Below, piece after piece: positions 1 to 57,704 of a stretch of 57,704 nucleotides of DNA. The DNA lies in contig JBDRJG010000022.1 in assembly GCA_043815085.1 (NCBI GenBank), forward strand, positions 1 to 57,704. Direction: 5' to 3'. Source of the stretch: Candidatus Iainarchaeum sp. (GTDB lineage Archaea > Nanobdellota > Nanobdellia > Pacearchaeales > GW2011-AR1). Each line of letters opens with the position of its first letter. Within the stretch, counting starts at the first letter, position 1. The position numbers and the translations under genes were made by a program. Below the pieces are notes generated by a model. That model was given only the letters and a program-made list of their open reading frames with translations, made no database searches and had not been told where the DNA came from.

Positions 1-123
1 TTTCATTATCCTATTCCTGAAGAAGTAGATAAAAGCAATGTTTGTGTTAGTGGTCAGTGTGTTAGTGAAGGATTAATGCAGAAGATTTTAAATTGGTTTA
101 AGAATATTTTTGGTGGAGAATAA
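1..123 (+). CDS. 3' end of an ORF that starts upstream of the window (last 40 codons, ...VCVSGQCVSEGLMQKILNWFKNIFGGE)
   Basis: Frame 1 is open from the window edge to TAA at 121-123. No recognisable domain. Confidence 0.3.
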   Translation, partial: FHYPIPEEVDKSNVCVSGQCVSEGLMQKILNWFKNIFGGE

Positions 124-150
124 GTTGAATTCTTTTTTTAGGAACAAATA

Positions 151-160
151 ATTTAAATAA
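151..160 (+). promoter_or_regulatory. TATA-like box (ATTTAAATAA) for the M16 peptidase gene
   Basis: A/T box ends 21 nt upstream of ATG 182, the same spacing seen at other genes in this window. Confidence 0.35.
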
Positions 161-181
161 GCAATCTGCTTTTTTATCCTT

Positions 182-1387
182 ATGAAAGAAAATTTTTACA
201 GGAAAGTTTTGAAAAATGGAATGACTGTTATTCTTGAAAAGAGGAATCTTCCTGTTGTAAGTGTTGTTTTTGCAGTTAGAAGTGGGGGAGTTAATGAGAG
301 AGAAGAGGAAAAAGGGATTTCTCATTTTATTGAGCATATGCTATACAAAGGGACCCCTTCAAGAAGCGCAAAGAAAATCGCAAATGAAATTGAAAAAAAT
401 GGGGGCGAATTGAATGCTTTTACCTCTGAAGAACTTACTGCATATTGGTGTAAAATCCCCTCTAAACATTTGAATCTTGCTTTAAATGTTTTAAGCGATA
501 CAGTAAAAAACCCCTTATTGGATGAAAAGAAACTGGAGAAAGAACGGCTAGTTATTTTTGAAGAGATTAAAATGTATCATGATAGCCCAAGAATGTATGT
601 TCTTAATGAAATTCAAAAATCTCTTTATGATGGAACCATGAAAATAAATCTTGTTGGAACATTTGAAACAATGAAATCCATCAATAGAAAAAATATGATA
701 GAGAAGTTTAAGCAGGTTTATACCCCAAACAATATGATTTTGTGTGTAGTTGGAAATGCAGATTTCGATTTTCTTGTAAAATTTGCAGAGACAACCTTTG
801 ATAATCGAAAAGGAAAAATTCCAACTATTAAATTTAATTTAAAGAACAAATCCAAGATTGAATATAGGGAGGGGATTGACCAAGCAAATCTGATTTTTGC
901 ATATCATATTCCTTTGGCTAACGATCCCCTATGTTATGCTGCATTTGCATTAAATTCTTTGATGGCTGTAGGATTATCTTCCAGACTCTTCGCAGAGATA
1001 AGAGAGAAAAGAAATTTAGCGTATGCAATTGGGGGGGAATCAAACATAAATAAGACATTCGCTTATAATCTAATATATGTTGGAACTATGAAAAAGAATG
1101 TGGGAAAAGTTAAAACTCTTATTTTAAAGGAATTTGAGAAAGTTGCAAAAGAATTGAACGAAAAAGAATTAAATCAAACTAAGGAGCAATTGATTGGCAA
1201 TTATCATATTTCTATGGAAGATTCCCAGATTCAGATGGTTAATCTTCTTGTAAGTGAAATTCAAGGAAATGCAGAGAAATTTTATGATTTTGAAGAAAAA
1301 ATATCTAAGGTGGAATTAGAAGATGTAAAAAAACTTGCTCAAAAAATTAAAAAAAATTATAGTTTTTTTGCATTGGTGCCCAAATAA
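182..1387 (+). CDS. M16 (pitrilysin/insulinase) family zinc peptidase
   Basis: 401-aa ORF with the inverted zinc motif HFIEH (HxxEH) near the N-terminus. Length and layout are typical of M16. Confidence 0.85.
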   Translation: MKENFYRKVLKNGMTVILEKRNLPVVSVVFAVRSGGVNEREEEKGISHFIEHMLYKGTPSRSAKKIANEIEKNGGELNAFTSEELTAYWCKIPSKHLNLALNVLSDTVKNPLLDEKKLEKERLVIFEEIKMYHDSPRMYVLNEIQKSLYDGTMKINLVGTFETMKSINRKNMIEKFKQVYTPNNMILCVVGNADFDFLVKFAETTFDNRKGKIPTIKFNLKNKSKIEYREGIDQANLIFAYHIPLANDPLCYAAFALNSLMAVGLSSRLFAEIREKRNLAYAIGGESNINKTFAYNLIYVGTMKKNVGKVKTLILKEFEKVAKELNEKELNQTKEQLIGNYHISMEDSQIQMVNLLVSEIQGNAEKFYDFEEKISKVELEDVKKLAQKIKKNYSFFALVPK

Positions 1388-1421
1388 ATAATCTTAAAAA
1401 CTTCAGTATTTCTTTAAAATT

Positions 1422-2222
1422 ATGTTTATAGTAAAAGTCCCGGGAATAAATGGGTTGGGAAAAACCCTTGGATGTGAGAAAGCAGGAAATGAAATTTTAA
1501 GCTCTCTTAAAGAAGTATATTCCAATGAATCTGGAAATCCCTTAAATGTTAATAATTTAGATATAGAAGAAATTCATTTGGATAATGGAAATTTGGGGTT
1601 AACAAATAGCATCATTTATAAAAATTCATTTGAAATTTATGAAACTAAACCCAAAGTTATTTTTTTGGGGGGAGATCATTCAATTAGCTATTCCACCACG
1701 CGTGCTTTTTTGGATTATTGTGAAAATTCAGGAAAGAAGCCCTGCCTTATTGTATTTGATGCTCATCCAGATTGTATGAAGCCTATGAAAGAACCAACTC
1801 ATGAAGAATGGCTTAGAAAATTAATTGAAGATGGATTTCCTCCAGAGAGCATACTTCTCGTTGGAATCAGGAATTCAGATATGAAAGAAGTTGAATTCCT
1901 GAAAGAGAATAATATTCGAGCAATTAACATGAATTCACTTTTATTAGATATAGAAGATAACTGCGACACAATAATGGAATTTTCAAATGGAAAAGAACTT
2001 TATGTTTCTATAGATATTGATGTAATTGACCCTGCTTTTGCAATGGGGACAGGGTATAAAGAGCCCGGAGGTTTAACTTCCAGGGAATTTATTTATTTAA
2101 TTCAAAGAATAAATAAAATAAAAAATCTAAGGGCCTTTGACATCGTTGAGATAAATCCAAAAAAAGATGTGGATAATTTAACAGTTCGGCTTGGAGCAAA
2201 GATCCTTTCCGAAATAATTTAA
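1422..2222 (+). CDS. speB: Ureohydrolase family protein (agmatinase/arginase-like)
   Basis: 266-aa ORF with Mn-binding motifs GGDHSISY, DAHPD, SIDIDVIDP and EPGGLT. Confidence 0.8.
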   Translation: MFIVKVPGINGLGKTLGCEKAGNEILSSLKEVYSNESGNPLNVNNLDIEEIHLDNGNLGLTNSIIYKNSFEIYETKPKVIFLGGDHSISYSTTRAFLDYCENSGKKPCLIVFDAHPDCMKPMKEPTHEEWLRKLIEDGFPPESILLVGIRNSDMKEVEFLKENNIRAINMNSLLLDIEDNCDTIMEFSNGKELYVSIDIDVIDPAFAMGTGYKEPGGLTSREFIYLIQRINKIKNLRAFDIVEINPKKDVDNLTVRLGAKILSEII

Positions 2223-2223
2223 A

Positions 2224-2748
2224 ATGAGAATATTTATTTCCATAAAATTTCTTCCCAAGACTCTGATACAGATAAAAAGCATACAGGAAAATTTGCCGGA
2301 ATTTTCAGGAAAGAAGACCGAGATTAAAAATTTACATTTGACTTTAAAATTTTTAGGAAAAGCTTCTTTTGAGGATATAGAAAGAATAAAATTAAAATTA
2401 AGGAAAATTAAATTTAATAAATTTGAAGCAGAAATTAAAGAGATTGGTTTTTTTGATAAGCAAGAAGGGAGAGGGATTCTTTGGCTGGGGGTAACTAATT
2501 GTGAAAGTTTTCAGAAAGAGATAGATAATTCTCTAGAAGGATTATATAAGAGAGAACAAAGGTTTATGGGGCATTTGACAATTGCCAGAGCAAAGAAAAT
2601 TTCAAACAAGAAGAAATTTATTGGGGATTTGAAAAAAATAAAAATTCCAAAGAGGTTTTTTATTGTGGATAAATTTTATTTAATGGAATCTGAGTTAAGA
2701 AAAGAGGGTCCAGAGTACAAAGTTTTAGAAGAATACTTTTTGAATTAG
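2224..2748 (+). CDS. thpR: 2H phosphoesterase (RNA 2',3'-cyclic phosphodiesterase / 2'-5' RNA ligase LigT-like)
   Basis: 174-aa ORF with two H-x-T-x motifs (HLTLKF and HLTIAR). It starts 2 nt after the preceding stop. Confidence 0.75.
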   Translation: MRIFISIKFLPKTLIQIKSIQENLPEFSGKKTEIKNLHLTLKFLGKASFEDIERIKLKLRKIKFNKFEAEIKEIGFFDKQEGRGILWLGVTNCESFQKEIDNSLEGLYKREQRFMGHLTIARAKKISNKKKFIGDLKKIKIPKRFFIVDKFYLMESELRKEGPEYKVLEEYFLN

Positions 2749-2750
2749 TT

Positions 2751-3449
2751 TTAATACTTTCTTTCTATTATCTCCCTTATACTCTCTGCGCGCACACCCA
2801 AAATATCTTTTAGGTCTTCTGTTGAAGCAAGAATTATATTTTGTATGTTTCCAAATTTTTCCAGCAATTTCTTTGCTTTTTTGGGTCCAACTCCCGGAAA
2901 GCTTTCAATTATAAATTGTAGTTGCTCTTTCTTGTTCAGTGTTTTCTTTTTTGCATTTAAATTAATTTCTTTTTCTTTCTTTTTTGAGAGGATATTTATA
3001 AATTCGGCAGTGTCTTCTGAACTTTTTGTGAATAGTATTGGTATTTTGTGTTTGAGAAGAATTGAAAGAAGAAAACCTTTTATCGCATTTGCGTTAATTC
3101 CTCCCCCATCTTCGCTGTAAAGTTCTCTTTCTGAAAATCCTTCAATTATTAATAATTTATTCTGAAACTGCTTTAATTCTTCAATTTGTTTTATTAATCT
3201 GTGATTAATCATGGAACTTAAAAAGTCTTGAATTGTTTTTCTCTCTATAATAATATCTTTAACAATATAATCCCCTATCTTTAATTTTTTGAATTCTACA
3301 TTAAAACCTTGCTTAACGAGATGAGAAGCAACAAGGGAATTCTTTTCTCTGTAATCTATAATAATTCTCTCTTTTGGTTTCTCTTTTTTTAAATTTGGTC
3401 TCTTCCTTGAAAAGATATCTAATAGCCGGGAAGATCTTATTGTTTTCAT
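2751..3449 (-). CDS. XPF/Hef-type ERCC4 nuclease with C-terminal (HhH)2
   Basis: 232-aa ORF with the ERCC4 signature GDY...ERKTIQDF (GDxnERKxxxD), followed by helix-hairpin-helix FPGVGPKKAKKLLEKFG. Confidence 0.8.
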   Translation of the reverse strand: MKTIRSSRLLDIFSRKRPNLKKEKPKERIIIDYREKNSLVASHLVKQGFNVEFKKLKIGDYIVKDIIIERKTIQDFLSSMINHRLIKQIEELKQFQNKLLIIEGFSERELYSEDGGGINANAIKGFLLSILLKHKIPILFTKSSEDTAEFINILSKKKEKEINLNAKKKTLNKKEQLQFIIESFPGVGPKKAKKLLEKFGNIQNIILASTEDLKDILGVRAESIREIIERKY

Positions 3450-3476
3450 TATAAAAGTAAAGTAAGAAGTAAATAT

Positions 3477-3484
3477 TTATAAAT
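3477..3484 (+). promoter_or_regulatory. TATA box TTTATAAA
   Basis: Ends 20 nt upstream of ATG 3505. Confidence 0.45.
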
Positions 3485-3504
3485 TTGTTTTTAGTAAAAG
3501 TAAT

Positions 3505-4005
3505 ATGGAAAAGTTACATAAGGGGGCAAAATGGTTGTTTAGACTTCAGAGTTATGTTGTTTTTCTTGCAATCTTTTTATTTGGTTTATTTACCTTTATA
3601 ATTAATCTCGCTGAAAAAGGCTTGTCTTTTAAGCCCTTCTTGCTTTTTCTTGCAATCTTTTTATGTTTTATTATTTTGGCGGAGATTTTTGTTCATTGGG
3701 CATATAGAAACTGGAAGTATGAATTTACTCAACATTCTCTTAAAATAGAAAAGGGAGTTATTATAAAAAAGTACAAATCCATTCCTTACGAGAGGATTCA
3801 AAACGTAGATATTACGAGGGGGATAATAGCAAGAATGATTGGATTTTCAACAATTGATATTCAGACTGCAGGTTATTCTGCTTATAGCTCTTATGGTGGA
3901 AAGGGCCATTCAGAAGGGCATATTCCAGCTGTTTCAATTGAACATGCCGAAAAAATAAGAGAATTTTTAATTAAGAGAATTTCTCACAATAAGCAGGGAT
4001 TGTAA
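3505..4005 (+). CDS. Membrane protein with bacterial-type PH domain (YdbS/YdbT-like, bPH_2)
   Basis: 166-aa ORF with two N-terminal TM helices, then IPYERIQNVDITRGIIARMIGFSTIDIQTAG, which is typical of bPH_2. Confidence 0.6.
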   Translation: MEKLHKGAKWLFRLQSYVVFLAIFLFGLFTFIINLAEKGLSFKPFLLFLAIFLCFIILAEIFVHWAYRNWKYEFTQHSLKIEKGVIIKKYKSIPYERIQNVDITRGIIARMIGFSTIDIQTAGYSAYSSYGGKGHSEGHIPAVSIEHAEKIREFLIKRISHNKQGL

Positions 4006-4012
4006 TCAATTT

Positions 4013-5560
4013 TCATTCCAAATTCCTCTGCATTTCAATTTTATTTCCGTTTGCAAAATCATTTTTTATACTTTCTATTGCAATCTTCATTTCTCTCTCT
4101 CTTCTCTTTGAAACATAAAAGAAAGATTCATCACGAGTCTTTTTTGTTATTAGCATAATTAATTTACCTTTCATTAATCGAGCAGTTCTTCCTGTTCTCT
4201 GAATTGTACGTATTGCAGAGGGGATTGGCTCATAGAATACAACAAGGTTTACTTCTGGAATATCAAGTCCTTCTTCTGCTATACAAGTCGCGCATAATAT
4301 GTTTATCTTTCCTTCTGAAAATTCTTCAATTATCTTTTTTTGCTGTTTCTGATTCAATCCTTCACCTTCTTTTTTTGCTTGCCCTATGAATACTTTTGCC
4401 TTTATTCCTTTTATTTCATTTATTTTCTTTGATATGTTGGAAGCCGTCTCTCTAAATTGGGTGAAAACAATTATTTTTATATTTTGATTTTCCATTTTTT
4501 CCTTTTCAATCAAATCCATTAGTTTCTGCAATTTTGGATGTTCTTTTTTCTTTGATAATAATTCATTTGAGCGCATAAAAACAAAATTAAATTCTGGTTT
4601 TGAGACGAGTTTAACAACACCCTTGCTTTGTTTTTTTGAGGCTTGTTCAAATAAAGATTTTAAATATTTATTAAAACCCTCCAGAGTTTGGGTTTCTAAA
4701 AGTTCTAGGGCGTGTTGAAGTTTTATTGCTTGAGCACATGCACTTGCCCCCAACATATAATTAAAATTTCCTGAATTTCTCAGTAATAGTCCAGAAATTT
4801 TCTTTTGTAGATTAATTAATTCTGTTTTTGAAGCAGGTCCAAATAATATTCTTCTCGTTTTTAATTCATCTACATAATTTTGGAATATTTTTAATAAAAT
4901 TTGTCTAATCTCCTCGAATTCAGGAGGAAAATCAACCATTATCTTTTCGAATTCTAATTCTTGCAAATATCCCTTTACATCCGGACTTTCTCTAGTTCTC
5001 AACTCTACTTCTTCTATAAAAAGATTTTTACATATTTCTTTTATTTTTGATTTTTCACTTCCTGGAGAGGCAGTGAGGCCAATTATTCTTGGATGCAATG
5101 CTTGCTTTTGATATTCTTGTGCAATGTAATTATAATCGTAATTTTTTATACATCTGTGCGCTTCGTCTTCAATTAAAAGACAAACTTCTTTCAAGTCATA
5201 TAATCTTTTTCCTATGTCATTCGCAATACACTGGGGTGTTGAAAAAATTATATCTGCTGTTTGCCATATTTTTTCTCTATTTTCTGCATTTACGTTTCCT
5301 GTAAAAAGTTGCAAATCCCCAAACAATTCTGGAAGATTTTTTTTAAAGTAATTTAGATGTTGTTCCGCAAGAGGTTTTGTAGGTGCAAGAAAAAGAACTT
5401 TTTTTCCGGGAAATTTTTTCATTCTTTCTATTGTCAACATAAGAGCAATGAGTGTTTTTCCTAATCCTGTTGGAAGAACAACTAAACAGTTTTTTTCTTT
5501 ACACATTTCAAAGATTTTCTGCTGATACTCTCTTGGTTCTATATTGTTTAGAAATTCCAT
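4013..5560 (-). CDS. hef: Hef/FANCM/Mph1-like SF2 helicase (helicase half of Hef)
   Basis: 515-aa ORF with motif I LPTGLGKT, motif II DEAH and motif VI QRTGRTAR. Confidence 0.8.
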   Translation of the reverse strand: MEFLNNIEPREYQQKIFEMCKEKNCLVVLPTGLGKTLIALMLTIERMKKFPGKKVLFLAPTKPLAEQHLNYFKKNLPELFGDLQLFTGNVNAENREKIWQTADIIFSTPQCIANDIGKRLYDLKEVCLLIEDEAHRCIKNYDYNYIAQEYQKQALHPRIIGLTASPGSEKSKIKEICKNLFIEEVELRTRESPDVKGYLQELEFEKIMVDFPPEFEEIRQILLKIFQNYVDELKTRRILFGPASKTELINLQKKISGLLLRNSGNFNYMLGASACAQAIKLQHALELLETQTLEGFNKYLKSLFEQASKKQSKGVVKLVSKPEFNFVFMRSNELLSKKKEHPKLQKLMDLIEKEKMENQNIKIIVFTQFRETASNISKKINEIKGIKAKVFIGQAKKEGEGLNQKQQKKIIEEFSEGKINILCATCIAEEGLDIPEVNLVVFYEPIPSAIRTIQRTGRTARLMKGKLIMLITKKTRDESFFYVSKRREREMKIAIESIKNDFANGNKIEMQRNLE

Positions 5561-5583
5561 AGAATGTTCTAAATCCCACTACT

Positions 5584-5591
5584 TTTATAAA
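5584..5591 (+). promoter_or_regulatory. TATA box TTTATAAA
   Basis: Ends 21 nt upstream of ATG 5613, which supports 5613 rather than 5544 as the start. Confidence 0.45.
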
Positions 5592-5612
5592 TTCTTGTTG
5601 TTTGGTTTAGTC

Positions 5613-8600
5613 ATGAAAAGGGGTTTTGGGATTTTTGTTTTTTTAGGTTTAATATTAATTTTATCTTTAACATTTGTTTCTGCTGGATTATTTAGTGATA
5701 TTTGGAATAAGATAACAGGAAAAGCAACTGATGTTGTTTTAAAAGAAAATGGGGCAATTTGCTCTTCAGATTCTGAATGTAAAAGTGGAGCTTGTGATTA
5801 TGATATTTTTACTGATAATTATGTTGAAGGCAGAATTAATACTGGCTCTTCTGCTAAGTATTGTCATTCAAATGTTTCTAAATGTCTTTTTTATGCTGGA
5901 ACCCTGGAAGAAAACGATGTTGGTTGCACTCGTTGTGCTGGTTGGGTTAATAATGGGACATGGGTTAGTTTTCTAGATACTTGTGCTGCCGGCTCTGAAT
6001 GGGGAAATTATGTTGATTGTACTGGAAGCACTCCTTATTGTGATTCTTCAAATGCAGATGATTTTTGCAGTTTTAATTGTGTTGAGTGTGGGGGTGATGG
6101 CCATTGTTCAGATTCAACTAAACCATATTGCGTTTATAATGAATGTTCAGCAGGAACATGTGTTCCTTCTTGTGTGGATAAACAATGCGGTGATGATGGT
6201 TGTGGAGGAAGTTGCGGAACTTGTTCAAGTGGATATACTTGTGATTTATCTGGAAAATGTAACCTCCTTGGTGCAAATGATTGTGTTTTTGAAAATCCAA
6301 AAGATTTAGCTGGAAATTTAATTTTAATTTCAAAATATTATTACGGAACTAATTATCTTCAGTATGCCGGGAAGTATTGTCAGGTTGCTAAGCATTGCGC
6401 TGGATTTGATTCTTCAAGTGTTGTTGTAAAGGACGATGCTGTTAAGGCATGTAGATGTGATAGTTGGTGGGGGTGCAAAGGAGGAACCTGCGTTGAGAAT
6501 GTTGCTTTAGATTCCCAATGGGAAAGAGTTGGCTCTGTAATATGTAAGGATTGTCCCGAGGGTGCTTGTGGAAGTGAATGTATTCCTAATTGTGTTGGAA
6601 AAGAATGTGGGGAGGATGGTTGTGAAGGGATTTGTGGAACCTGTTCTGCACCAAAGTCAAAATGTAACTCTGCCCATATTTGTGTAGCATGTTTGGCTAA
6701 CTCTGATTGTGGTAGTGGAAAAGCATGTGTAAATAATGCTTGTGTTGAAAATGAATCAGAAAACGGAGTTCTTGTTAATTCTATTTCAGAAAATGCAGAG
6801 GTTATTTTCTCTTTAGTTAATGGGGAAGAAAAATCACCTCCATTGAAACCAGGGGAATTTTACTTTTTTTCAAAAGAAGGAATTCTTGTTGACTATTCTC
6901 TTTTTAATTATTCCACTAATAAAGTGGATTTTAATGTTTTTAACCCATCTTTTGAACCCTTTGATAGAGGAGAATCTTTAAATAATCTTTTTGTCAAGGG
7001 ATTTTTTGGGTATGTTCCTTCTTTTTTCGATAGCGAGAGTTCTTTTTCAAATCCAGATATTGTTCGTCTTTGTTCTGGTTTTTCCCCACTTAGTGATGTT
7101 GAGTGGGCAGATTTTCCTTCTTCACTAGATTCAGAAATTTTTTATGTTTTGAATTTGCCAAATTGGCCTGATAGAACCCTTTCTGGATATGAGTTATTTT
7201 ATGATTTTTTCTTACCAAAGAACTTATTTGAATCAATATATCCTCAAACTCCTTATGTTTATATTGTTTCTGATGAATCTCCTTGGAGAGAAATTCCTTA
7301 TGAAAATGTTGAGAAGATTTATAATTTTTATGATCAGTATGATCCTCAAGCTACTACTTGGATTAATTTTGCATGGGCAGATAAACAAGGAGATTTGGAA
7401 AGATATAAACAAAATATTAAATTATATGGGGACAGGGCAGATGTAGTTAGTTTTGATTATTATCCTTCTTTTAATGGAGCAGGAGGAAGTTTTGATCAAA
7501 CTTATAGTGTTCTTGATCATTATGGGATTGATGCTATAGGAGATTTTGTGGAGATTTTTAAGGATGTTTTTGGAGAGAATAAGGAGATGTGGTTTATTTC
7601 TCAAGCTTATGGTGAAAAATCAAGGGATTATGAAATTCTGAAGAGAGATTTAAAGTTTATGCCTTATCAAGCAATTGTTCATGGCGTTGATGGGATAATA
7701 TTTTTTGGTCTTCATGTTAGAGGTTGGTATTCTTTAACTGCATTCCCAGAGATAGTGCATCCTATTATGAATGAATTAGAGTATTTAGAGGAGTATTTGA
7801 CGAGTTCTCCAACCAAGCAAGTTTTGGCACCTTTAGATAAAAATTTTAATTTAATAGATGGTTTTGATGGAATAGAATATTCTGTTTTTAGAAATGATGA
7901 AAAATTTGCAATTATTGCGGTAAATAGAAAAGACCAGAATGTAGAAAAAGTTTTTAATTCTGATAATTTAGGGGTGGAAATGTCAAAGATGAAAAATCTT
8001 TTTAGGTTTTATTACTCTCCTTCTTCAAATGATTCTTCTTTAGGTGGAACTAAAGTAATAAAAAATCAAGATTTTAATTCTGAAAGACTTGTTATTGACT
8101 TTTCTCCTTATGAAGTTTATATCCTAGAGGGAGAAATGGAAGAGAGCAAAATACTTTCTATCCCTGTTGGAGAGAATAAAAAAAATATGTTGAACTATGA
8201 TGATAAAGAAGTATTTTTGATTTCAGATAAGAGTTGGGAGGATGTTTTACCTTTGGTTCCTTTAACTACTTGGACGGGAAATGAAAATTGTAATGAAGGA
8301 TATGGAACTGCTGAAAATGTTTGTGTTTATCCTACTTTGATTTATCATGAGGAGGAAAGTGGATTTGATGTAGATTCTATAATTTATTTTATGCAACAAT
8401 ATAATGCAGAGAGGGTTACAATTATTGGAGAAACTCCTCAAGAATTAGATAATTTATTAATAACTCAACCAGAACTTGGAGCAGGAGTTAGTCAAAATAA
8501 TATAAAAAGAATAAGCCCCTCAAATTATATTAATTATTGGAGTTCATATCAGGATGTTGTTTATGTTCAAGATGATTATGAATTGGCTTTGTTAGCTTCA

Positions 8601-9947
8601 ACTTATGCGTCATTGATTGATGCCCCTTTAATAATAAAAGGAACAAGTTTGGATGTAGATGAAAATTTTGCAGGAAGAAATGTTATTTGTGTTGGTTATG
8701 ATTGGGAAATTTTTGGATTTCCAGATAGAAGAGGTACTGAATCAAGAAGAACAACTAATGGAACCACAACAACCTATTCTGGTTTAAATAGGAATTGTAA
8801 TGAAAAATACACTCTAGAACAATTGCAACAAAAATATGTTGGTGAGACAAACACAGATAAAATCATTTTAGTTAATCCTGATGATTTGGATATTAATGTC
8901 GATAATGGTTATAATTTTGGTTCTATTTATCCTGAAAAATCAATGTCTTTTATTTCTGATATTTATGGGAGAACCTCTTTGGTTGCACCTATTTTGGCTA
9001 GTGCAAAGCATGAGATAATTTTTAGTACGAAACAGCCCGTACCTTTTAATCCCCGCGATAGGCCCTCTACACTTACTATGCCCACCGAGTCCGAAATTGA
9101 GATTAGTCATATCTTTAATCTCATAGTGTCACGCATAAGCGCTCTTGGAATGAATGCAAAATATTTAACCATCATTGCTGCTCCAAATGCAATTGAAGAT
9201 AAAGTGTTTGTAGATGTATCTGTATATTCTTCCGATATCTATCTCTCATTAGATCAATACCTTTATACAACAGATGACCATCTTTATGTTGGAAGAATAA
9301 TGGGGCTTACTCCTTCAGATGTTTCAGGATATATCTCAAGAGATTTATTTTATAATTCTCTTCCAAATACCAATTTTGTGCTACTTATGGCAAGTAGTCG
9401 TAATATAGATGTAAATAATGCAATTTATTGGGCCCATGAATTTATTGATAGTGATTATCTTGTTGAAATTAAAACTTCATTAGATGTTGCTTATGGCTTT
9501 GATCCAGAATTATGGAAAAAACACATTTATCATTTGATATCTTATCAAGATCACGGGGGATCATCTTGGTTGGGCATTTCTTCTTGGAGGATACCCCAAT
9601 TAAATAGTGCTTTTGTGGTGGGAGATGCATGCTCTACTGTGTCTACATACGATTCTCTCTCCTTTTGGGCACACGTTATTAGGAAAGGGGGAATTGGATA
9701 TGTAGGAGCAATTGGTGTGGGTTTTACTACTACGGTTCCAATGTATAGAGATACTATTAATGGGATATATTATGATGATTATTCGATTGGACAAGCTTTG
9801 GGAGAGTCCTATCAAGATAATGTCTTTAATAATTTTGATATTTTTAATATGGACCTTTTAGACAAATATAAATTTATGACTACCTTAATTGGAGACCCGA
9901 CGTTGAATATTAATCCCCCATATAAATTAGATAATTTATTAAAATAA
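5613..9947 (+). CDS. Giant secreted multidomain protein: Cys-rich N-terminal repeats, central TIM-barrel-like segment, C-terminal clan CD (C25 gingipain-like) peptidase-like domain
   Basis: Signal peptide MKRGFGIFVFLGLILILSLTFVSA. Two copies of C-[VI]-P-x-C-x-x-K-x-C-G-[DE]-D-G-C-x-G-x-C-G-T-C at 6159-6230 and 6579-6650. Candidate catalytic dyad QDHGG (His codon 9552-9554) and GDACST (Cys codon 9630-9632). Confidence 0.7.
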   Translation: MKRGFGIFVFLGLILILSLTFVSAGLFSDIWNKITGKATDVVLKENGAICSSDSECKSGACDYDIFTDNYVEGRINTGSSAKYCHSNVSKCLFYAGTLEENDVGCTRCAGWVNNGTWVSFLDTCAAGSEWGNYVDCTGSTPYCDSSNADDFCSFNCVECGGDGHCSDSTKPYCVYNECSAGTCVPSCVDKQCGDDGCGGSCGTCSSGYTCDLSGKCNLLGANDCVFENPKDLAGNLILISKYYYGTNYLQYAGKYCQVAKHCAGFDSSSVVVKDDAVKACRCDSWWGCKGGTCVENVALDSQWERVGSVICKDCPEGACGSECIPNCVGKECGEDGCEGICGTCSAPKSKCNSAHICVACLANSDCGSGKACVNNACVENESENGVLVNSISENAEVIFSLVNGEEKSPPLKPGEFYFFSKEGILVDYSLFNYSTNKVDFNVFNPSFEPFDRGESLNNLFVKGFFGYVPSFFDSESSFSNPDIVRLCSGFSPLSDVEWADFPSSLDSEIFYVLNLPNWPDRTLSGYELFYDFFLPKNLFESIYPQTPYVYIVSDESPWREIPYENVEKIYNFYDQYDPQATTWINFAWADKQGDLERYKQNIKLYGDRADVVSFDYYPSFNGAGGSFDQTYSVLDHYGIDAIGDFVEIFKDVFGENKEMWFISQAYGEKSRDYEILKRDLKFMPYQAIVHGVDGIIFFGLHVRGWYSLTAFPEIVHPIMNELEYLEEYLTSSPTKQVLAPLDKNFNLIDGFDGIEYSVFRNDEKFAIIAVNRKDQNVEKVFNSDNLGVEMSKMKNLFRFYYSPSSNDSSLGGTKVIKNQDFNSERLVIDFSPYEVYILEGEMEESKILSIPVGENKKNMLNYDDKEVFLISDKSWEDVLPLVPLTTWTGNENCNEGYGTAENVCVYPTLIYHEEESGFDVDSIIYFMQQYNAERVTIIGETPQELDNLLITQPELGAGVSQNNIKRISPSNYINYWSSYQDVVYVQDDYELALLASTYASLIDAPLIIKGTSLDVDENFAGRNVICVGYDWEIFGFPDRRGTESRRTTNGTTTTYSGLNRNCNEKYTLEQLQQKYVGETNTDKIILVNPDDLDINVDNGYNFGSIYPEKSMSFISDIYGRTSLVAPILASAKHEIIFSTKQPVPFNPRDRPSTLTMPTESEIEISHIFNLIVSRISALGMNAKYLTIIAAPNAIEDKVFVDVSVYSSDIYLSLDQYLYTTDDHLYVGRIMGLTPSDVSGYISRDLFYNSLPNTNFVLLMASSRNIDVNNAIYWAHEFIDSDYLVEIKTSLDVAYGFDPELWKKHIYHLISYQDHGGSSWLGISSWRIPQLNSAFVVGDACSTVSTYDSLSFWAHVIRKGGIGYVGAIGVGFTTTVPMYRDTINGIYYDDYSIGQALGESYQDNVFNNFDIFNMDLLDKYKFMTTLIGDPTLNINPPYKLDNLLK

Positions 9948-9948
9948 A

Positions 9949-10773
9949 ATGAAAATAAACAAAATATTCCTAATTTCGTCTTTAATTTTACTAGCATGTC
10001 TTCCACAAATGTGTGCAATTATAGACATTAAAATAAATATGGAACCAGAGTTTTTTACAGGAGAGGTTATATCTTTTAATTACACAATTAATTCAGATAC
10101 TGGCCAGACAATTAAATATGTTGAAAAGGTTGATTGTCCAAGTGCTCCTCATGCAATATTGGATGTGAAGATGGCAATACTTTCTTCTGGATTGCCTTTA
10201 CTAGGGGAGTATAAATCTCTTAAGGTAACAGATAATATTGCACCCCAGGAATGTACTGCTTATCTCGCAGTTCTTGAACCTGTAGAAAAAATAATTTCAA
10301 AAAACTTTACAATCAATACAAATCCCTCATTTAATTTTAATTTGGTTTTGGATAAGAAAGTTTTTGTGAGGAATCAAGATATTGATATTGATTATCAATC
10401 TGAGGTAAGCAATCCAATCATTGAAGCTAGTTTAACTTTCCCCGATAAATCAACTGAGAATATAAGTTTGCCCTATTTATTTAAAGCAAAACAGATTGGA
10501 ACCTACGAACTGAATATCGTGGCTTTGAAAGAAGGATATAAAACAGTTTCATTGGTTGAGGAATTTGGAGTCATTAAAGAAGATGCCAAGATAGGATATG
10601 TGGATTTTAAAGGGGGGTTTGCTGTTCAAGAGAAAACAAATTTATTTAACAAACCAGGGGAAAGAGATACAATAGGTAAAGTAGTTCGATATGTGATTTA
10701 TTTTTTAGTGGGGATTATTATATTCATAATTGTTTTAGAATTAATAAATAGATTTAGAGATAGGAAGAACTAA
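9949..10773 (+). CDS. Secreted beta-sandwich (Ig/MG-like) protein with C-terminal TM anchor
   Basis: 274-aa ORF starting 2 nt after the giant gene's stop. It has an N-terminal signal peptide, beta-rich repeats and the C-terminal helix VIYFLVGIIIFIIVLELI followed by basic residues. Confidence 0.5.
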   Translation: MKINKIFLISSLILLACLPQMCAIIDIKINMEPEFFTGEVISFNYTINSDTGQTIKYVEKVDCPSAPHAILDVKMAILSSGLPLLGEYKSLKVTDNIAPQECTAYLAVLEPVEKIISKNFTINTNPSFNFNLVLDKKVFVRNQDIDIDYQSEVSNPIIEASLTFPDKSTENISLPYLFKAKQIGTYELNIVALKEGYKTVSLVEEFGVIKEDAKIGYVDFKGGFAVQEKTNLFNKPGERDTIGKVVRYVIYFLVGIIIFIIVLELINRFRDRKN

Positions 10774-10794
10774 TTTTTAGTCTTTATTAAGAAG

Positions 10795-11427
10795 TTATAC
10801 TAAAAGGAAACTATATCCTAATCCAATCAGAGTTACAATTGCTAAGAAGCTCCACAGAACCAAATTGCCGAAGAAAATCTTATTTCCATCCAAATTAGAT
10901 ATTGGAATCATGTTAAAGAATGCAAACCAGATATTCATCTTTGCGAAAAGCACAAATCCTGCCAAATAGCCTGTTACTGCAAGCAATAAATTAACAAAAA
11001 TTCCTGCTGCGGCAATTAATCCTATATGTTCTTCTGTCATTTCTGAAAATGAATATATGCCATGTCTCTTTGCCGCATGATAAACTTTAGCTCTTACATC
11101 AAAAACAAGAGAAGCCATCCAAACAAAGCCATTTAGTGGAAAGAGAAAAATCTTTGAGATTAAGGGGAAAAATGCTCCTGCAGGAAAACCTTTTTGAAGA
11201 CTCTGCCCTCCCTTGTACCCCCACTTTTTAAATTCCCAAATCCCTATATCTATTTCAGATTCAAGAAAATATGCTGTAATTTTCTTTACTGCTGAATTTA
11301 TTAAAATCAAGACAAAAACTCCAAGCAGAGCATAAAGAAAAAGAGTAAAATCCCCCACAAATGTAATTGAAAATGCAATTATAATTGAAGCGACAACAAT
11401 TGCAACAATTTCTTTTCCTTTTATCAT
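10795..11427 (-). CDS. Site-2-protease (M50)-like polytopic membrane protein lacking HExxH
   Basis: 210-aa ORF with the M50 C-terminal motif FNMIPISNLDGNKIF (NxxPxxxLDG). There is no HExxH anywhere in the ORF. Confidence 0.5.
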   Translation of the reverse strand: MIKGKEIVAIVVASIIIAFSITFVGDFTLFLYALLGVFVLILINSAVKKITAYFLESEIDIGIWEFKKWGYKGGQSLQKGFPAGAFFPLISKIFLFPLNGFVWMASLVFDVRAKVYHAAKRHGIYSFSEMTEEHIGLIAAAGIFVNLLLAVTGYLAGFVLFAKMNIWFAFFNMIPISNLDGNKIFFGNLVLWSFLAIVTLIGLGYSFLLV

Positions 11428-11448
11428 GCCTTTTTTAAGAAATATTTT

Positions 11449-11456
11449 TTTATAAA
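11449..11456 (-). promoter_or_regulatory. TATA box TTTATAAA for the S2P-like gene
   Basis: The palindromic box lies 21 nt upstream of the minus-strand ATG at 11427. Confidence 0.45.
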
Positions 11457-11534
11457 TCTTGTTATATTTTGTCTTATTCGAAATACCTTATAGATTATGG
11501 AAAAGTATTTAAATAAACTATGATAGTTTTTAGT

Positions 11535-11807
11535 ATGCAAATAAAAAAAGTTTCAGAGGTTTTAGGAAAAAGAGTATTTACTGATTCCGGAGATTTCTTT
11601 GGTGAAGTTGAAGAGGCAAATCTTCGTGAAAATAAAATTGATGGTTGGAGGATACGGGTTGGAGGAAGCGTCTTGTCTTTAGTTGGGGGGGCAAGAGGAG
11701 TTATAATTCCTCATCAATTTGTTAAGTCAATTAGTGATGTTTTTATAATAACTAAATCAGCTTTGCCAAGCCAAGAACCGGGGTTTGAAGAAGTTTCTGT
11801 AGATTAA
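11535..11807 (+). CDS. PRC-barrel domain protein
   Basis: VLGKRVFTDSGDFFGEVEEANLRENKIDGW is typical of a PRC barrel. Start moved to the ATG at 11535 because the A/T box at 11505-11517 is too close to 11520. Confidence 0.6.
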   Translation: MQIKKVSEVLGKRVFTDSGDFFGEVEEANLRENKIDGWRIRVGGSVLSLVGGARGVIIPHQFVKSISDVFIITKSALPSQEPGFEEVSVD

Positions 11808-11841
11808 TATAAAAAAATAAAAAAGGAGAAAAGAGGTATAG

Positions 11842-12351
11842 ATGGCAGGAAGTTTAATTTTGCAGAGTCCAATTTTAACTAAATTTGTATATCCTTTCTT
11901 TCTAATATTTTTTATACTCTTTGCAATTATTGACAGAACAAAAATATTTGGAGAAGAAAAAAAGACAATTAATGCCTTAGTTTCTTTTGTTATCTCCTTT
12001 ATCTTTGTGAGTGCAATTTTTCCAAAAGAAATAGTAACTAATTTGGTTTTATTTTTAACTATAGCAATAGTTATAGTTTTTATTGTTTTGCTTCTTTGGG
12101 GTTTTATTATGGGGGGAGATGGCCTTAAAATATTTGAAAGTTCTTCAACGGGATTTAAAATATTTATTGGGATTTTAATTGTAATCGCAGTAACTATAGC
12201 TGTAATTTGGGCAGCAGGCATAGATACTCAAGGGTTGATTGGGAAATTATTCAATTCTGACTGGAGCGAATCTTTTTGGACAAATGTTTTGTTTATTGTC
12301 CTTGTTGCAATTGCATTGGCTGTTGTGTTGAAGAGTGGCGGACAGAAATAA
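11842..12351 (+). CDS. Polytopic membrane protein, unknown family (paralogue of 12391-12996)
   Basis: 169-aa ORF with 4-5 TM helices. It shares the motif PFxLIFxxxFxxIxRxxIFGxxxxxxINA with the next gene. Confidence 0.5.
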   Translation: MAGSLILQSPILTKFVYPFFLIFFILFAIIDRTKIFGEEKKTINALVSFVISFIFVSAIFPKEIVTNLVLFLTIAIVIVFIVLLLWGFIMGGDGLKIFESSSTGFKIFIGILIVIAVTIAVIWAAGIDTQGLIGKLFNSDWSESFWTNVLFIVLVAIALAVVLKSGGQK

Positions 12352-12390
12352 TGCGAAACATATTTAAACAATATTTGATAAATATATAGT

Positions 12391-12996
12391 ATGATAGAAG
12401 AATTGATTACATTGGCTTCTTATGGGTACTTTGGTGGAGGAGCAATTGGAGATTTGTTTGCACAATGGGAGGCTGCCGGAGTATTTACTTACATGCTTCC
12501 TTTTCTTTTAATATTTGCCTTGGTTTTTGGGCTTTTAATTAGACTCAATATTTTTGGAACCAAAGAAAATCCAAATAAAGGAATTAATGCAATTATTGCT
12601 CTTGCAGTTGCTTTAATGGCTTTGCAGTTTAATGTTGTCTCTATTTTCTTTGCAGAAATTTTCCCTAGAATGGGAATTGCCCTTTCTATCATCTTGATAA
12701 TATTAATTTTGGGGGGATTATTTATACCAACGAATAAATCAAATAATTGGTTTATGGTAACACTCATAGTAATTGTGTTTGGAATTGTGATTGTTGTTAT
12801 TTATGGTTCAATGAATGCAATGGGGTGGGGATTTTTTAGTGGAGGAGGATTTTCTTATTTCTGGAGGCAGTATGGAGCACTTATAATTTTCCTTGCGATA
12901 GTTGTTGCGGTTATAGCAACCACAACTGTGAAAAAGAATGAGAATCGGCCAGAAGTCGAGAATGTTTTATCTAGATTAATTAGGGGAAGTGATTAA
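12391..12996 (+). CDS. Polytopic membrane protein, unknown family (paralogue of 11842-12351)
   Basis: 201-aa ORF with several TM helices and the same N-terminal motif as the preceding gene. Confidence 0.5.
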   Translation: MIEELITLASYGYFGGGAIGDLFAQWEAAGVFTYMLPFLLIFALVFGLLIRLNIFGTKENPNKGINAIIALAVALMALQFNVVSIFFAEIFPRMGIALSIILIILILGGLFIPTNKSNNWFMVTLIVIVFGIVIVVIYGSMNAMGWGFFSGGGFSYFWRQYGALIIFLAIVVAVIATTTVKKNENRPEVENVLSRLIRGSD

Positions 12997-13008
12997 TTTT
13001 TTTAATTC

Positions 13009-13719
13009 TTAAGATTTTTTCTTTTTTCTATGGGTTGTTTTAGAATGCCTTGTATTTTTTGAATTTATCTCGTGTAGTTTTGGAACTATTTTTTCAAATG
13101 AATCTTGCATCATCTCCATCTCATCCTTTATTGATTCTAGATTTTTTCCATACGAACCGATTTTCTCAATAATAGCTATTTGCAATTTGTCTATAATATT
13201 TTCCATTCGTTTTAATCTTTCATGATTATTGCTTATTTTTGTCTCTGCAAGAGTTGCAAATTCATTTAATGCATCTATTTGTTTACGCTCTTTTTTTATT
13301 TTTTCAGAGAAAACTTGCTCTGCAATTTCAATAAAAGTGTCTGTTTCATAGCCCCCCCCTCCAGATTCTTCATATCCTTGCTGAGGAGAATATTCTTCAT
13401 TATATTGCTCTCCGTATTGAGGAACTTCTGTTTCTTCTATAGCCGGAGGGGCATACAGTTCTTCAGGGCCATTTTCAATTTCCATACTTTTTGGAACATG
13501 TAGAGTTGGAGGAGAGGTTTGGTTTCTTCCTTGAAGATTTTCTTTTATATTTGGTTTTTTTTCTTCCTCTTCGGAATAAATAGCATCTTTTATTTTCATC
13601 TGATTTATAGCATCCTCAATTGCTTTAGGAGTAATTCCTCTTTCTTGCAGTCTGCTGGATATTTCTTTGCTATCCATTCCCTGGTCCTGCAAGCGGCTTA
13701 TCTCCTCTAAAATTCCCAT
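13009..13719 (-). CDS. Coiled-coil protein with N-terminal helical hairpin, acidic/Gly linker and basic tail
   Basis: 236-aa ORF. N-terminus LQDQGMDSKEISSRLQERGITPKAIEDAINQ, long heptad-like C-terminal half, tail HRKKKKS. No confident family. Confidence 0.5.
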   Translation of the reverse strand: MGILEEISRLQDQGMDSKEISSRLQERGITPKAIEDAINQMKIKDAIYSEEEEKKPNIKENLQGRNQTSPPTLHVPKSMEIENGPEELYAPPAIEETEVPQYGEQYNEEYSPQQGYEESGGGGYETDTFIEIAEQVFSEKIKKERKQIDALNEFATLAETKISNNHERLKRMENIIDKLQIAIIEKIGSYGKNLESIKDEMEMMQDSFEKIVPKLHEINSKNTRHSKTTHRKKKKS

Positions 13720-13734
13720 TGATATTATAAGTTT

Positions 13735-14106
13735 TTATTTGTTTTTTAATTTTTCTGCCTTTTTTAATTCTTTTATTTGAAGCAATTCTTTTTTCGTCAC
13801 AAATTCCAATGGCTGAAACATTTTTGCTTGTTTTGAAAGAATCTCTAAATCTTCTTTTTTTGCAAATTTTGAAAATTCACTTGAAGCTGTTTCTAAAAAA
13901 GACTTTAATCTCTCTAAATCTTGCTTTATTTTCTCAATATCTTTTTTTATCTCTAAAAATGTTCTATGAAAATCTTCTTTAAATTCTATCAGGTTTTGTC
14001 CAATTAAAAGAATTCTATCTTTGAGTATTCTCTGCTTCTCCTCCAAATCACGAACTTTGGTGCTTGTTTCAGTAAAATATGAATTTTCATAATCTTGTCC
14101 TTCCAT
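13735..14106 (-). CDS. Small coiled-coil protein, unknown function
   Basis: Start set to the ATG at 14106 (MEGQDYEN...) because an A/T box at 14128-14136 lies 21 nt upstream. The ORF track extends to 14151. Confidence 0.45.
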   Translation of the reverse strand: MEGQDYENSYFTETSTKVRDLEEKQRILKDRILLIGQNLIEFKEDFHRTFLEIKKDIEKIKQDLERLKSFLETASSEFSKFAKKEDLEILSKQAKMFQPLEFVTKKELLQIKELKKAEKLKNK

Positions 14107-14188
14107 AGTATATAAATAGAAAAAGAGTTTAAATTTGTTTGGATTATACAAAATAATTTAAACCACAAATCCTTTTTTTTGAAATGAA

Positions 14189-16507
14189 ATGGAGGTGTTC
14201 TCTCTAAATAGATATAATATGAAATTTGAAAAAGAAGAAGAACTTTACTCTTACGAGGTTAGAAGAGAAGGCGGGGAGGATATCCTTTATATTAATTATT
14301 TGGGGGCCCCTTATGTTCCCAGTTTATCTGAATATCCGGAGGTGATGGAGAGAACAATAGATGCTTTAATTGAAAATCCGAATGTTTCAAGAGTAATTTT
14401 TGTTCAGCAAAAAAATTATAATTATGATTTTAATGAGACAAACTATCTTTTAGAAATTGCACAACTTTATGTCTCTCTTATTAAACAAGAGAGAGTTTTA
14501 TCTCAGGAGAAACTTATAAGTTCAAATCCAGAATTCTTCTCTAGAAGATATAATGAAATATTTTCTTTTTTATATCTCTTAAAAAAGGATCCTCTTGCAG
14601 CTTATGCTGAATTGAAAAAGATAATCATAGAGGAAAAGATTTTTTTAGATAAAGTTGATCCTGTTTTTGAATCAGATCAAAGGAATTATCTTTCTCTTTT
14701 GGAAAAAATTTATGGATTATTCTTTAAGACAAAATTTATGCAAGAAGCACTTTTCTATTTGGAGGACTATAAGAAAGGAGACAGAGAAATTTACTCTAAG
14801 ATTTTTAAGCCAGATGTTATAGCTAATTTTACTTTTACAAGGCTTGTCTCAGATTTACCAACAGATGCAGAAATTATAGATCAATATAAAATTTCTAATG
14901 GGGAATACGATGAATCTTTAGTTACAATTCTAAAAAGAAAAGATGAATTGAAGTTAATATATCATTTAGTTCCTCCAGAAAATATTCTAAACGAGGACCA
15001 TAGCATTTTATTAAATTTGGCGAGAGGAGTTTTAATTGAGCATCAACCAAAAGCAGAAGAATTTACAGATACTGAAAGAATAAGGCAGGTTTTTTTTAAT
15101 ATTTCTCGAGATTTGATAAGAGATTTAGCACAGACAAAAGGAATTAAATTAGATTATTCAGGATTAAATAAATTATCTGCTATTTTGGTTAGGCACACAA
15201 TTGGTTTTGGAATTGTAGAGATTTTACTTCAAGACAAAAATCTCCAGGACATTTTTTTAAATTCGCCTATTTCACAAACAAAGATATTTGTAATGCATCA
15301 AGATTATGATGAATGTTCTACAAATATTTTGCCAAGCCAAGAAGATGCAGATTCTTGGGCCGCAAAATTTAGAATGGTTTCTGGGAGACCTCTAGATGAA
15401 GCGAATCCAATTTTGGATACTCAACTTGAAATAGGAAACTTGAGATCGAGAATCGCGATTATTCAGCAACCCTTGTCTTCAGATGGATTAGCATATGCTA
15501 TAAGGAGACATAGAGAAAATCCCTGGACTTTGCCTCTTTTTGTTCAAAACAAAATGTTAAATCCTTTTACTGCAGGATTAATGAGTTTTCTAATAGATGG
15601 TGCAAGAACTCTTTTAGTTGCCGGAACCAGAAGTTCAGGTAAGACTTCTTTATTGGGAAGTTTAATGTTTGAGATTGTTCCTAAGCACAGAATTATTGTA
15701 ATAGAGGATTCTCTTGAATTGCCTGTTGAATCTCTAAGAAAATTGAATTATAATATACTTCGAATGAAAGTCCGTTCAGCATTGCTAAAGACAACCACAG
15801 AAGTTTCTGCTGAGGATGGAATAAGAACAAGTTTAAGGCTGGGAGATAGTTGTTTAATTATTGGGGAAGTTAGAAGTGTTGAAGCAAAAGCTCTTTATGA
15901 AGCAATGAGGATTGGCGCTTTAGCAAATGTTGTTGCAGGAACGATTCATGGAGCATCTCCCTATGGAGTTTTTGATAGGGTGGTTAATGATTTAGAAGTC
16001 CCAGCAACTAGTTTTAAAGCAACTGATTCAATTATCATTTGCAATCCAATAAAATCTCCAGATGGTTTACATTCCTGGAAAAGAGTGCTTCAGCTTTCAG
16101 AGGTGAGGAAACATTGGAAAAGAGATCCCCTGCTGGAAAAAGGATTTGTAGATTTACTAAAATATAATGTGGAAAAAGATGAACTTGAACCAACAGACGA
16201 TTTAATAAATGGGGATAGCGAGATAATAAAAGATGTTGCAGCGAATGTAAAAGGGTGGGCTGGAAATTGGGATGCAGTTTATGATAATATTCTTTTGAGG
16301 GCGAAATTAAAAAAAGAGATAGTCGAGATTGCTAAAAAAACAGAGGACTATGACCTTCTTGAATCTAAATTTAATACTCTCTCCAATTCTGCTTTTCATA
16401 GGATATCTGAAGAAGTAATTCAGGAAATAGGACTTCCAACAAGCGAACGGGTTTTTCCGCTTTGGCAGGATTGGTTGAATAAAGAAATTAAAAAAAGAAA
16501 AATATAG
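14189..16507 (+). CDS. Type II/IV secretion-superfamily ATPase (archaeal pilus/archaellum assembly ATPase, FlaI/PilB/VirB11-like)
   Basis: 772-aa ORF with Walker A GTRSSGKTS, a downstream IIVIEDSLEL (Walker B-like) and GEVRS, plus a long N-terminal extension. Confidence 0.85.
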   Translation: MEVFSLNRYNMKFEKEEELYSYEVRREGGEDILYINYLGAPYVPSLSEYPEVMERTIDALIENPNVSRVIFVQQKNYNYDFNETNYLLEIAQLYVSLIKQERVLSQEKLISSNPEFFSRRYNEIFSFLYLLKKDPLAAYAELKKIIIEEKIFLDKVDPVFESDQRNYLSLLEKIYGLFFKTKFMQEALFYLEDYKKGDREIYSKIFKPDVIANFTFTRLVSDLPTDAEIIDQYKISNGEYDESLVTILKRKDELKLIYHLVPPENILNEDHSILLNLARGVLIEHQPKAEEFTDTERIRQVFFNISRDLIRDLAQTKGIKLDYSGLNKLSAILVRHTIGFGIVEILLQDKNLQDIFLNSPISQTKIFVMHQDYDECSTNILPSQEDADSWAAKFRMVSGRPLDEANPILDTQLEIGNLRSRIAIIQQPLSSDGLAYAIRRHRENPWTLPLFVQNKMLNPFTAGLMSFLIDGARTLLVAGTRSSGKTSLLGSLMFEIVPKHRIIVIEDSLELPVESLRKLNYNILRMKVRSALLKTTTEVSAEDGIRTSLRLGDSCLIIGEVRSVEAKALYEAMRIGALANVVAGTIHGASPYGVFDRVVNDLEVPATSFKATDSIIICNPIKSPDGLHSWKRVLQLSEVRKHWKRDPLLEKGFVDLLKYNVEKDELEPTDDLINGDSEIIKDVAANVKGWAGNWDAVYDNILLRAKLKKEIVEIAKKTEDYDLLESKFNTLSNSAFHRISEEVIQEIGLPTSERVFPLWQDWLNKEIKKRKI

Positions 16508-16620
16508 TGTTTTTTATTTGTCTGTAAAATAAATTTGCTAAGCAAGAGGAAGATTTAAGATTTTTAGCAATTCTCCAAAGATTTATTAATTAATTTTAAT
16601 TGTTTTCTTTAGAGGTGAAT

Positions 16621-18801
16621 ATGCCAAACAATAGGAAACCGGATGTGAAAGATATTCTAAGGAAGTATGGGAGCAAACTCGAAGGGCAGATAAAAACAAC
16701 TGATCTTGGAGTTATGAAAGAAAGCAAATCTTATTTAAAATTTAAAGAGGAGAGAGCAAGAGAATTAAGTAGTTTTGAGAGATGGTGTAAAACTCTTGGC
16801 AATGCAATAAAAATAAAGGTATCAAAGAAGGATGAAGATAAAATAAGAAGAGCAATAGAAATAGCTCATCTTGATATTGAACCAGCAGAGGCATTGACTT
16901 TAAGTGTTATGACTTTTATTTCTGTTTTCTTCTTGGGAATTTTCTTGTCTGTTGCATTTGTTTTAATAAAAGAAGGAGGACTTGAGAATTTTCCTACTCT
17001 ATTTTTTCTTTTAACAACAATTGTAGCAACTTTTCTTTTTTATTATATTAATAGTTATCCTGAAAGATTAGCAAATAAATGGAGATTGAAAGCTTCTAGT
17101 CAGATGGTTCCTGCAATTTTATATGTTGTTGTTTACATGAGGCATACATCAAATTTAGAAAAAGCAATAGCATTTGCTTCAGAACATTTATCATACCCCC
17201 TTGCACTTGATTTCAAAAAAGTTTTTTACAATGTTGAAATTGGGAAATTCTCTACAATTAAAGAGAGTCTTGATAATTATCTTGAGGTATGGAAAGATTA
17301 TTCAATAGAATTTGTAGAAGCATTTCATCTCATTGAAAGCAGTTTGTTTGAACCAGACAAAGGAAGAAGAATTGCTACTCTTGAAAAATCTCTACAAGTT
17401 GTTCTTGACGGAGTTTATGATAAAATGCTTAAATTCACCCACGATGTTAAGTCCCCCCTCACAAACGTTTACATGCTCGCCATTATGCTTCCTATTCTTG
17501 GAATTGCATTGATTCCTCTCGCATCTGCTATGATGGATGGCATGATAAAGGGGATGCATCTTTTTATTTTTTATAATATGATTATTCCTTTTATTGCATT
17601 TTTTATGATGGATAAAATTTTGCTTTTAAGGCCTGGAGGATACGGTGAAACTTCCTATCTTGAAAAGAATCCACTCTATCCACAATATAAATCAAATGCA
17701 CCTTATCTCGCAGCATTTCTTATTTGTCTTCCTTTGTTTATATTGGGATTATTACCCCTAATTTTTCAATTCACACCAATTCCTGAATTGATTGGTTTGC
17801 AAAAAGATTATACTTTCGGGCAACTTGGATTAGGCTTTTTTGAACAAATTTCTGATGTTTATATTTTTGATTTTAGACAAACAGCAACAGGAATAGTTGG
17901 ACCTTTTGGCCCTCTCGCATTGTTCTTAAGTTTGCTTTTTCCTCTTGGTTTGGCTCTGTTTTTTTCAATACCATTTAAAGATAAAACAATTAATCTAATT
18001 GAAGAAAGAAATAAAACCAAACAATTGGAAACTGAATTTAATAATTCTTTATTTCAATTAGGAAATAGATTGGGAAATGGAATTCCTCCTGAACTTGTAT
18101 TTGGGAAAATTGCAGAGTCTTCAAAGGGATTAATTTCTGGAGATTTTTTCAGCAGAGTGAACTATAATATTCAGCAAATGGGAATGAGTGTGGAAAAAGC
18201 AATTTTTGATTCCAGAAGAGGCACACTTCTTTATTATCCTTCAGATTTGATTGCAACAAGCATGAGAGTTCTTATAGAGTCGTCAAAAAAAGGATTAAAA
18301 ATTGCTGCAGTAAGTTTGATGAGCATATCCGAGTATATAAAAAATATACAGAAGATAACTCTAAGACTAAAGGATATGCTTGCAGAAGTTGTTTCTGAAA
18401 TGAAAAGCAATATGACTTTCCTCGCACCATTACTTTCTGGAATTGTCATAGGGCTTGCATTGATGATTACCTCAATTTTATCTAAATTGGATTTGTCTAA
18501 GTTGACAGGAGCAGGGGTATCTAACTTTGGATTTTTGGAAAAGATGGGGGAAATATTCCCCTTGGAAAAAATGATTCCCCCTTATTACCTGCAACTTTCA
18601 ATTGGAATCTATTTAATACAAGTAATTTTTATTTTAACAGGGACTTTGGTTACAATAGATTCGGGAGAGGATAAGCTTGAAAAAACGAGCAAAATAGGAG
18701 AGAATCTCAAAAAAGGAATGGTGTTTTATTTTATTACAGCACTAATCGCATCCCTGGCATTGTTTATTCTAGTTTCATTTGTACTCGGTAACCTCGTTTA
18801 G
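16621..18801 (+). CDS. Polytopic platform protein (FlaJ/TadC/PilC-like)
   Basis: 727 aa from the ATG at 16621, preceded by GAGGTGA at 16612-16618. Many TM helices flank two soluble helical blocks, and it lies directly downstream of the ATPase. Confidence 0.7.
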   Translation: MPNNRKPDVKDILRKYGSKLEGQIKTTDLGVMKESKSYLKFKEERARELSSFERWCKTLGNAIKIKVSKKDEDKIRRAIEIAHLDIEPAEALTLSVMTFISVFFLGIFLSVAFVLIKEGGLENFPTLFFLLTTIVATFLFYYINSYPERLANKWRLKASSQMVPAILYVVVYMRHTSNLEKAIAFASEHLSYPLALDFKKVFYNVEIGKFSTIKESLDNYLEVWKDYSIEFVEAFHLIESSLFEPDKGRRIATLEKSLQVVLDGVYDKMLKFTHDVKSPLTNVYMLAIMLPILGIALIPLASAMMDGMIKGMHLFIFYNMIIPFIAFFMMDKILLLRPGGYGETSYLEKNPLYPQYKSNAPYLAAFLICLPLFILGLLPLIFQFTPIPELIGLQKDYTFGQLGLGFFEQISDVYIFDFRQTATGIVGPFGPLALFLSLLFPLGLALFFSIPFKDKTINLIEERNKTKQLETEFNNSLFQLGNRLGNGIPPELVFGKIAESSKGLISGDFFSRVNYNIQQMGMSVEKAIFDSRRGTLLYYPSDLIATSMRVLIESSKKGLKIAAVSLMSISEYIKNIQKITLRLKDMLAEVVSEMKSNMTFLAPLLSGIVIGLALMITSILSKLDLSKLTGAGVSNFGFLEKMGEIFPLEKMIPPYYLQLSIGIYLIQVIFILTGTLVTIDSGEDKLEKTSKIGENLKKGMVFYFITALIASLALFILVSFVLGNLV

Positions 18802-18835
18802 TAAATTTTATTAATGGTATTCTACTGGATAAATT

Positions 18836-19000
18836 ATGAAAAAGAGGCTTTTATTCAAAAAAGGAATTGTAATGGATTATCTTCCATGGATAATAATTGC
18901 AGTTTTGGTTCTGGTAATTGTTTTGATATCTATTTTTTTTATGAGTGAAAAAGGGAATTCTTTTATTGATCAAATTAAAAATTTATTTAGGAGAAGTTAA
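18836..19000 (+). CDS. 54-aa prepilin-like microprotein (not in ORF track)
   Basis: Hand translation: MKKRLLFKKGIVMDYLPWIIIAVLVLVIVLISIFFMSEKGNSFIDQIKNLFRRS. It has a basic N-terminus ending KKG, then a hydrophobic helix. Confidence 0.4.
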   Translation: MKKRLLFKKGIVMDYLPWIIIAVLVLVIVLISIFFMSEKGNSFIDQIKNLFRRS

Positions 19001-19165
19001 ATGGAAATTACTATTGGAAATGTAATTAAAATAATTTTAGGAATTCTGGTCATTGTTGCAGTTGCTTATGGGCTGTACCGCTTTTTTAGTGATTCTGTGA
19101 TAGATTTATTTAAAAATATTGGGGTAAATACTTCGGTTAAATGTTTTCTTGGATTATTAACATGA
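19001..19165 (+). CDS. 54-aa single-TM microprotein (not in ORF track)
   Basis: The ATG directly abuts the previous TAA. Sequence MEITIGNVIKIILGILVIVAVAYGLYRFFSDSVIDLFKNIGVNTSVKCFLGLLT. Its stop overlaps the next ATG (ATGA at 19162-19165). Confidence 0.35.
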   Translation: MEITIGNVIKIILGILVIVAVAYGLYRFFSDSVIDLFKNIGVNTSVKCFLGLLT

Positions 19166-19635
19166 ACAAAAAAGGTTTTCTTTTAGCTGAGGAAACATTA
19201 AAAATTCTAGTTGCTTTGGTTTGCCTCGTTTTTTTAATCTTTCTTGTAATTTCATTGTATAATTCTGCAACAAAGGATAAAAAGCTAGAATATGCAAAGG
19301 CAGATTTATCTCAGATATACGATATAATTTCTACCTTAAAGGAGGGTGAAACCAAATCTCAGATTTTACCAAATCCAGAAGGGTGGCATCTTTATAGTTT
19401 TGTGGAAAGTGAAAAACCAAATTCTTGTATAGGGGATAATTGTTTGTGTATTTGCGATAATGTTTTTATAAGATTAATTAGTTCTCAGGCAGAAAAATGC
19501 AATAAAAAAGGAACTTGCCTTATTGTTTCAGATTTAGCAAAAGGAAATTTAGATATAAAGATTAAAAATCCCACCTTTTTAAGAATTAGAAAGCAGAGTG
19601 GGAAGATTTTTATAGGGGAGACAAATGAACTTTGA
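19162..19635 (+). CDS. Prepilin-like protein (class III signal peptide), Cys-containing globular part
   Basis: MNKKG/FLLAEETLKILVALVCLVFLIFLV. Gly at -1 and Glu at +5 relative to the predicted cleavage site. Six Cys in the C-terminal domain. Confidence 0.55.
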   Translation: MNKKGFLLAEETLKILVALVCLVFLIFLVISLYNSATKDKKLEYAKADLSQIYDIISTLKEGETKSQILPNPEGWHLYSFVESEKPNSCIGDNCLCICDNVFIRLISSQAEKCNKKGTCLIVSDLAKGNLDIKIKNPTFLRIRKQSGKIFIGETNEL

Positions 19636-19726
19636 AATTATTTTTAAATATGCAATTTGGATAATTTTCTTGGCAATTATATTGTTCGGATTGTTTTTTC
19701 TTTTAAATAAAGCAGGAGTGTTATGA
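19625..19726 (+). CDS. 33-aa hydrophobic microprotein (not in ORF track)
   Basis: MNFEIIFKYAIWIIFLAIILFGLFFLLNKAGVL. It overlaps both neighbours, with its stop in ATGA with the next start at 19723. Confidence 0.25.
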   Translation: MNFEIIFKYAIWIIFLAIILFGLFFLLNKAGVL

Positions 19727-20700
19727 TGAAAAAATCTTTTAAAATAGAGAGAAAAGGAGAATTAACAACTTATCAAATAGTTTTGTTAATAATTCTGTTA
19801 GTAAGTTTTGTACTAATTTTAATTTTTCTTTTTAGACTTAATCTTGGAGGAGAAACTGAAAAGGAAATCTGCCATAACTCTGTTGTAATGAAAGGGAGTG
19901 CAGTCATCCCAACTGAATCAATCCCGTTAAAATGCTCAACAAAATATGTTTGCATCACTCTAGATGGGGCTTGTGAAGAATTGACAAAACCAGAAATTAA
20001 ATATGTAGATTCAAAAGAAGAGATTTATAGTGTTCTTTCTGAAGAGATGATGGATTGTTGGTGGATGTTTGGAGAAGGAAAAGTAGATTATATAAAAAAT
20101 GAAATTTTAAAGAAAAATCATTGCTCAATATGCTCTCAAATATATTTTGATAAGAGTTTATCAGAAATAAATGGAATCGACGAGGTAGTAAGCAAAGACG
20201 AATTATATTCTTATATGTCTGAGATAAATGTTCCAGACAAAGAAATTACTTATTTAGAATATCTTTTTAGAACAAATGATTTAGAGGGTTTAAAGAGAAA
20301 TATAGCTCAAGATAAAAATAATCCTGAAAGAATCGGGACTTTTGGAAATATACTTGTCGGAGAACATTATTTTATTGTAATGGGAATCACAAGCGAGATA
20401 AACACTTTTGGATGGGCGATTAGGGGCGCTGCAGTTGGAGGGATAGCAGTTGTTACTCTTGCAACATTTGGGGTTGGAACTGCCGGTTTTGCTGCAGTGT
20501 TAATAGGGGAAGCAGCAGGTGCTGCTGTAGGAGGAGTAATTGGTCCAAAAGTTGCAGAAAGAGTTAGACCAGAGATAGGAGCAATAATTCTTGAAGGGGA
20601 CGGAGTTGATAACATATTTATGGCCCCCACAATTCAAGAAGCAGAGTCAGAAAAATTCAAAGCATTAAACTGCGCAAATATTTTAACTAGTCTCAATTAA
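19723..20700 (+). CDS. Prepilin-like N-terminus, Cys-rich domain and Gly/Ala-rich C-terminal membrane segments
   Basis: MMKKSFKIERKG/ELTTYQIVLLIILLVSFVLILIFLF. C-terminal region is AIRGAAVGGIAVVTLATFGVGTAGFAAVLIGEAAGAAVGGVIG. Confidence 0.5.
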   Translation: MMKKSFKIERKGELTTYQIVLLIILLVSFVLILIFLFRLNLGGETEKEICHNSVVMKGSAVIPTESIPLKCSTKYVCITLDGACEELTKPEIKYVDSKEEIYSVLSEEMMDCWWMFGEGKVDYIKNEILKKNHCSICSQIYFDKSLSEINGIDEVVSKDELYSYMSEINVPDKEITYLEYLFRTNDLEGLKRNIAQDKNNPERIGTFGNILVGEHYFIVMGITSEINTFGWAIRGAAVGGIAVVTLATFGVGTAGFAAVLIGEAAGAAVGGVIGPKVAERVRPEIGAIILEGDGVDNIFMAPTIQEAESEKFKALNCANILTSLN

Positions 20701-20701
20701 A

Positions 20702-21115
20702 ATGAAAAAAAAAGGAACAATTCTTATAGAAAATGTTGTATTCATTATTTTAAATTTAATTTTTTTAAGTGTATTGGTTTTATTTTTGCTTAGGCAGGGG
20801 AGCGGAGCAATTGTATTGGAGCAGATTTATGCTAAGGAAATTGCAATGATTGGCGATTCTGCAAAACCCGTTATGATGATAAAAATAGATATGAGTAAGG
20901 GAAAAAAGCTTGTGGATGGAAATGGAGTTGATTTTAGCAAGATAGTAAAAATTAATGAGAATATCGTAGAAGTTAAACTGACTTCTAAAGGGGGATATAG
21001 ATATGCTTTTTTTAATAATATAGATTTGACTGCATATGCTGAAAGAGATGATAAAAATGAGTATACCGGAATGTATGTATTGACAATAAATGAAAAGGAA
21101 AAAGAAAATGAATAA
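20702..21115 (+). CDS. Prepilin-like protein (class III signal peptide)
   Basis: MKKKG/TILIENVVFIILNLIFLSVLVLFLL. Gly at -1 and Glu at +5. Confidence 0.55.
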   Translation: MKKKGTILIENVVFIILNLIFLSVLVLFLLRQGSGAIVLEQIYAKEIAMIGDSAKPVMMIKIDMSKGKKLVDGNGVDFSKIVKINENIVEVKLTSKGGYRYAFFNNIDLTAYAERDDKNEYTGMYVLTINEKEKENE

Positions 21116-21644
21116 AAAAGGCACAGATAAGATGTTGTCTTTATATTGGTTTGCAATATTAACAATTGTAGCAGGAGGAATCTTTGTCATGGTTTATATC
21201 TTTTATGGGGCTCCTTATGATGTCAGAAAAATAGAATCCCAATTGTTTGCTAATAAAATTGTAGATTGTATTTCTCAAGGAGGGAGAATAAATGCTGTTT
21301 TTTTGAGTAATCAAGTTTTTAATTCTGAAATTCAAGAGAATTTGTTAGAAGAATGCACACTCAATTTTAATGTGGAAGAAGAATATGGAGTAAGTACCCC
21401 CCAATATTTTCTTGAAATTGAGTTTTATACTTTGGATGACTTGTCTGAACCTGCATTTAAATTAAATGAAGGAAATCTTAATTGGGAGAAAAGTTGTTTT
21501 ATTAAGAACAAAAAAGCAGAAGATTATAACCGGTTTCCAAAGTGTGCAGAAAGAAGATTTTATGCATTAGATGAAGAAAATAATCAATATTTAATTAAAG
21601 TATTATCCGCTGTAGGAAAATTTGAAAAAAATGTTAAACAATAA
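21108..21644 (+). CDS. Prepilin-like protein
   Basis: MNKKG/TDKMLSLYWFAILTIVAGGIFVMVYIF. The start overlaps the previous gene's end. An alternative ATG exists at 21090. Confidence 0.5.
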   Translation: MNKKGTDKMLSLYWFAILTIVAGGIFVMVYIFYGAPYDVRKIESQLFANKIVDCISQGGRINAVFLSNQVFNSEIQENLLEECTLNFNVEEEYGVSTPQYFLEIEFYTLDDLSEPAFKLNEGNLNWEKSCFIKNKKAEDYNRFPKCAERRFYALDEENNQYLIKVLSAVGKFEKNVKQ

Positions 21645-21966
21645 ACTGAACAAAAAAGCGCAGGTGGGAGAAACAATAACCTGGGTGGTTGCAACAATTA
21701 TAATTATTTTTATCTTGTTAACTTCTGTATATGTCTCAATTTTATTGGGGAAAATAAAATCTATAAAATCTAGCCCAAAATTAGATTTAGGAGAATCTTC
21801 TATTGATTGGATAGATGTTAAAACAGAAATAGCATATAAAATTAATAATAAGAATAAAGATAAAATAGAAAATTGGATTTCTCAGGAAAATGAAGAGGAA
21901 AGTGATTCTTCTCTTATATTTGGAGGAGGAGAGTTTAGTGGAGGGGGGGCCGGAGGAGAATATTAA
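21631..21966 (+). CDS. Prepilin-like protein with Gly-rich C-terminus
   Basis: MLNNKLNKKA/QVGETITWVVATIIIIFILL. The C-terminal tail is FGGGEFSGGGAGGEY. Confidence 0.55.
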   Translation: MLNNKLNKKAQVGETITWVVATIIIIFILLTSVYVSILLGKIKSIKSSPKLDLGESSIDWIDVKTEIAYKINNKNKDKIENWISQENEEESDSSLIFGGGEFSGGGAGGEY

Positions 21967-21987
21967 TTTCTGTGAAAGGATATTAAA

Positions 21988-22281
21988 ATGATAAATAAGC
22001 GAGTTAACAAAAAAGCAGACATACCTGTAACGATATTAGTAATAGGGGTTTTTGCAGTTTGCGTTCTTGCTTTAATTATTTTCTTAAATTCCTCCCACTA
22101 TGCAGGAAAATATTTTGCTGGAATTAATTTAATAGAAGAGGCAAAGGCAAGAATAGAAGCAGGAAGTTTAAATCATTTATATCTAGATAAAAGAAAAACT
22201 AAATTTGATATTGAAATTGGAGAGGGGGGAATTTCCTTTTTTAAAGAAAAAATAATCTTTTCAGTAGAGTATAACCCTTAA
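21988..22281 (+). CDS. Prepilin-like protein
   Basis: MINKRVNKKA/DIPVTILVIGVFAVCVLALIIFL. Confidence 0.55.
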   Translation: MINKRVNKKADIPVTILVIGVFAVCVLALIIFLNSSHYAGKYFAGINLIEEAKARIEAGSLNHLYLDKRKTKFDIEIGEGGISFFKEKIIFSVEYNP

Positions 22282-22310
22282 TTTAATCTTTTCTTGAAAA
22301 ACCAATAAAA

Positions 22311-22318
22311 TTTATAAA
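22311..22318 (+). promoter_or_regulatory. Internal TATA box TTTATAAA
   Basis: Ends 21 nt upstream of ATG 22340. Confidence 0.4.
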
Positions 22319-22339
22319 CCCTTTAATCCTTTTGAATAG

Positions 22340-22921
22340 ATGAAATCGAATACTAAGAGGTTATTTTTATCCTTATTTTTCAGCTTGTTAATTGTTAATT
22401 TATTTGGATTTTTTGGAATTGTTTCTGCAGCTGCAGGAGATACAATCACTTATAATGTTAATCAAGAAATAAATGTAGATGCGGGCCTTGGAAAAGTTCT
22501 GGGGTTTTTGAATATTACTGGAACCTGGAGAGAAGTTGTCTTAGGATTAATTGTCTTGCTTATAATTTTTGCAGCACTATATGATATTCTTATGCTTATT
22601 AACATTTTTCAAATTAAGTGGGTAAAAATAATTATTGCAGCTGGGCTTGCTATTGTAGCAGCTTTGACAAATGTTGTTTCTAAATTCACATTATTCTTAC
22701 TGAAAGTTGCAGCAGGATTTGGGGCAATAGGAATATTCATAGAGATTATAATCACTATAATACTCTTTGTCGGATTAGCTATGGGAAGCAATTGGATTGC
22801 CAAATGGGCTGCAAAGAGAAAAGGGCAGGCGGCAGAACTTGCAGCAATTGAGTCTTCTGGAGATACTAAAGCAGCCATAAGAGGAATGAGAAATATTCAA
22901 GAAGAGTTTGAAAGAAAATAG
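22340..22921 (+). CDS. Secreted/polytopic membrane protein of the pilus cluster
   Basis: 193-aa ORF with signal peptide ...FGIVSAAAG followed by about four TM helices. Unknown family. Confidence 0.5.
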   Translation: MKSNTKRLFLSLFFSLLIVNLFGFFGIVSAAAGDTITYNVNQEINVDAGLGKVLGFLNITGTWREVVLGLIVLLIIFAALYDILMLINIFQIKWVKIIIAAGLAIVAALTNVVSKFTLFLLKVAAGFGAIGIFIEIIITIILFVGLAMGSNWIAKWAAKRKGQAAELAAIESSGDTKAAIRGMRNIQEEFERK

Positions 22922-22966
22922 ATTAGAAATATTAAGGCTTAAAAAGGGCTTTTAATTATTTATTTT

Positions 22967-23665
22967 ATGAAATTCGGGAGATTATTTTTTATTTTTATTC
23001 TTGGGATTCTTCTAATGCAAATTCCTTTTGTTATTGCAGAGAAAACTGATTTTGGTGGGGGGGGATTTGGAGGAGCAGGAGCAGGGGGGAGTTTCACAAC
23101 AGACATTGCAGAAGGAAATGCAGATTATTTAACAGATTTTGCAGATTCAAGCAAATGGGGGAATTTATCCCAAAATTGGAAGCAAGAACTTTTAAGCACC
23201 GGATTTTTTTCAGGAATGAATGTTTTTCTCAGTAAAATTAATTTTGTATTTGTAATCCTTTTTGGAGAGTCTTATGAATTCTCTCTTCTTTTTGTATTTA
23301 TTATAATATTATGGTTTTGGTTCTTCTTTCAGTTTAAAAGAATACTGAAAGCAATTTCTCTTTTTTCATCCTGGGTTTCTTTAATAATTTCTTTTGGTCT
23401 TGCAGTTGCATTGGCTCAGCTGGGACTTTATAAGAGTCTTTCGGCTTTTTTTGTAAAATTGATATTTCTGCCTAAAAGTCCTTGGTTAGGAATTGTATTC
23501 TTTTTCTTGATAATTGCTGTTTTAATTATCCTTTCTAAGTTCGGGAAAATGATTGAAATAAAAACAGCCAAAAATAAAGAACTTTTAGAAAAAGAAAAAG
23601 AAAAGATAAATCGTAATGTTTTGGACACATATGTTGGCGGATTAAAAAAAGGTTTTGATAAATAA
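22967..23665 (+). CDS. Secreted/polytopic membrane protein with Gly-rich N-terminal segment
   Basis: 232-aa ORF with a signal peptide, then DFGGGGFGGAGAGGSF, then several TM helices. Confidence 0.5.
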   Translation: MKFGRLFFIFILGILLMQIPFVIAEKTDFGGGGFGGAGAGGSFTTDIAEGNADYLTDFADSSKWGNLSQNWKQELLSTGFFSGMNVFLSKINFVFVILFGESYEFSLLFVFIIILWFWFFFQFKRILKAISLFSSWVSLIISFGLAVALAQLGLYKSLSAFFVKLIFLPKSPWLGIVFFFLIIAVLIILSKFGKMIEIKTAKNKELLEKEKEKINRNVLDTYVGGLKKGFDK

Positions 23666-23726
23666 AGAGGAAATATTTATAAACAGCATTTTACTTTATA
23701 ATTTATAAATTAGCAAAAAGGGGAAA

Positions 23727-24050
23727 ATGAAAAATAAAAAAGCCCAAGGTATGAGTACATCAACTATTATCCTTATGATTTTAGGATTAGTTATACTAGT
23801 TATTTTAATTCTTGGATTCACTTTGGGATGGAATAAATTTCTTCCTTGGTTAAAAACAAATAATTTAGAAACAATAAAAACTACATGTGCTGTTGCATGC
23901 TCTACAAACAGCATCTATGATTTTTGCACTTTGAGCAGAGAAGTTAATGATGGGGAAAATGATAAATTTTCATCAAATTGTGAAGAGCTATCTACAGCAG
24001 ATAAGTATAAACTCTATGGAATCACTCCTTGTCCGAATATCTGCCCTTAA
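23727..24050 (+). CDS. Prepilin-like protein, Cys-containing
   Basis: MKNKKA/QGMSTSTIILMILGLVILVILILGF. Six Cys in the globular part. Confidence 0.55.
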   Translation: MKNKKAQGMSTSTIILMILGLVILVILILGFTLGWNKFLPWLKTNNLETIKTTCAVACSTNSIYDFCTLSREVNDGENDKFSSNCEELSTADKYKLYGITPCPNICP

Positions 24051-24193
24051 TGGTTCTAAATTCTAAAATGTCTTCAAATCACAGTTCTGGTTTTGAAAAA
24101 AGAAATAAAGGGAAAGATAAACGCAGAGAGAAGAAAAAGCATCCTTATCAGAAAGGCGGGAAATATAGGTCTATTAAAATTAAGAGTGAATAA
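24050..24193 (+). CDS. Possible 47-aa highly basic peptide (not in ORF track)
   Basis: The ATG overlaps the preceding TAA (TAATG). Sequence MVLNSKMSSNHSSGFEKRNKGKDKRREKKKHPYQKGGKYRSIKIKSE. This could be a chance ORF. Confidence 0.2.
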   Translation: MVLNSKMSSNHSSGFEKRNKGKDKRREKKKHPYQKGGKYRSIKIKSE

Positions 24194-24201
24194 TTTATAA
24201 A
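24194..24201 (+). promoter_or_regulatory. TATA box TTTATAAA
   Basis: Ends 21 nt upstream of ATG 24223. Confidence 0.45.
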
Positions 24202-24222
24202 TAATAATTTCTAATTTCTTTT

Positions 24223-25053
24223 ATGTTTGAGGTGATTTTTTTAATTGTTCTTGGGTTAATCTGGATTTTATTTGCAGTAGTGCAGGATTTAAAAAAGAGA
24301 GAGATTGCGAATTGGCTTAATTTTTCACTTATAATTTTTGCATTGGGCTTTAGGCTTTTCTATTCTTTATTTTTCGATTCAAATTTAATATTCTTCTACC
24401 AAGGATTAATTGGATTTGTACTTTTCTTTTTTTTGGGAAATATGCTTTATTATGGAAGAGTTTTTGCAGGAGGAGATGCAAAACTAATGATTGCATTAGG
24501 AGCAATCTTGCCTCTCTCTGAAAGTTTATATGCAAATTTAAATTTGTTCTTTTTATTTTTTATACTTTTTTTGATTGTCGGGGCAGTTTATGGATTAATA
24601 TTCAGTTTAGTTTTAGCAATAAGGAATAATAAAAATTTCAAGAGAGAGTTTACAAGAAAATTTGTGAAAAATAGGATGCTCTTTCATGTAAGTTTAATTG
24701 TTTCACTTATTTTTGTTTTTATCTCTTTTTTTAATAGAATTTTTATTTATCCTGCTATTCTTGTTTTTCTCTCTCCGTATATTTATTTCTCAGCCAAGGC
24801 AATAGATGAAGTCTGCATGATTAAAAAAGTCCCTGTATCGAAATTAACAGAGGGGGATTGGCTTTACAAGGATGTCCGGATTGGTAGAAAAATAATAAAA
24901 GCAAGCTGGGATGGCTTGAGCAGGGAGGAGATAAATCTGCTAAAAAATAGATATAAGAAAGTCTTAATTAGACGGGGAATACCTTTTAGCCCTGTTTTTT
25001 TAATATCTTACTTAATCTTTTTTCTTCTTATCAATAAAATCTCTTTTATTTAG
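24223..25053 (+). CDS. A24-family prepilin/preflagellin peptidase (PibD/FlaK/EppA-like) with archaeal C-terminal domain
   Basis: 276-aa polytopic ORF. First catalytic Asp in VQDLKKREIANW (codon 24286-24288), second in FAGGDAKLM (codon 24475-24477). Confidence 0.75.
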   Translation: MFEVIFLIVLGLIWILFAVVQDLKKREIANWLNFSLIIFALGFRLFYSLFFDSNLIFFYQGLIGFVLFFFLGNMLYYGRVFAGGDAKLMIALGAILPLSESLYANLNLFFLFFILFLIVGAVYGLIFSLVLAIRNNKNFKREFTRKFVKNRMLFHVSLIVSLIFVFISFFNRIFIYPAILVFLSPYIYFSAKAIDEVCMIKKVPVSKLTEGDWLYKDVRIGRKIIKASWDGLSREEINLLKNRYKKVLIRRGIPFSPVFLISYLIFFLLINKISFI

Positions 25054-25065
25054 AAATACAATTTT

Positions 25066-25719
25066 TTATGGGATTCTTTTAGGCAACCACATTTTTGATT
25101 CTTCAATTTTTGTTATTTTTGGTTCTTTAATAGTTTTTATTTTTTGTTTTTTTTCTAGAACGTTCTTTAATTCCTCGAGTTCCTCTTTGGATATCTGCTG
25201 TCTTGGAGAATTAAGAGATTCCTCATTATAAATTGGAAGCAGATTAACTATTGCTTCTCCTAGAATAATCGAAGAAGAAATTAAAACTTCTTTTGGCTTA
25301 AATTTTGTTTTTATTTTTTTTGAAATTTTCTCTGCGAGGGCAAAAAGAGATTTTGGAATTTCTCCAGTTTTTTTGACTGTTTTTTTTGGAATTAGAATTA
25401 TATGCGCTTTTGAGATCGGATTTATTTCCAAAACAGCAATAGAATCTTTGTTCTCATCTATCTTATAAGAGGGTGTTTTTCCTTCAATAATTAATCGGAA
25501 TGGGGTGTCTTTGTTATTTCCTTCCCAAACATTCCCTTCTTCTCCCCCCTCTGAAGTATTAATTAAATTATTTTTCTTTAGAAATTCAATAAATTCCTCA
25601 TTTTCCATAGATTTTATCTGGTTTATAGCAGAATCTTTTTTATCTTCTGGAAAAGTAGATTCAATTTGTTGTATTACCTGTTTTTTTAATTCTTCAATTT
25701 GCTCTTTGCTTATTCCCAT
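25066..25719 (-). CDS. HIT-like domain protein with degenerate histidine triad
   Basis: FRLIIEGKTPSYKIDENKDSIAVLEINPISKAHIILIPKK resembles the HIT fold. The HxHxHxx position reads EAIVNLLPIY, with no His. Confidence 0.45.
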   Translation of the reverse strand: MGISKEQIEELKKQVIQQIESTFPEDKKDSAINQIKSMENEEFIEFLKKNNLINTSEGGEEGNVWEGNNKDTPFRLIIEGKTPSYKIDENKDSIAVLEINPISKAHIILIPKKTVKKTGEIPKSLFALAEKISKKIKTKFKPKEVLISSSIILGEAIVNLLPIYNEESLNSPRQQISKEELEELKNVLEKKQKIKTIKEPKITKIEESKMWLPKRIP

Positions 25720-25782
25720 TATTCTAGTAAAAAAGAACTCTTAATAAGTTTTATGTAATTGCGTTTTCCCTGATTAAGATTA

Positions 25783-26055
25783 TCATGCAATCTTTCGCAT
25801 ATCAATTGTCTGAACTGATTGAACGTTTTTAATTCTTCTTAAAGATTCTTCTAAAGATTCGATCTCTTTTTCTTCAGGCCATTGAAAAAATGTTATTATT
25901 GCTTTAAGTCCGAATGCAATCGGTTCTATTTCGTATTCTCTATTTATTCCCCCATAAGATTCTATAATTTTCTTCGCTTCCTGCTCTATTAAATTTAAAT
26001 TTACAGAGGGAGAAATGGGCATTATCTTTATTTTTATTCCTGCAATTCCTACCAT
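25783..26055 (-). CDS. ef1b: Translation elongation factor aEF-1 beta
   Basis: 90-aa ORF. KIKIMPISPSVNL...IEPIAFGLKAIITFF is typical of archaeal EF-1beta. Confidence 0.8.
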   Translation of the reverse strand: MVGIAGIKIKIMPISPSVNLNLIEQEAKKIIESYGGINREYEIEPIAFGLKAIITFFQWPEEKEIESLEESLRRIKNVQSVQTIDMRKIA

Positions 26056-26076
26056 AAACTATTGTAAGGAAGGGGG

Positions 26077-26084
26077 TTTATAAA
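26077..26084 (-). promoter_or_regulatory. TATA box TTTATAAA for ef1b
   Basis: Lies 21 nt upstream of the minus-strand ATG at 26055. Confidence 0.45.
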
Positions 26085-26125
26085 TTTTCATATTTTTGTT
26101 GTACTAGATTTTAGTATCACAATCC

Positions 26126-26133
26126 TTATAAAA
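26126..26133 (+). promoter_or_regulatory. TATA box TTATAAAA for the RPA-like gene
   Basis: Ends 20 nt upstream of ATG 26154. Confidence 0.4.
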
Positions 26134-26153
26134 GATAATTATTTTTTTTGTTT

Positions 26154-27080
26154 ATGGTGAGTGGAAATTATGAAAAGCTTGTGGAAAAGATTGCAAAATT
26201 TTCTGGATTAGAAAAAGAAGAAATTGATAGGAAAATTGAAGCAAAAAAAGCAAAACTATCTGGTTTAATCAGTTCTGAGGGGGCTGCACAGATTGTTGCT
26301 GCTGAATTAGGTGTTAATTTTGAAAATGAGAAATTAAAAATAGATGAACTTTTACCTGGAATGAGAAAGATTAATACTTGTGGAAAGATATTAAACCTTT
26401 CTCCTGTGAGGACATTTAAAACTCAAAAAGGAGATGAGGGAAAAGTTTTAAATTGTATTCTTGCAGATGAGACTTCCAATATAAAAGTTGTTTTTTGGGA
26501 TACAAATCACATCTCTTTGGTTGAAAAAGGAGAAGTTAAAGAAGACGATATGATTGAGATATCTAATGCTTCTATGAGAGAGAGTGAACTTCACTTGGGG
26601 AGTTTCTCTGAAGTAAAGAAAAGCAATAAAAAAATAGAGAATATAAAGACAGAAAGAGTGATTAAAGAAAAAAAGATTAAGGATTTTAGAGTTGGAGACA
26701 ATATTTTTCTGAGGGCTTTTGTTGTTCAGTCTTTTCAACCCAAGTTTTTTGAAGTGAATAAGGAAACAGGAAGAAAAATGACAGAAGAAGAAAGGGTGCA
26801 AGGGATACAAACTGATAGGAGGGCCCTTGTAAACATTGTTCTTGATGATGGAACAGAAACAATTCGGGCAGTTTTATTTAATGAAAATCTTTCTGCTTTA
26901 GGCTTAAAAAATTTAGATGAACCCGAAAGATTGTCTTATCAGATTGAGGATTTGCTTGGAAAGGAATTAATTTTCTCTGGAAATGTAAGAAAAAACAATT
27001 TCTTTAACAATGAGGAATTTATTATTGATTCTGTAAAACCGATTATTCTGGATGAGTTAATTGCTCAACTGGAAAATTGA
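26154..27080 (+). CDS. Replication protein A-like ssDNA-binding protein (OB folds)
   Basis: N-terminal helical domain, then OB-fold-like GKILNLSPVRTFKTQKGDEGKVLNCILADETSNIKVVFWD and a second OB-like block. Start set to the ATG at 26154 (the track uses TTG at 26148). Confidence 0.65.
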   Translation: MVSGNYEKLVEKIAKFSGLEKEEIDRKIEAKKAKLSGLISSEGAAQIVAAELGVNFENEKLKIDELLPGMRKINTCGKILNLSPVRTFKTQKGDEGKVLNCILADETSNIKVVFWDTNHISLVEKGEVKEDDMIEISNASMRESELHLGSFSEVKKSNKKIENIKTERVIKEKKIKDFRVGDNIFLRAFVVQSFQPKFFEVNKETGRKMTEEERVQGIQTDRRALVNIVLDDGTETIRAVLFNENLSALGLKNLDEPERLSYQIEDLLGKELIFSGNVRKNNFFNNEEFIIDSVKPIILDELIAQLEN

Positions 27081-27132
27081 AAAAAGCGGGGTTGAGCAGA
27101 TTTTTCAATATATATTTGTTATCCAAATAATC

Positions 27133-27140
27133 TTTATAAA
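27133..27140 (+). promoter_or_regulatory. TATA box TTTATAAA
   Basis: Ends 21 nt upstream of ATG 27162. Confidence 0.45.
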
Positions 27141-27161
27141 CTGGATTCTATTTTTGTGGTC

Positions 27162-27755
27162 ATGGGAAGTTTATTTAAGAGAGATTACTCGAAAAATCAT
27201 GAGAGATATATTAAAAGAAGAGAAAAATTGCAGAAGATGGATGATAATGAATTAAGTCTTGGAATTAAAAAATATAAAATTAAAGGGCGGAGTTCTTTGG
27301 GTTTGTTTAGTCTTGGTATTGGGGTTATGGTGGCCTCTTCTATTTTGAATGAAGGTAATTTTCATTATAAAAATGAATCTTTTAAGGAGTTAAATCAAGA
27401 ATATTTTGGGACTAAAAAGACTTTAGATTACTTAATGAAAGAAACAAAGAATTTAGAAAAATCCCTGAAGAATTATTATGTTTCTAACAAGGAGATAGAG
27501 AAATTAAAAGAACCTCTTTATTTAAATCTTGAAAAAAATAAAATTGCTATAAAAAATCTTGAAGAAGACGTAAAAATTATAGAAGAAGAAATAAAACCTT
27601 TTAAAAAAGAGAGAGGGGAACAAAGAAAGAAATCGGTTCCTTTTTATTTGGGAATTCTTGCAGGATTAGGAATTTTTATTGGGGGACAAAAGGCAATAGA
27701 GTTTTTTGAAGATAGAAAGAAGGAATATGAGGAGGAATTAAAATCTAGAAAATAA
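27162..27755 (+). CDS. Hypothetical membrane/coiled-coil protein
   Basis: 197 aa with two TM segments flanking a coiled-coil. It lies directly upstream of radA (6-nt gap). Confidence 0.45.
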   Translation: MGSLFKRDYSKNHERYIKRREKLQKMDDNELSLGIKKYKIKGRSSLGLFSLGIGVMVASSILNEGNFHYKNESFKELNQEYFGTKKTLDYLMKETKNLEKSLKNYYVSNKEIEKLKEPLYLNLEKNKIAIKNLEEDVKIIEEEIKPFKKERGEQRKKSVPFYLGILAGLGIFIGGQKAIEFFEDRKKEYEEELKSRK

Positions 27756-27760
27756 ATAAA

Positions 27761-28771
27761 ATGGCCATAAAGAAAGAAGATAGTGAAGATGAAGAAAAGA
27801 AAACTAAAAAAAAGGAGGGTCAAGAGTTGAGTTTAACTGATTTGCCTGGAATTGGGCCTGCTGTTGCTGCTAAATTAGAAGGGGCAGGAATTTTTGATTT
27901 AATGTCTTTAGCTGTCTCAAGTCCTGCTGTAATATCTGATGCTTCTGGGGTAAGTCCTGCTGTTGCAAGGAAAGCTATACAAGCTGCACGTGAGATGCTT
28001 GACTTAGGGTTTCAGGATGGAGTTGAATATGCACTGAGAAGGTCTAATGTTTCATATATAACAACTGGAAGTAAAAATTTTGATGATCTTTTGGGTGGAA
28101 GAGGAATTGAAAGTAGGGCAATTACAGAAGCTTTTGGAGCTTATGGTTCTGGAAAAACTCAACTGGGGTTGGTTTTGGCTGTTAGAGTTCAGTTGCCAGT
28201 TGAGCAAGGAGGAGCTAATGGAAAAGCGGTTTTTATAGATACAGAAGGAACATTTAGGCCTACGAGAATAAAACAAATTTCAGATGCTCTTGGCGCAAAT
28301 GCTGAAAAGGTTCTTAAAAATATTTTTGTTGCAAGAGCTTTTAATTCAGACCATCAAATGCTTCTTTTGGAAAAAATTAATGAGATGGTGAAATCAGGAG
28401 AGCCAATTAAAATTTTAATTATTGATTCTTTGACTGCACATTTTAGAGCAGAATTTGCTGGAAGAGGACAATTAGCAGACAGACAGCAGAAATTAAATAG
28501 ATACATGCATGATTTAATGAAGCTTGCCGAAACTTATAATCTTGCAGTTTATGTAACAAATCAGGTTATGACAAATCCTGCACAGATGTTTGGAGATCCA
28601 ACAACTGCAATCGGGGGGAATATTGTGGGGCATGCATCAACTTACAGGTTATATCTAAGAAGAGGAAAACAAGGTTCGAGAGTTGCGAAATTAATTGATT
28701 CTCCAAATCTTCCAGACAATGAAACTGTTTATTATGTAACTACAGGGGGCCTTAGTGATAAAGAGGAGTGA
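27761..28771 (+). CDS. radA: DNA repair and recombination protein RadA
   Basis: N-terminal HhH (LTDLPGIGPAVAAKLEGAG), Walker A GAYGSGKTQ, Walker B ILIIDS. Full-length RadA layout. Confidence 0.95.
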   Translation: MAIKKEDSEDEEKKTKKKEGQELSLTDLPGIGPAVAAKLEGAGIFDLMSLAVSSPAVISDASGVSPAVARKAIQAAREMLDLGFQDGVEYALRRSNVSYITTGSKNFDDLLGGRGIESRAITEAFGAYGSGKTQLGLVLAVRVQLPVEQGGANGKAVFIDTEGTFRPTRIKQISDALGANAEKVLKNIFVARAFNSDHQMLLLEKINEMVKSGEPIKILIIDSLTAHFRAEFAGRGQLADRQQKLNRYMHDLMKLAETYNLAVYVTNQVMTNPAQMFGDPTTAIGGNIVGHASTYRLYLRRGKQGSRVAKLIDSPNLPDNETVYYVTTGGLSDKEE

Positions 28772-28786
28772 GATTTTATTAATTCT

Positions 28787-29239
28787 TTATTCCACCAATT
28801 CGTCTTCATCAAACCATATTGCAATTTCTTTTTCGCTGTTTTCAGGAGAATCTGAAACATGAATTACATTATCAAAATTATTTGTTTTAGAGTTTACTTT
28901 TCCATATCTTCCTCTCAATGTTGAGGGTTCTGCTTCATCTGGATTAGTTTTTCCCGTATATGCTCTCAATTTTTTTATAGCATCTTCTCCTTCGTAAGCA
29001 ATTGCAATTATTGAATTAATCTCATGTAATTCTCCAAGAATATATTTTAACAAATCAGGATAAAAAGGTTTTTCTTTGTGATCTGAATAGTGTTTTTCAG
29101 CAAGGTGCTTCTTAACACCTACTAGTTTTAATCCAATCATCTTAAGATTTAATTGTGAGAGGTCATGAATAATTATTCCTGCAAGCTGTTTTGCCATTGC
29201 ATCTGGCTTTATCAAAACTAAAACTTTTTCATTTGACAT
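28787..29239 (-). CDS. ndk: Nucleoside diphosphate kinase
   Basis: LVLIKPDAM at the N-terminus and active-site NVIHVSDS. Confidence 0.9.
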   Translation of the reverse strand: MSNEKVLVLIKPDAMAKQLAGIIIHDLSQLNLKMIGLKLVGVKKHLAEKHYSDHKEKPFYPDLLKYILGELHEINSIIAIAYEGEDAIKKLRAYTGKTNPDEAEPSTLRGRYGKVNSKTNNFDNVIHVSDSPENSEKEIAIWFDEDELVE

Positions 29240-29278
29240 ATTTTATATTTTTACAATATAGTTTAAAAAGATTTGTTT

Positions 29279-29343
29279 TAGTAAAACATATAAAGTATAT
29301 ATTAATAAAAAGTATAATAGTAAAACATATAAAGTATATATTA
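29279..29343. repeat. Two direct copies of a 26-mer (TAGTAAAACATATAAAGTATATATTA) at 29279-29304 and 29318-29343
   Basis: Read directly from the sequence. Each copy contains a TATA-like AAGTATATATTA. Confidence 0.9.
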
Positions 29344-29357
29344 GACTATATATAATA
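29313..29357 (+). repeat. 45-nt promoter/5' cassette, copy A (identical to 30911-30955)
   Basis: TATAATAGTAAAACATATAAAGTATATATTAGACTATATATAATA, aligned by hand with no mismatch. Ends 4 nt before ATG 29362. Confidence 0.9.
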
Positions 29358-29361
29358 GAAG

Positions 29362-30792
29362 ATGGGTGATAAAAGAAGGATATTCATATTAGAATTTTTA
29401 TTTTTAGGTTTACTTTTAGTATTGTTTAATTTACAAATTATATCTGCTAATTCAATAGCTACAGGTGTTTATTTTCAAGGAAATGTTACTGCTAATTATG
29501 ATGAGGGAGGAGTTCTTTTGGTTAATTGGACTGCAGCAGGAAGTGCTGCAGGAAATTATACTGTGTATTTGTGGATGAATAATAATTTTGTAAATGTGAC
29601 AGAGTATGTTAATAACAGTGCAACCGGTTATTCTTGGGGGGCGAATACCACAGAAGCAAACTATACTTTTACTGTCGAAGCAGTAACTGCAGCTAATGCA
29701 ACAGGAACCAATGCAACAAATGTATCTATGTATGTAGATAGAACAGTTCCATTAGTAAATTGGACAGGTTCAGGGTATAATAATGTAACTTATAAAAAGA
29801 GTACAGATTATCTTACACTTAATATTTCAGTCGGGGATGTTCTTTCTGGGGCGGCTAGTGGAAATTCTTATTGCGTCTTTAACATTAGTGGAACAAATGA
29901 AACTGTTGCTGTTTCAAATGGTTGGTGTAATACTACTTATTTGAATTTAACTGGACTTTCTGATGGAAACCATACAATTGATGTTTGGGCAAATGATACT
30001 GTTAATAATGTTGGAGTTAATCTTTCATTTTATGTTGTGTGGGTAGATACCACTGCACCTCCAGCACCCACATTTAGTTGCACACCCGCTTCTGTTTATG
30101 CTGCAGAAACAATTACATGTTCATGTTCTGGTACAGATGCAGGTTCAGGGGTTAATTCCACTTCTTACACTGTAAATCCTTCAACAGCTGTAACAGGAAC
30201 CTTTGATACGTCTTGCAATATCACAGATAATGCAGTTAATTCAGTAAGTTCATCAATTTCTTATGTTGTTGGAGGTATAAAGGGCAGTAGCAGTTCTTCT
30301 TCATCAACTTTTACTTGGAAAATTACTTATGCAGAAGATGATAAAGAATTAGAAGATAAAGAAGAGATTTCAAAACTTCTTGGAGCTAAAACAAGAGTGA
30401 GATTAAAGATTGATGGAAAAATTCATTATGTTGGGGTTAATAGTCTAACCACCACAACAGCCACACTAAATATTTCATCTACTCCTCAAAGTGCAACACT
30501 TTCTATTGGAGATATTAAGAAATTTGAGGTTACAGGGGATGATTTTTATGATTTGCAAGTAATATTGAATTCAATAGATTCAAATAAGGCTAATCTCACT
30601 ATCCAGTCAATTCATGAAGAAATAACAGCTGAAGCAGAAGCAGAAGAAGAAGAAGAAACTTCTGCACAAGGAGAAACTTCTGCAGAAGAAGAAAAAGAGA
30701 AAGAAAATAAAAATTTGCTGTGGTTGTATATAATTTTAGGTATTTTAGTAATTGCAGTTGTAGGATATTTCTTTTGGAAAAAGAAAAAATAA
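29362..30792 (+). CDS. Secreted, sequon-dense surface (S-layer-like/adhesin) protein with C-terminal TM anchor
   Basis: Signal peptide MGDKRRIFILEFLFLGLLLVLFNLQIISA. Very many N-x-S/T sequons and Ig-like repeats (DAGSGVNSTSY). The C-terminal module is shared with the 2086-aa protein. Confidence 0.6.
   Translation: MGDKRRIFILEFLFLGLLLVLFNLQIISANSIATGVYFQGNVTANYDEGGVLLVNWTAAGSAAGNYTVYLWMNNNFVNVTEYVNNSATGYSWGANTTEANYTFTVEAVTAANATGTNATNVSMYVDRTVPLVNWTGSGYNNVTYKKSTDYLTLNISVGDVLSGAASGNSYCVFNISGTNETVAVSNGWCNTTYLNLTGLSDGNHTIDVWANDTVNNVGVNLSFYVVWVDTTAPPAPTFSCTPASVYAAETITCSCSGTDAGSGVNSTSYTVNPSTAVTGTFDTSCNITDNAVNSVSSSISYVVGGIKGSSSSSSSTFTWKITYAEDDKELEDKEEISKLLGAKTRVRLKIDGKIHYVGVNSLTTTTATLNISSTPQSATLSIGDIKKFEVTGDDFYDLQVILNSIDSNKANLTIQSIHEEITAEAEAEEEEETSAQGETSAEEEKEKENKNLLWLYIILGILVIAVVGYFFWKKKK
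30686..30780 (+). repeat. 95-nt 3' cassette, copy A (identical to 37111-37205)
   Basis: Hand alignment shows no mismatch. Encodes ...EEKEKENKNLLWLYIILGILVIAVVGYFFWK. Confidence 0.9.
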
Positions 30793-30910
30793 AATCTTTT
30801 TTCAAACCTATTTTGATTTAATTATTAAGACTAAAACTTTTTCCATAATTACTTTTTTACAATAGAATTTAAAAAGATTTGTTTTTAAAAGGTTTTGTTT
30901 TATTAAAATA

Positions 30911-30955
30911 TATAATAGTAAAACATATAAAGTATATATTAGACTATATATAATA
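30911..30955 (+). repeat. 45-nt promoter/5' cassette, copy B
   Basis: Identical to 29313-29357. Ends 4 nt before ATG 30960. The upstream ~30 nt (30854-30886) also resembles 29246-29280. Confidence 0.9.
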
Positions 30956-30959
30956 AAAG

Positions 30960-33900
30960 ATGGGCGATAAAAGGGGAGTATTTCTATTAGGGTTTGTTCT
31001 AGTGTTTTTTGTCTTGTTTGTTGGGGATTTTGTTTCTGCTTATTGTTGGGATTATAATGATGACCAAATTACTTGTGATGCTCAATCAGATTGTAGGTAT
31101 CATTCTGAATCTTGGGGGGGTTGGTGTGAAGAATTAAATTGCTGGAGTTTGTCTTCTACAGAATGTACTAACACAACATTAACCACTGCTATAGATAAAA
31201 ATTGTCAGTGGAAAAATCCAAATGATTATGGATGGTGCAGTCAGAAAAGTTGCTGGAGTTTTAAGGGAACTAATTCAACTTATTGTGGGAATGTTTCTGA
31301 TCATGGATTAAATTGTGAATGGAGAGCTCAGTGTAATGGTTGGAATCCAGATACTAATTGTTGGGATTTAACAACCCAAAATACGTGTAATAATATTTCT
31401 GGATGTTATTGGGGAGAATGTGCTGATAAAGGATGTTGGAATTATTGGGATGAAACAACTATAGATTCAAATGGGTATGTTTGTGGCAATGCTACTGGTT
31501 CAAGAGGATTGTCTTGCTTATGGAATTCTGGTTCTAATTATTGTTATGAACCTTCTTGTTGGGATTATGGAGGGTCAAGTTCAAATGAATCTTATTGTGA
31601 AGATTTTGCTGCAAGAGGAATAAACTGCACATGGATAAATAATTATTATGTTAAAGATTCTTGTGAAGAGGCTTCTTGTTGGCATTATGATTATACTAAT
31701 GAAACTTGGTGTGAAAATTCTACAAGAAGTGGTTTAAATTGTTCTTGGAGTAATAGTAGTTCAATGTGTATGATGACTGGATGTTGGAATTATGCGAGCC
31801 AAGGTGCTTGTCAAGGAGATTCTGCTTGTGTTTGGGGAACTTCAACAGGTTCTGGATGGTGTGAAGAAATTCAATGTTGGAGTTATGATACTTGGAGTGG
31901 AGGGAATTATACTTTTTGTGTGAATTCAACTTTAAACAACGGTCTGACTTGTCAGTGGACAAATGATACTTATAGTGAGACAGAGTTTGCTGGGTGGTGT
32001 AAACCTGTTCTTACTGAATCTTGTGCAAATTTTACCTCGGAAAGAGATTGTATGGATTCTTATTGGTGTTGGTGGGAATATGTTAATTGGAATAATGTTT
32101 CTTTAGGTGGAATTTGTAAAGACCCTATGTGGACAGAGGAAGGACTGACTTCTGCTGATGATATATTTATTGAATGGAATCCTGGATGTTATATTTTTGA
32201 TATGAATGCAACAGAGTGTAATTATACTGTTGGATGTAATTATAGTAATAGCTTATGCAATGTTGTGGGTAATGAAGATAATTTAATCTTTAATATAACT
32301 GCAGATGATATTAATACAAATGGAATTAATTGTTCTTTGATTAATAATTCTCAATTGTGTACAAATATTCCTGCACTTTCAACTTGTTGTGAATGGAGTG
32401 GTGTAGATTGCACTTCTAAATTAGGAAAATCTTGTTGGGAAAACGCTGATAGAGAGCAACAGAGTTTAGGAGTAACTGCTTGTGGAGATGTTGGTGTTCA
32501 AACTTCAAATGCCAATGAAGGTGAAACTTTATGTCAACAAATTACAGGTTATCCATTATATATGCCTTGTAATTGGACGAATGCTACTAAAACATGTGAT
32601 TTCAAGGCAAGTGATGTGTTTGGAAATCGAACACAAAGTTTTGCATTAATTGATAATAAGAAGAATTGTGATGCTTCTGGTGGAAAATGGATTCAGGAAT
32701 TTTATTGTGAAGGAAATCGTTCTGTTCCTGCTGGAAGATGTGAACAAAAAGGAACTGATGAGAGAAACTGTAACAAAGCATGTTTTGCTTGTGAATATGA
32801 TTTTAATGGTGCTCCGCACAATTCAAGCAATGTAGCAAAGGAATATTGTTATGATTCTAATCTAGGTTATTGTGAATTTATTACAGATACTTCTGCTCCA
32901 AATGGTTTTGGGTTTTGTAAATCAAAAGAGGAATTTGTAAATGGAATTGCAGGAGATTGTAGATATGATTGTGGGGATTGCACTTATTATGGAAATCCTA
33001 ATGCTTCAACTTATTCAGATGCAAGGCCAGATTTAATTCCATCTATTCCTACAACTTTTGATATTTGTAATACTCCTAAATGCTATTGTGGTTATGCAAA
33101 AGAATTTAATAATGTTACTTGTAAATGGGTTGTTGATTCTGCTTCAACTGAAATTGGAGGTTATTGTGTAGCCAGTTCTGAGAAAACTTGCGAGGATTCA
33201 TGTGATAGATGTTATACACAAGATAATTGCCTTGATAATGGAAGAAGCTCTCTCAATGCATCTGGTTCTTGTGAATGGGCTAATGATGCCTGTACAAAAC
33301 GGTCAGGAGGAGATGGAGTTACAGAAATTTGTTGGGATGGTATTGATAATGATGGAGATAATTTAATTGATTGTGGTGATTCAGGATGTTTTGCTGATTC
33401 ATTTTGTGGTTTTGTTTCAGGAGATTGTTTTGGATGGACAACTCAGGCAACTTGTGAGGCTTCTCAGTTAGATAGTGGGCTTAATTGTTCTTGGATAACA
33501 GACCCTTGGGGGAGCTGGTGTGATTTTCCAGGAGCTGATTGTTGGAAGAGTGATGGAAATGCAACAGCATGTAATTTAAAGAACATAAGTTGTGATTGGT
33601 CTGGAGGAACTGGTTCTGGTTGGTGTGAGCAAGATTGGAGTGTTGGACAAGATTGTTATAATCTTTTAAGTGAAACAGCTTGTGATGTTGAAGGTTGCAC
33701 GTGGACAAATGATACTTGGTGCTCTGGAGAGGGTGCTGATAATGAATGGTGTTTGAATTCTGCAGGAGGTTGGTGTGACCCTGATGCTTTTGCTCCTAAG
33801 AATTGTTATCAATATACTGATAATATAACTGTTATTAGTAGTTATGTTTGTGGAAATAAGACAGGATGTTATTGGAGTGGTAGTTATTGTATGGAAGAAG

Positions 33901-36900
33901 GATGTTGGAATTTTGATGGTAATAGCACTCTTTGTAATCAACAATCTAATTGTGCTTGGGAGTATAGTGATTGGCAGGGGTGCCAAGTAGATTGGAGTGG
34001 AAATTGTTGGAATTTTGGTGCTAATGAATCTTATTGTCAGGATAATGGGTGTGCTTGGAGAAATGATAGTTATAATCCTGTTGGTTGGTGTGATAATAAT
34101 GTTAGTAAATGTTGGGATTATATTACTAATGCTACATGTGGTGTAGATAGTAATTGTATGTGGAATTCAGAGATGTGGAATTGGAGAACAGAGAGTTATG
34201 GTTCTTGTGATGCTGCTTGTTATAATAGTAATTTGACTTCATCTCAGTGTGGGGTTCTTACTGGTTGTAGATGGAATGATGGCTGGTGTATGAGTAATGC
34301 AACTTATGGGGGAGGTACAGGAGGAATTGATTGTTGGCAGTATGCAGATAATACAACTATTATTGGCACTTTTGTTTGTGGTAATGCTACTGGATGTAAA
34401 TGGAAAAATGATGGTTGGTGTGATCCAAAAGGTTTTTCAGGAGGAGGATGTGCAACAGGAATGGGGGGAGGAGCACAAACAGGCATGGAGTGTTGGAAAT
34501 ATGATGGAAATCAAACACGATGCACTAATTCTTCTGATATTAATATAAGTTGTATATGGATGCCAGAGTTAAGACCATTCTGCGAACCAGACTGGAGTTC
34601 TGATTGTTGGAAATATTATGATAATATAACTATAGATAGTGCAGGGTATGCTTGTGGAAATGTTAGTGGTTGTTATTGGCAAAATACAAGCGAGGTTCAG
34701 GGATATTGTGCAAATGTATTTGACCAGTGTTGGAATTCAACTTATTCAGATGGAGCAAATAATGATACAGCAGAATGTGATGCTAATCCAAATTGTAATT
34801 GGACAACTGGTTCTTGGGATACTTATTATCAAGGAACTGGTTGGTGTGAGCCAAGTTGTTTTTCTGCTACAACAGAAGCAGGTTGCACTGGAAGTTGCAG
34901 ATGGATGAGTGGTTGGTGTAATACTCCTGGAATGTATAATATGTTTGGAGGAATGGAGACTGGAGCTCCTGTTATGATTGCTGTGGATGCTATAGGAGAT
35001 AATACAACATCAGGAGAATATCTTGATTTAATGGGTATGGGGATGAGAGATATGGAGGGTAGTTTTGGATTTGCATCTGGAACTCGGAATTTTGCAGATG
35101 CAGGAATTTGTAATAATGAAAAAATAGGATTTAGTTTTGGAGGAACAAATAATTTTGGAAAAGGAAATGCAACTGTTAGATATTATGTTTATTTAGATAC
35201 AGATGGAAGCACAACAGGTGGATGCGCTTTAAGCGATGATTCATCTGTAGTAGGTTATGAGTTTTTCTTTAAATATATTTCAACTTATAATACTACTTTA
35301 GGAAAAGCAACAGAGACATTTAATGCACAGAAGTGTGGTTCAAGCGGATGGGTGACTGCAGATATAAGTTTAAATGCTTGGAAAGAAAAAATGTGCGGAG
35401 AAATACAAGGACCAATGATTGCTGTTGATAAAGCAGCTTTAGAAAAATTTCCAAGCTTATATAATGCAGAGAAAGATATGAGGGTTTATGTTTCTATTGC
35501 AGGAGCAGATAATAATGCGACTTCTCCTTCAGATATTGCAGGACCTGGATGGGTGACTCCTGGAGCAATTGATTTCTCAATAACAGGGTTCTTTGATTTG
35601 GGAGCCAGTGGTGCGACATTTGAAAAGATACTTATGGGAGGGGGGTTTGTTAAATATGAAGATTGTTATAATATTGTGGATGATGATGGGGATGGATTAG
35701 TTGATTGTGCTGATTGGGATTGTGAATTTACACCTCATTGTGAGAGTTCTGGAGTTAATGTTGTGGGATATGCTGATACTTCAATGCCAAGAATTACTGG
35801 AGTAAAGGTGGAGGAATATACTGATGCTGCTTTGATTTTTTATACTACAAACAAACCAACAAATGGAACATTAACTTTCTGGCATAATGATTCAACATGT
35901 AGTGTAAATAATACTATGAGTAGAACAATTGATGATTCAACTGTATTAACTAGTGTAAGAAACTTTACTTTATGGCATGATGCACATATATATAATGATA
36001 CGGGAGTTGATTCTCTTGATTATAATTTAAGTAACGATACTACTTATTATTACAAGTTAAAGGTGTGTGATTCAGGCAATAAATGTAGTGTAAGTGCTTG
36101 TTCTTCACTTAGAACAGCGAGTTCAATTAAATGTGGATATTGTAATTTTGTCACAATAATCTCTCCTCCTTTAGGATGGCAGGTTAGTTATGACTTGAAT
36201 ACTGATGGTCTTTATGAGCATAAACAGGGATTAATGTGCGGACCAAGTGCAGGGATGAAAACAAATTATTCTTCTGGAAGGAGAGCTAATATTAAACTGA
36301 ATAATTCTGATGGGGCTGAGATGTTGTTTTACAATGTAACTCTGACTAAGACTGGCTTAACTGGCGATACAAGGACTATAAATACAGCAGGAGATTTAAT
36401 CTATGATGGCGCTCAAACAAATAGTGCTGGAGAAACTGTTGAATTAGTTGGTATGATTGCAGAGACAAGAGACAAGATAATTAATAATTTACATCCAGAA
36501 GTTTGTAAGATTTTAATCCCTAATGATGATTGTGGTGAGTTGTGGCACTGTGATGATTCAGGAGCTAATTGTCAAAGAAGAGATAATGCAACAACAGATG
36601 CTCCAACAGGAGTAGTAAGTGGAACGTCTTGTTTGTGGACAATTCCTTATTGTGAATTTTCTACATGGGCTTCTGGCCAACCAGGAGATACTGTAACTAC
36701 AACTCCGCCAACTACTTCTGGAAGTGGGGGGAGTAGTGGAGGAGGTTCCTCTGGAGGAGGAGCAACTTATATTGTTTCAGAAAGCCAGTTAACAAATGGG
36801 CATAGTCAAGAATTAGCTCTAAATGCACGATTTAAAATGACTGTTCTTAATTCAACACATTATATGAAATTAATTGAATTAACTGAAAACACCGCTACAA

Positions 36901-37220
36901 TTAATCTTTCTTCTGAATCTCAAATAGCAACTTTAAATATAGGGGACATTAGAAGATTTGAACTTACAGGGGATGATTTTTATGATTTGAAAACAATTTT
37001 AAATTCAATAAATTCAACTTCAAATAAAGCAAATTTTACTTTGAAATCTATTTCAGAAGAAGTAACTCCTGAAACAGAAGCAGAAGAAACAGAAAAAGAG
37101 GGTTTAGCACAAGAAGAAAAAGAGAAAGAAAATAAAAATTTGCTGTGGTTGTATATAATTTTAGGTATTTTAGTAATTGCAGTTGTAGGATATTTCTTTT
37201 GGAAAGAGAAAAAAAGATAA
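30960..37220 (+). CDS. Giant (2086 aa) secreted Cys/Trp-rich repeat protein with C-terminal TM anchor
   Basis: Signal peptide MGDKRGVFLLGFVLVFFVLFVGDFVSA. Tandem ~35-45 aa units (CW..x..C..x..C.W..x..WC) span ~31041-34925. Two CxxxxDxDGDxLxDCxDxxC motifs lie at 33330-33410 and 35664-35741. The tail has a Ser/Gly linker, a shared beta domain, an acidic linker and a TM helix. Confidence 0.7.
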   Translation: MGDKRGVFLLGFVLVFFVLFVGDFVSAYCWDYNDDQITCDAQSDCRYHSESWGGWCEELNCWSLSSTECTNTTLTTAIDKNCQWKNPNDYGWCSQKSCWSFKGTNSTYCGNVSDHGLNCEWRAQCNGWNPDTNCWDLTTQNTCNNISGCYWGECADKGCWNYWDETTIDSNGYVCGNATGSRGLSCLWNSGSNYCYEPSCWDYGGSSSNESYCEDFAARGINCTWINNYYVKDSCEEASCWHYDYTNETWCENSTRSGLNCSWSNSSSMCMMTGCWNYASQGACQGDSACVWGTSTGSGWCEEIQCWSYDTWSGGNYTFCVNSTLNNGLTCQWTNDTYSETEFAGWCKPVLTESCANFTSERDCMDSYWCWWEYVNWNNVSLGGICKDPMWTEEGLTSADDIFIEWNPGCYIFDMNATECNYTVGCNYSNSLCNVVGNEDNLIFNITADDINTNGINCSLINNSQLCTNIPALSTCCEWSGVDCTSKLGKSCWENADREQQSLGVTACGDVGVQTSNANEGETLCQQITGYPLYMPCNWTNATKTCDFKASDVFGNRTQSFALIDNKKNCDASGGKWIQEFYCEGNRSVPAGRCEQKGTDERNCNKACFACEYDFNGAPHNSSNVAKEYCYDSNLGYCEFITDTSAPNGFGFCKSKEEFVNGIAGDCRYDCGDCTYYGNPNASTYSDARPDLIPSIPTTFDICNTPKCYCGYAKEFNNVTCKWVVDSASTEIGGYCVASSEKTCEDSCDRCYTQDNCLDNGRSSLNASGSCEWANDACTKRSGGDGVTEICWDGIDNDGDNLIDCGDSGCFADSFCGFVSGDCFGWTTQATCEASQLDSGLNCSWITDPWGSWCDFPGADCWKSDGNATACNLKNISCDWSGGTGSGWCEQDWSVGQDCYNLLSETACDVEGCTWTNDTWCSGEGADNEWCLNSAGGWCDPDAFAPKNCYQYTDNITVISSYVCGNKTGCYWSGSYCMEEGCWNFDGNSTLCNQQSNCAWEYSDWQGCQVDWSGNCWNFGANESYCQDNGCAWRNDSYNPVGWCDNNVSKCWDYITNATCGVDSNCMWNSEMWNWRTESYGSCDAACYNSNLTSSQCGVLTGCRWNDGWCMSNATYGGGTGGIDCWQYADNTTIIGTFVCGNATGCKWKNDGWCDPKGFSGGGCATGMGGGAQTGMECWKYDGNQTRCTNSSDINISCIWMPELRPFCEPDWSSDCWKYYDNITIDSAGYACGNVSGCYWQNTSEVQGYCANVFDQCWNSTYSDGANNDTAECDANPNCNWTTGSWDTYYQGTGWCEPSCFSATTEAGCTGSCRWMSGWCNTPGMYNMFGGMETGAPVMIAVDAIGDNTTSGEYLDLMGMGMRDMEGSFGFASGTRNFADAGICNNEKIGFSFGGTNNFGKGNATVRYYVYLDTDGSTTGGCALSDDSSVVGYEFFFKYISTYNTTLGKATETFNAQKCGSSGWVTADISLNAWKEKMCGEIQGPMIAVDKAALEKFPSLYNAEKDMRVYVSIAGADNNATSPSDIAGPGWVTPGAIDFSITGFFDLGASGATFEKILMGGGFVKYEDCYNIVDDDGDGLVDCADWDCEFTPHCESSGVNVVGYADTSMPRITGVKVEEYTDAALIFYTTNKPTNGTLTFWHNDSTCSVNNTMSRTIDDSTVLTSVRNFTLWHDAHIYNDTGVDSLDYNLSNDTTYYYKLKVCDSGNKCSVSACSSLRTASSIKCGYCNFVTIISPPLGWQVSYDLNTDGLYEHKQGLMCGPSAGMKTNYSSGRRANIKLNNSDGAEMLFYNVTLTKTGLTGDTRTINTAGDLIYDGAQTNSAGETVELVGMIAETRDKIINNLHPEVCKILIPNDDCGELWHCDDSGANCQRRDNATTDAPTGVVSGTSCLWTIPYCEFSTWASGQPGDTVTTTPPTTSGSGGSSGGGSSGGGATYIVSESQLTNGHSQELALNARFKMTVLNSTHYMKLIELTENTATINLSSESQIATLNIGDIRRFELTGDDFYDLKTILNSINSTSNKANFTLKSISEEVTPETEAEETEKEGLAQEEKEKENKNLLWLYIILGILVIAVVGYFFWKEKKR
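37111..37205 (+). repeat. 95-nt 3' cassette, copy B
   Basis: Identical to 30686-30780. Confidence 0.9.
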
Positions 37221-37251
37221 ACTATTTAATCTGTTTTATTTCTAAATTATA

Positions 37252-38472
37252 ATGATGGAAAGAAATTGGGTATTTGCTGATTTGCATATTCATTCGCGAT
37301 TTTCAAGAGCGTGCAGCAAGGATATTACAATAGAAAATCTTGAAAAATGGGCAAGAGTTAAGGGAATTGGTTTGCTTGGAACAGGAGATTTTACTCATCC
37401 TCTCTGGCTTAAAGAAGTAAAAGAAAAATTAATTGAGAAAGAAGGGATTTTATATTCAAAAAGTGGATTTAAGTTTTTATTGACAGGAGAGATTAGTTTA
37501 ATGTACACCCAGGGAAGAGGAAGGAGAGTGCATTTAGTTTTACTTGTTCCTGATTTTAAGACTGTAGATAAAATAAATGAATATTTTGATGGAAAAGGAA
37601 GAAGAGATTATGATGGGAGGCCCATATTTAAGATATCTTGTGAGCAATTTGTGAAGGACATGAAGGAAATTTCAGAAGATATTGAAATAATTCCTGCTCA
37701 TGTTTGGACTCCTTGGTTTGGAATCTTTGGGAGCATGACTGGTTTTGATAGTTTAAATGAAGCTTTTGGCGAACAAGAAAAGAATATTCATGCAATTGAA
37801 ACAGGGATGTCAAGCGACCCTGAGATGAATTGGCATTTATCTGAATTAAATAATAGGGCAATAGTTTCTTTTTCAGATTCCCATAGTTTTTGGCCTTGGA
37901 GAATTGGAAGAGAAGCAACTATTTTTGAAAAAGTAGACAACTATCAGGATATTATTGGCGCTATAAGAGAAAATAAAATTCTTGGAACAATTGAAACAGA
38001 GCCATCATATGGAAAATATCATTGGGACGGACATGCCAATTGTAATTTTTCAAGTTCCCCCGAAGAAAGTAAAAAATTAAGTGGAATTTGTCCTGTTTGT
38101 AATAAACCTCTTACTATAGGTGTTGCAAACAGAGTTTCTGAAATTGAAGATCAGGCAATAGAGAAAAATTCAAACAGAAAAAAATATTATGTTCTATTAC
38201 CTTTGCATGAATTAATAGCATTCAGTAAGGCTTCAACACTTTCTAGCAAAAAGACCTGGGAACTTTACAATAAGATTATTGGGAGATTTGGAAATGAATT
38301 TAATGTTTTATTGAATGTTTCAAAAGAAGATTTAATAGAGGAATTAAAAGATGATTTAAAATTAGTTCAATTAATTTTAGATAATCGTGAGGGAAAAATA
38401 AAAGTCAAGCCAGGATATGATGGTAAATATGGAGAACTTGTAGAAGGAGAGAAGCAGGTTAAATTGTTTTAA
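37252..38472 (+). CDS. endQ: Endonuclease Q (PHP-domain nuclease with zinc ribbon, COG1379-type)
   Basis: The N-terminus FADLHIHSRFSRACS...GLLGTGDFTHP closely matches EndoQ as I recall it. Zinc ribbon is CNF...CPVCNKP. Confidence 0.7.
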   Translation: MMERNWVFADLHIHSRFSRACSKDITIENLEKWARVKGIGLLGTGDFTHPLWLKEVKEKLIEKEGILYSKSGFKFLLTGEISLMYTQGRGRRVHLVLLVPDFKTVDKINEYFDGKGRRDYDGRPIFKISCEQFVKDMKEISEDIEIIPAHVWTPWFGIFGSMTGFDSLNEAFGEQEKNIHAIETGMSSDPEMNWHLSELNNRAIVSFSDSHSFWPWRIGREATIFEKVDNYQDIIGAIRENKILGTIETEPSYGKYHWDGHANCNFSSSPEESKKLSGICPVCNKPLTIGVANRVSEIEDQAIEKNSNRKKYYVLLPLHELIAFSKASTLSSKKTWELYNKIIGRFGNEFNVLLNVSKEDLIEELKDDLKLVQLILDNREGKIKVKPGYDGKYGELVEGEKQVKLF

Positions 38473-38612
38473 AAATATTTAGGGTTGTTTCTTGGAGCAT
38501 CTCTTATTTTTATGAATTTATAATGTGCTTCACTTGTCTTTTTGCCATTAATTTCCTCTTGTAAGGTATAAATCTTTTCCCCTTCAGAATTAATGTAAAA
38601 TTTAAGTTTCAT
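38469..38612 (-). CDS. nop10: H/ACA RNP protein Nop10, Cys-less (eukaryote-like) form; not in ORF track
   Basis: Hand translation: MKLKFYINSEGEKIYTLQEEINGKKTSEAHYKFIKIRDAPRNNPKYF. GxxIYTL and T..AH..F...D match Nop10. The ATG overlaps the upstream stop (ATGA), and it sits in the conserved aIF2-alpha neighbourhood. Confidence 0.6.
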   Translation of the reverse strand: MKLKFYINSEGEKIYTLQEEINGKKTSEAHYKFIKIRDAPRNNPKYF

Positions 38613-38998
38613 CCTAAATTTAGAATATATTCTTTTAATCTCGTCGGAAGTTTTTCATTAATTAGTTTTTCAACTTCTTTTGGTCTTACCCACTTCAATT
38701 CAGCAACTCTTTTTCCGGGCTTTTTTGAGCCCTCTGTCGCTTCGCATAGAAAGAATACCTGCAGTTCATCCTTTCCCTTTAATTTATTTCTTGCATAAAC
38801 TGCTCCAAGATTATGTATTCTATAACCTGTCTTTTCTGTGGTTATTCTTTTTAATCCTACATCCAATTCTTCATTATATTTTAAATCCCCTTCGAGAAAA
38901 CTAAGGTTTTTGTCTCCTTTATTCTTTCCTATCAAAATTCTCCTCGTCTTTGGATTAAAGAGTATTCCTATTATTTTAACTTTGAATTTATCTGACAT
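38609..38998 (-). CDS. Nudix-fold protein with partly degenerate Nudix box
   Basis: GDLKYNEELDVGLKRITTEKTGY fits Gx5Ex7R, but the REUxEE core reads RITTEK. Confidence 0.55.
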   Translation of the reverse strand: MSDKFKVKIIGILFNPKTRRILIGKNKGDKNLSFLEGDLKYNEELDVGLKRITTEKTGYRIHNLGAVYARNKLKGKDELQVFFLCEATEGSKKPGKRVAELKWVRPKEVEKLINEKLPTRLKEYILNLG

Positions 38999-38999
38999 T

Positions 39000-39707
39000 T
39001 TATTTTTCTTTTAGCTCAAAATAAACCCCCATTTCCTTTGCTTTTTTTTCTATTTTTTCAATTAAATTTTTTAGTTCTTGGTCTCCTCGCTTTATATCCT
39101 CATTTTCTATTTTAAGAGAGTATTTACCTGCTGCGAGGTACTTTATTTCTATGTTCGCAGATTTTTTAAGGATTTCCTTTACTAGTTCTATTCCATTCGG
39201 CTCCTGTGTTTTTAATATTATTATCTTTTTAACTATTGTTTTTTTCTTCTTTTGTTCTTGAATTATACTTAAAATTTTTTTGGAATCCCCTTTACCTACT
39301 AAATTTTCAAGTTCTTTTGGATTTTCTTTTGCTTTCTCCAAGAAATCATATAACCTCTCTTTTTTATTTATAATCTCAATTATCTCGCTTGATTTTTCTT
39401 TCAAAACACTCCTTAAAATATTATTATAGCTTCTTTCTTGATTATATTCCTCCAAAACTTCTTTTCTTTCTTTTTGCGTGACTCTTCTCAATGAGAGGGA
39501 GATTGTATCTCCCGTTATTCTTAAGACTTTACATACTATCTTTTTCTTTGGAATTACATGCTCTCTTAAATTTCTTATTCTTCCTGGAGCAATTTCACTT
39601 AGAACTATGCTTCCTCCCTTTTCCTCGTTTTCTATTTTAACAAATACTACTGTTCCTACTATTCTGTCCACTGTGCAAAATACAATATCTCCTTCCTCTA
39701 ATACCAT
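39000..39707 (-). CDS. eif2a: Translation initiation factor aIF2 alpha subunit
   Basis: N-terminal S1 domain (EGDIVFCTVDRIVGTVVFVKI...LSLRRVT), a helical middle region, and a C-terminal alpha/beta part (IKYLAAGKYSLKIE). Confidence 0.75.
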   Translation of the reverse strand: MVLEEGDIVFCTVDRIVGTVVFVKIENEEKGGSIVLSEIAPGRIRNLREHVIPKKKIVCKVLRITGDTISLSLRRVTQKERKEVLEEYNQERSYNNILRSVLKEKSSEIIEIINKKERLYDFLEKAKENPKELENLVGKGDSKKILSIIQEQKKKKTIVKKIIILKTQEPNGIELVKEILKKSANIEIKYLAAGKYSLKIENEDIKRGDQELKNLIEKIEKKAKEMGVYFELKEK

Positions 39708-39757
39708 AAAAATTAAAGAAAACCTTCTGTTTTAAAGGTTGTGATTTGAGGTTAATT

Positions 39758-40465
39758 TTAACAAGACCACATGGCTTCAAAATAATTTTTGTAAGTTTCG
39801 TATAAATTTTTGTCTTTGATTAAAGTTATATAAATTTTCTCATTTTGGAGAGATTGTATTGCAACTTTATTTGAATAGATTATTGTGGTAACTTTTGCAT
39901 TATATTTATCTTCAAGATATTTTATTTTCACAAAATTTTTTGGCAATTTTTTTAATAATTTTTCAGAGTTTTTATTTGCAATATATCTTGCTTTTATCCC
40001 TTTTTTCTCACATAATTTTATAAAATGCGGGAATTCAAAATCTAAAATTTCAAAAGCAAGTCCAGTTACTCCAAAAGCCAAAACTTCTCTTGCATTATTT
40101 AATATATCCTGATAAAATGTTTTTAATCCTTCTTTACCCTCATAGATTTCTATTTTAAACAATTCTTCATTTTGCTGAAATGATTCTAATTTAGGAAGAA
40201 TAGAAATTATTTTTTTCTTTTTTGTTTCTAATATTTCAACTAATTTTTTTGGAGATGCTGGTTGATAATATCTTTTTGAATTTTTTATTGTATAACTTAC
40301 TAATCCTAGTTTCATTAAATTTTCTAATTCCAAATATGCAGTAGTCCTGTTTATTTTTGTTAACTTTGCAATTTTAGAAGCTGTCTGGGATCTTTCTTTT
40401 AACAATTCCAAATAAATTTTTACCTCTTTTCCGTTTAATCCAATCTCTTTTAGTATTTCTTCCAT
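39758..40465 (-). CDS. TrmB-family transcriptional regulator
   Basis: N-terminal wHTH LGLNGKEVKIYLELLKERSQTASKIAKLTKINRTTAYLELENLMKLGLV plus a C-terminal TrmB-like domain. Confidence 0.75.
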   Translation of the reverse strand: MEEILKEIGLNGKEVKIYLELLKERSQTASKIAKLTKINRTTAYLELENLMKLGLVSYTIKNSKRYYQPASPKKLVEILETKKKKIISILPKLESFQQNEELFKIEIYEGKEGLKTFYQDILNNAREVLAFGVTGLAFEILDFEFPHFIKLCEKKGIKARYIANKNSEKLLKKLPKNFVKIKYLEDKYNAKVTTIIYSNKVAIQSLQNEKIYITLIKDKNLYETYKNYFEAMWSC

Positions 40466-40548
40466 AACATTTGTTCTATTTAGTTTTATTTAAATGTTGT
40501 TATTTTATGACAACATTATTTTATTTAGTTGACAATACATCCCTATTT

Positions 40549-41010
40549 ATGAAAACAATCAAAAATGTGGAATATGTTCTTAAAGAAATAAATGCTCCAA
40601 GATTTCATTATTTGAAGGGTGATGCTTTTTATGAACAAATAGAAAAAACCTACAAATTAACTGCTATAGCGAGATTTCCCGCAACAGAAGAATATCCATC
40701 TGTTTATGATAGAAATAAGGAAGGAATTAAAAATCCTCATGTTAATGTAGCAGATTCGTTACATGCTATTTGGAATTCAGTGCATTTAATTTCTAGAGAG
40801 GTTAAAAGAAAATCTACTTTTGCAGTTAAAGTTTTAGATGAAAGACTTTATGGAATAATTCCTGCTAATGTTGATTTGGAAATTTCTGTTTTAGTGAAGG
40901 ATATTCGAAATATTAACAATAAAATCTTTAGTGAATATAAAGGAATTATCTTTTTGGATGGAAAAAAATTGTTTGAACGTTCTGGAATTGGAACTAGTGA
41001 GGAAAGATAA
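40549..41010 (+). CDS. Hypothetical protein
   Basis: 153 aa from the ATG at 40549. The track's N-terminal extension from 40471 is hydrophobic junk overlapping the divergent promoter. No family recognised. Confidence 0.4.
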   Translation: MKTIKNVEYVLKEINAPRFHYLKGDAFYEQIEKTYKLTAIARFPATEEYPSVYDRNKEGIKNPHVNVADSLHAIWNSVHLISREVKRKSTFAVKVLDERLYGIIPANVDLEISVLVKDIRNINNKIFSEYKGIIFLDGKKLFERSGIGTSEER

Positions 41011-41016
41011 TAAAAA

Positions 41017-42354
41017 TTATATTTTTATTAATTCAATCTCTAAATTTTTTTTAAGTAAATCCACGAACTCTTTTTCTTTTTCTTGATTGATTATGCATCC
41101 CGCAGCATGTTCGTGGCCTCCAATCTCTCCACCTGTAGAATTAGTTATTATCTCTAAAAGTCCTCTTAGGTTTCTTCCTCTTTTCCCAACTGTTCTTGCA
41201 GAAATCTTTATTTTATCTTCATAATATGCCATTGTTATTATTATTGTGCCTTCTTCATAAATGGAAGAATTTGAAATTATACTGGCTATTGTCCCTATCA
41301 TAGTGTCTTTAATGTTATCCTGTGCATTTATTATAACAAATCCTTTTCCCTCTATTTTTTCAGTTTCAGTAACAAAATTTAACCCGCTAATTATATTTTG
41401 TTTGTATTTGATGTGAGTTAGTTCAACATTTTTCTTTGAGGAAGGAATTTCAAGGCAGTATTGTATTGCAAGTTCTGGTTTTCCTGAACGAGAGCAGGCA
41501 TTTATTATTGCACTTAAATCTCTAGCATCCTCTATTTTATTAAACATTTTTATAAGAAAGATATCTCCAACAAGATCTTTATTTTTTATTTTAGGATTTC
41601 TAAGAAGTATAGCTGTTGTTAAATCTTTCATCTCTTTTTCATTTAGTTCCATTATACTTTTGTATTTTCCTTTTTCAGGAGTCAATCCCGCTTCTCTCAG
41701 TAATTCTAAAACTCCTTTTATATTCCCTGTTACTTCTGGAATATATGGATTAGAAGAATATTCAAGAACCCTATTTATTGGGCGTGTGGAAGGGTAAATA
41801 AGGAGTCCTCTTTTTCTTTGAACCTCGCTTTCCTCAAGTATTCCGTTATTAAGAGAATCAATATCTTTTTCTAGACAATCCCCTATCATTCCCAATATTG
41901 CAAGTTTTGAAAGTTCTTTTATTTCAGGATTTATTTGTTTACAAAATAGGTAAGTTAATCCAGAACCACTTATTTTTTGTTTATTTATCAAATGAGGATT
42001 TATTATTCTTACATTTTCAGGGACTTTATGAGTTATCTCGTGATGATCTATTATAAAAACATTATTTAGATTTGCTTTCTCTATATGGTGAAGACTTCCA
42101 GAGGCTAAATCTAAGAAGAGTATTAATTTTTCCTTTGGGAGTTCACTTATAAATTTCTCATCCAAACTTTTTATTATCTTCACAGAAAATCTCTTATCTA
42201 ATTTTTTGAGGGTGTGAACCATTATGCTTGCAGAAGTTATTCCATCTGTATCAAAATGACTTATTATATAAGCCTCTTGATTATCCAATTTCTTCATGAA
42301 GTCTTCAACAAATGACTTAATTTCTTTTTCTAAAATTTCATCCTCTTTTTTCAT
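41017..42354 (-). CDS. recJ: DHH/DHHA1 phosphoesterase, archaeal RecJ/GAN (Cdc45-like) nuclease
   Basis: Motifs SHFDTDGITS, IIDHH and GGHEHAAG. It lies next to rps15, as in many archaea. Confidence 0.8.
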   Translation of the reverse strand: MKKEDEILEKEIKSFVEDFMKKLDNQEAYIISHFDTDGITSASIMVHTLKKLDKRFSVKIIKSLDEKFISELPKEKLILFLDLASGSLHHIEKANLNNVFIIDHHEITHKVPENVRIINPHLINKQKISGSGLTYLFCKQINPEIKELSKLAILGMIGDCLEKDIDSLNNGILEESEVQRKRGLLIYPSTRPINRVLEYSSNPYIPEVTGNIKGVLELLREAGLTPEKGKYKSIMELNEKEMKDLTTAILLRNPKIKNKDLVGDIFLIKMFNKIEDARDLSAIINACSRSGKPELAIQYCLEIPSSKKNVELTHIKYKQNIISGLNFVTETEKIEGKGFVIINAQDNIKDTMIGTIASIISNSSIYEEGTIIITMAYYEDKIKISARTVGKRGRNLRGLLEIITNSTGGEIGGHEHAAGCIINQEKEKEFVDLLKKNLEIELIKI

Positions 42355-42373
42355 TTTAATTTTAAGAATTTAA

Positions 42374-42715
42374 TTATTCTATTTTCAAATATTTCTTAAT
42401 TTTTCTAATACTAGAGAATATTCGACTTCTCTCTCTCATAGCTCTTTTATCTTGTTTATTTTTTTGAGAATGTTTCTCTATTTTGCTTAATTTTTCTTCC
42501 ATATTTTTTAATTCCGGGTCTATATATTTTTCTCCCAGAATTTTAGAAATCCTTTTTTCATACTCTTTCGGATGAATTTTCTGCTTTCTCAGCGCTTCCC
42601 CTATTTTTTCTGCAGTCAAACCTTTCTCAGCCAGTTCAATCACTTTTTTTTCATATTCTTCTTGAGATAACCTTTTAGGATTTTCTTCTTGTTTTTTTGC
42701 TAATTTCTTAGGCAT
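42374..42715 (-). CDS. rps15: 30S ribosomal protein S15 (uS15)
   Basis: 113-aa basic ORF. The C-terminal part HSQKNKQDKRAMRERSRIFSSIRKIKKYL matches the uS15 signature region. Confidence 0.8.
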   Translation of the reverse strand: MPKKLAKKQEENPKRLSQEEYEKKVIELAEKGLTAEKIGEALRKQKIHPKEYEKRISKILGEKYIDPELKNMEEKLSKIEKHSQKNKQDKRAMRERSRIFSSIRKIKKYLKIE

Positions 42716-42818
42716 TCTAATAGTTCGTAAAATGGTTTTTTAAAGCTTGTTGTTTCCTTTTGATTGATTAAGAAAAGTCTGGCTAAAATTATTTAAACCG
42801 ATATATATTTTAGAGTAT

Positions 42819-43613
42819 ATGGGTAAAACTATAGGAATCTTTTCATTAAAAGGAGGAGTTGGAAAAACCACTGTTGTTATTTCTTTAGGTTCAGCAATTG
42901 CCAGCTTCGGAAAAAAAGTTCTTTTGGTAGATGGAAACTTGTCTGCACCCAATCTGGGGATTTCCTTGGAAATTATTAATCCAGAATTTTCCCTTCAAGA
43001 TGTTTTAGAAAGAAAAGCCCACCCTTCGCAAGCAGTCCATAAATTAGGGAATTTTGATGTTCTTCCTGCCGGAGTTTTTAGTAATTTAAATGCAAATCCC
43101 ATGCAGATTAAAGATAAACTTGGACATTTAAAGAGGACTTATGATTACATTTTAATTGATTCTTCTCCTGCATTAAATGAAGAGACTCTTGGAGCTATGG
43201 TTGCTTCAGATGAAATTTTGGTTGTGACTACACCGGATTATCCAACATTAAATTCAACATTAAAATCAGTTCAATTAGCTAAGCAGAGGGGGACGCCTAT
43301 TTCTGGATTGATTTTAAATAAGGTGTATGATAAAAAGTTTGAAATTCCTTTGAAAGATATTGAGAGGACTTTAGATTTACCTGTGATGGCAGTCATACCC
43401 CACGACATTAATTTCTCAAAGGCACTCTCAAAATTTACCTCTTCTGTTGATTTTAAACCTAATTCAGAAGCAAGTGAAGAGTATAGGAAGTTAGCTGCAA
43501 CATTAATTGGCGAAAATTATAAACCAATTAAATTAAGGCATTTCTTAAGGTGGATGAATCCCCAAAAGCAGGATGTAAATAGAACTATTTTTTATAACCG
43601 GGTTTTCGGATAA
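42819..43613 (+). CDS. minD: MinD/ParA-family P-loop ATPase
   Basis: Deviant Walker A SLKGGVGKTT and Walker B ILIDSSP. Confidence 0.8.
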   Translation: MGKTIGIFSLKGGVGKTTVVISLGSAIASFGKKVLLVDGNLSAPNLGISLEIINPEFSLQDVLERKAHPSQAVHKLGNFDVLPAGVFSNLNANPMQIKDKLGHLKRTYDYILIDSSPALNEETLGAMVASDEILVVTTPDYPTLNSTLKSVQLAKQRGTPISGLILNKVYDKKFEIPLKDIERTLDLPVMAVIPHDINFSKALSKFTSSVDFKPNSEASEEYRKLAATLIGENYKPIKLRHFLRWMNPQKQDVNRTIFYNRVFG

Positions 43614-43638
43614 TTTTGATTTAAAACATTAAAAAAAG

Positions 43639-43646
43639 CTTATAAA
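43639..43646 (+). promoter_or_regulatory. TATA box CTTATAAA
   Basis: Ends 23 nt upstream of ATG 43670, which argues against the track start at 43646. Confidence 0.4.
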
Positions 43647-43669
43647 TGGTTCCTTATCTTGTATTTTAT

Positions 43670-45205
43670 ATGAGAAAACCAAGAATACTTTCATGCTGCC
43701 CTGAATTAATGTGGGGATTAGACGGAGAACTGAATGAAGATTTGCCTATAAAGAGAATTAATTTTTCTACTGGAGGAATGGCTCCTGTTTATTCTACTTA
43801 TTTGTCCAATTTAATAAAAGAAGGCACATTTGAAGTTTATCCTGTAGTTCCGAAATGGGAAAGCAGTCTTAGAGAATTTAATTCTTTGAAAATAAATGAT
43901 ATTAAAATACTTGAATCAGTAATGCCAGATAATATTTTCTTTATAAATCATCCCTCTTTCAATAGAGTTCGTATAGAAGGTTCTAATACAAAAATGTATG
44001 ATAATTCTTGGAGATTTTCTTCTGTAGATAGGGCATTAGCCTTTTCAAGCGGAATAGTAAACACTGTTCTTCCTAAAGTTAAACCAAATATAGTTTGGGT
44101 GCATGATTGGATGGCTGCCCCTGTTGCAACTGTTGCAAAAGCAATGGGGATTAAGGTTGTTACAACTGGACATAATCCCATATATACAGAATTAGCTCAT
44201 TTAGATGAAATGATCTATAAAGGAATAGAATTAAGAAGCTCTGACGGTTACCATCCCAGAGATTCGGTTTATTTTACAGATAATAAATATAATTTCATGG
44301 CTTCAGCAATACAAGCAGCAAATGATTTTACAACAGTAAGTAAGGGATTTCTTGAAAGGTTATTATATGATGATGAAATCTATGAAAAATCCCCCTCAGT
44401 AATACAAGCTATAAGAAATAAAGCATGGCATTTTGATTCTAAAAGAAAAAAAATAGATATAACTCATAAAGATGGAAGACCAAGAGTCCATGGATATCTT
44501 AATCCTTTAGAAAAAGAAAAAAGTATTCTCCTTGAGAGCATAACTCAAGATGGTTTAGACGAAACAATTGTCAAAAGAAAAAATAATGCTATGGAAGTTC
44601 GCAAGCAAACAGGATTGAGAGAAGGAGGAGAACTTTTAATTTTTCCAAATAGATTAACAGAACAAAAAGCACCTGAACTTTTGATTGATAATGCAATTTA
44701 TTTAGCAGAAAAATATGATATAAGAATTTTAATCTTGGCAAATGGTGAACAAAAAATAATTGATAAAGCAATAGGTGTGGCTCTTAATAGCAATGGGCTT
44801 GTTTCTTATTCTCATTTTAATAAAAAATTAGAAGAATTGGCAATACAATCAGATAAAACTTTTGGAGTTATAACTTCAATTTATGAACCTTGCGGGAGTC
44901 CAAATATAAATTATCCTGCTGAAGGAACACCAATAATTGGGCATAATGTGGATGGGATAAAAGATTCTGTTAAACAATTAAATCTAGAAGAAAATTTGGG
45001 TAATGGATTTGTTTTTGAAAATAATGATATTAGAGGATTAGAATATGGAATTGGTTGCATGAAAGAATTTGCAAACCTCCCTGAAAAATTAAGATATATT
45101 CATTCCAAGCGTATTGCTCAAGAGTCTTTATTAAGTAATTCTGCATCTGTAAGGACTTCACAACTTGTCCAGGAGGTTTTCCTTCCTTTGTGCAAGGAGA
45201 GATAA
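43670..45205 (+). CDS. glgA: Glycogen/starch synthase-like GT-B glycosyltransferase
   Basis: N-terminal GGMAPVYSTYLSNL (GGLGDV-like) and C-terminal SIYEPCGSPNINYPAEGTPIIGHNVDGIKDSV (E-x7-E region). Confidence 0.7.
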   Translation: MRKPRILSCCPELMWGLDGELNEDLPIKRINFSTGGMAPVYSTYLSNLIKEGTFEVYPVVPKWESSLREFNSLKINDIKILESVMPDNIFFINHPSFNRVRIEGSNTKMYDNSWRFSSVDRALAFSSGIVNTVLPKVKPNIVWVHDWMAAPVATVAKAMGIKVVTTGHNPIYTELAHLDEMIYKGIELRSSDGYHPRDSVYFTDNKYNFMASAIQAANDFTTVSKGFLERLLYDDEIYEKSPSVIQAIRNKAWHFDSKRKKIDITHKDGRPRVHGYLNPLEKEKSILLESITQDGLDETIVKRKNNAMEVRKQTGLREGGELLIFPNRLTEQKAPELLIDNAIYLAEKYDIRILILANGEQKIIDKAIGVALNSNGLVSYSHFNKKLEELAIQSDKTFGVITSIYEPCGSPNINYPAEGTPIIGHNVDGIKDSVKQLNLEENLGNGFVFENNDIRGLEYGIGCMKEFANLPEKLRYIHSKRIAQESLLSNSASVRTSQLVQEVFLPLCKER

Positions 45206-45275
45206 GCCTTGTGCACAAAAAACTAGAGAGATAAAAAGCCTTTTAAATTCTCTAAAGTTTGTTTTTTAATAATTC

Positions 45276-45395
45276 AGCCCCATAGTACAGTGGTCAAGTA
45301 TACGGCCCTTTGGAGCGAGACTCTTTGAGTCTCTCACTCTTACTTCAGAGAAGCGAAGAGAGGCCGGGACCCAGGTTCGAATCCTGGTGGGGCTA
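45276..45395 (+). tRNA. tRNA-Gln (anticodon UUG) with 47-nt intron at the canonical 37/38 position
   Basis: Cloverleaf drawn by hand. Acceptor AGCCCCA/TGGGGCT (A1-U72) plus discriminator A. D arm GTAC-AGTGGTCAA-GTAT. Anticodon stem CGGCC/GGCCG with loop CTTTGGA. T arm CCAGG-TTCGAAT-CCTGG. It is a GC-rich island followed by a T5 run. Confidence 0.8.
45314..45360 (+). other. tRNA intron (boundaries +/-1 nt)
   Basis: Insertion between loop position 37 and the 3' anticodon stem. It contains a perfect 7-bp hairpin GAGACTC-TTT-GAGTCTC (45317-45333). A relaxed bulge-helix-bulge can be drawn. Confidence 0.6.
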
Positions 45396-45442
45396 TTTTT
45401 CTCTTTCAATAAATTTATATATATAGAGAGATTAGGATTTTA

Positions 45443-45700
45443 ATGGTTAAAAAAGAACAAACCCCTATTGGTTTCGTTTCAAATTACTTTGACCATGTAG
45501 GTGTTGCTGCAATTAAACTGAAAACAGGGTTGAAGAAAGGGGACAAGATAAGAATTGTCGGAGGCAATGTTGATTTTGAGCAGACAGTTGACAGCATGCA
45601 AATACATAACAAAGCAGTTACAGGAGCAAAAAAAGGCGATGAGATCGGGGTTAAGTTAAAGAAAAAAGTAAGAAAAGGTTACAGAATCTTTAAGCAATAG
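45443..45700 (+). CDS. Small EF-Tu domain-2-like beta-barrel protein (translation elongation factor-like protein)
   Basis: 85-aa ORF. GDKIRIVGGNVDFEQTVDSMQIHNKAVTGAKKGDEIGVKL resembles the EF-Tu domain II barrel. Confidence 0.4.
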   Translation: MVKKEQTPIGFVSNYFDHVGVAAIKLKTGLKKGDKIRIVGGNVDFEQTVDSMQIHNKAVTGAKKGDEIGVKLKKKVRKGYRIFKQ

Positions 45701-46657
45701 TTAATCTTTTATTTTTATATTTAGTTTCTTAAACAGGAAATACATTATAATTGAAATTCCAATCATAAAAACTATTACCCAAATCCAGATATCTGCGTTT
45801 CCCTGAAAAGGTAGTTTTACATTCATGCCATAAAACCCTGTTATTATTGTTAAGGGCATCATTATGGACATAATAACAGTCAGAGTTCTCATAGTTTCAT
45901 TTAACTTGTTGGAGATTATTGACTGATAGGCATTTCTCATACCATTTATTCTTCCAAGCATGCTTCTAAGAGATTCAGTTGTTTTGAAGGCATGGTCGTA
46001 TATATCTCTCAGATATGGAAGCAAATCATTTGAAAGGTAATTATCCGTTGGTTTTGTTAAGCTAAGACATAAATCGGTTAGGGATTCCATAACCTGTCTC
46101 ATTTCAAGTATTGTAAGTTCTTTTTCAAAAAGATTTTCTAAAACTTCTTTTCCTGGATTATTTATGAAATTTCTTTCTAATTTCTTGAATTCTTCAAATA
46201 CAATTCCTTTTATTTGTATACATTTATCTGTTTCTTTGTCAAGAAGATGATGAAATACGTATCCTGCACCTCTTTTTAATAATTGTTCAAGCTTTCTTGG
46301 ATTATTTATAAGATATTCAATATTTTCATTTGCTTCAAAATGAGAGGTTATGAGATAGTTCTTCCCTAAAATGAAAGAAAGATTGTAAGTCTTTATATTG
46401 ACTGCTTTCAACCCTTTTATTCCATGGAAGATTATTGCAGTGTTATCTTCAAACTCTTCATATTTTGTTCTTGTTTGATTTGAAAGAATGTCTTCTTCTG
46501 TTGTTGGGTGGATGTGGAAAATTTTTCTTATTGTTTTTATTTCATCAACATTTGAACAGGAAAGATCAATCCAATAGGTTGCTTTCCTATCTTTGCCAAC
46601 TTCTTCTGGGGTTATTTCATTTAACTTACCTTTTAAGAGAGAAAAGATTTTAATCAT
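45701..46657 (-). CDS. corA: CorA-family magnesium transporter
   Basis: 318-aa ORF with two C-terminal TM helices and the signature FYGMNV. Confidence 0.85.
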   Translation of the reverse strand: MIKIFSLLKGKLNEITPEEVGKDRKATYWIDLSCSNVDEIKTIRKIFHIHPTTEEDILSNQTRTKYEEFEDNTAIIFHGIKGLKAVNIKTYNLSFILGKNYLITSHFEANENIEYLINNPRKLEQLLKRGAGYVFHHLLDKETDKCIQIKGIVFEEFKKLERNFINNPGKEVLENLFEKELTILEMRQVMESLTDLCLSLTKPTDNYLSNDLLPYLRDIYDHAFKTTESLRSMLGRINGMRNAYQSIISNKLNETMRTLTVIMSIMMPLTIITGFYGMNVKLPFQGNADIWIWVIVFMIGISIIMYFLFKKLNIKIKD

Positions 46658-46699
46658 ACAAAAATAATTTATTGAGGTTATTTAAATATTCTTGAAGGA

Positions 46700-47536
46700 T
46701 TATTCAATCTTTAAGGTGTCATAAGAATAGTTTCCTAAATCGAGAATCTTAGAAAGGGGCCCTTTAGTTTTATCCCCCCCGTAATAATCAACATTAAAAG
46801 ATCCTTTTTTTAAAGAAGTTATTAAAAATTCATGGGCTTCTTTATATACATCAACAGTGTAAAAGGAAATAATTATATCTCTTGAACTAGGATTAGCATG
46901 TTTTTCTTCATCATACACCGAGGCATGTAAATGAAAACTCCCTAGATTTGGAGGAATGGAATCTTTATCTTGAAATCCATACATTTCATTATACATTGTA
47001 TCTCTTTTTATCCAACTTTCTAAAGTTTTAAAATATATTTTATCTTTTTGAGATAAGATTATTCCTCCATGTTCGGCATATTTATCTGCAACGTCATCTT
47101 TTATTATTTTCCCAATTTCTTGAAGAGAAGAAGGATTTTTTAATGATTCAAGCACCAAGAAAATTCTTTGTAATTGTTTTAAAGAAAGATCGTTTATATC
47201 ATAAAAATCTTCATTATTTTTCTTTTCTTTTCCATAGCTATGTTTTGAAAGCTTCATTGATTGTGCTATTTTATTTTTAAGATACATTTCATCTTCCAGA
47301 AGAGGATTGCCTTTTGTATGCATTGAAAGATATTCATTATGTTTATCTGAATTTTTACTATTTGGGGAATCTTTTTTAGAATTCATTAATAATATTTTTT
47401 CAATAGAAGAATTAAATTCTTTTGATTCAATTTTTATATTCTTACTAATTTCTGTTTTATTTTTATCATTTTTGCAATCATTTAAAAATAAAGATGAAAG
47501 GATTAAAGTAGTAAGGAAAATTTTCTTAAAAGACAT
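46700..47536 (-). CDS. Exported (possibly lipid-anchored) protein with JAMM/MPN-like metalloprotease motif
   Basis: Signal-like N-terminus MSFKKIFLTTLILSSLFLNDC. AEHGGIIL, then ~47 residues, then FHLHA, then 12 residues, then SSRD fits E...HxH...SxxD with an insertion. Confidence 0.35.
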   Translation of the reverse strand: MSFKKIFLTTLILSSLFLNDCKNDKNKTEISKNIKIESKEFNSSIEKILLMNSKKDSPNSKNSDKHNEYLSMHTKGNPLLEDEMYLKNKIAQSMKLSKHSYGKEKKNNEDFYDINDLSLKQLQRIFLVLESLKNPSSLQEIGKIIKDDVADKYAEHGGIILSQKDKIYFKTLESWIKRDTMYNEMYGFQDKDSIPPNLGSFHLHASVYDEEKHANPSSRDIIISFYTVDVYKEAHEFLITSLKKGSFNVDYYGGDKTKGPLSKILDLGNYSYDTLKIE

Positions 47537-47610
47537 TTTTCTTTTAATCTTTTCTTAATTAAAAGTATTTGTGTGTTTTTGTATTATATTTAATGCCTAT
47601 ATCTACCCCT

Positions 47611-47631
47611 AAACTTTTTGTAAAAAAGTTT
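47611..47631 (-). terminator. A/T-rich 9-bp hairpin with oligo-U just after bud32
   Basis: AAACTTTTT-GTA-AAAAAGTTT is an inverted repeat 9 nt downstream of the Bud32 stop. Confidence 0.25.
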
Positions 47632-47639
47632 TGGCGGTT

Positions 47640-48248
47640 TCAGTGTCTATAACGCCCTCTTCTTTCAACAGAAGTTAATCTTTCAAATATAATTTTAGAT
47701 TCTGGATAATCCCTTGAATAAGCTTTTTGAAATTCCTGAAATAATTCTCTCCAGTGTTGGAAATGCTTAGCTTCTAGGGCTTGTTTTAATAAATGCAAAT
47801 CAACTGCCTTGTCTTCTACTTTTTTTGAGATATATCCCAAACCAAAATCAATGAAAAAGACTTCTTTGTCTTTTAGAATCATATTAGAGGTTGTTAAATC
47901 TCCGTGTATTATGTTTTCCTTATGGAGTTTTGTAATTGATTCTCCAATTTTTTTCATAATTTGTTTTTGTTTTTCCAGAGAAAAATCATTGAGGGAATTT
48001 GAGAGTTTTTCTCCTTCAATAAATGGCATTTTTATTATATTAATTTCTTTTAAGGGGAGAGGATCAGGGGCATTTATTATTTTAGATGCTTTTTCAAGAA
48101 GTTTCTTTTCTGCCTTTGTTCTTTGTTTTATTATTTTTTTATCTAATTCAGGTATTCTGTAGGATTTTGATATTCTGTCTTTTACAATGAGATTATTTTT
48201 TTTATCAAGAAATATCTTAGCTTCTGCACCTTGTTGGATTAGTTTCAT
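47640..48248 (-). CDS. bud32: Bud32 (Kae1-associated, RIO-type atypical kinase; KEOPS subunit)
   Basis: Catalytic loop HGDLTTSNMIL and metal-binding FIDFGL in ~200 aa. The ATG at 48248 overlaps the VKOR stop (ATGA); the track start at 48260 is a GTG. Confidence 0.75.
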   Translation of the reverse strand: MKLIQQGAEAKIFLDKKNNLIVKDRISKSYRIPELDKKIIKQRTKAEKKLLEKASKIINAPDPLPLKEINIIKMPFIEGEKLSNSLNDFSLEKQKQIMKKIGESITKLHKENIIHGDLTTSNMILKDKEVFFIDFGLGYISKKVEDKAVDLHLLKQALEAKHFQHWRELFQEFQKAYSRDYPESKIIFERLTSVERRGRYRH

Positions 48249-48649
48249 TTTTCTCTCCACGCAAAAACTATAACCAGACTGAGCAAAGCACCAAAGTCAA
48301 CAGCTACACAATATTTGCAGAGTGCTTTTAGGGCAAAGAATTGAAGATAGAGAAAATAAAGCGCGATTATAGAACCAAATAAGATACCCACTATAATTAT
48401 TTTTCTTTTATATTTTCTTGGATTTTTTATATACGACAATGCTAAAATTAAAAGAATCGGGAATGCAATTAATCCAAAATAACTGTTGTTAATTCCCAGG
48501 GTTTTTTCATATTCTGAGGTTTGTACAGCATAGCATGTTGTTTGAATTCCCCCACAAGCCTGTTCTGGTGGAATAAATGATAATACTGCAGATGCTACAA
48601 ATGAGAGAAAGAATATTGCAATCAAAATGATGTATTTTGCTTTTTTCAT
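48245..48649 (-). CDS. Vitamin K epoxide reductase (VKOR) family membrane protein
   Basis: 134 aa with four TM helices. Loop Cys pair CGGIQTTC, conserved SEYEKTLGINNSYFG, and redox CKYC in the last helix. Confidence 0.7.
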   Translation of the reverse strand: MKKAKYIILIAIFFLSFVASAVLSFIPPEQACGGIQTTCYAVQTSEYEKTLGINNSYFGLIAFPILLILALSYIKNPRKYKRKIIIVGILFGSIIALYFLYLQFFALKALCKYCVAVDFGALLSLVIVFAWREK

Positions 48650-48703
48650 GATTTTTATAGAATAAGTGGTTTTAAAAGGGTTTTGGGGGAAGTGGTTACA
48701 TTA

Positions 48704-50080
48704 TCATCCAAATCTCCTCATCTTCTTCTTTCCAAACTTCTTCATCATCTTTTGCATTTGCTTTTGCGAGAAACCCTGCGACATATCGCTGTCAACTCCC
48801 CCTTTAATCATTTCTTGAAGCATGTCGTATTGTTTAAGCAAACTCCTCACATCAGAATTATTTACTCCAGAACCATTTGCAATTCTTGTTATTCTTGAAG
48901 TTTGCTTTTTCAGAAGTTCAGGATTTGCTCTTTCTTCTGTTGTCATTGATTTCAAGATATGTTCCCATTTCTTTATTTTTTCTTCCTGAGTTCCTATAAG
49001 ATTTTCAGGAATTTTTGCATCTCCCAATCCGGGAATTAAATTTTTAATCTTATCAAATCCTCCAAGTTGATTCATGGATTTAACCTGCTCAATTACATCC
49101 TCCAGGCTTAGTTTTCCTTCTTCAAGCTTTTTTTGTATTTTTTCCTGCTGTTTTTCATCTGTTACTGATTTTATTTTTTCAAGTAGGCTGTGCAAATCAC
49201 CCATTCCGAGCATTCTTGACAGAAAACTTTCAGGATGAAATTCTTCTATGTCATTTATCTTTTCCCCGTTTGTTATAAAATAAACTCCTGCTTTTGTTTC
49301 AGCGCATGCTGTTAGTGCTCCTCCGCCTTTTGCAGTTGAATCCATTCTTGTTATAATAACACCCGAAATATTGAGTGCTTTCTGGAAATCTTCTGCCTGT
49401 TGTTTTGCTGCCTGCCCAATGTCTGCAGGCATTATTGAAATAGTTTCTGTTGGTTTTACCTCTTTTCCGAGAGCTTTTATTTCTTTAACAAGTTCTTTAT
49501 CTAAATTGTGTCTTCCTGCTGTATCAATAAGAATTAAATCATAATCCTTGAATTTTTTTTCTTTTTCAAATTTTTTCCAGGTTTTAACTGCATTGTTTTC
49601 TTCAAAATCAAGAAAAACATTTAGATTATTTTTTTCTCCGAGTTGTTGTAATTGTTCCTTTGCTGCTGGACGATGAACATCCAATCCAACAAGCGCAACT
49701 TTCTTTCCTCTCTTTGCATACCAGTTTCCGAGCTTTGCAATTGTTGTTGTTTTTCCTGCGCCATACAAACCAAGAAGCATTATTCTGTTTTGTCCTGTTT
49801 TTAATTTAAGTGGCTTGTATTCTCCCAAAATATTCTTTAGTTCATCATGAAGGAGTTTTATTATGTGTTCTTTTTTTTCAATTCCTTTTATTCTTTCATC
49901 AAGAGCATCTTTTCTTATTTTGTCTGATAAGTCTTTGACTAAACCGACATTGACATCTGCTTCAATAAGTGCTCTTTGTAAATCTCTTATAATTGAATCA
50001 ACAAGATTTTTATCGAGAAAGATAGCATTCGCTATTTTGTCAGTGGCTTTTTTAATTACTTGTCCGAGTTTTTCCAGCAT
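48704..50080 (-). CDS. srp54: Signal recognition particle protein SRP54
   Basis: NG domain with GLYGAGKTTT, DTAGR and a Met-rich C-terminal M domain. Confidence 0.95.
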   Translation of the reverse strand: MLEKLGQVIKKATDKIANAIFLDKNLVDSIIRDLQRALIEADVNVGLVKDLSDKIRKDALDERIKGIEKKEHIIKLLHDELKNILGEYKPLKLKTGQNRIMLLGLYGAGKTTTIAKLGNWYAKRGKKVALVGLDVHRPAAKEQLQQLGEKNNLNVFLDFEENNAVKTWKKFEKEKKFKDYDLILIDTAGRHNLDKELVKEIKALGKEVKPTETISIMPADIGQAAKQQAEDFQKALNISGVIITRMDSTAKGGGALTACAETKAGVYFITNGEKINDIEEFHPESFLSRMLGMGDLHSLLEKIKSVTDEKQQEKIQKKLEEGKLSLEDVIEQVKSMNQLGGFDKIKNLIPGLGDAKIPENLIGTQEEKIKKWEHILKSMTTEERANPELLKKQTSRITRIANGSGVNNSDVRSLLKQYDMLQEMIKGGVDSDMSQGFSQKQMQKMMKKFGKKKMRRFG

Positions 50081-50147
50081 GGTTTTAGAAATTCAATAAG
50101 GGTTAATAAATTTGTGGTTCTGGAGGAATAATTACCCTTTTTTATAT

Positions 50148-51374
50148 TCAATCCTCTTGTAATCCAAGTTTTTCAATAAACTTGTTCTTATCAAATTTTT
50201 CTATTTTGTCATATTCCTGCCCTGTTCCTAAAAAGAGAATTGGTTTGCGTGTTATATAACCGACACTCAGAGCTGTTCCGCCTTTTTCATCAATGTCTGC
50301 TTTGCTTAATATTATTCCATCTATTCCAATTGCTTCATCAAAACTTCTGGCCTGTTCAATTGCATCATTTCCAGTTATGCTTTCTCCAATGAAAAGCTTT
50401 GCATCTGGATTGCATACTTTTACAATTTTTGAAATTTGAGCCATCAAATTTTTTTCAGTATACATTCTTCCAGCAGTGTCTATTAGGACAGCATCAATAT
50501 GATTCTTTTCAGCATATTTTATTGCATCAAAACCAATTGCTGCCGGGTCTGCTCCATATTCCTGAGCAATAACTTTTATTTTTAGTTGGTCTCCATGTTT
50601 TTTTATCTGTTCTATTGATGCGGCTCTAAATGTATCTGCAGCAGCTAAAACACAAGACAATTTATTGTGTTTTAATAATTCTGCAATTTTTGCAATTGTG
50701 GTTGTTTTTCCTGTTCCATTAATTCCGCAAAAAAGAATAACATAAGGTTTTCCATCTGCTTTTTTTAGTTTTATCTTTTCAATCAAATCAAATGGCTCTA
50801 TAAGAATCTCTCTTATTATGTCTTCGAAGGCGAATTTAATTTGAGCTTCGATTTCTTTCTTTAGGAATTCTTTTCCAACTATTTTTTCATTTAGTCTTTT
50901 TATTATCTTTTCAGCAACTTCAATTGCAACATTGTTTTCAAGAAGCAACATTTCAAGTTCATCTGCATAAACCTCAAAATCTTCTTTAGAGATTTTTACT
51001 TTTGTAATTTTTGAAAAAATTTTCTTAAAGAAGCCTTTCTTTTCCTCTTCTTCTTGTTTTATGCCTTCTATAATCTTTTCTCCAATTTCCCTTTCTTTTT
51101 TGTCAAACACTTTCTTTTCCGGTTCAACATATTCATGATGTTCAATGAGCTTAATCTCTTCCTTAATTTTTTCTAAATCTGGTTGATATTGTTGCATGCC
51201 TGCATTAAATTCTACAGGGACATTTGTCTTTTTGATTTTTTTTATCTTTTTCCCCCCCTTGGGCAACTTTTTTACTATTTCTTTCTTTGAAACTTTTTGG
51301 ACTTCTTTTACAACAGTTTTTTTTATTACTCCTTGCGTCCAGTTTTTTAGTTTTTCCTTTAATTTTGAGAACAT
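50148..51374 (-). CDS. ftsY: SRP receptor FtsY
   Basis: Lys/Glu-rich N-terminal A region, then an NG domain with GINGTGKTTT and DTAGR. Confidence 0.9.
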   Translation of the reverse strand: MFSKLKEKLKNWTQGVIKKTVVKEVQKVSKKEIVKKLPKGGKKIKKIKKTNVPVEFNAGMQQYQPDLEKIKEEIKLIEHHEYVEPEKKVFDKKEREIGEKIIEGIKQEEEEKKGFFKKIFSKITKVKISKEDFEVYADELEMLLLENNVAIEVAEKIIKRLNEKIVGKEFLKKEIEAQIKFAFEDIIREILIEPFDLIEKIKLKKADGKPYVILFCGINGTGKTTTIAKIAELLKHNKLSCVLAAADTFRAASIEQIKKHGDQLKIKVIAQEYGADPAAIGFDAIKYAEKNHIDAVLIDTAGRMYTEKNLMAQISKIVKVCNPDAKLFIGESITGNDAIEQARSFDEAIGIDGIILSKADIDEKGGTALSVGYITRKPILFLGTGQEYDKIEKFDKNKFIEKLGLQED

Positions 51375-51427
51375 AATTTTAGAAGCAAAGAATTAGTTAT
51401 TAAGGTTTTGGTTTTTGGAAACTCTTC

Positions 51428-51446
51428 TAATCTAAATTTTTATAAA
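51428..51446 (+). promoter_or_regulatory. 19-nt promoter element TAATCTAAATTTTTATAAA, copy 1
   Basis: Identical to 51838-51856 and contains TTTATAAA. It is followed by the SD-like GGAGGTG (51475-51481) and ATG 51488. Confidence 0.45.
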
Positions 51447-51487
51447 TAGGAGAGAATAATATTATATATTGAAAGGAGGTGAAAAAA

Positions 51488-51790
51488 ATGTATGAGTTTA
51501 AGAAAGTTGGAATCTGGTCTTTTGCTAAATTTTCAGCAATAACAGGAGCGATTTTGGGTTTATTTGCGGGTTTGCTTTTTGCAATCTTAGGTTCTTTGAT
51601 AGGTATGGCAGGAGGAACTTTATTAGATAGTTATTTTTCTAGAGCTTGGATAGTAATAATTATTGCCCCCCTTGTTTATGGATTCTTTGGTTTGATTGGC
51701 GGAGCAGTAAGCGGTTTGCTTTATAATTTAGTTGCAAAGATGGTTGGAGGGATTAGATTCGAGATTGTAGAGAAAGAGGAGTCACAATAA
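51488..51790 (+). CDS. Small membrane protein (three TM helices), unknown function
   Basis: 100 aa from the ATG at 51488, with GGAGGTG 6 nt upstream. The track start at 51479 is a GTG. Confidence 0.45.
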   Translation: MYEFKKVGIWSFAKFSAITGAILGLFAGLLFAILGSLIGMAGGTLLDSYFSRAWIVIIIAPLVYGFFGLIGGAVSGLLYNLVAKMVGGIRFEIVEKEESQ

Positions 51791-51837
51791 TTTTTCTTTT
51801 TATTATTTCTCCTTTTAACCCTGTTGCTACTCCTTGT

Positions 51838-51856
51838 TAATCTAAATTTTTATAAA
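51838..51856 (+). promoter_or_regulatory. 19-nt promoter element TAATCTAAATTTTTATAAA, copy 2
   Basis: Its TATA box ends 22 nt upstream of ATG 51879. Confidence 0.45.
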
Positions 51857-51878
51857 GAATAAAGAACAAGATTATGGC

Positions 51879-53123
51879 ATGAAAGGAGTGTTTGTAATAC
51901 TTGACGGCTTGGGAGATTTGCCCAATAAACGTTTGAATGAGCAAACTCCGTTAGAAGCAGCACAGACTCCGAATATGGATTTTCTGGCTGCCCGAGGAGA
52001 GTTTGGATATATGTATCCTGTAAAACCAGGTTTTATACCTGAATCTGATGAAGCAATAGTATCGGTATTTGGAAATGATTTAATTTCAAGCACGAGAGGA
52101 CAACTCGAGGCAAGAGGCACAGATTTAAAGATGACTCGGGGGGATTTGGCATTAAGAGCCAACTTTGCAACAATAGATTCGTTAGAATGGGGGAATATCT
52201 TAGATAGAAGGGTGGGAAGAACTCTGACAACTGCAGAAGCTGTTCTTTTGGCAAAAGCATTGAATAAAATAAAAATGCCGTGTGAATTTGTATTTAAACC
52301 AACTATTCAGCATAGAGGAGTTTTAGTGTTTAGGGGAGGATTTTCAGACAATGTCCTTGGAAATGATTATACTTACATTCAGGGGAAGAATGCTGCAATT
52401 GATAAGGTTGTGAAATGCAAGGCTTTAGACGATGATGAAAATTCACTATATACTGTTAATTTAGTAAACGAATTCTTAGAAAGAGCATATGAGGTATTAA
52501 ATAACCATCCTGTTAATTTAGAGAGAGTTAAAAGAGGATTTATGCCTGCAAATTATCTGATGGTTAGAGGAGCAGGGATAGAGGTGCCAAAACTAAAACA
52601 ATACAAGAAATGGGTTTCTGCAAGCTATATGCCTCTTGAGATAGGAATTTCAAATGTCTCTGGAATGAAAAATTTTTCCTTCGAATATCCTTCTTTAGAA
52701 AACATAGATTCATATGAGAATTTATGGAAAGGGTTGAGGAGAGCATGTAAGCATTCTATAAATGTTATTAAAAAAAATATAAAGAAAGCAGATTATGTTT
52801 ATGTTCATTTGAAGGAAGTTGATGCAGCAGGACATGATAACAAACCCATTGAAAAAAAGTTAATGCTGGAATATATTGATATAACTCTGTTTAAATATAT
52901 AAGAAAAATTGCCCCCCCAAATAAAATAAAAGTTGTTGTTACAGGAGACCATTCAACTCCGTGTAAATTAAAGGCACATTCAGCAGACCCTGTTCCTGTT
53001 TTGTTTTATAATTGCGGGCAGATTCCTTCTGCAAAAAAGTTCTGTGAAAAAGAGTGCAGGAAAGGAGAATTAGGAAGCATGAATGGAAATGAACTTCTTC
53101 AGAAAGTTGGGTTTGTGAAATAG
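51879..53123 (+). CDS. apgM: Archaeal-type cofactor-independent phosphoglycerate mutase
   Basis: N-terminus MKGVFVILDGLGD, later VDAAGHD and TGDHSTP, which are typical of aPGM. Confidence 0.85.
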   Translation: MKGVFVILDGLGDLPNKRLNEQTPLEAAQTPNMDFLAARGEFGYMYPVKPGFIPESDEAIVSVFGNDLISSTRGQLEARGTDLKMTRGDLALRANFATIDSLEWGNILDRRVGRTLTTAEAVLLAKALNKIKMPCEFVFKPTIQHRGVLVFRGGFSDNVLGNDYTYIQGKNAAIDKVVKCKALDDDENSLYTVNLVNEFLERAYEVLNNHPVNLERVKRGFMPANYLMVRGAGIEVPKLKQYKKWVSASYMPLEIGISNVSGMKNFSFEYPSLENIDSYENLWKGLRRACKHSINVIKKNIKKADYVYVHLKEVDAAGHDNKPIEKKLMLEYIDITLFKYIRKIAPPNKIKVVVTGDHSTPCKLKAHSADPVPVLFYNCGQIPSAKKFCEKECRKGELGSMNGNELLQKVGFVK

Positions 53124-53174
53124 TGTGTTTTCTATTATAGTAATTATTAAAAGTCATAATGTATTTCCCCGGTT

Positions 53175-53816
53175 ATGATAGTGTTAGATATTGAAACAAG
53201 TGGGGAAAATCCCCTTGAACATGGAATTTGGCAAATTGGGGCAGTTGACTTAAACACAATGGAAGAATTTTTAGAAGAAGGGAGAATAGATGATGAGGAT
53301 AAAGTAGCAGGTGAGGCACTAATGATTATAGATAAAACAGAAGAGGAACTAAGAGAGAAAGACAAGCATCCACAGAAACAATTGCTTGAAAAATTTTTCA
53401 AATGGCTTGAGACAAGAAAAACGAAAACTCTTTTGTGTCATCTTCCTGGATTTGACCAGGGTTTTTTAAGATGCAAGGCAAGAAAGTATTTTGACACAGA
53501 TCCTTTTTGGCCAGATAATCACAGACCATTTGATTTGCACACAATTGCCCAAGTTAAATTTTTTGAAATGAATGGAAAGTTCTTAACTAAAGAAGACAAT
53601 AATAGTGATATGGGATTGAGGAATATATTAAAATTATGCGGGATAGGAGATGAAAGAAGATCAGTAAGAGAAGGTAAAATATCGAGAGAAGGAAAACCGC
53701 ACAATGCCCTCGAGGACGCCAAACTAACCGTAGAATGTTTTTCAAGATTAATTCATGGAATAAACCTCTTTCCTGAATATAATAAATTTCCTATTCCGAG
53801 TTATTTAAGGAAGTAG
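53175..53816 (+). CDS. DEDDh 3'-5' exonuclease (DnaQ-like fold)
   Basis: ExoI VLDIETSG, ExoII PGFDQGFL, ExoIII HNALEDA. Confidence 0.7.
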   Translation: MIVLDIETSGENPLEHGIWQIGAVDLNTMEEFLEEGRIDDEDKVAGEALMIIDKTEEELREKDKHPQKQLLEKFFKWLETRKTKTLLCHLPGFDQGFLRCKARKYFDTDPFWPDNHRPFDLHTIAQVKFFEMNGKFLTKEDNNSDMGLRNILKLCGIGDERRSVREGKISREGKPHNALEDAKLTVECFSRLIHGINLFPEYNKFPIPSYLRK

Positions 53817-53895
53817 GTTTCTAGAATACATTTATGTTTATGCTTGTCTAACTAAAGAAGTGTTAGGACTTAGGTTCTTTTAAAAAAATTTAAAA

Positions 53896-54180
53896 TTAAC
53901 CAAAGAGCGCACTAAGTCCTTCTGCTGCAGCTTCGTGTTTTTCTTCCTTAGGTGCTTCTTCTTGCTTTGCTTCAGCAGGAGAGCCACTAACAGGAGCAGC
54001 AACTAAACTAGCATTAGCCAATTCATTTGCTATATCAACACCCTTAAGGCTAGCGACAAGCGATTTGATTTTTGAATCATCCGCTTCAGAGCCAGCAGCT
54101 ACAACAACACCTTTTATGTTCTTTTCATTAACTTCTTTTCCAAGTTTGTGCAACAAAAGTGCCGCATATATGTATTCCAT
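53896..54180 (-). CDS. rpl12: 50S ribosomal stalk protein P1 (aL12)
   Basis: [11 protein letters not shown]... with an Ala/Glu-rich hinge and a terminal GLSALFG. Confidence 0.85.
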
Positions 54181-54181
54181 T

Positions 54182-55072
54182 TTATTTGTTTTCCTCTGAA
54201 TTTAGTTCAGGAGTGTTATCAGAAGTATTCTCTTCTGTTTTTTCCTCTTCTTTTTTTTCAATTTCTGGTTCTTTGTTTTCCGATTTTTGAGATTGTAAAT
54301 CTTCAATAACTTTTTCATGTCTTCCCGCTTTTCCAATTAAGAAAGTAATTGTTTCAGGAGTAGTATATCCAATTTGGACAGAGAAAGGCAAGGCTTTTCC
54401 ATATGCTTCTTTTAAGTCTTCGAGAGTTTTATCTGGATCTAAGTTCATTTCAGGATAAAATATCTTCAGTTCGTTATTAAATGCTGTGAGTGGTATAAAT
54501 CCTATTGAAAATGGTTTTATGCCTAATTTATTCATCATATCTGCTGCGCTTCTTGTTATTTTTGTTCCTTCTTTTGAAACTATTTTTGGTGCTTTTATTG
54601 TAATTTTTCCATTTTCTATTCGTATTTGTATTCCCAATGTCCCTAATTCGCTAATTGCAGGTCCAGGAATCAAATCAGTCGGTCCTGCTGGGATTTCTAT
54701 ATCATATGGAGCAATTTGCCCTGCTTTTGCTTTTGATGGACTTTTATTTTTTATTAAGTCCATTGCTAATTCAAAGCAATCAATATCAGAAAATAGAAGA
54801 GCAAAATTTTCTCCTATTTTCTCCTTAATTTTTTTTACTTCCTCATCTTTTGAAGAATCAATTGCCTTGAAAATTAAGTTCTTTTTTGGAACTTTCACTA
54901 TTGCTTTTTGTCTTAATTTTTTAACTATTTCTTGAAATTGCGAACCCGGGATGTTTTTTATAGATGCTATTAAAATTGTCTTTTTACTTTGAATTAATTT
55001 TGATAATTCACTAACTATTTCTTTCTTTTCTTCTGAAACATGTGTAGCTTTGGTTGTTTTTTTGATTTTCAT
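54182..55072 (-). CDS. rpl10: 50S ribosomal protein L10 (uL10/P0)
   Basis: Sits between L1 and L12 and has an acidic C-terminal tail. The ATG at 55072 overlaps the L1 stop (ATGA); the track start is 55090. Confidence 0.85.
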
Positions 55073-55701
55073 TTTACAGATATTTTGCATGGTTTACTCA
55101 TTGTGAATTTTATTTCTATGTTCTTGATATTTTCCTTGTCCCTTGGCATATTTTTAAGAATTGCATTATAAACTGTTACAATGTTTTCTATTATCTCTTC
55201 ATCTTTCATATTTTGTTTTCCAATTGGGATTTTAATGCTAGATTCTTTAACTTTTATTTTTATGCTATTATCAATTCTAGTTTTTAGTTCTTTGATTGTC
55301 TTTTCATCAGCATTCATTATGATTCCAAGCTGTGGAGAAGGCATCTTTCCACTAGGACCAAGAACCCTGCCAAAAGTTGTGGCAACACTGGGCATGAGGC
55401 TTGCTTGTGCAATAAAGAAGTCATATTTTTTTATCATGCCTTTAAGCATAGATTTATCACTATATTTTTTAAATTCTTCAGGAGTTATTGCATCTACATA
55501 AGAATTTTTTATTTCTAAAAATCCTGCTATTCTTTTTTCTTTTATTCTATGGGGAACACTCGCAAAAATATTAAGATTACTTTTTTTAACATCAAATTTT
55601 TGAAGATTTACAATTAAATCTACTGTTTGATTAAACTTTCTTTCTTTATCTTTTCTTAATTCAATTAGAGCTTTTTTTAATTGTTCTTCTAGTTCTGCCA
55701 T
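55069..55701 (-). CDS. rpl1: 50S ribosomal protein L1 (uL1)
   Basis: DLIVNLQKFDVKK..., FFIAQASLMPSVATTFGRVLGPSGKMP. Start set to the ATG at 55701; the track start at 55728 is a GTG. Confidence 0.85.
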   Translation of the reverse strand: MAELEEQLKKALIELRKDKERKFNQTVDLIVNLQKFDVKKSNLNIFASVPHRIKEKRIAGFLEIKNSYVDAITPEEFKKYSDKSMLKGMIKKYDFFIAQASLMPSVATTFGRVLGPSGKMPSPQLGIIMNADEKTIKELKTRIDNSIKIKVKESSIKIPIGKQNMKDEEIIENIVTVYNAILKNMPRDKENIKNIEIKFTMSKPCKISVK

Positions 55702-55851
55702 TTTGATATTTAACTCCCGACTTCGCACGAAGTTGTTTATGAATTATACTTCTACCACGAAATCACTCGCCTCCCAAATTATGCGCTACAAACATAGAAG
55801 TTATTTTGTAACGATATGGTTCAAACGGTTAAATTCGTGAGATAATTGAGC
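55702..55851 (-). promoter_or_regulatory. Candidate structured 5' leader of the L1-L10-L12 operon (possible L1 autoregulatory site)
   Basis: Relatively GC-rich 150-nt spacer. A TTTATAAA box at 55852-55859 overlaps the purB stop. There is a 7-bp inverted repeat (55748-55754 / 55795-55801) enclosing GGGAGGC (complement of 55769-55775), and a hairpin ACTTC-GTGC-GAAGT followed by CGGGAG just upstream of the ATG. Confidence 0.3.
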
Positions 55852-55852
55852 T

Positions 55853-57295
55853 TTATAAAGTTTTAGTTTTATGATATTTTTTTGCGATAATTTTTATTAT
55901 TTTTTTACTTTCTCCAATATATTTTAGAGGATCTGTTATATCTATAATTGTTTTTGTATCCAATCTACTTGTCACTTCTTTATTTTTCAAAACAACTTCA
56001 ACAAAAGGGATTTTCTTGTTCCAAGCCTCTGTTGCTAATTGTGCGGTTAAATTGTGAGCCTCGCTCCGAATCATTGGATTTTTTGTTCTTCTTTGATCTG
56101 TCAAATAAGTCATTACTTGTTGGGCTGTGGGACATCCAAAACTTCTTAAGACTCTTTCTTTGCTTATTTCTTCATTTAATGCAATCCAATAAGTTATGTT
56201 TGCAAGTCTTCTTATCCCGTGATCTAAAAATTTAAATCCATCTTCAAAATTAATTCTCATATTTGCAGAAGCAGATAAATCCCGGCCATAATACATTTGA
56301 CAATTAGATAATCCTGTAACACTAAGTCCCATAAGATAATTTCTTACAGACATTGTTTGTTCTTCTGCTGTCGGATTTCCATTCTTTGAATCTTTGTGAG
56401 GCATTGCAGATGAACCTTTTTTTCTTTTTGGATTTGAATTTACAAAAATATTTCTGTCATCGCCTCTTCCTTGTTCAAAATATCTCGCTATATTATTTAA
56501 TGTTTCTCCTGTTCTCGCCATTGCATATGTAATATCTGCTTCAAATTCTAAACCTGGAACTTGGGCAGGAGCATCCATAAAATTAATTCCCAGAGTTTTA
56601 CAATATTCTTCTTGTAATTTCATTCCATCTATTTTTAAAGCTGTTGCGGAATGGTGATTTCCTGTTGCATCAGCCCATTTGCCAAATATTGAATTTTTAT
56701 ATACAAACTTCATAAATTTTAAATTTGATTGAAGCATTTCCGCATAATGACTTAAAGGTCTTCCTGCAACGGTGGGTAAAGCGTCATACAAATGAGTTTG
56801 GTCCATATGGGGGATATTAATCCATTCTAAAGACTTTTCTATTAAAATATCCCTTAAGTTTTCTATAGAATCTACAATTACTTCAAGAGATTCTTTTAAT
56901 TGAATTGCTTTTGTTGGTTGAGTTGTGTCTGCACTTGTTTTCCCTTTATTTATATGTGTTCCAGCATCTTTGCTTACTTTTTCTTCTAAAGATTTATTTA
57001 ATGCAATTATATCATGTCCTGTTTCTTCTTCTATCTCTCTTATTCTATTTGGATTTATATATTTAAGAGAAGCTTTTTCATATATTTCATTAGCACATTC
57101 TGGAGGGATTATATCTGGATATAAAGAAGAAAGAGTTAAAGCTGCTTGACCTTGCACTTTTAAACCATATTCAAAGGTTTTTTCATCCCCCCAAATATCT
57201 ACCATCTCTTTTGTACCATACCTTCCTGCAGCTAAATTAGAAGGTTTTGGTTTGTAATCTTCTGTGAATCTGGGTCTTGGAAGTGTCTTTTCCAT
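55853..57295 (-). CDS. purB: Adenylosuccinate lyase (fumarate-lyase superfamily)
   Basis: Signature loop GSSAMPHKDSKNGNP (SSxMPxKxNP) in a 480-aa ORF. Confidence 0.85.
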   Translation of the reverse strand: MEKTLPRPRFTEDYKPKPSNLAAGRYGTKEMVDIWGDEKTFEYGLKVQGQAALTLSSLYPDIIPPECANEIYEKASLKYINPNRIREIEEETGHDIIALNKSLEEKVSKDAGTHINKGKTSADTTQPTKAIQLKESLEVIVDSIENLRDILIEKSLEWINIPHMDQTHLYDALPTVAGRPLSHYAEMLQSNLKFMKFVYKNSIFGKWADATGNHHSATALKIDGMKLQEEYCKTLGINFMDAPAQVPGLEFEADITYAMARTGETLNNIARYFEQGRGDDRNIFVNSNPKRKKGSSAMPHKDSKNGNPTAEEQTMSVRNYLMGLSVTGLSNCQMYYGRDLSASANMRINFEDGFKFLDHGIRRLANITYWIALNEEISKERVLRSFGCPTAQQVMTYLTDQRRTKNPMIRSEAHNLTAQLATEAWNKKIPFVEVVLKNKEVTSRLDTKTIIDITDPLKYIGESKKIIKIIAKKYHKTKTL

Positions 57296-57354
57296 AATTT
57301 TTTATTATTTTTTAGTTTTTATTTATTTGTATGTTGTCTTGAAATGCAATAATC

Positions 57355-57362
57355 CTTATAAA
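57355..57362 (+). promoter_or_regulatory. TATA box CTTATAAA
   Basis: Ends 20 nt upstream of ATG 57383. Confidence 0.4.
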
Positions 57363-57382
57363 TTACTCTTAGGTTTTTGGAA

Positions 57383-57704
57383 TATGGAACTCGTAGCATT
57401 ACTTTCAACCGGAAAAGGAACATGGGGGCAGGTTTCTGGATTAATGAAATATGGAGAGTGGGATAATATAACAATTCTTGGAGATGAATTTGGGACAGGA
57501 TTTACTCATGAAAAGAAATTTGAATTTATTAAGATTGACTTAAAGAATAAAATAAAAGAATTGAGGGAGGAATTCTCTAAAAAACTAAAGGGAAAGATAA
57601 ACGGTACAGAAGTTGCGCTTTCTATTGCAAGCGGAGAAGGCAAGGAACACATGGCTTTAATTTCTGCCTTGCTTAATCTGCCTGTTGGAATAAGATTTGC
57701 TGCA
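57383..57704 (+). CDS. 5' part of an ORF running off the window (MELVALLSTGKGTWGQVSGLMKYGEW...), unknown function
   Basis: The frame is open from ATG 57383 to the window end (107 codons). It is not in the ORF track because it has no stop. Confidence 0.35.

What the first reader, a model, noticed from the sequence alone, without database searches (positions are those of the whole stretch)
14189..25053. ~11 kb type IV pilus-like machine with an unusually large, diverse set of prepilin-like genes
Seen in sequence: a secretion-superfamily ATPase (Walker A GTRSSGKTS) is followed by a 727-aa FlaJ/TadC-like platform, then 14 tightly packed small genes, then an A24 prepilin peptidase with both catalytic Asp motifs. 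Many of the small genes have abutting or 4-14 nt overlapping junctions. Eight of them start with a short basic N-terminus ending K-K-G, K-K-A or R-K-G, followed at once by a ~20-residue hydrophobic helix, which is a class III signal peptide. Established knowledge: the ATPase + platform + peptidase + class III substrates define archaeal type IV filament systems. No archaellum-specific accessory gene (KaiC-like FlaH, FlaF/G, FlaC/D/E) is recognisable, so an adhesion or uptake filament is more likely than motility. The globular parts of the pilin-like proteins, the two polytopic membrane proteins (22340-23665) and the microproteins match no family I can name. Inference: in a DPANN-like episymbiont this is the prime candidate for a host-attachment or exchange apparatus of undescribed composition.
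Basis: partly seen in the sequence, partly recalled or inferred. Interest (0 to 1): 0.8.

Follow-up and report, generated by a model that had tools for sequence, protein, structure and literature searches.

The report
DPANN archaeal type IV pilus operon
This is a real, strongly conserved type IV pilus-like machine of tiny Pacearchaeota/Woesearchaeota archaea, whose eight pilin-like subunits match no catalogued family and which, in related genomes, carries bacterial-cell-wall-cutting enzyme domains, so it probably contacts or breaches a bacterial host.

Summary
On the + strand, 14189-25053 encodes a PilB/VirB11-type ATPase, a 726-aa polytopic platform, 12 small genes (not 14) and an A24 prepilin peptidase. 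Both catalytic Asp residues of the peptidase (D22, D85) align to those of FlaK. Eight small genes start with [KR][KR][G/A] followed by a hydrophobic helix, and their orthologues keep this motif.

The block is collinear in about a dozen Pace-/Woesearchaeota MAGs. The platform hits no profile directly, but 28 of 53 divergent relatives hit Pfam T2SSF. No archaellum-specific gene is present.

- The two polytopic proteins (22340-23665) are a mobile two-gene cassette, not core parts.
- The conserved unit extends upstream to two coiled-coil proteins and two paralogous membrane proteins (11842-14151).
- Conserved type IV pilus-like loci with coiled-coil proteins in these lineages were already outlined by Hamm et al. 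2024.

New here:
- None of the pilin families matches any Pfam or NCBIfam model.
- The largest one (g7) has a confidently modelled fold with no PDB match.
- In five relatives, pilin-like proteins in this array carry SLT lytic-transglycosylase domains, which points to bacterial murein as the target.

Verdict: a lineage-specific variant of a known kind of machine; function inferred, not shown.

The parts
11842..12351 (+). up4: 169-aa polytopic membrane protein, paralogue of up3; conserved upstream neighbour
   Evidence: Syntenic in 24 of 34 near loci and 18 of 80 distant loci. hhalign of up3 against up4 gives probability 99.1%, E 1.3e-18. No Pfam family.
12391..12996 (+). up3: 201-aa membrane protein with 5 hydrophobic segments; conserved upstream neighbour
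   Evidence: Function unknown.
13009..13719 (-). up2: 236-aa soluble protein, coiled-coil-like C-terminal half; candidate 'CCP'
   Evidence: Syntenic in 25 near loci and 11 distant loci. Only weak Pfam hits, to coiled-coil families. Equivalence to the coiled-coil proteins of Hamm 2024 is inferred.
13735..14151 (-). up1: coiled-coil-like protein of about 123-138 aa, divergently transcribed from the ATPase (likely ATG near 14106)
   Evidence: Adjacent to the ATPase on the opposite strand in 26 near loci and 19 distant loci, at 25-82% identity. Sequence read.
14189..16507 (+). g1: secretion-superfamily (PilB/VirB11/FlaI/CpaF) ATPase, 772 aa, with N- and C-terminal extensions around the core (about 228-613)
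   Evidence: Pfam T2SSE 2.8e-14. NCBIfam FlaI 1.1e-35 and TadA 7.5e-35, both far below the family cut-offs. PDB: afGspE 2oap 3.3e-24, CpaF 3.3e-23, FlaI 1.5e-13. 60-82% identical in 34 MAGs.
16621..18801 (+). g2: 726-aa polytopic platform, a very divergent two-domain T2SSF/TadC/FlaJ-type protein
   Evidence: No direct Pfam, NCBIfam or PDB hit. 28 of 53 divergent family members hit Pfam T2SSF, best 3.2e-10, and 4 hit Spore_III_AB. The top PDB hit of the family profile is the GspF cytoplasmic domain, at the LFQLGNRL motif, E 0.41. Foldseek gives a local match to SpoIIIAB. N-half against C-half hhalign E 0.0015. JGI names some homologues TadB.
18836..19000 (+). g3: 54-aa prepilin-like protein, KKG|IVMDYLPW..., about 44 aa when mature, no globular domain; candidate major subunit (Flp/EpdE-like in form)
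   Evidence: Orthologues in 15 loci with a conserved [KR]G|[IV][IV]S[ED]YLPW and an IDxIKNLFR tail. A class III microprotein of 42-49 aa is also the first gene after the platform in the distant loci L025, L100 and L111.
19001..19165 (+). g4: 54-aa leaderless pilin-like microprotein (MEITIGNVIKIILG...)
   Evidence: Conserved in 8 loci and called independently in L115. Its L025 homologue has a NSKA|MEMAIS leader. In other relatives this slot holds larger class III proteins.
19141..19635 (+). g5: prepilin-like, KKG|FLLAEETLKI (E at +5/+6), Cys-rich globular part; likely start at 19162
   Evidence: Orthologues in 15 loci.
19625..19726 (+). g6: 33-aa single-helix microprotein
   Evidence: tblastn hits in 9 loci. 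A 34-aa gene is called at the same place in L115 and L116.
19723..20700 (+). g7: 325-aa prepilin-like protein, RKG|ELTTYQIV; N-terminal helix plus a novel Cys-rich alpha/beta domain with a Gly/Ala-rich hydrophobic loop; candidate tip protein or adhesin
   Evidence: 675 homologues, all unnamed, none with a Pfam domain. Nine invariant Cys. AF2 pLDDT 78, pTM 0.77. No PDB fold match, best E 0.39.
20702..21115 (+). g8: prepilin-like, KKG|TILIEN (E at +5)
   Evidence: In L020 its orthologue carries an SLT domain.
21090..21644 (+). g9: prepilin-like, KKG|TDKMLSLYWF
21622..21966 (+). g10: prepilin-like, KKA|QVGETITW (E at +5); Gly-rich C-terminal tail unique to this window
21988..22281 (+). g11: prepilin-like, KKA|DIPVTILV
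   Evidence: In L010 its orthologue has an inserted SLT domain.
22340..23665 (+). g12 and g13: two polytopic membrane proteins (193 and 232 aa); a mobile two-gene cassette inserted in the operon, not core
   Evidence: No homologue in 114 related loci. g12 has 9 homologues in the 5.8-billion-protein collection. The pair is at the same site only in the closest relatives (L115, L116) and elsewhere in the genome in L117 and L118. Similarity of g12 to up3 is inconclusive (hhalign probability 56%).
23727..24050 (+). g14: prepilin-like, KKA|QGMSTSTIIL (Q at +1), Cys-rich small head; alternative candidate major subunit
   Evidence: An AGGGG lies 5 nt upstream of the start.
24223..25053 (+). g15: A24 prepilin/preflagellin peptidase (PibD/FlaK type), catalytic D22 and D85
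   Evidence: Pfam Peptidase_A24 8.7e-13. NCBIfam FlaK 3.1e-13, below the cut-off. Aligned to FlaK 3s0x with both Asp motifs kept.

Best explanation
This is a lineage-specific type IV filament (TFF) machine of Pacearchaeota/Woesearchaeota.

Shown:
- The genes for a PilB/CpaF/FlaI-family ATPase, a very divergent fused T2SSF-type platform and an A24 aspartyl peptidase are present.
- Eight proteins have conserved class III-like N-termini, tightly packed on one strand in operon fashion.
- The arrangement is conserved in order across many MAGs.

Inferred mechanism:
1. The peptidase (g15) cuts the eight precursors after [KR][KR][G/A].
2. The hexameric ATPase (g1), docked on the platform (g2), uses ATP to lift the mature subunits out of the membrane by their N-terminal helices and stack them into a filament.
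3. The 44-residue, head-less g3 is the most likely bulk subunit, giving a thin Flp/Epd-like fibre. g14 is the alternative.
4. g5, g7-g11 and the other of g3/g14 are low-copy 'minor' pilins that prime assembly and form the tip. The 30-kDa Cys-rich g7 is the best adhesin candidate.
5. The coiled-coil proteins up1 and up2 and the paralogous membrane proteins up3 and up4 are conserved partners of the motor, possibly as scaffold or regulators.

Inferred role: contact with, and possibly local breaching of, another cell's envelope. In five relatives, pilin-like proteins of this same array carry murein lytic-transglycosylase domains, an activity with no substrate in an archaeon's own wall. The probable target is therefore a bacterial host or prey.
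For: Core parts. Platform homology by transitivity.

Class III motifs: eight of the 11 hits among 248 ORFs are the contiguous locus genes. The motifs are conserved in orthologues.

Synteny: the block g1-g11, g14, g15 is collinear in about 12 loci at 30-70% protein identity. The array persists in the most distant MAG, L025 (ATPase 60%), and in the metagenome loci L100 and L111 (platform about 38-41% identical to the window's), each starting with a class III microprotein of 42-49 aa.

Not an archaellum: no accessory or archaellin family was found. The ATPase is closer to afGspE and CpaF than to FlaI among solved structures.

Upstream partners: up1-up4 are syntenic even where the ATPase is only 45-55% identical.

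SLT domains on pilin-like proteins within the array:
- L010: g11 scaffold, 1.7e-13.
- L020: g8 scaffold, 2e-15.
- L023: second slot after the platform, 9.2e-10.
- L058: first gene after the platform, 2.7e-6.
- L098: first gene after the platform, 6.5e-13.
All five are above the Pfam cut-off.

Literature: type IV pilus plus coiled-coil loci are conserved in these DPANN lineages, and some of their proteins were detected by proteomics in Ca. Nanohaloarchaeum (PMC11291902). Pace-/Woesearchaeota encode extracellular murein transglycosylases that were taken to indicate bacterial hosts (PMC8204110; PMC9723730).
Against: - No filament, cleavage or expression data exist for this system.
- FlaFind was not run. 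Three of the eight N-termini deviate from its +1/+2 residue sets.
- None of 44 pilin orthologues hits any pilin, archaellin or Flp Pfam model, so 'pilin' rests on N-terminal form and context.
- g7 has a second, Gly/Ala-rich, weakly hydrophobic stretch (about 232-278). If it spans the membrane, g7 could not be extracted into a fibre.
- The window's own array has no SLT domain. The murein link is therefore borrowed from relatives, and in bacteria such enzymes serve the machine's own wall passage.
- In most distant relatives the ATPase-platform pair is not followed by pilin genes.
- The platform model is poor (pLDDT 60).
- Which subunit is the major one is unresolved.
Confidence: 0.6

Rival explanations
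1. The system is a short pseudopilus or 'functionalised' display system, like a T2SS, the Com system or the bindosome, rather than a long adhesive pilus. The eight class III proteins would form a short envelope-spanning stalk. This stalk would present enzymes or binding domains at the surface, or act as a piston for uptake or export.
For: - Many different pilin-like proteins sit in one fixed-order operon with a single ATPase. This resembles GspG-K and ComGC-GG (my knowledge).
- The ATPase also matches the bindosome ATPase BasE over nearly the full profile, 3.2e-17.
- Relatives hang enzyme domains on these scaffolds: SLT, TPM and a weak M15-like match.
- The 2026 preprint proposes that archaeal TFF machines are functionalised with class III binding proteins.
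Against: - A head-less 44-aa subunit conserved at the first position is typical of fibre-forming Flp/Epd pilins, as described.
- No substrate-binding-protein domain is present in the window's array.
- The tools available cannot tell a long filament from a short one.
Confidence: 0.22
2. The system is a DNA-uptake (competence-type) pilus that scavenges nucleic acids for an organism lacking nucleotide synthesis.
For: - The operon layout ATPase-platform-pilins mirrors comGA-GG (my knowledge).
- Pacearchaeota are proposed to live on scavenged nucleotides (PMC8204110 abstract).
- The literature on ultra-small cells links pili to eDNA uptake (PMC9938205).
Against: - No ComEC, ComEA, DprA or other DNA-binding domain was found in the locus or in the window ORFs that were scanned.
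- There is no retraction ATPase.
- SLT fusions point to cell walls rather than to DNA.
Confidence: 0.1
3. The system is a divergent archaellum (motility).
For: The best NCBIfam hit of the ATPase is FlaI (1.1e-35) and that of the peptidase is FlaK. The coiled-coil up1 and up2 could be likened to ArlX.
Against: - Both hits are far below the family cut-offs (123 against 550 bits; 50 against 330).
- TadA scores the same as FlaI, and solved afGspE and CpaF score better than FlaI.
- There is no ArlH, ArlF, ArlG or ArlCDE, and no archaellin domain in any of 44 orthologues.
Confidence: 0.03

Closest known systems
Conserved type IV pilus-like / coiled-coil-protein loci of 'cluster 2' DPANN (Hamm et al. 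2024, Nat Commun, PMC11291902)
   Same: Same lineages (Pace-, Woese-, Nanoarchaeota). A CpaF-like ATPase and a TadC-like platform lie next to coiled-coil proteins. Here up1 and up2 sit divergently beside the ATPase in 26 near loci and 19 distant loci.
   Different: That paper names only CpaF and TadC, plus FlaF and PilA in one of the two loci. It gives no account of an eight-member class III array, the in-operon peptidase, the microproteins or SLT fusions. Direct homology of up1 and up2 to its coiled-coil proteins was not tested here.
Euryarchaeal 'clade 2 / system 2' pili (Haloferax PilB/PilC loci; Makarova 2016 PMC4858521; Sivabalasarma & Albers 2026 preprint)
   Same: A single platform gene and an ATPase with extra N- and C-terminal regions. 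Several pilins, both with and without class III motifs, plus membrane proteins in the locus. A stand-alone MinD-like ATPase lies elsewhere (window 42819-43613). Descriptions.
   Different: The pilin families here match no Pfam or NCBIfam model. arCOG membership and the position of the ATPase in the reference tree were not testable. The platform is much more divergent, with no direct T2SSF hit.
Methanococcus Epd pilus / bacterial Tad-Flp pilus (system 1)
   Same: A very short major-pilin candidate without a globular head. Its G|xxx[ED]Y is one residue off the Flp G|XXXXEY motif (motif from my knowledge). The peptidase is encoded in the operon. The ATPase scores as well against CpaF as against any solved structure.
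   Different: One fused platform gene instead of two (TadB/TadC, EpdJ/K). There is no Flp_Fap hit, and no secretin, TadZ or other bacterial parts.
Bacterial comG / T2SS pseudopilus operons
   Same: The order ATPase, then platform, then one major and several minor pilins. E at +5 in g5, g8 and g10.
   Different: Archaeal-type signal ([KR][KR][G/A], no N-methyl-Phe signature detected), an archaeal FlaK/PibD-type peptidase, and no outer-membrane or DNA-channel parts.

Membership tests
Type IV filament (TFF) superfamily | PilB/VirB11-family hexameric secretion ATPase | tested here: met
   Pfam T2SSE 2.8e-14, above the cut-off. PDB afGspE and CpaF at 3e-24 and 3e-23. Walker A, Walker B, Arg-finger region and His box are visible in the translation.
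Type IV filament (TFF) superfamily | Polytopic T2SSF (PilC/TadB-C/FlaJ) platform protein | tested here: met
   Met only by transitivity. The window protein has no direct hit. Of 53 relatives at 24-43% identity, 28 hit T2SSF, best 3.2e-10. GspF is the top PDB hit of the family profile, E 0.41. Foldseek gives a local SpoIIIAB match.
Type IV filament (TFF) superfamily | A24 prepilin peptidase with two catalytic Asp | tested here: met
   Peptidase_A24 8.7e-13. D22 and D85 align to the two FlaK Asp motifs.
Type IV filament (TFF) superfamily | Substrates with class III signal peptides (short basic leader, G/A at -1, then a hydrophobic helix of about 20 residues) | tested here: met
   Eight genes carry it. 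The motif is conserved in orthologues and enriched in the locus. The test was a home-made pattern, not FlaFind. Cleavage itself is not testable here.
Type IV filament (TFF) superfamily | Assembly of the subunits into a helical filament | not testable with these tools
   Needs microscopy or multimer modelling.
Archaellum (arl/fla) | ArlH (KaiC-like), ArlF and ArlG stator, ArlCDE or ArlX | tested here: not met
   None was found in the locus or the flanks by Pfam or NCBIfam. The only KaiC-like hit in the window is RadA. The coiled-coil up1 and up2 have no ArlX match.
Archaellum (arl/fla) | Archaellin-domain filament proteins | tested here: not met
   No archaellin family among 44 orthologues of the seven pilin families sampled.
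Epd / system 1 and bacterial Tad | Two separate platform genes (TadB and TadC type) | tested here: not met
   There is a single 726-aa gene. The weak internal N-half/C-half similarity (E 0.0015) is compatible with a fusion or a two-domain form.
Epd / system 1 and bacterial Tad | Short Flp/EpdE-type major pilin | tested here: inconclusive
   g3 has the form: 44 aa when mature, with G|xxx[ED]Y. It gives no Flp_Fap or other family hit.
Clade 2 / system 2 euryarchaeal pili | ATPase placed in clade 2 of the Makarova tree; pilins of arCOG02416 and arCOG02911 | not testable with these tools
   No arCOG profiles or reference tree were available. Only the descriptive features match: a single platform gene and an extended ATPase.
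DPANN cluster-2 type IV pilus / coiled-coil-protein loci (Hamm 2024) | ATPase and platform adjacent to coiled-coil proteins, in Pace-/Woese-/Nanoarchaeota | tested here: inconclusive
   Arrangement and taxa fit. The coiled-coil nature of up1 and up2 rests on weak Pfam hits. Homology to NAR1_03220 and NAR1_01690 was not tested.

The most novel reading that the evidence does not exclude
The operon encodes a host-breaching pilus of archaea that live on bacteria. It would be a thin Flp-like fibre whose multi-pilin tip complex binds the bacterial wall. In relatives the tip would enzymatically cut murein through pilin-borne lytic transglycosylases. In this genome it would use the novel-fold, Cys-rich g7, with its glycine-zipper-like loop, to engage or insert into the host envelope. 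This would be the first defined molecular apparatus for cross-domain (archaeon-on-bacterium) episymbiosis, built from pilin families unknown to current databases.
Probability: 0.25. Interest if true: 0.85.

Novelty: new variant of a known kind. Interest (0 to 1): 0.6.

Why it matters
Pacearchaeota and Woesearchaeota are among the most abundant uncultured archaea. Their hosts and their means of attachment are unknown. Standard annotation misses this machine: the platform and all the pilins have no profile hit, and one groundwater preprint even states that type IV pilus parts are 'missing in DPANN genomes'.

The family is nevertheless large and under strong constraint:
- The platform family has 1149 representatives at 50% clustering.
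- The ATPase is 60-82% identical across the 34 related species genomes recovered.
- In one relative the ATPase hosts an intein.

A defined parts list, a candidate major subunit and the recurrent SLT-pilin fusions give concrete, testable handles: antibodies, proteomic peptides, cryo-ET targets and enzyme assays. These bear on whether these archaea attach to or prey on bacteria.

Tried and rejected
1. Direct profile identification of the platform by Pfam, NCBIfam and PDB sequence, also with a 35-sequence profile, found nothing.
2. An AF2 model of the platform reached only pLDDT 60. Foldseek gave one local SpoIIIAB match and otherwise noise.
3. An internal-repeat test with the shallow alignment failed. 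With the diverse alignment it was only weakly positive.
4. Foldseek of the good g7 model against the PDB gave no match. The viral library was not tried because it seemed irrelevant.
5. A Pfam scan of 44 pilin orthologues for Flp, archaellin or class III families found none.
It worked with a 7-sequence subset.
7. The idea that g12 and g13 are core membrane parts was rejected. The idea that g12 is a paralogue of up3 is inconclusive (hhalign probability 56%).
8. The archaellum reading was rejected (see rivals).
9. A search for ComEC or other DNA-uptake genes among the scanned window ORFs found none.
10. No tRNA genes or signs of a mobile element were seen around the locus. GC is flat at about 0.31.

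Full report
**What is there.** All genes named here lie on the + strand. The region 14189-25053 holds the following:
- a 772-aa ATPase (g1, 14189-16507);
- a 726-aa polytopic protein (g2, ATG at 16621 behind a GAGGTG, ending at 18801);
- twelve small genes (g3-g14, 18836-24050);
- a 276-aa membrane peptidase (g15, 24223-25053).

Gene junctions from g3 to g11 are abutting or overlapping: 0, -4, -11, -4, +1, then -8 to -26 depending on the start codon. An independent gene call on a close relative also finds 12. The window is archaeal: its neighbours include RadA, aEF-1beta, eIF2alpha, RPA-like OB-fold, XPF, SRP54/FtsY and L10 genes. GC is about 0.31 throughout.

**Core components.**
- g1 hits Pfam T2SSE (2.8e-14, residues 414-611). 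NCBIfam gives FlaI 1.1e-35 and TadA 7.5e-35, a tie, and both are far below the family cut-offs.
- Among solved structures g1 is closest to Archaeoglobus GspE (2oap, 3.3e-24) and to the Tad ATPase CpaF (3.3e-23). Both score ahead of FlaI (1.5e-13).
- The conserved core is roughly residues 228-613, so g1 has sizeable N- and C-terminal extensions.
- g15 hits Peptidase_A24 (8.7e-13). It aligns to M. maripaludis FlaK (3s0x) with both catalytic motifs kept: vvqD22lkkREI against vqDfrsREI, and aGGD85aK against gGGDgK.

**The platform needed work.**
- g2 has no hit in Pfam, NCBIfam or the PDB, even as a 35-sequence profile.
- An AF2 model was poor (pLDDT 60). Foldseek returned only a local match to SpoIIIAB (TM 0.6 over 117 columns). 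From my own knowledge, SpoIIIAB is a GspF/PilC-like helical bundle.
- A profile search of 1.84 billion cluster representatives found 1149 family members.
- Of 53 diverse members (24-43% identical to g2), 28 hit Pfam T2SSF on their own, best 3.2e-10, and 4 hit Spore_III_AB.
- The top PDB match of the family profile is the GspF cytoplasmic domain, at the conserved LFQLGNRLxxGxPxE motif, but only at E 0.41.
- The N- and C-halves align weakly and collinearly (E 0.0015).
- I accept g2 as a very divergent two-domain T2SSF platform, established by transitive homology.

**The pilin-like genes.** Eight genes start with a short basic leader ending [KR][KR][G/A], followed at once by a helix of about 20 hydrophobic residues:

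| Gene | Predicted cleavage site |
|---|---|
| g3 | KKG\|IVMDYLPW |
| g5 | KKG\|FLLAEE |
| g7 | RKG\|ELTTYQ |
| g8 | KKG\|TILIEN |
| g9 | KKG\|TDKMLS |
| g10 | KKA\|QVGETI |
| g11 | KKA\|DIPVTI |
| g14 | KKA\|QGMSTS |

- A home-made FlaFind-like scan flagged 11 of 248 window ORFs. Eight of these are the contiguous genes above, and the other three are weak E-G/E-A matches.
- The motif and the first mature residues are conserved in orthologues of all eight families.
- g4 (54 aa) and g6 (33 aa) are conserved single-helix microproteins without leaders. The g4 homologue in L025 does have a leader (NSKA|MEMAIS).
- None of 44 orthologues from seven of these pilin families hits any pilin, archaellin, Flp or class III Pfam model. 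NCBIfam is equally blank.
- g7, the largest, has 675 unnamed homologues and nine invariant cysteines. Its AF2 model is good (pLDDT 78, pTM 0.77): an N-terminal helix, then an alpha/beta domain, with a low-confidence Gly/Ala-rich loop at about 232-278. It has no fold match in the PDB (best E 0.39).

**Conservation.**
- The ATPase recovers 34 loci from species-representative genomes. All are Pacearchaeota, Woesearchaeota or 'Nanoarchaeota' MAGs, at 60-82% identity.
- The block g1-g11, g14, g15 is collinear in about a dozen of them. Identities are 62-71% for g2 and 30-70% for the pilins.
- The most distant MAG (L025, ATPase 60%) still has nine to ten tandem class III genes, with some reordering.
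- Among 80 metagenome loci holding more distant platforms, 59 keep the ATPase next to the platform. L100 and L111 (platform about 38-41% identical to the window's g2) have eight or nine class III genes right after the platform, again led by a microprotein of 42-44 aa. Most of the others have no array there. The pilins can therefore be encoded elsewhere, as is known for Haloferax.

**Boundaries and non-core parts.**
- Upstream lie two soluble coiled-coil-like proteins on the opposite strand (up1 13735-14151, up2 13009-13719) and two paralogous 5-TM proteins (up3 12391-12996, up4 11842-12351; hhalign 99.1%).
- They travel with the ATPase in 24-26 near loci and in 11-19 distant ones. They belong to the conserved unit.
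- By contrast, g12 and g13 (22340-23665) have no homologue in any of the 114 related loci. g12 has only 9 homologues in 5.8 billion proteins.
- The g12-g13 pair sits at this site only in the nearest relatives (L115, L116). In another Pacearchaeote it lies between FEN1 and TYW2 genes (L117, L118). It is a small mobile cassette.

**What it is not.** No ArlH, ArlF/G, ArlCDE/X or archaellin is present. No ComEC-type or DNA-binding gene turned up among the window ORFs that were scanned.

**A functional lead from relatives.** In five related loci, pilin-like proteins inside this array carry a Pfam SLT lytic-transglycosylase domain, always above the gathering score:

| Locus | Scaffold or position | E-value |
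|---|---|---|
| L010 | g11 scaffold, same N- and C-termini as g11 | 1.7e-13 |
| L020 | g8 scaffold | 2e-15 |
| L023 | second slot after the platform | 9.2e-10 |
| L058 | first gene after the platform | 2.7e-6 |
| L098 | first gene after the platform | 6.5e-13 |

- Other relatives hang a TPM domain (L013) or a weak M15-peptidase-like segment (L111) on such scaffolds.
- Archaea of this group have no murein of their own (general knowledge). Large extracellular murein transglycosylases in Pace-/Woesearchaeota have already been read as a sign of bacterial hosts (PMC8204110; PMC9723730).
- The fusions place that activity on the pilus machinery. The window's own array has no SLT domain.

**Mechanism (inferred).**
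1. g15 removes the leaders.
2. g1, docked on g2, extrudes the mature subunits into a filament.
3. g3 is the best candidate for the bulk subunit. It is head-less, 44 aa when mature, the best conserved of the small genes, and first after the platform even in distant loci. In form it is Flp/EpdE-like: G|xxx[ED]Y against the Flp G|XXXXEY, the latter from my knowledge. g14 is the alternative.
4. The remaining six or seven would be minor pilins that prime and cap the fibre, with g7 as the candidate adhesin.
5. The likely role is contact with another cell, probably a bacterium.
6. A short pseudopilus or display-type machine (bindosome- or T2SS-like) cannot be excluded and is the main rival. DNA uptake and motility are less likely.

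**Relation to the literature.**
- Makarova et al. 2016 (PMC4858521) and Sivabalasarma & Albers 2026 (bioRxiv 10.64898/2026.04.22.720090) classify archaeal TFF systems. The description of 'system 2' fits best: a single platform gene, an ATPase with extra termini, pilins with and without class III motifs, and membrane proteins in the locus. The short pilin recalls system 1 (Epd). Neither paper details Pace-/Woesearchaeota.
- Hamm et al. 2024 (PMC11291902) reported two conserved type IV pilus-like loci (CpaF, TadC, coiled-coil proteins) across Nanohalo-, Woese-, Pace-, Nano- and Aenigmarchaeota. The present locus very probably belongs to these.
- He et al. (bioRxiv 10.1101/2020.05.14.094862) stated that type IV pilus components are missing in DPANN genomes. 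This shows how easily the system escapes annotation.

**Verdict.** The finding is real and the reading largely right. The machine is a lineage-specific variant of a known kind. It has been outlined in the literature, but its subunit set is undescribed and unannotatable with current profiles. The new comparative clue is the pilin-borne murein hydrolases.

Scores:
- Interest: 0.6.
- Confidence that this is a TFF machine: about 0.9.
- Confidence in the full mechanistic account, host contact included: 0.6.

Noticed in passing
L010:18817-19620; L020:17449-18408; L023:7230-8081; L058:3251-4846; L098:4361-5011: In five related loci, pilin-like proteins inside the array carry SLT lytic-transglycosylase domains, on at least three different scaffolds (g11 type, g8 type, and the first or second slot after the platform). 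The window itself has none.
   Followed up: yes
window 22340-23665; L115:10001-11327; L117:8205-9529: g12 and g13 form a rare two-gene membrane-protein cassette (g12 has 9 homologues in 5.8 billion proteins). It lies inside the pilin operon only in the nearest relatives and elsewhere in the genome of another Pacearchaeote.
   Followed up: yes
L104:6081-9896: In this relative the ATPase orthologue is 1271 aa because it hosts a LAGLIDADG intein (Intein_splicing 7.9e-17, LAGLIDADG_3 3.3e-24). That is typical of essential, highly conserved proteins.
   Followed up: partly
L008, L013, L020, L023 between ATPase and platform (e.g. L013:6829-9757, L023:3705-4709, L020:12401-12991): Unrelated genes (MFS transporter, DUF1846, LPG-synthase-like, methyltransferase) are inserted between the ATPase and platform genes in several relatives. 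The pair is therefore not always co-transcribed as neighbours.
   Followed up: partly
window 5544-9947 and 30960-37220 (also 29362-30792, 37252-38472): Very large ORFs (1467 and 2086 aa) and their neighbours have no Pfam match. They are possible giant surface proteins of the kind reported in Pace-/Woesearchaeota, but no SLT domain was detected in them.
   Followed up: no
window 42819-43613: A stand-alone MinD/ParA-family ATPase (AAA_31 6.8e-24). Makarova et al. proposed such a protein as a partner of euryarchaeal clade 1 and clade 2 pili.
   Followed up: no
window 21900-21966 (g10 tail) and 23040-23100 (g13): The C-terminal tail of g10 (IFGGGEFSGGGAGGEY) is absent from its orthologues. It resembles the Gly-rich stretch near the N-terminus of g13 (FGGGGFGGAGAGGSF). 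This may be a trace of the cassette insertion or of a shared motif.
   Followed up: no
L013:12216-12950; L111:15325-17049: Other pilin-slot proteins in relatives carry a TPM domain (1.3e-25) or a weak M15 D-Ala-D-Ala-peptidase-like segment (6.4e-5, below the cut-off).
   Followed up: partly
window 24029-24193: A 54-aa, very basic ORF lies in the 172-nt gap between g14 and the peptidase. It has no counterpart in the gene calls of L115 and is probably not a gene.
   Followed up: partly

Follow-up and report, generated by a model that had tools for sequence, protein, structure and literature searches.

Why do two adjacent genes encoding different surface proteins start behind exactly the same stretch of DNA? 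The question is raised by a DNA stretch of 57,704 nt (the window), in which surface gene 1 (29362..30792, + strand), an ORF for a 'small' protein of 476 aa, is followed by surface gene 2 (30960..37220, +), an ORF for a protein of 2086 aa that we call bigA. The host is an uncultivated groundwater DPANN (Pacearchaeota-like) archaeon. An earlier note on this DNA had proposed either strict co-regulation by a common factor or recombination handles for exchanging ectodomains. We consider it probable that the common segment is a duplicate of the native promoter region, followed by concerted evolution, on a frame that is exchangeable on an evolutionary scale. The mechanism is ordinary, yet it would mark a chromosomal slot for swaps of surface-protein bodies between related genomes.

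Two copies of a probable divergent promoter region

The 45 identical nucleotides reported before both ATGs are a maximal exact match (29313..29357 = 30911..30955, +), found at these two places only in the window and in none of 100 dinucleotide shuffles. The near-identity of the start regions also held: both proteins begin with MGDKR, and only two positions differ, G/A at −4 and GGT/GGC in codon 2. As described, a TATA-containing 26-mer stands twice before gene 1, as an exact repeat with a period of 39 nt (29279..29304 and 29318..29343, +); its 24-mer core occurs three times in the window against 0 expected. The further block of about 30 nt common to both genes was recovered at 29248-29280 and 30854-30886, with 2 mismatches. 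Altogether, these 5' repeats (45-mer, 26-mer and 33-nt block) are beyond chance expectation.

We then asked what the repeats consist of, taking as an archaeal core promoter a TATA-like box about 24-30 nt before the transcription start with a purine-rich BRE ahead of it. The predicted BRE/TATA AAAACATATAAA is present in the first 26-mer unit (29283-29294), in copy 1 of the 45-mer (29322-29333) and in copy 2 (30920-30931), ending 28 nt upstream of both surface-gene ATGs, and in copy 1 the conserved start context ATAATA(G/A)AAG ATGG lies 3' of it. For most genes of the window a TTTATAAA box ends 21-26 nt before the ATG, which suggests that the mRNAs are leaderless or nearly so. Related genomes carry AAAACATTTATAAA at the orthologous position, 28-31 nt before the ATG, in L001, L004, L010, L018 and L038; AAAACATATAAAC is the orthologous element before the surface gene in L006 and L030, and AAAACAT(T)TATAAA is found 28-34 nt before the ATG of the first gene of the locus in more than 12 loci. 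By this comparison the 45-mer is the predicted native core promoter of the gene (BRE/TATA plus start context), conserved in relatives. The orthologous promoters tolerate substitutions and indels, and the core promoter is about 85-90% conserved even between species, so that selection alone could account for part of the 5' identity. The A-rich BRE-like stretch and the TATA-like box, set at a constant distance before the ATG, recall the BRE/TATA leaderless promoters of archaea; in contrast to a typical archaeal promoter, the TATA unit is tandemly multiplied, twice in the window and three times in L047.

The second block belongs to a different gene. The divergent neighbour of surface gene 1 encodes a nucleoside diphosphate kinase (NDK; 28787..29239, −; Pfam NDK, E 4e-39), and the order RadA(+)-NDK(−) is kept in relatives. 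Copy 1 of the shared block (29248..29280, −) is the probable NDK promoter, since its TATA-like CTTTTTAAA (29262-29270), accompanied by a BRE-like AAAACAAAT (29271-29279), lies 22 nt before the NDK ATG, in line with the 21-26 nt of other window genes. This block stands back-to-back with the surface-gene BRE and is conserved in L006, L007, L030 and L047. Copy 2 (30854..30886, −) looks like a relic NDK promoter, with its TATA-like box (30868-30876) 21 nt before the ATG of a stub of 12 codons (30808..30846, −) whose translation is MEKVLVLIIKSK followed by a stop. The stub covers the first 8 NDK codons, and 30822-30884 matches the NDK start and promoter of L007 at 87% identity (blastn, E 6e-16); a further, imperfect copy of the block lies in tandem with it at 30884-30902. 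Taken with the shared 3' ends described below, this relic suggests that copy 2 arose by duplication of the entire divergent intergenic region between NDK and the surface gene. The stub retains the ancestral MEK start, the live NDK and that of L047 share an MS(N/T)EK insertion, and a derived GATTTG in the NDK-promoter block is common to both window copies; judged from these alignments, no single tree fits unless there was further conversion, or a deletion in the stub. The two back-to-back units are reminiscent of compact bidirectional promoters in archaea, whereas a typical bidirectional promoter does not have its whole unit copied elsewhere with one arm facing only a 12-codon relic.

Shared 3' ends and probable gene conversion

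The ectodomains had been described as unrelated. This is correct for the bulk of the proteins, but not for their last ~140 aa, which are homologous (30457-30861 and 36891-37286, 76-77% nt) and include 95 identical nucleotides. The small protein has a signal peptide, three Ig-like domains with many N-x-S/T sequons, a C-domain beta-sandwich (aa 321-420), an acidic linker and a C-terminal TM anchor. In bigA a signal peptide, a Cys/Trp-rich repeat ectodomain of about 1900 aa and a Gly/Ser linker are followed by the C-domain, an acidic linker and the same TM anchor as in the small protein. The exact tract (30686..30780 = 37111..37205, +) codes for the last part of the acidic linker and for the complete anchor (EEKEKENKNLLWLYIILGILVIAVVGYFFWK). 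Just before it in gene 2, the second half of the C-domain and the linker (36891..37110, +) are about 70-76% identical in nucleotides to 30457-30685 of gene 1. Downstream of gene 1, the flank (30793..30821, +) holds an oligo-T run (30797-30802), probably an archaeal terminator, and shows weak similarity to the one behind gene 2.

Both proteins have many relatives. About 100 homologues of the small protein are found in Pacearchaeota/Nanoarchaeota MAGs, and its AlphaFold2 model (pLDDT 72) retrieves adhesin and FnIII arrays with Foldseek. For bigA there are 115 homologues across DPANN (best 79% identity) and an NCBIfam acidic double-disulfide repeat match that lies below the cut-off. Between the window and L038, bigA is 82% identical in amino acids, higher than the housekeeping genes; its composition gives no HGT signal, and the GC3 values of the surface genes (0.164 and 0.177) are the lowest in the window. 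The big gene may have been acquired, or it may be ancestral at this locus and missing from L006 and L047 through loss.

At a background identity of 70%, an exact run of 95 nt has a probability of about 1e-15. Codons for identical residues are the same in 33 of 34 cases inside the tract, against 34 of 52 just upstream. At the 5' side, the exact tract of 45-54 nt adjoins a block with indels, whose identity was judged by eye on the alignment at about 85-90%; the upper figure comes from metagenomic run X1, where position 29358 is A, so that the exact repeat is 54 nt long. The homologous DNA around these exact tracts carries indels and has an identity of no more than 70-88%, which indicates gene conversion. 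The groupings in identity matrices differ as well. In the C-domain, proteins of one type cluster (61-65% between bigA and bigB, against 47-55% to a genome's own small protein), whereas the anchors cluster by genome (identity of 100% in the window and 64% in L001); the anchors of the L038 big and L010 small proteins are 70% identical. Altogether, the comparison indicates that the promoter and anchor ends have been kept identical by gene conversion, which would have homogenised synonymous sites. Exact tracts in diverged flanks, homogenised synonymous sites and incongruent groupings are also features of the concerted evolution of paralogous surface-gene ends. The window differs from the known cases in that it comes from a DPANN archaeon, that the two proteins have unrelated ectodomains, and that conversion would have acted on the promoter/leader and the membrane anchor, not on antigenic regions.

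We therefore propose the following scenario for the duplication that we favour. The 5' cassette would be a segmental duplicate of the bidirectional promoter that the locus already had between NDK(−) and a single surface gene, and copy 2 would have retained the first 8 NDK codons as a relic, the NDK TATA/BRE, the surface BRE/TATA, the start context and the first five codons. In this way the gene for the ~2000-aa Cys-rich protein may have obtained an independent promoter, equivalent to that of the gene for the 476-aa Ig-like glycoprotein. Both genes would be framed on the 5' side by promoter, short or absent leader and signal-peptide start, and on the 3' side by half of the beta-sandwich C-domain, the acidic linker, the TM anchor and a T-rich flank. 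Gene conversion together with purifying selection on the basal promoter could explain why the tracts match perfectly over 45-54 nt on the 5' side and 95 nt on the 3' side. As a consequence, the two envelope genes would be transcribed in parallel, each from a strong promoter equivalent to the other's, and their products would be inserted via the same anchor. As a side effect, the direct repeats may serve as substrates for homologous recombination, leading to ectodomain deletion, addition or replacement, as among relatives.

The slot in related genomes

The arrangement RadA - NDK/ADK(−) - surface gene(s) - MJ0043-like/eIF2a is kept in more than 25 related loci, the right-hand border in the window being the MJ0043-like gene of the TIGR00375 family (37252..38472, +). 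As in a replacement island, the same flanks enclose differing content among related genomes: small, bigA, bigB+small, small+bigA, bigA+small or small+small. The clearest pair is L010 and L038, collinear at 80-86% nt save that L010 has a 1.2-kb small ectodomain where L038 has a 6-kb big one. The alignment break (L010 3152-4366, L038 9911-15956) spans the core promoter, the signal peptide and the ectodomain. Its left edge is fuzzy, 50-90 nt upstream of both start codons, and homology resumes in the middle of the C-terminal module at VSSTPQEATL, where the similarity between the small and big proteins of the window also starts. In this alignment, the 3' homology breakpoint is inside the shared anchor end and the 5' one just upstream of the core promoter.

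The C-terminal modules are mixed too. Some bigA proteins carry this C-domain, others a PGF-pre-PGF domain and others neither; small proteins have one or the other of the two. Relatives P0050, P0054, P0117 and P0123 match PGF-pre-PGF (TIGR04213) at E 6e-18 to 6e-35; neither C-terminus of the window matches it at E <= 10, and the window anchor reads NLLWLYIILG, without the PGF motif. In L044 the C-module, 213 aa long and equipped with a signal peptide, is encoded by a gene of its own that directly follows the gene for the big ectodomain. Tandem surface genes with repeated 5' ends are not confined to the window: L024 has one (85 nt at 74%, core 25/26), in L043 bigA and then small each carry AAAACATTTATAAATA, and in L075/L077 the promoter or 5' end is repeated.

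How far do these data speak for exchange itself? One could imagine that the conserved ends act as homology arms through which ectodomains are replaced, gained or lost with DNA of related cells, the window being a two-cassette intermediate. The replacement within collinear flanks in L010/L038, the varied fillings of more than 25 loci, the joining of bigA and the small protein to differing C-modules and the stand-alone C-module gene of L044 all speak for this possibility, and recombination between the direct repeats of the window would yield exactly the single-gene states of relatives. However, an ancestral two-gene locus with differential loss could give the same pattern, and the left breakpoints are fuzzy. 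Moreover, a search of the source metagenome gave no third copy of the repeat, so that a multi-copy cassette system, which further copies of the 45-mer would have suggested, is unsupported. Among population junctions only small promoter polymorphisms were seen, with no deletion or replacement junction, although the k=31 unitigs are blind to recombination between repeats longer than 31 nt. We regard exchange through the conserved ends as a serious possibility that falls somewhat short of even chances. The recombination handles of the earlier note are thus retained on an evolutionary scale, given the L010/L038 swap, the discordance between anchor and C-domain and the mixing of C-modules, but not as ongoing switching. 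Exchange and duplication are compatible, one being a consequence and the other an origin. Rather more tentatively still, we suggest that Pacearchaeota-like DPANN keep a fixed envelope 'expression frame' in which unrelated ectodomains (small, bigA, bigB) are exchanged, stacked or split off, while the ends are kept identical by conversion. If so, cells would use cassettes to vary their surface, which could matter for attaching to hosts or evading viruses, and the window would be a two-cassette state able to resolve into either single-gene state.

In a comparison of Halobacterium salinarum strains, replacement islands surround S-layer and glycosylation genes, with virus evasion as the proposed driver (PMC7002104). 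The slot resembles these islands in its conserved position and flanks and its differing envelope-related content, but what is replaced in it is an ectodomain within the frame of a gene, and its 3' breakpoint is inside coding sequence, not between genes.

Regulation, switching and known surface layers

Could the 45-mer instead be the site of a dedicated transcription factor that turns the two exoprotein genes on and off jointly? The promoters are identical to the letter, the stretch from TATA to ATG (…TATAT…TAATAAAAG ATGG) is conserved across species, and imperfect AT-rich palindromes cover 29338-29363 and 30934-30961. However, the palindromes are only 71-75% complementary, a chance expectation in AT-rich DNA, the orthologous promoters vary by substitutions and indels, and a conserved regulator gene is absent from the slot. 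In addition, 95 nt of coding sequence at the 3' end are just as perfectly kept, even at synonymous sites, which a DNA-binding factor does not explain. Such a factor is therefore unlikely. Of the proposed co-regulation, the part that stands is parallel expression, the natural reading of equivalent predicted promoters when the repeat is a core promoter conserved in relatives; for a special factor site, nothing beyond basal elements was found.

Programmed phase or antigenic variation of the surface layer, with the repeats as switch sites, was considered in view of bacterial S-layers. The Campylobacter fetus sap homologues, with conserved 5' regions, and Lactobacillus slpA/slpB are S-layer genes with recombining conserved ends, in which one promoter serves and silent cassettes are moved by inversion. 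The window likewise has adjacent alternative surface proteins with identical ends that could be recombination substrates, and its promoter region shows slight heterogeneity in the population: position −4 is G or A, and the 39-nt doubling is present or absent. An X3 contig runs from 29304 straight into GACTATAT, and in X1 the unitig found only with the doubling has a depth of 3.9 against 8-10 in the flanks. In contrast to sap/slp, both genes have complete predicted promoters and intact ORFs, so that a silent cassette is absent; the repeats are direct, so that recombination deletes rather than inverts; and no invertase or integrase gene is nearby, the neighbours being RadA, NDK, the MJ0043-like gene and eIF2a. 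The X1 depths of gene 1 (8-10.5), gene 2 (9.5-12) and flanks (~10) are similar, which excludes a large subpopulation without either gene, and a joint in X4 that 'goes back 1598' is accounted for by the 54-nt exact repeat at low coverage. Programmed switching is unsupported by these data and highly improbable.

Least credible of all is a repeat chimera of assembly behind the second promoter copy or the gene adjacency: repeats longer than k can be mis-joined in a metagenomic contig, but independent Logan unitigs of X1 tile both junctions with the unique flanks of both copies (29150-30715 and 30686-31080), depth is doubled (19.8 vs ~10) in no unitig but the shared 3' one, which has two contexts on each side, the copy-specific NDK relic and differing spacers are unlike products of collapse or chimerism, and analogous tandem loci occur in other assemblies.

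The Sulfolobales SlaA/SlaB S-layer has two components, a large outer protein and a beta-sandwich/TM-anchored module, encoded by adjacent genes (PMC5744192). No sequence homology of the window proteins to SlaA/SlaB was found, Pfam and NCBIfam searches gave no S-layer family match among the window proteins, and the Foldseek fold of the small protein is a generic Ig/FnIII array. Unlike SlaA/SlaB, each window protein has its own anchor and its own predicted promoter, and its S-layer role is putative only. The likeness is in the organisation: two envelope genes are adjacent in the window, the anchor module is separate in L044, and the two surface genes of L001 form an operon with an 8-nt gap.

A duplicated divergent promoter region before two surface-protein genes

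A second surface-protein gene stands behind a duplicate of the native bidirectional promoter region, and the ends of the two genes are probably kept identical by gene conversion. The first gene (gene 1, the small type; 29362-30792, plus strand) encodes 476 aa. Behind its signal peptide come three Ig-like domains with many N-x-S/T sequons, then a beta-sandwich C-domain of ~100 aa and an acidic linker, with a TM helix at the C-terminus. The second (gene 2, the Cys-rich type bigA; 30960-37220, plus strand) encodes 2086 aa; Cys/Trp-rich repeats fill ~1900 aa between the signal peptide and a C-domain, linker and anchor of the gene 1 kind. A Pfam search assigned neither protein to a family, an exact-protein look-up found gene 1 not on record, and Foldseek with its AlphaFold2 model (pLDDT 72) returned generic adhesin and FnIII arrays only. 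Homologues of both genes come from Pacearchaeota, Nanoarchaeota and Woesearchaeota MAGs, and groundwater metagenome contigs are near-identical to the window sequence. The window is AT-rich (32% GC) and carries archaeal markers, namely RadA with an HhH domain, an RPA-like OB-fold protein with a DUF2240 match, and EF-1beta, the last identified via similarity to a gene annotated EF1_GNE in the related locus L038. The GC3 values of genes 1 and 2 (0.164 and 0.177) are the lowest among 20 sampled genes (0.17-0.27), which fits a common, possibly expression-linked, codon bias. For another very large ORF (5544-9947; 1467 aa from a TTG start) Pfam offered no convincing family, and this ORF lacks the promoter and anchor repeats of the surface genes.

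The earlier note had described four similarities at the 5' ends, and all of them hold. The 45 nt before the two genes (29313-29357 and 30911-30955) form a maximal exact match that occurs just twice in the window, with 0 copies expected from shuffles; the 26-mer at 29279-29304 is repeated exactly at 29318-29343, bringing its 24-mer core to three copies against 0 expected; the upstream block of ~30 nt is common to both copies with two mismatches; and MGDKR begins both ORFs. In most window genes, TTTATAAA-like boxes end 21-26 nt before the ATG, a distance characteristic of archaeal mRNAs with little or no leader. Within the 45-mer, AAAACATATAAA ends 28 nt before each surface-gene ATG and is followed by ...TATATAATA(G/A)AAG ATGG. 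Because AAAACAT(T)TATAAA occupies a like position in more than 12 related loci, 28-34 nt upstream of the first surface gene's ATG, the 45-mer is predicted to be the native core promoter of the gene, not a mobile element or a genome-wide repeat. The ~30-nt block is probably the promoter of the divergent nucleoside diphosphate kinase (NDK) gene: on the minus strand, CTTTTTAAA, preceded by AAAACAAAT, ends 22 nt before the NDK ATG, and in copy 1 (the region before gene 1) the two BREs stand back to back. An Rfam search of 28700-31200 gave nothing above noise; a bacterial sigma-70 and terminator scan, irrelevant for an archaeon, gave counts equal to the shuffled expectation.

To the left of the common block, copy 2 (the region before gene 2) holds a relic of the NDK gene start, missed by the earlier note (30846 to 30808, minus strand, reading MEKVLVLIIKSK and then a stop). 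By blastn, 30822-30884 matches the NDK start and upstream region of the related locus L007 at 87% (E 6e-16). Copy 2 therefore duplicates all of the intergenic region from which NDK and the surface gene diverge. That its promoter was imported along with bigA was rejected, as the divergent neighbour in the nearest bigA loci is adenylate kinase (ADK), not NDK, and copy 2 carries the lineage-specific AAAACATATAAAG and GATTTG forms. The stub keeps the ancestral MEK start and the live NDK has MS(N/T)EK, common to the relative L047; on this basis the duplication may be old, with several rounds of homogenisation since. The relic NDK promoter (30808-30876, minus strand) retains canonical geometry, its TATA-like box lying 21 nt upstream of the ATG of the stub. 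It could still drive a short transcript, or a 12-codon ORF, on the strand antisense to gene 1 and in the direction of the 3' end of that gene. Co-expression of both surface genes is the likely function of the duplication. A search for this sequence among RNA runs returned none. A second duplicated promoter-like block is found elsewhere in the window (51428-51478 and 51838-51888, 51 nt, 80% identical, TAATCTAAATTTTTATAAA...GAAAGGAG), in front of two neighbouring genes, one a 103-aa ORF, the other encoding cofactor-independent phosphoglycerate mutase (Pfam E 4e-35).

Probable homogenisation of the gene ends

Homology between the 3' ends of the two genes, which the earlier note had also missed, sets in midway through the C-domain and runs on for ~70 nt beyond the stop codon (30457-30861 against 36891-37286, 76-77% nt). 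It includes a 95-nt exact tract (30686-30780 and 37111-37205) encoding the complete anchor along with the last part of the linker; at a background identity of 70%, such a run has P ~1e-15. Among identical residues, 33/34 codons are identical inside the tract, against 34/52 before it. At the 5' side, the exact repeat is 45 nt in the window and 54 nt in sequencing run X1 of the source groundwater, where position 29358 is A; downstream of it identity decays within the signal peptide. Over the NDK stub and NDK promoter the copies are about 85-90% identical with indels, by eye on the alignment, and the spacers are unalignable, each with its own tandem duplication. Anchor identity is 100% between the window genes, 64% within L001, which also has two surface genes, and 70% between the L038 big and L010 small proteins; the C-domain groups by protein type, with bigA and bigB (the other big type in relatives) at 61-65%. 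We read this mosaic identity, together with the contrast in grouping, as the probable signature of gene conversion between paralogous ends, atop selection on the promoter. Among DPANN genomes, this locus offers a clear example of concerted evolution.

Population data came from Logan unitigs (k=31), which are blind to deletion or exchange between the repeats because such events make no new 31-mers. The X1 unitigs confirm the window arrangement, at similar depth for gene 1, gene 2 and the flanks. Further copies, for which the earlier note had proposed a search, did not appear: in X1, either side of each repeat has two contexts and no more, which leaves that metagenome without a third copy. The exact 24-mer core had no match in 185,579 species-representative genomes or in JGI metagenome contigs, which means that the organism's genome is absent from those collections. 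A joint in run X4 from 30956 back to 29359 (going back 1598) was rejected as evidence for a circle or recombinant, since the 54-nt exact repeat, which explains it, exceeds k=31 and, at a coverage of 2.7x, the other branches are missing.

Copy 1 is polymorphic for its 39-nt doubling: an X3 contig lacks it, and in X1 the doubling-specific unitig reaches a depth of 3.9, against 8-10 in its flanks. The corresponding promoter of L047, whose RadA is 92% identical (aa), has three tandem 10-nt AAAACATATA units (L047:3975-4012), and multiplication of BRE/TATA units thus recurs in the lineage. The X1/X3 unitigs also differ from the window at 29235 (G>A), 29241 (1-nt deletion), 29259 (T>G), 29261 (G>A) and 29358 (G>A). 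The changes at 29259, 29261 and 29358 bring copy 1 into identity with copy 2, a pattern that either continuing homogenisation or a mixture of strains in the assembly could produce.

The surface-gene slot in related archaea

Most DPANN archaea are uncultivated episymbionts; the choice of host and the range of infecting viruses are presumably decided by their surface proteins. To our knowledge, almost nothing is known of how such genes are expressed and diversified. The present locus offers a candidate promoter for a major envelope gene, with BRE/TATA, leaderless geometry and bidirectionality with NDK, in a syntenic slot (RadA - NDK/ADK - surface gene - MJ0043-like) through which ectodomain turnover can be traced across many metagenomes.

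One gene order recurs in more than 25 loci: RadA(+), NDK or ADK(-), surface gene(s)(+), MJ0043-like(+) and, further on, eIF2a(-). The slot holds a small gene only in L004, L006, L007, L010, L012, L017, L018, L047 and others, and bigA only in L038, L040, L044 and L045. Two genes occur as bigB then small in L001 (8-nt gap, an operon), bigA then small in L043 (AAAACATTTATAAATA before each), small then bigA in the window, small then a second partial ORF weakly similar to bigA in L024, and small then small in L072, L075 and L077. The second gene is preceded by a duplicate of the promoter or 5' end in L024 (85 nt at 74%, core 25/26), and likewise in L043 and L075/L077. The divergent neighbour varies at constant position and orientation in the loci compared (the window against L038, L010, L043-L045, L050 and L051), being NDK in some lineages (window 28787-29239) and ADK in others (L038:9204-9875); L069 has both.

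L010 and L038 are collinear at 80-86% nt save for a span of core promoter, signal peptide and ectodomain, which measures 1.2 kb in L010 and 6 kb in L038. Homology ends 50-90 nt upstream of both start codons and restarts in the C-domain at VSSTPQEATL, where the small/big similarity of the window also begins. C-terminal partners vary too: bigA carries this C-domain, a PGF-pre-PGF domain or none, and the small protein either of the two. In L044, bigA (1093-6795) stops after ...CEF, and 2 nt later the C-domain/linker/anchor module starts as a separate 213-aa gene (6797-7438) that has a signal peptide of its own; fission or fusion of the gene has taken place exactly at the module boundary. This pair resembles a SlaA/SlaB-like canopy-plus-stalk arrangement.

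The suggestion that the conserved ends act as recombination handles stands as an evolutionary consequence, an exchangeable ectodomain in a conserved frame, but not as a programmed or multi-copy cassette system. Duplication with gene conversion is an ordinary mechanism; the interest lies in the modular frame. The literature searched describes no equivalent of this locus type for DPANN; it comes closest with the replacement islands that surround S-layer genes (PMC7002104) and with the SlaA/SlaB pair (PMC5744192).

bigA may have been gained or, instead, lost from L006 and L047. Its recent horizontal transfer might be suspected from its 82% aa identity to the L038 protein, which exceeds that of housekeeping genes (53-81%). 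Composition gives this no support, the GC3 of 0.177 being native-like and within the range of the genome, and bigA evolves slowly in general, topping housekeeping genes also in the more distant L040 (66% against 36-57% for most, only RadA being higher at 70%). The ~2000-aa Cys-rich protein (gene 2 against P0102-P0216) is conserved over its full length across Pacearchaeota, Woesearchaeota and Aenigmarchaeota. Unusually for a surface protein, it is often more conserved than the housekeeping proteins encoded on the same contigs. At the anchor start (30701-30780, and relatives in alignment A1), a family-wide motif, (S/N)L(I/T/L)WLW(I/V)(I/L)(I/L)G or SLFKKWWFW, lies just before the TM helix and recalls a sorting signal, though not PGF-CTERM.

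What the first reader, a model, noticed from the sequence alone, without database searches (positions are those of the whole stretch)
30960..37220. 2086-aa Cys/Trp-repeat giant surface protein
Seen: a Sec-type signal peptide is followed by dozens of tandem ~35-45 aa units built on CW...C...C.W...WC. Examples are CWSLSSTECTNTTLTTAIDKNCQWKNPNDYGWC and CWNYASQGACQGDSACVWGTSTGSGWC. By hand count there are about 40 Cys in the first ~390 residues, and the units continue to ~34925 with very frequent N-x-S/T sequons. Two acidic Cys-framed motifs, CWDGIDNDGDNLIDCGDSGC and CYNIVDDDGDGLVDCADWDC, look like Ca-binding DxDxDG loops. The C-terminal third is beta-rich and ends in a Ser/Gly linker, a ~100-aa domain, an acidic linker and a TM anchor. 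I cannot assign the CW repeat to any named family. Inference: this is a disulfide-knotted, glycosylated adhesin or fibre projecting from the cell. Giant surface proteins are typical of host-dependent small-genome lineages, but this repeat architecture appears undescribed.
Basis: partly seen in the sequence, partly recalled or inferred. Interest (0 to 1): 0.75.

Follow-up and report, generated by a model that had tools for sequence, protein, structure and literature searches.

The report
Conserved giant cysteine-rich DPANN surface glycoprotein
This is a real 2086-residue membrane-anchored surface protein found once per genome in many tiny uncultivated (DPANN) archaea, built from 24 copies of a small cysteine/tryptophan module that matches no described protein family, and it is probably a core part of the cell coat, not a variable adhesin.

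Summary
ORF 30960..37220 (+) encodes 2086 aa with 157 Cys, 91 Trp and 73 N-x-S/T sequons. It has 24 units of C-W-x-C-x-C-x-W-x-(W)C, against 1.8 expected by chance. They lie in two blocks (aa 29-433 and 823-1320), not one continuous run.

Neither Pfam, NCBIfam, PDB sequences, Foldseek nor a profile search of 1.84 billion proteins assigns the unit to a known family.

The two acidic Cys motifs match NCBIfam's acidic double-disulfide repeat and the Ca-binding C-rich domain of teneurin-4.

The protein is not an oddity or a misassembly. At least 115 collinear orthologs of about 2000 aa (25-79% identity) occur in Woese-, Pace-, Nano- and Aenigmat-archaeota MAGs, one locus per genome among housekeeping genes. 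141 of 157 Cys are at least 90% conserved. dN/dS is about 0.2 across the ectodomain.

The best-modelled and most conserved part is a compact beta-rich module near the membrane. The same genome encodes a VKOR disulfide-forming enzyme.

I read it as a core, glycosylated, disulfide- and Ca-stabilised envelope protein, possibly S-layer-like. The adhesin reading is neither shown nor excluded. It is a new variant of a known kind; interest 0.58.

The parts
30849..30959 (+). 5' region and probable promoter, duplicated upstream of the neighbouring gene
   Evidence: 86-89% nucleotide identity to 29243-29361 (families D4 and D9). The 25-nt element AGTAAAACATATAAAGTATATATTA occurs only at 29280, 29319 and 30917; 0 matches are expected by chance. 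AT-rich TATA-like runs lie 10-40 nt before the ATG. Promoter function is inferred.
30960..37220 (+). Complete ORF, 2086 aa plus stop codon
   Evidence: Full-length collinear orthologs: P0001 has 79% identity over 100% of the query.
30960..31040 (+). Sec-type signal peptide, aa 1-27
   Evidence: Read from the sequence: basic n-region MGDKRG, hydrophobic core, then FVSA|Y. Orthologs have the same layout.
31044..32258 (+). CW repeat block I, 11 four-Cys units, aa 29-433
   Evidence: Every Cys is invariant in 39 sequences of 36-84% identity. The AF2 model gives two short helices plus a beta hairpin per unit, at pLDDT about 70-80. Seven of 10 inter-unit linkers are exactly 4 aa.
32259..33323 (+). 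Central Cys-rich, Trp-poor non-repeat region, aa 434-788 (33 Cys, 6 Trp)
   Evidence: It contains the strongly conserved stretch GGKW..YCEG..S.P.GRCE.K...NC.KACFACE. No family hit.
33324..33410 (+). Acidic double-disulfide (teneurin C-rich-like) Ca-binding motif 1, aa 789-817
   Evidence: The second NF033662 stretch is assigned here, though the call lists only the best stretch, at 1567-1594. The family profile matches teneurin-4 7PLP at E=0.0011. E789, C791, D804, C805, D807, C810 and C816 are invariant.
33426..34919 (+). CW repeat block II, 13 four-Cys units, aa 823-1320
   Evidence: One whole 4-Cys unit (about aa 949-981) is present or absent between orthologs.
34971..35594 (+). Beta-sandwich domain of about 12 strands, aa 1338-1545, with the invariant loop YLDTDG
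   Evidence: AF2 pLDDT is mostly 85-95. Conserved loop. There is only a weak ConA-like lectin hint from BFVD (rank 25). No Pfam hit.
35658..35744 (+). Acidic double-disulfide Ca-binding motif 2, aa 1567-1595
   Evidence: Best NF033662 stretch, aa 1567-1594. phmmer alignment to teneurin-4 7PLP over aa 1569-1595. Its four Cys are invariant.
35793..36119 (+). FN3/Ig-like beta-sandwich, aa 1612-1720
   Evidence: AF2 strands. The Foldseek hits are FN3 arrays. Only weak Ig-type Pfam hints appear in orthologs.
36144..36659 (+). Conserved C-terminal beta/alpha domain, aa 1729-1900
   Evidence: AF2 pLDDT 80-93. Motifs YEH.QG, AGMK.NY, TRDKI.NNLHPE and HCDD.G.NC are conserved.
36660..36761 (+). Thr/Ser/Gly-rich flexible linker, aa 1901-1934
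   Evidence: Read from the sequence. Poorly conserved.
36762..37052 (+). Membrane-proximal domain of about 97 aa, shared with the neighbouring ORF, aa 1935-2031
   Evidence: 58% identity to aa 337-476 of ORF 29362..30792. No other homolog was found. It is not a PGF-pre-PGF domain.
37053..37217 (+). Acidic linker (aa 2032-2060), TM helix (aa 2061-2081) and basic tail KEKKR
   Evidence: Read from the sequence. The TM helix is identical to that of the neighbouring ORF.
29362..30792 (+). Neighbouring 476-aa sequon-rich surface protein that shares the promoter region, the start of the signal peptide and the C-terminal anchor module
   Evidence: It has 24 sequons against 9.5 +/- 2.6 expected. It is absent from the syntenic locus of the closest relative.
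48245..48649 (-). VKOR homolog: probable source of oxidising power for extracytoplasmic disulfides in this organism
   Evidence: PF07884, E=1.2e-17, 64.8 bits against a cutoff of 27.5. Loop Cys C32/C39 and the CKYC motif C111/C114 are present. Its link to the giant protein is inferred.

Best explanation
The gene encodes a core cell-envelope glycoprotein of a Woesearchaeota/Pacearchaeota-type DPANN archaeon.

Proposed sequence of events:
- It is exported by Sec and the signal peptide is cut after residue 27.
- It stays tethered by a single C-terminal TM helix.
- Its roughly 150 conserved cysteines are oxidised outside the cell, probably with electrons passed on to the VKOR encoded in the same genome.
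- Many of its 73 sequons are N-glycosylated.

Proposed layout, from the membrane outward:
- An acidic linker and a small, lineage-specific domain that is swapped between lineages.
- A flexible Ser/Gly/Thr linker.
- A compact, highly conserved base (aa 1338-1900) made of a beta-sandwich, a Ca-binding acidic double-disulfide motif, an FN3-like domain and a further beta domain.
- 13 CW modules.
- A second Ca-binding motif.
- A 355-aa Cys-rich region.
- 11 CW modules at the distal tip.

Each CW module (two short helices plus a beta hairpin, four Cys, about 38 aa) is a self-contained module, probably with two disulfides. Short linkers, mostly 4 residues in block I, string the modules into stiff, protease- and stress-resistant rods.

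I think this is the main structural surface coat of the cell, S-layer-like or a spike layer, and not a variable adhesin.

Shown:
- The anatomy.
- The conservation.
- Single-locus, core-gene status.
- Absence of any known family for the repeat.
- Ca-motif homology.
- Presence of VKOR.

Inferred:
- That the Cys form disulfides.
- Glycosylation.
- Rod geometry.
- Abundance and a lattice role.
For: Export and anchoring:
- Signal peptide and TM anchor, read from the sequence.
- The gene sits in an archaeal housekeeping context: RadA, NDK, eIF2alpha, SRP54, L1/L10.

Conservation and core-gene status:
- 115 orthologs with the same architecture, Cys about 7.5% and Trp about 4%.
- 76 distinct loci in distinct DPANN genomes, each of the 76 loci on a different contig record, including the complete genome GW2011_AR15. 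Gene length is typically about 1900-2100 aa, longest 2700.
- No conserved operon. Flanking housekeeping genes are syntenic in close relatives.
- 141 of 157 Cys are at least 90% conserved. The one odd Cys is lineage-specific.
- A whole 4-Cys unit is gained or lost as a block.
- dN/dS against the 79%-identical ortholog is 0.21 overall and 0.13-0.25 in every ectodomain window.

Glycosylation:
- Sequons are 2.3-fold enriched, and 37 of 73 are conserved in at least half of the orthologs.

Structure:
- C-terminal module: pLDDT 83.4, pTM 0.79.
- CW units: pLDDT about 70-80, with a repeated helix-helix-hairpin pattern.

Ca motifs:
- NF033662, E=6.8e-10.
- Teneurin-4 C-rich domain 7PLP, E=0.0011 with the family profile.
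- By my hand mapping of the and 58 alignments onto the ligands listed in PMC9058538, 7 of the 8 acidic Ca ligands are kept in each copy (approximate for E835).

Disulfide machinery:
- VKOR with intact catalytic Cys in the same genome.
- VKOR's role in oxidising secreted proteins is described in PMC6744442 and PMC4555120.

Link to archaeal surface proteins:
- About 15 of 115 orthologs carry a true PGF-pre-PGF surface-protein domain at the membrane-proximal position.

Expression proxy:
- Codon usage ranks 7th of 37 window genes on a ribosomal-protein reference. This is weak evidence, confounded by GC3.
Against: - No direct evidence of abundance, lattice formation or location.
- No sequence or fold similarity to any characterised S-layer protein.
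- A coat made of a protein with 157 Cys would be costly. Cys-rich S-layers are not known to me from any archaeon.
- The N-terminal model has only moderate confidence (pLDDT 69, pTM 0.34). Rod geometry and disulfide pairing are therefore not established.
- VKOR is not syntenic with the gene in the closest relative.
- Trp-rich small modules could equally be glycan-binding units, which would favour an attachment role.
Confidence: 0.5

Rival explanations
1. Host-attachment adhesin or fibre. The long distal arrays of Trp-rich CW modules bind a ligand, for example a glycan, on a host cell. The Ca-binding motifs and the beta-module act as in eukaryotic adhesion receptors such as teneurins.
For: - The organism belongs to DPANN lineages that are generally thought to be symbionts (PMC8204110).
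- The distal position of the repeats follows from the type-I topology.
- Conserved exposed-looking Trp: 56 of 91 are at least 80% conserved.
- The teneurin-type Ca motif comes from a cell-adhesion protein (PMC9058538).
- There is a weak ConA-like lectin hint for aa 1338-1545.
Against: - Purifying selection is uniform, with no hypervariable region.
- Length and Cys pattern are fixed across lineages that are unlikely to share one host.
- There is one copy per genome, with no expansion or variation cassettes.
- No recognised adhesin or lectin domain was hit.
- None of this excludes a protein that is both coat and attachment surface.
Confidence: 0.3
2. Thiol- or metal-binding surface protein. The conserved Cys stay reduced in the anoxic habitats of these archaea. 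They bind chalcophile metals or minerals, or act in extracellular redox chemistry, instead of forming disulfides.
For: - Many relatives come from groundwater, sediment and other likely anoxic samples, judging from the record titles.
- Cys density is extreme.
Against: - There are no CxxC/CxxCH knuckles, and His is only 0.6%.
- Cys occur in fours within modules that are gained or lost as whole units.
- The Cys count is even in 63 of 89 family members.
- VKOR is present in the genome.
- The acidic motifs match a domain whose Cys are disulfide-bonded in the crystal structure (PMC9058538).
Confidence: 0.07
3. Assembly artefact: a chimeric or repeat-collapsed ORF.
For: Repetitive genes in metagenome assemblies are prone to collapse. 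This is a general concern; nothing in this window specifically points to it.
Against: - At DNA level the units are old and diverged. Only 31-38 nt repeat families at 71-81% identity were found.
- Independent assemblies from many studies give collinear full-length orthologs.
- The closest ortholog lies on two separate JGI contigs with the same flanking genes.
Confidence: 0.01

Closest known systems
Teneurin C-rich Ca-binding domain (PDB 7PLP), NCBIfam NF033662 acidic double-disulfide repeat, and thrombospondin type-3-like Ca loops
   Same: - A short Cys-framed acidic loop of the form C-x-D-x-x-D-N/D-D-G-D-x-L-[IV]-D-C-x-D-x-x-C.
- By my hand mapping of the and 58 alignments, 7 of the 8 acidic Ca ligands of teneurin-4 are kept in each of the two copies (approximate for E835).
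- E-values are significant or near-significant (PMC9058538).
   Different: - Four Cys, not six.
- The NF033662 score of 38.5 bits is just under the curated 41-bit cutoff.
- There are only two copies, embedded in an archaeal protein with no other teneurin domain.
- Ca binding was not measured.
Archaeal S-layer and surface glycoproteins with C-terminal anchoring (for example Haloferax volcanii S-layer glycoprotein, PGF-pre-PGF/PGF-CTERM proteins, Staphylothermus tetrabrachion). The named examples are from my own knowledge.
   Same: - Signal peptide.
- Very acidic, sequon-rich ectodomain.
- Ser/Thr/Gly linker and a C-terminal membrane anchor.
- Some orthologs carry a true PGF-pre-PGF domain, TIGR04213, at 69-94 bits.
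   Different: - No sequence or fold match to any characterised S-layer protein.
- This protein has no PGF-pre-PGF domain and no PGF motif.
- Its extreme Cys/Trp content and disulfide-module arrays are not known to me in archaeal S-layers.
Eukaryotic tandem disulfide-rich modules (EGF-like, PSI, TNFR-type and furin-like repeats; Giardia VSPs). Comparison from my own knowledge.
   Same: The same design principle: small modules of 25-45 aa, locked by disulfides and strung in tandem into stiff extracellular stalks, often N-glycosylated.
   Different: - The Cys pattern differs: four Cys, as C-W...C...C-x-W...(W)C.
- No Pfam model matches whole-protein or single-unit queries, even at E<=10.
- No Foldseek match in the PDB.
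Other giant extracellular proteins of DPANN archaea: murein-transglycosylase-domain proteins of Woese-/Pacearchaeota (PMC8204110), and SPEARE proteins of Nanohaloarchaeota (my own knowledge)
   Same: Very large secreted or anchored proteins in small-genome archaea.
   Different: - Those carry enzymatic domains and are discussed as host-interaction factors.
- This family has no recognisable enzymatic domain.
- It is collinear and conserved across many lineages.

Membership tests
NCBIfam NF033662 acidic double-disulfide repeat | HMM score at or above the curated cutoff of 41 bits | tested here: inconclusive
   38.5 bits, E=6.8e-10, two stretches. Orthologs score 24.6-33.7 bits. The match is statistically significant but below the curated cutoff.
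NCBIfam NF033662 acidic double-disulfide repeat | A unit of about 32 aa with four Cys framing an Asp-rich loop | tested here: met
   aa 791-816 is CWDGIDNDGDNLIDCGDSGCFADSFC. aa 1569-1594 is CYNIVDDDGDGLVDCADWDCEFTPHC. The Cys are invariant in orthologs.
Teneurin C-rich Ca-binding domain (7PLP) | Eight acidic Ca-coordinating residues plus Asn844 | tested here: inconclusive
   The HMMER alignments place Asp/Asn at the ligand positions listed in PMC9058538. By my hand mapping of these alignments (approximate for E835), 7 of 8 acidic ligands are kept in each copy. E=0.0011-0.034. Ca binding was not measured.
Teneurin C-rich Ca-binding domain (7PLP) | Six Cys forming disulfides 1-3, 2-5 and 4-6 | tested here: not met
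   Only four Cys per motif. The second Cys of the teneurin CC pair and the last Cys are absent.
PGF-pre-PGF domain proteins (TIGR04213) | HMM match at or above 28 bits, next to the C-terminal anchor | tested here: not met
   The window protein has no hit at E<=1. hhalign of its C-terminal domain against the orthologs' PGF-pre-PGF regions gives probability 0.15%. About 15 of 115 orthologs do meet the criterion.
Known Cys-rich repeat families (EGF, PSI, TNFR, furin-like, hevein, Myxo/DPY repeats and others) | Match of the CW unit to a curated profile | tested here: not met
   Pfam and NCBIfam on the whole protein gave nothing for the repeats. Of the 24 single units scanned at E<=10, the best result was Trefoil at E=0.015 in 2 of 24 units.
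Archaeal S-layer protein (functional class) | Signal peptide, membrane or cell-surface anchoring, and a sequon-rich acidic ectodomain | tested here: met
   Ectodomain pI 4.1.
Archaeal S-layer protein (functional class) | Homology to a characterised S-layer family | tested here: not met
   No Pfam or NCBIfam S-layer model was hit, and no PDB S-layer protein was found.
Archaeal S-layer protein (functional class) | Most abundant envelope protein, forming a regular 2-D lattice | not testable with these tools
   This needs proteomics or cryo-ET. Only a weak codon-usage proxy is available.
Fibronectin type III / Ig-like fold (aa 1612-1720) | Seven-strand beta-sandwich recognisable by fold or profile | tested here: inconclusive
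   The Foldseek hits are FN3 arrays with probability up to 0.98. TM-scores are low because the query holds four domains. Pfam gives only weak Ig-type hints in orthologs.

The most novel reading that the evidence does not exclude
This family is the principal cell-envelope (S-layer or spike-coat) protein of the Woesearchaeales/Pacearchaeales radiation, and it is built on a previously unknown two-disulfide Cys/Trp fold. That would make it the first heavily disulfide-bonded archaeal surface layer. Its folding would depend on a VKOR-type oxidation pathway in organisms with minimal genomes, and its Ca-binding modules would be shared with metazoan teneurins.
Probability: 0.33. Interest if true: 0.72.

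Novelty: new variant of a known kind. Interest (0 to 1): 0.58.

Why it matters
Woesearchaeota and Pacearchaeota make up a large share of archaeal diversity, but none is well characterised and their cell surface is essentially unknown.

- **A defined target.** A single-copy, 2000-residue, strongly conserved surface protein is the obvious molecule to look for in cryo-ET maps, metaproteomes and host-interaction studies of these organisms.
- **A new domain family.** The CW unit would add a new disulfide-rich domain family to the databases. The whole 2000-aa family currently has almost no domain annotation.
- **Oxidative folding in DPANN.** About 75 conserved disulfides in one exported protein imply that these minimal-genome, mostly anoxic archaea maintain an efficient extracytoplasmic oxidative-folding system.
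- **Evolution of the teneurin domain.** The teneurin-type Ca motif in archaea bears on where that metazoan domain came from.

Tried and rejected
- **Whole-protein family scans.** Pfam gave no hit at E<=1. NCBIfam gave only the acidic repeat.
- **Single CW units against Pfam at E<=10.** Nothing meaningful.
- **PDB sequence searches.** A single-sequence search and a profile of 89 orthologs returned only the teneurin motif plus low-complexity linker noise from scFv linkers.
- **Foldseek of the N-terminal model against the PDB.** Best E=3.2, so no match.
- **Foldseek of the C-terminal model.** Against PDB and BFVD it returned generic FN3/Ig arrays and one ConA-like hint. TM-scores were 0.1-0.18, too weak to name a family.
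- **CW-unit profile against 1.84 billion representative proteins.** 23 hits, almost all fragments of the same family. The full-length orthologs themselves mostly did not score, perhaps because of HMMER's composition corrections, so this search has limited power.
- **Pfam on the C-terminal module of 6 diverse orthologs plus the window's own copy at E<=1.** Nothing.
- **Homologs of the C-terminal anchor module.** None outside this window. hhalign against PGF-pre-PGF was negative.
- **Conserved operon partners across 78 loci.** None; only local housekeeping synteny.
- **Co-location of VKOR with the gene in the closest relative.** Not found.
- **Literature.** Five full-text searches and three papers read found no description of this family or repeat.
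- **Codon-usage proxy for expression.** Confounded by GC3.
- **Sigma-70 promoter scan.** Irrelevant for an archaeon.

Full report

Yes. The ORF runs from 30960 to 37220 on the + strand and encodes 2086 aa.
- It contains 157 Cys (7.5%), 91 Trp (4.4%) and only 13 His.
- All four quoted peptides are present.

A permissive 4-Cys pattern, C[WYFA]-x4-16-C-x3-12-C-x-[WY]-x1-20-C, matches 24 times. In 1000 shuffles of residues 1-1330 it matches 1.8 +/- 1.2 times, with a maximum of 7.
- Aligned, the units give the consensus C-W-x-[YF]-x-x-N-x-[TS]-x-C-x5-7-C-x-W-x5-8-G-W-C.
- Twelve of the 24 units carry a sequon just before the second Cys.
- The period has a median of 38 aa, range 25-55.
- In the first block, 7 of 10 junctions have exactly four residues between the last Cys of one unit and the first Cys of the next.

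The units are not one continuous run. Eleven lie at aa 29-433 and thirteen at aa 823-1320. Between them are a 355-aa region that is Cys-rich (33 Cys) but Trp-poor (6 Trp) and not repetitive, and one acidic motif.

Sequons number 73, against 31.7 +/- 4.9 expected.

**2. It is not an artefact.**

- At DNA level the repeats are old. The only repeat families inside the gene are 31-38 nt long at 71-81% identity.
- A search of 5.8 billion proteins returned 115 relatives. Most are full-length (1800-2100 aa) and collinear, from 79% down to 25% identity. All have about 7-8% Cys, about 4% Trp, an N-terminal signal peptide and, in most complete sequences, a C-terminal TM helix.
- The closest ortholog (P0001, 79% identity, 100% coverage) lies on two independent JGI contigs. 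It is flanked by the same genes as here: RadA upstream, and an MJ0043_C/EndoQ-like gene, NUDIX, eIF2alpha, DHH/Cdc45-like, S15 and ParA-like downstream.

**3. Who has it, and how is it inherited?**

The window is archaeal. It encodes RadA, NDK, eIF2alpha, SRP54/FtsY, L1/L10, a type IV pilus-like locus and an intron-bearing tRNA.

A scan of one genome per GTDB species found 76 distinct loci, each of the 76 loci on a different contig record.
- They are labelled Woesearchaeota, Pacearchaeota, Nanoarchaeota and Aenigmatarchaeota, plus some labels that are probably wrong. They include the complete chromosome of archaeon GW2011_AR15.
- The gene is typically about 1900-2100 aa wherever it is complete; the longest ORF is 2700 aa.
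- There is no conserved operon partner, only local synteny with housekeeping genes.

Conservation is striking.
- Every Cys from aa 29 to 823 is invariant in 39 sequences of 36-84% identity.
- 141 of 157 Cys are at least 90% conserved in 88 orthologs.
- The single 'odd' Cys (C1164) is specific to this lineage.
- One whole 4-Cys unit (about aa 949-981) is present in some lineages and cleanly absent in others, so units behave as closed modules.
- Against the 79% ortholog, dN/dS is 0.21 overall and 0.13-0.25 in every 150-codon ectodomain window. Only the C-terminal anchor module is higher, at 0.37.

**4. Anatomy beyond the repeats.**

*The two acidic motifs.*
- They match NCBIfam NF033662, the 'acidic double-disulfide repeat' (E=6.8e-10, 38.5 bits against a cutoff of 41).
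[quoted passage not shown] E is 0.034 with the single sequence and 0.0011 with the family profile.
- That domain binds three Ca2+ through eight acidic residues, in a thrombospondin-type-3-like manner (PMC9058538). By my hand mapping of the and 58 alignments, seven of the eight acidic ligand positions are kept in each archaeal copy (approximate for E835). Only four of teneurin's six Cys are present.

*The C-terminal third.* It is the most conserved part of the family and models well: aa 1296-1910 give pLDDT 83.4 and pTM 0.79. It contains:
- a beta-sandwich of about 12 strands (1338-1545) with the invariant loop YLDTDG;
- acidic motif 2;
- an FN3/Ig-like sandwich (1612-1720);
- a further beta/alpha domain (1729-1900).

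Foldseek finds only generic FN3/Ig arrays in the PDB and BFVD, plus one ConA-like lectin hint, with TM-scores of 0.1-0.18. Pfam finds nothing, even in diverse orthologs at E<=1.

One genome (locus L024) carries, next to its CW-repeat ortholog, a paralog. It has this C-terminal module (26% identity) and an acidic motif but no CW units. The module is therefore an independent evolutionary unit.

*The N-terminal 830 residues.* They model at moderate confidence (pLDDT 68.8, pTM 0.34). Each CW unit appears as two short helices followed by a beta hairpin, at pLDDT about 70-80. Foldseek finds no PDB match; the best E is 3.2.

**5. The membrane-proximal end is swappable.**

- The last 140 residues are 58% identical to the C-terminus of the upstream 476-aa ORF (29362..30792). 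The TM helix is identical.
- The two genes also share about 110 nt of upstream sequence and the first codons, at 86-89% identity. This includes a 25-nt element found nowhere else in the window.
- That neighbour is itself sequon-rich: 24 sequons against 9.5 expected. It is absent from the otherwise syntenic locus of the closest relative. It looks like a recent local construct that borrowed the giant gene's expression and anchoring ends.
- No other homolog of this anchor module was found.
- In about 15 of 115 orthologs the same position holds a genuine PGF-pre-PGF domain, TIGR04213, at 69-94 bits. This is a hallmark of archaeal surface proteins.
- The window protein does not match it and has no PGF motif.

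**6. Is the CW repeat a known family?**

I could not assign it.
- Pfam and NCBIfam on the whole protein: nothing.
- All 24 units scanned singly at E<=10: nothing meaningful.
- PDB sequences, searched with a profile of 89 orthologs: nothing.
- Foldseek: nothing.
- A unit profile run against 1.84 billion representative proteins returned 23 hits. Almost all are fragments of this same family. That search has limited power for a 28-position Cys-rich profile.
- Precomputed Pfam annotation is empty for nearly all 115 orthologs.
- Full-text literature searches found no description of the family or the repeat (papers read).

**7. How it most likely works.**

The topology is type I, so the conserved beta-module sits near the membrane and the CW arrays project outward.

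Four observations make disulfide-locked modules the natural reading:
- near-total Cys conservation;
- Cys arranged in fours;
- gain and loss of whole units;
- the short, fixed linkers.

The same genome encodes a 134-aa VKOR homolog at 48245..48649 (-), PF07884, E=1.2e-17. It has both the loop Cys pair and the CKYC active site. VKOR re-oxidises thiol-disulfide oxidoreductases that act on secreted proteins (PMC6744442, PMC4555120). The organism therefore appears able to oxidise exported cysteines. The link to this particular protein is inferred, and VKOR is not syntenic with the gene in the closest relative.

Sequon enrichment and conservation (37 of 73 sequons are conserved in at least half of the orthologs) argue for N-glycosylation.

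I therefore read the protein as a glycosylated, disulfide- and Ca-stabilised envelope protein. The following features fit a core structural coat (S-layer-like or spike layer) better than a rapidly evolving adhesin:
- fixed architecture;
- single-copy core-gene status;
- uniform purifying selection;
- an orthologous PGF-pre-PGF variant.

I put this at about 0.5. A host-attachment role (about 0.3) is not excluded and could coexist with a coat role.

Against the S-layer idea:
- there is no similarity to any known S-layer protein;
- there are no abundance data;
- Cys-rich archaeal S-layers are, to my knowledge, unknown.

**8. Verdict.**

The kind of object, an anchored archaeal surface glycoprotein, is known. 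The repeat module and the overall architecture are undescribed, although the family is widespread in public MAGs as 'hypothetical protein'. I rate it a new variant of a known kind, with interest 0.58.

Noticed in passing
window 29362-30792 (+), with upstream region 29243-29361: A 476-aa secreted, sequon-rich protein (24 sequons against 9.5 expected). It shares the giant gene's upstream region and first codons (86-89% nt identity) and its last ~430 nt, including an identical TM helix. It is missing from the syntenic locus of the closest relative, so it looks like a recent mosaic gene.
   Followed up: partly
window 29280-29304, 29319-29343 and 30917-30941 (+): The 25-nt element AGTAAAACATATAAAGTATATATTA occurs three times. 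It is found only upstream of the two surface-protein genes, and none are expected by chance. It is a candidate shared promoter or regulatory element.
   Followed up: partly
window 48245-48649 (-): A VKOR homolog of 134 aa (PF07884, E=1.2e-17) with loop Cys C32/C39 and a CKYC active site. This is disulfide-generating machinery in a minimal-genome archaeon. The closest relative has HicAB at the equivalent position.
   Followed up: partly
window 5544-9947 (+): A second large secreted protein (1467 aa, 53 Cys). Its N-terminal 400 aa are Cys-rich, with weak hits to the Dumpy DPY and Myxo Cys-repeat models. A long Cys-poor C-terminal part has no family assignment. It is unrelated to the CW family.
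   Followed up: partly
window 14189-25053 (+): A type IV pilus or archaellum-like locus. It has a T2SSE-type ATPase (14189-16507), a 733-aa ORF, several small ORFs without Pfam hits (possible pilins) and a prepilin peptidase A24 (24223-25053).
   Followed up: no
window 45276-45395 (+): Rfam finds a tRNA of 120 nt (52 bits) that ARAGORN missed. It is probably an intron-containing archaeal tRNA.
   Followed up: no
locus L024 6507-10592 (+): Directly downstream of the CW-family gene in a Nanoarchaeota MAG lies a paralog. It has the conserved C-terminal beta-module (26% identity to aa 1328-1903) and an acidic double-disulfide motif, but no CW units. The module therefore exists independently of the repeats.
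   Followed up: partly
window 35190-35207 (aa 1411-1416, YLDTDG): A nearly invariant Asp-rich loop inside the first beta-sandwich. It is a possible third Ca site, separate from the two Cys-framed motifs.
   Followed up: no
window 37252-38472 (+): The 406-aa ORF immediately downstream has a PHP-like HxH start but no Pfam hit in my scan. Its ortholog in L079 is recorded with PF27218 (MJ0043_C). It is syntenic with the giant gene in six related loci.
   Followed up: no
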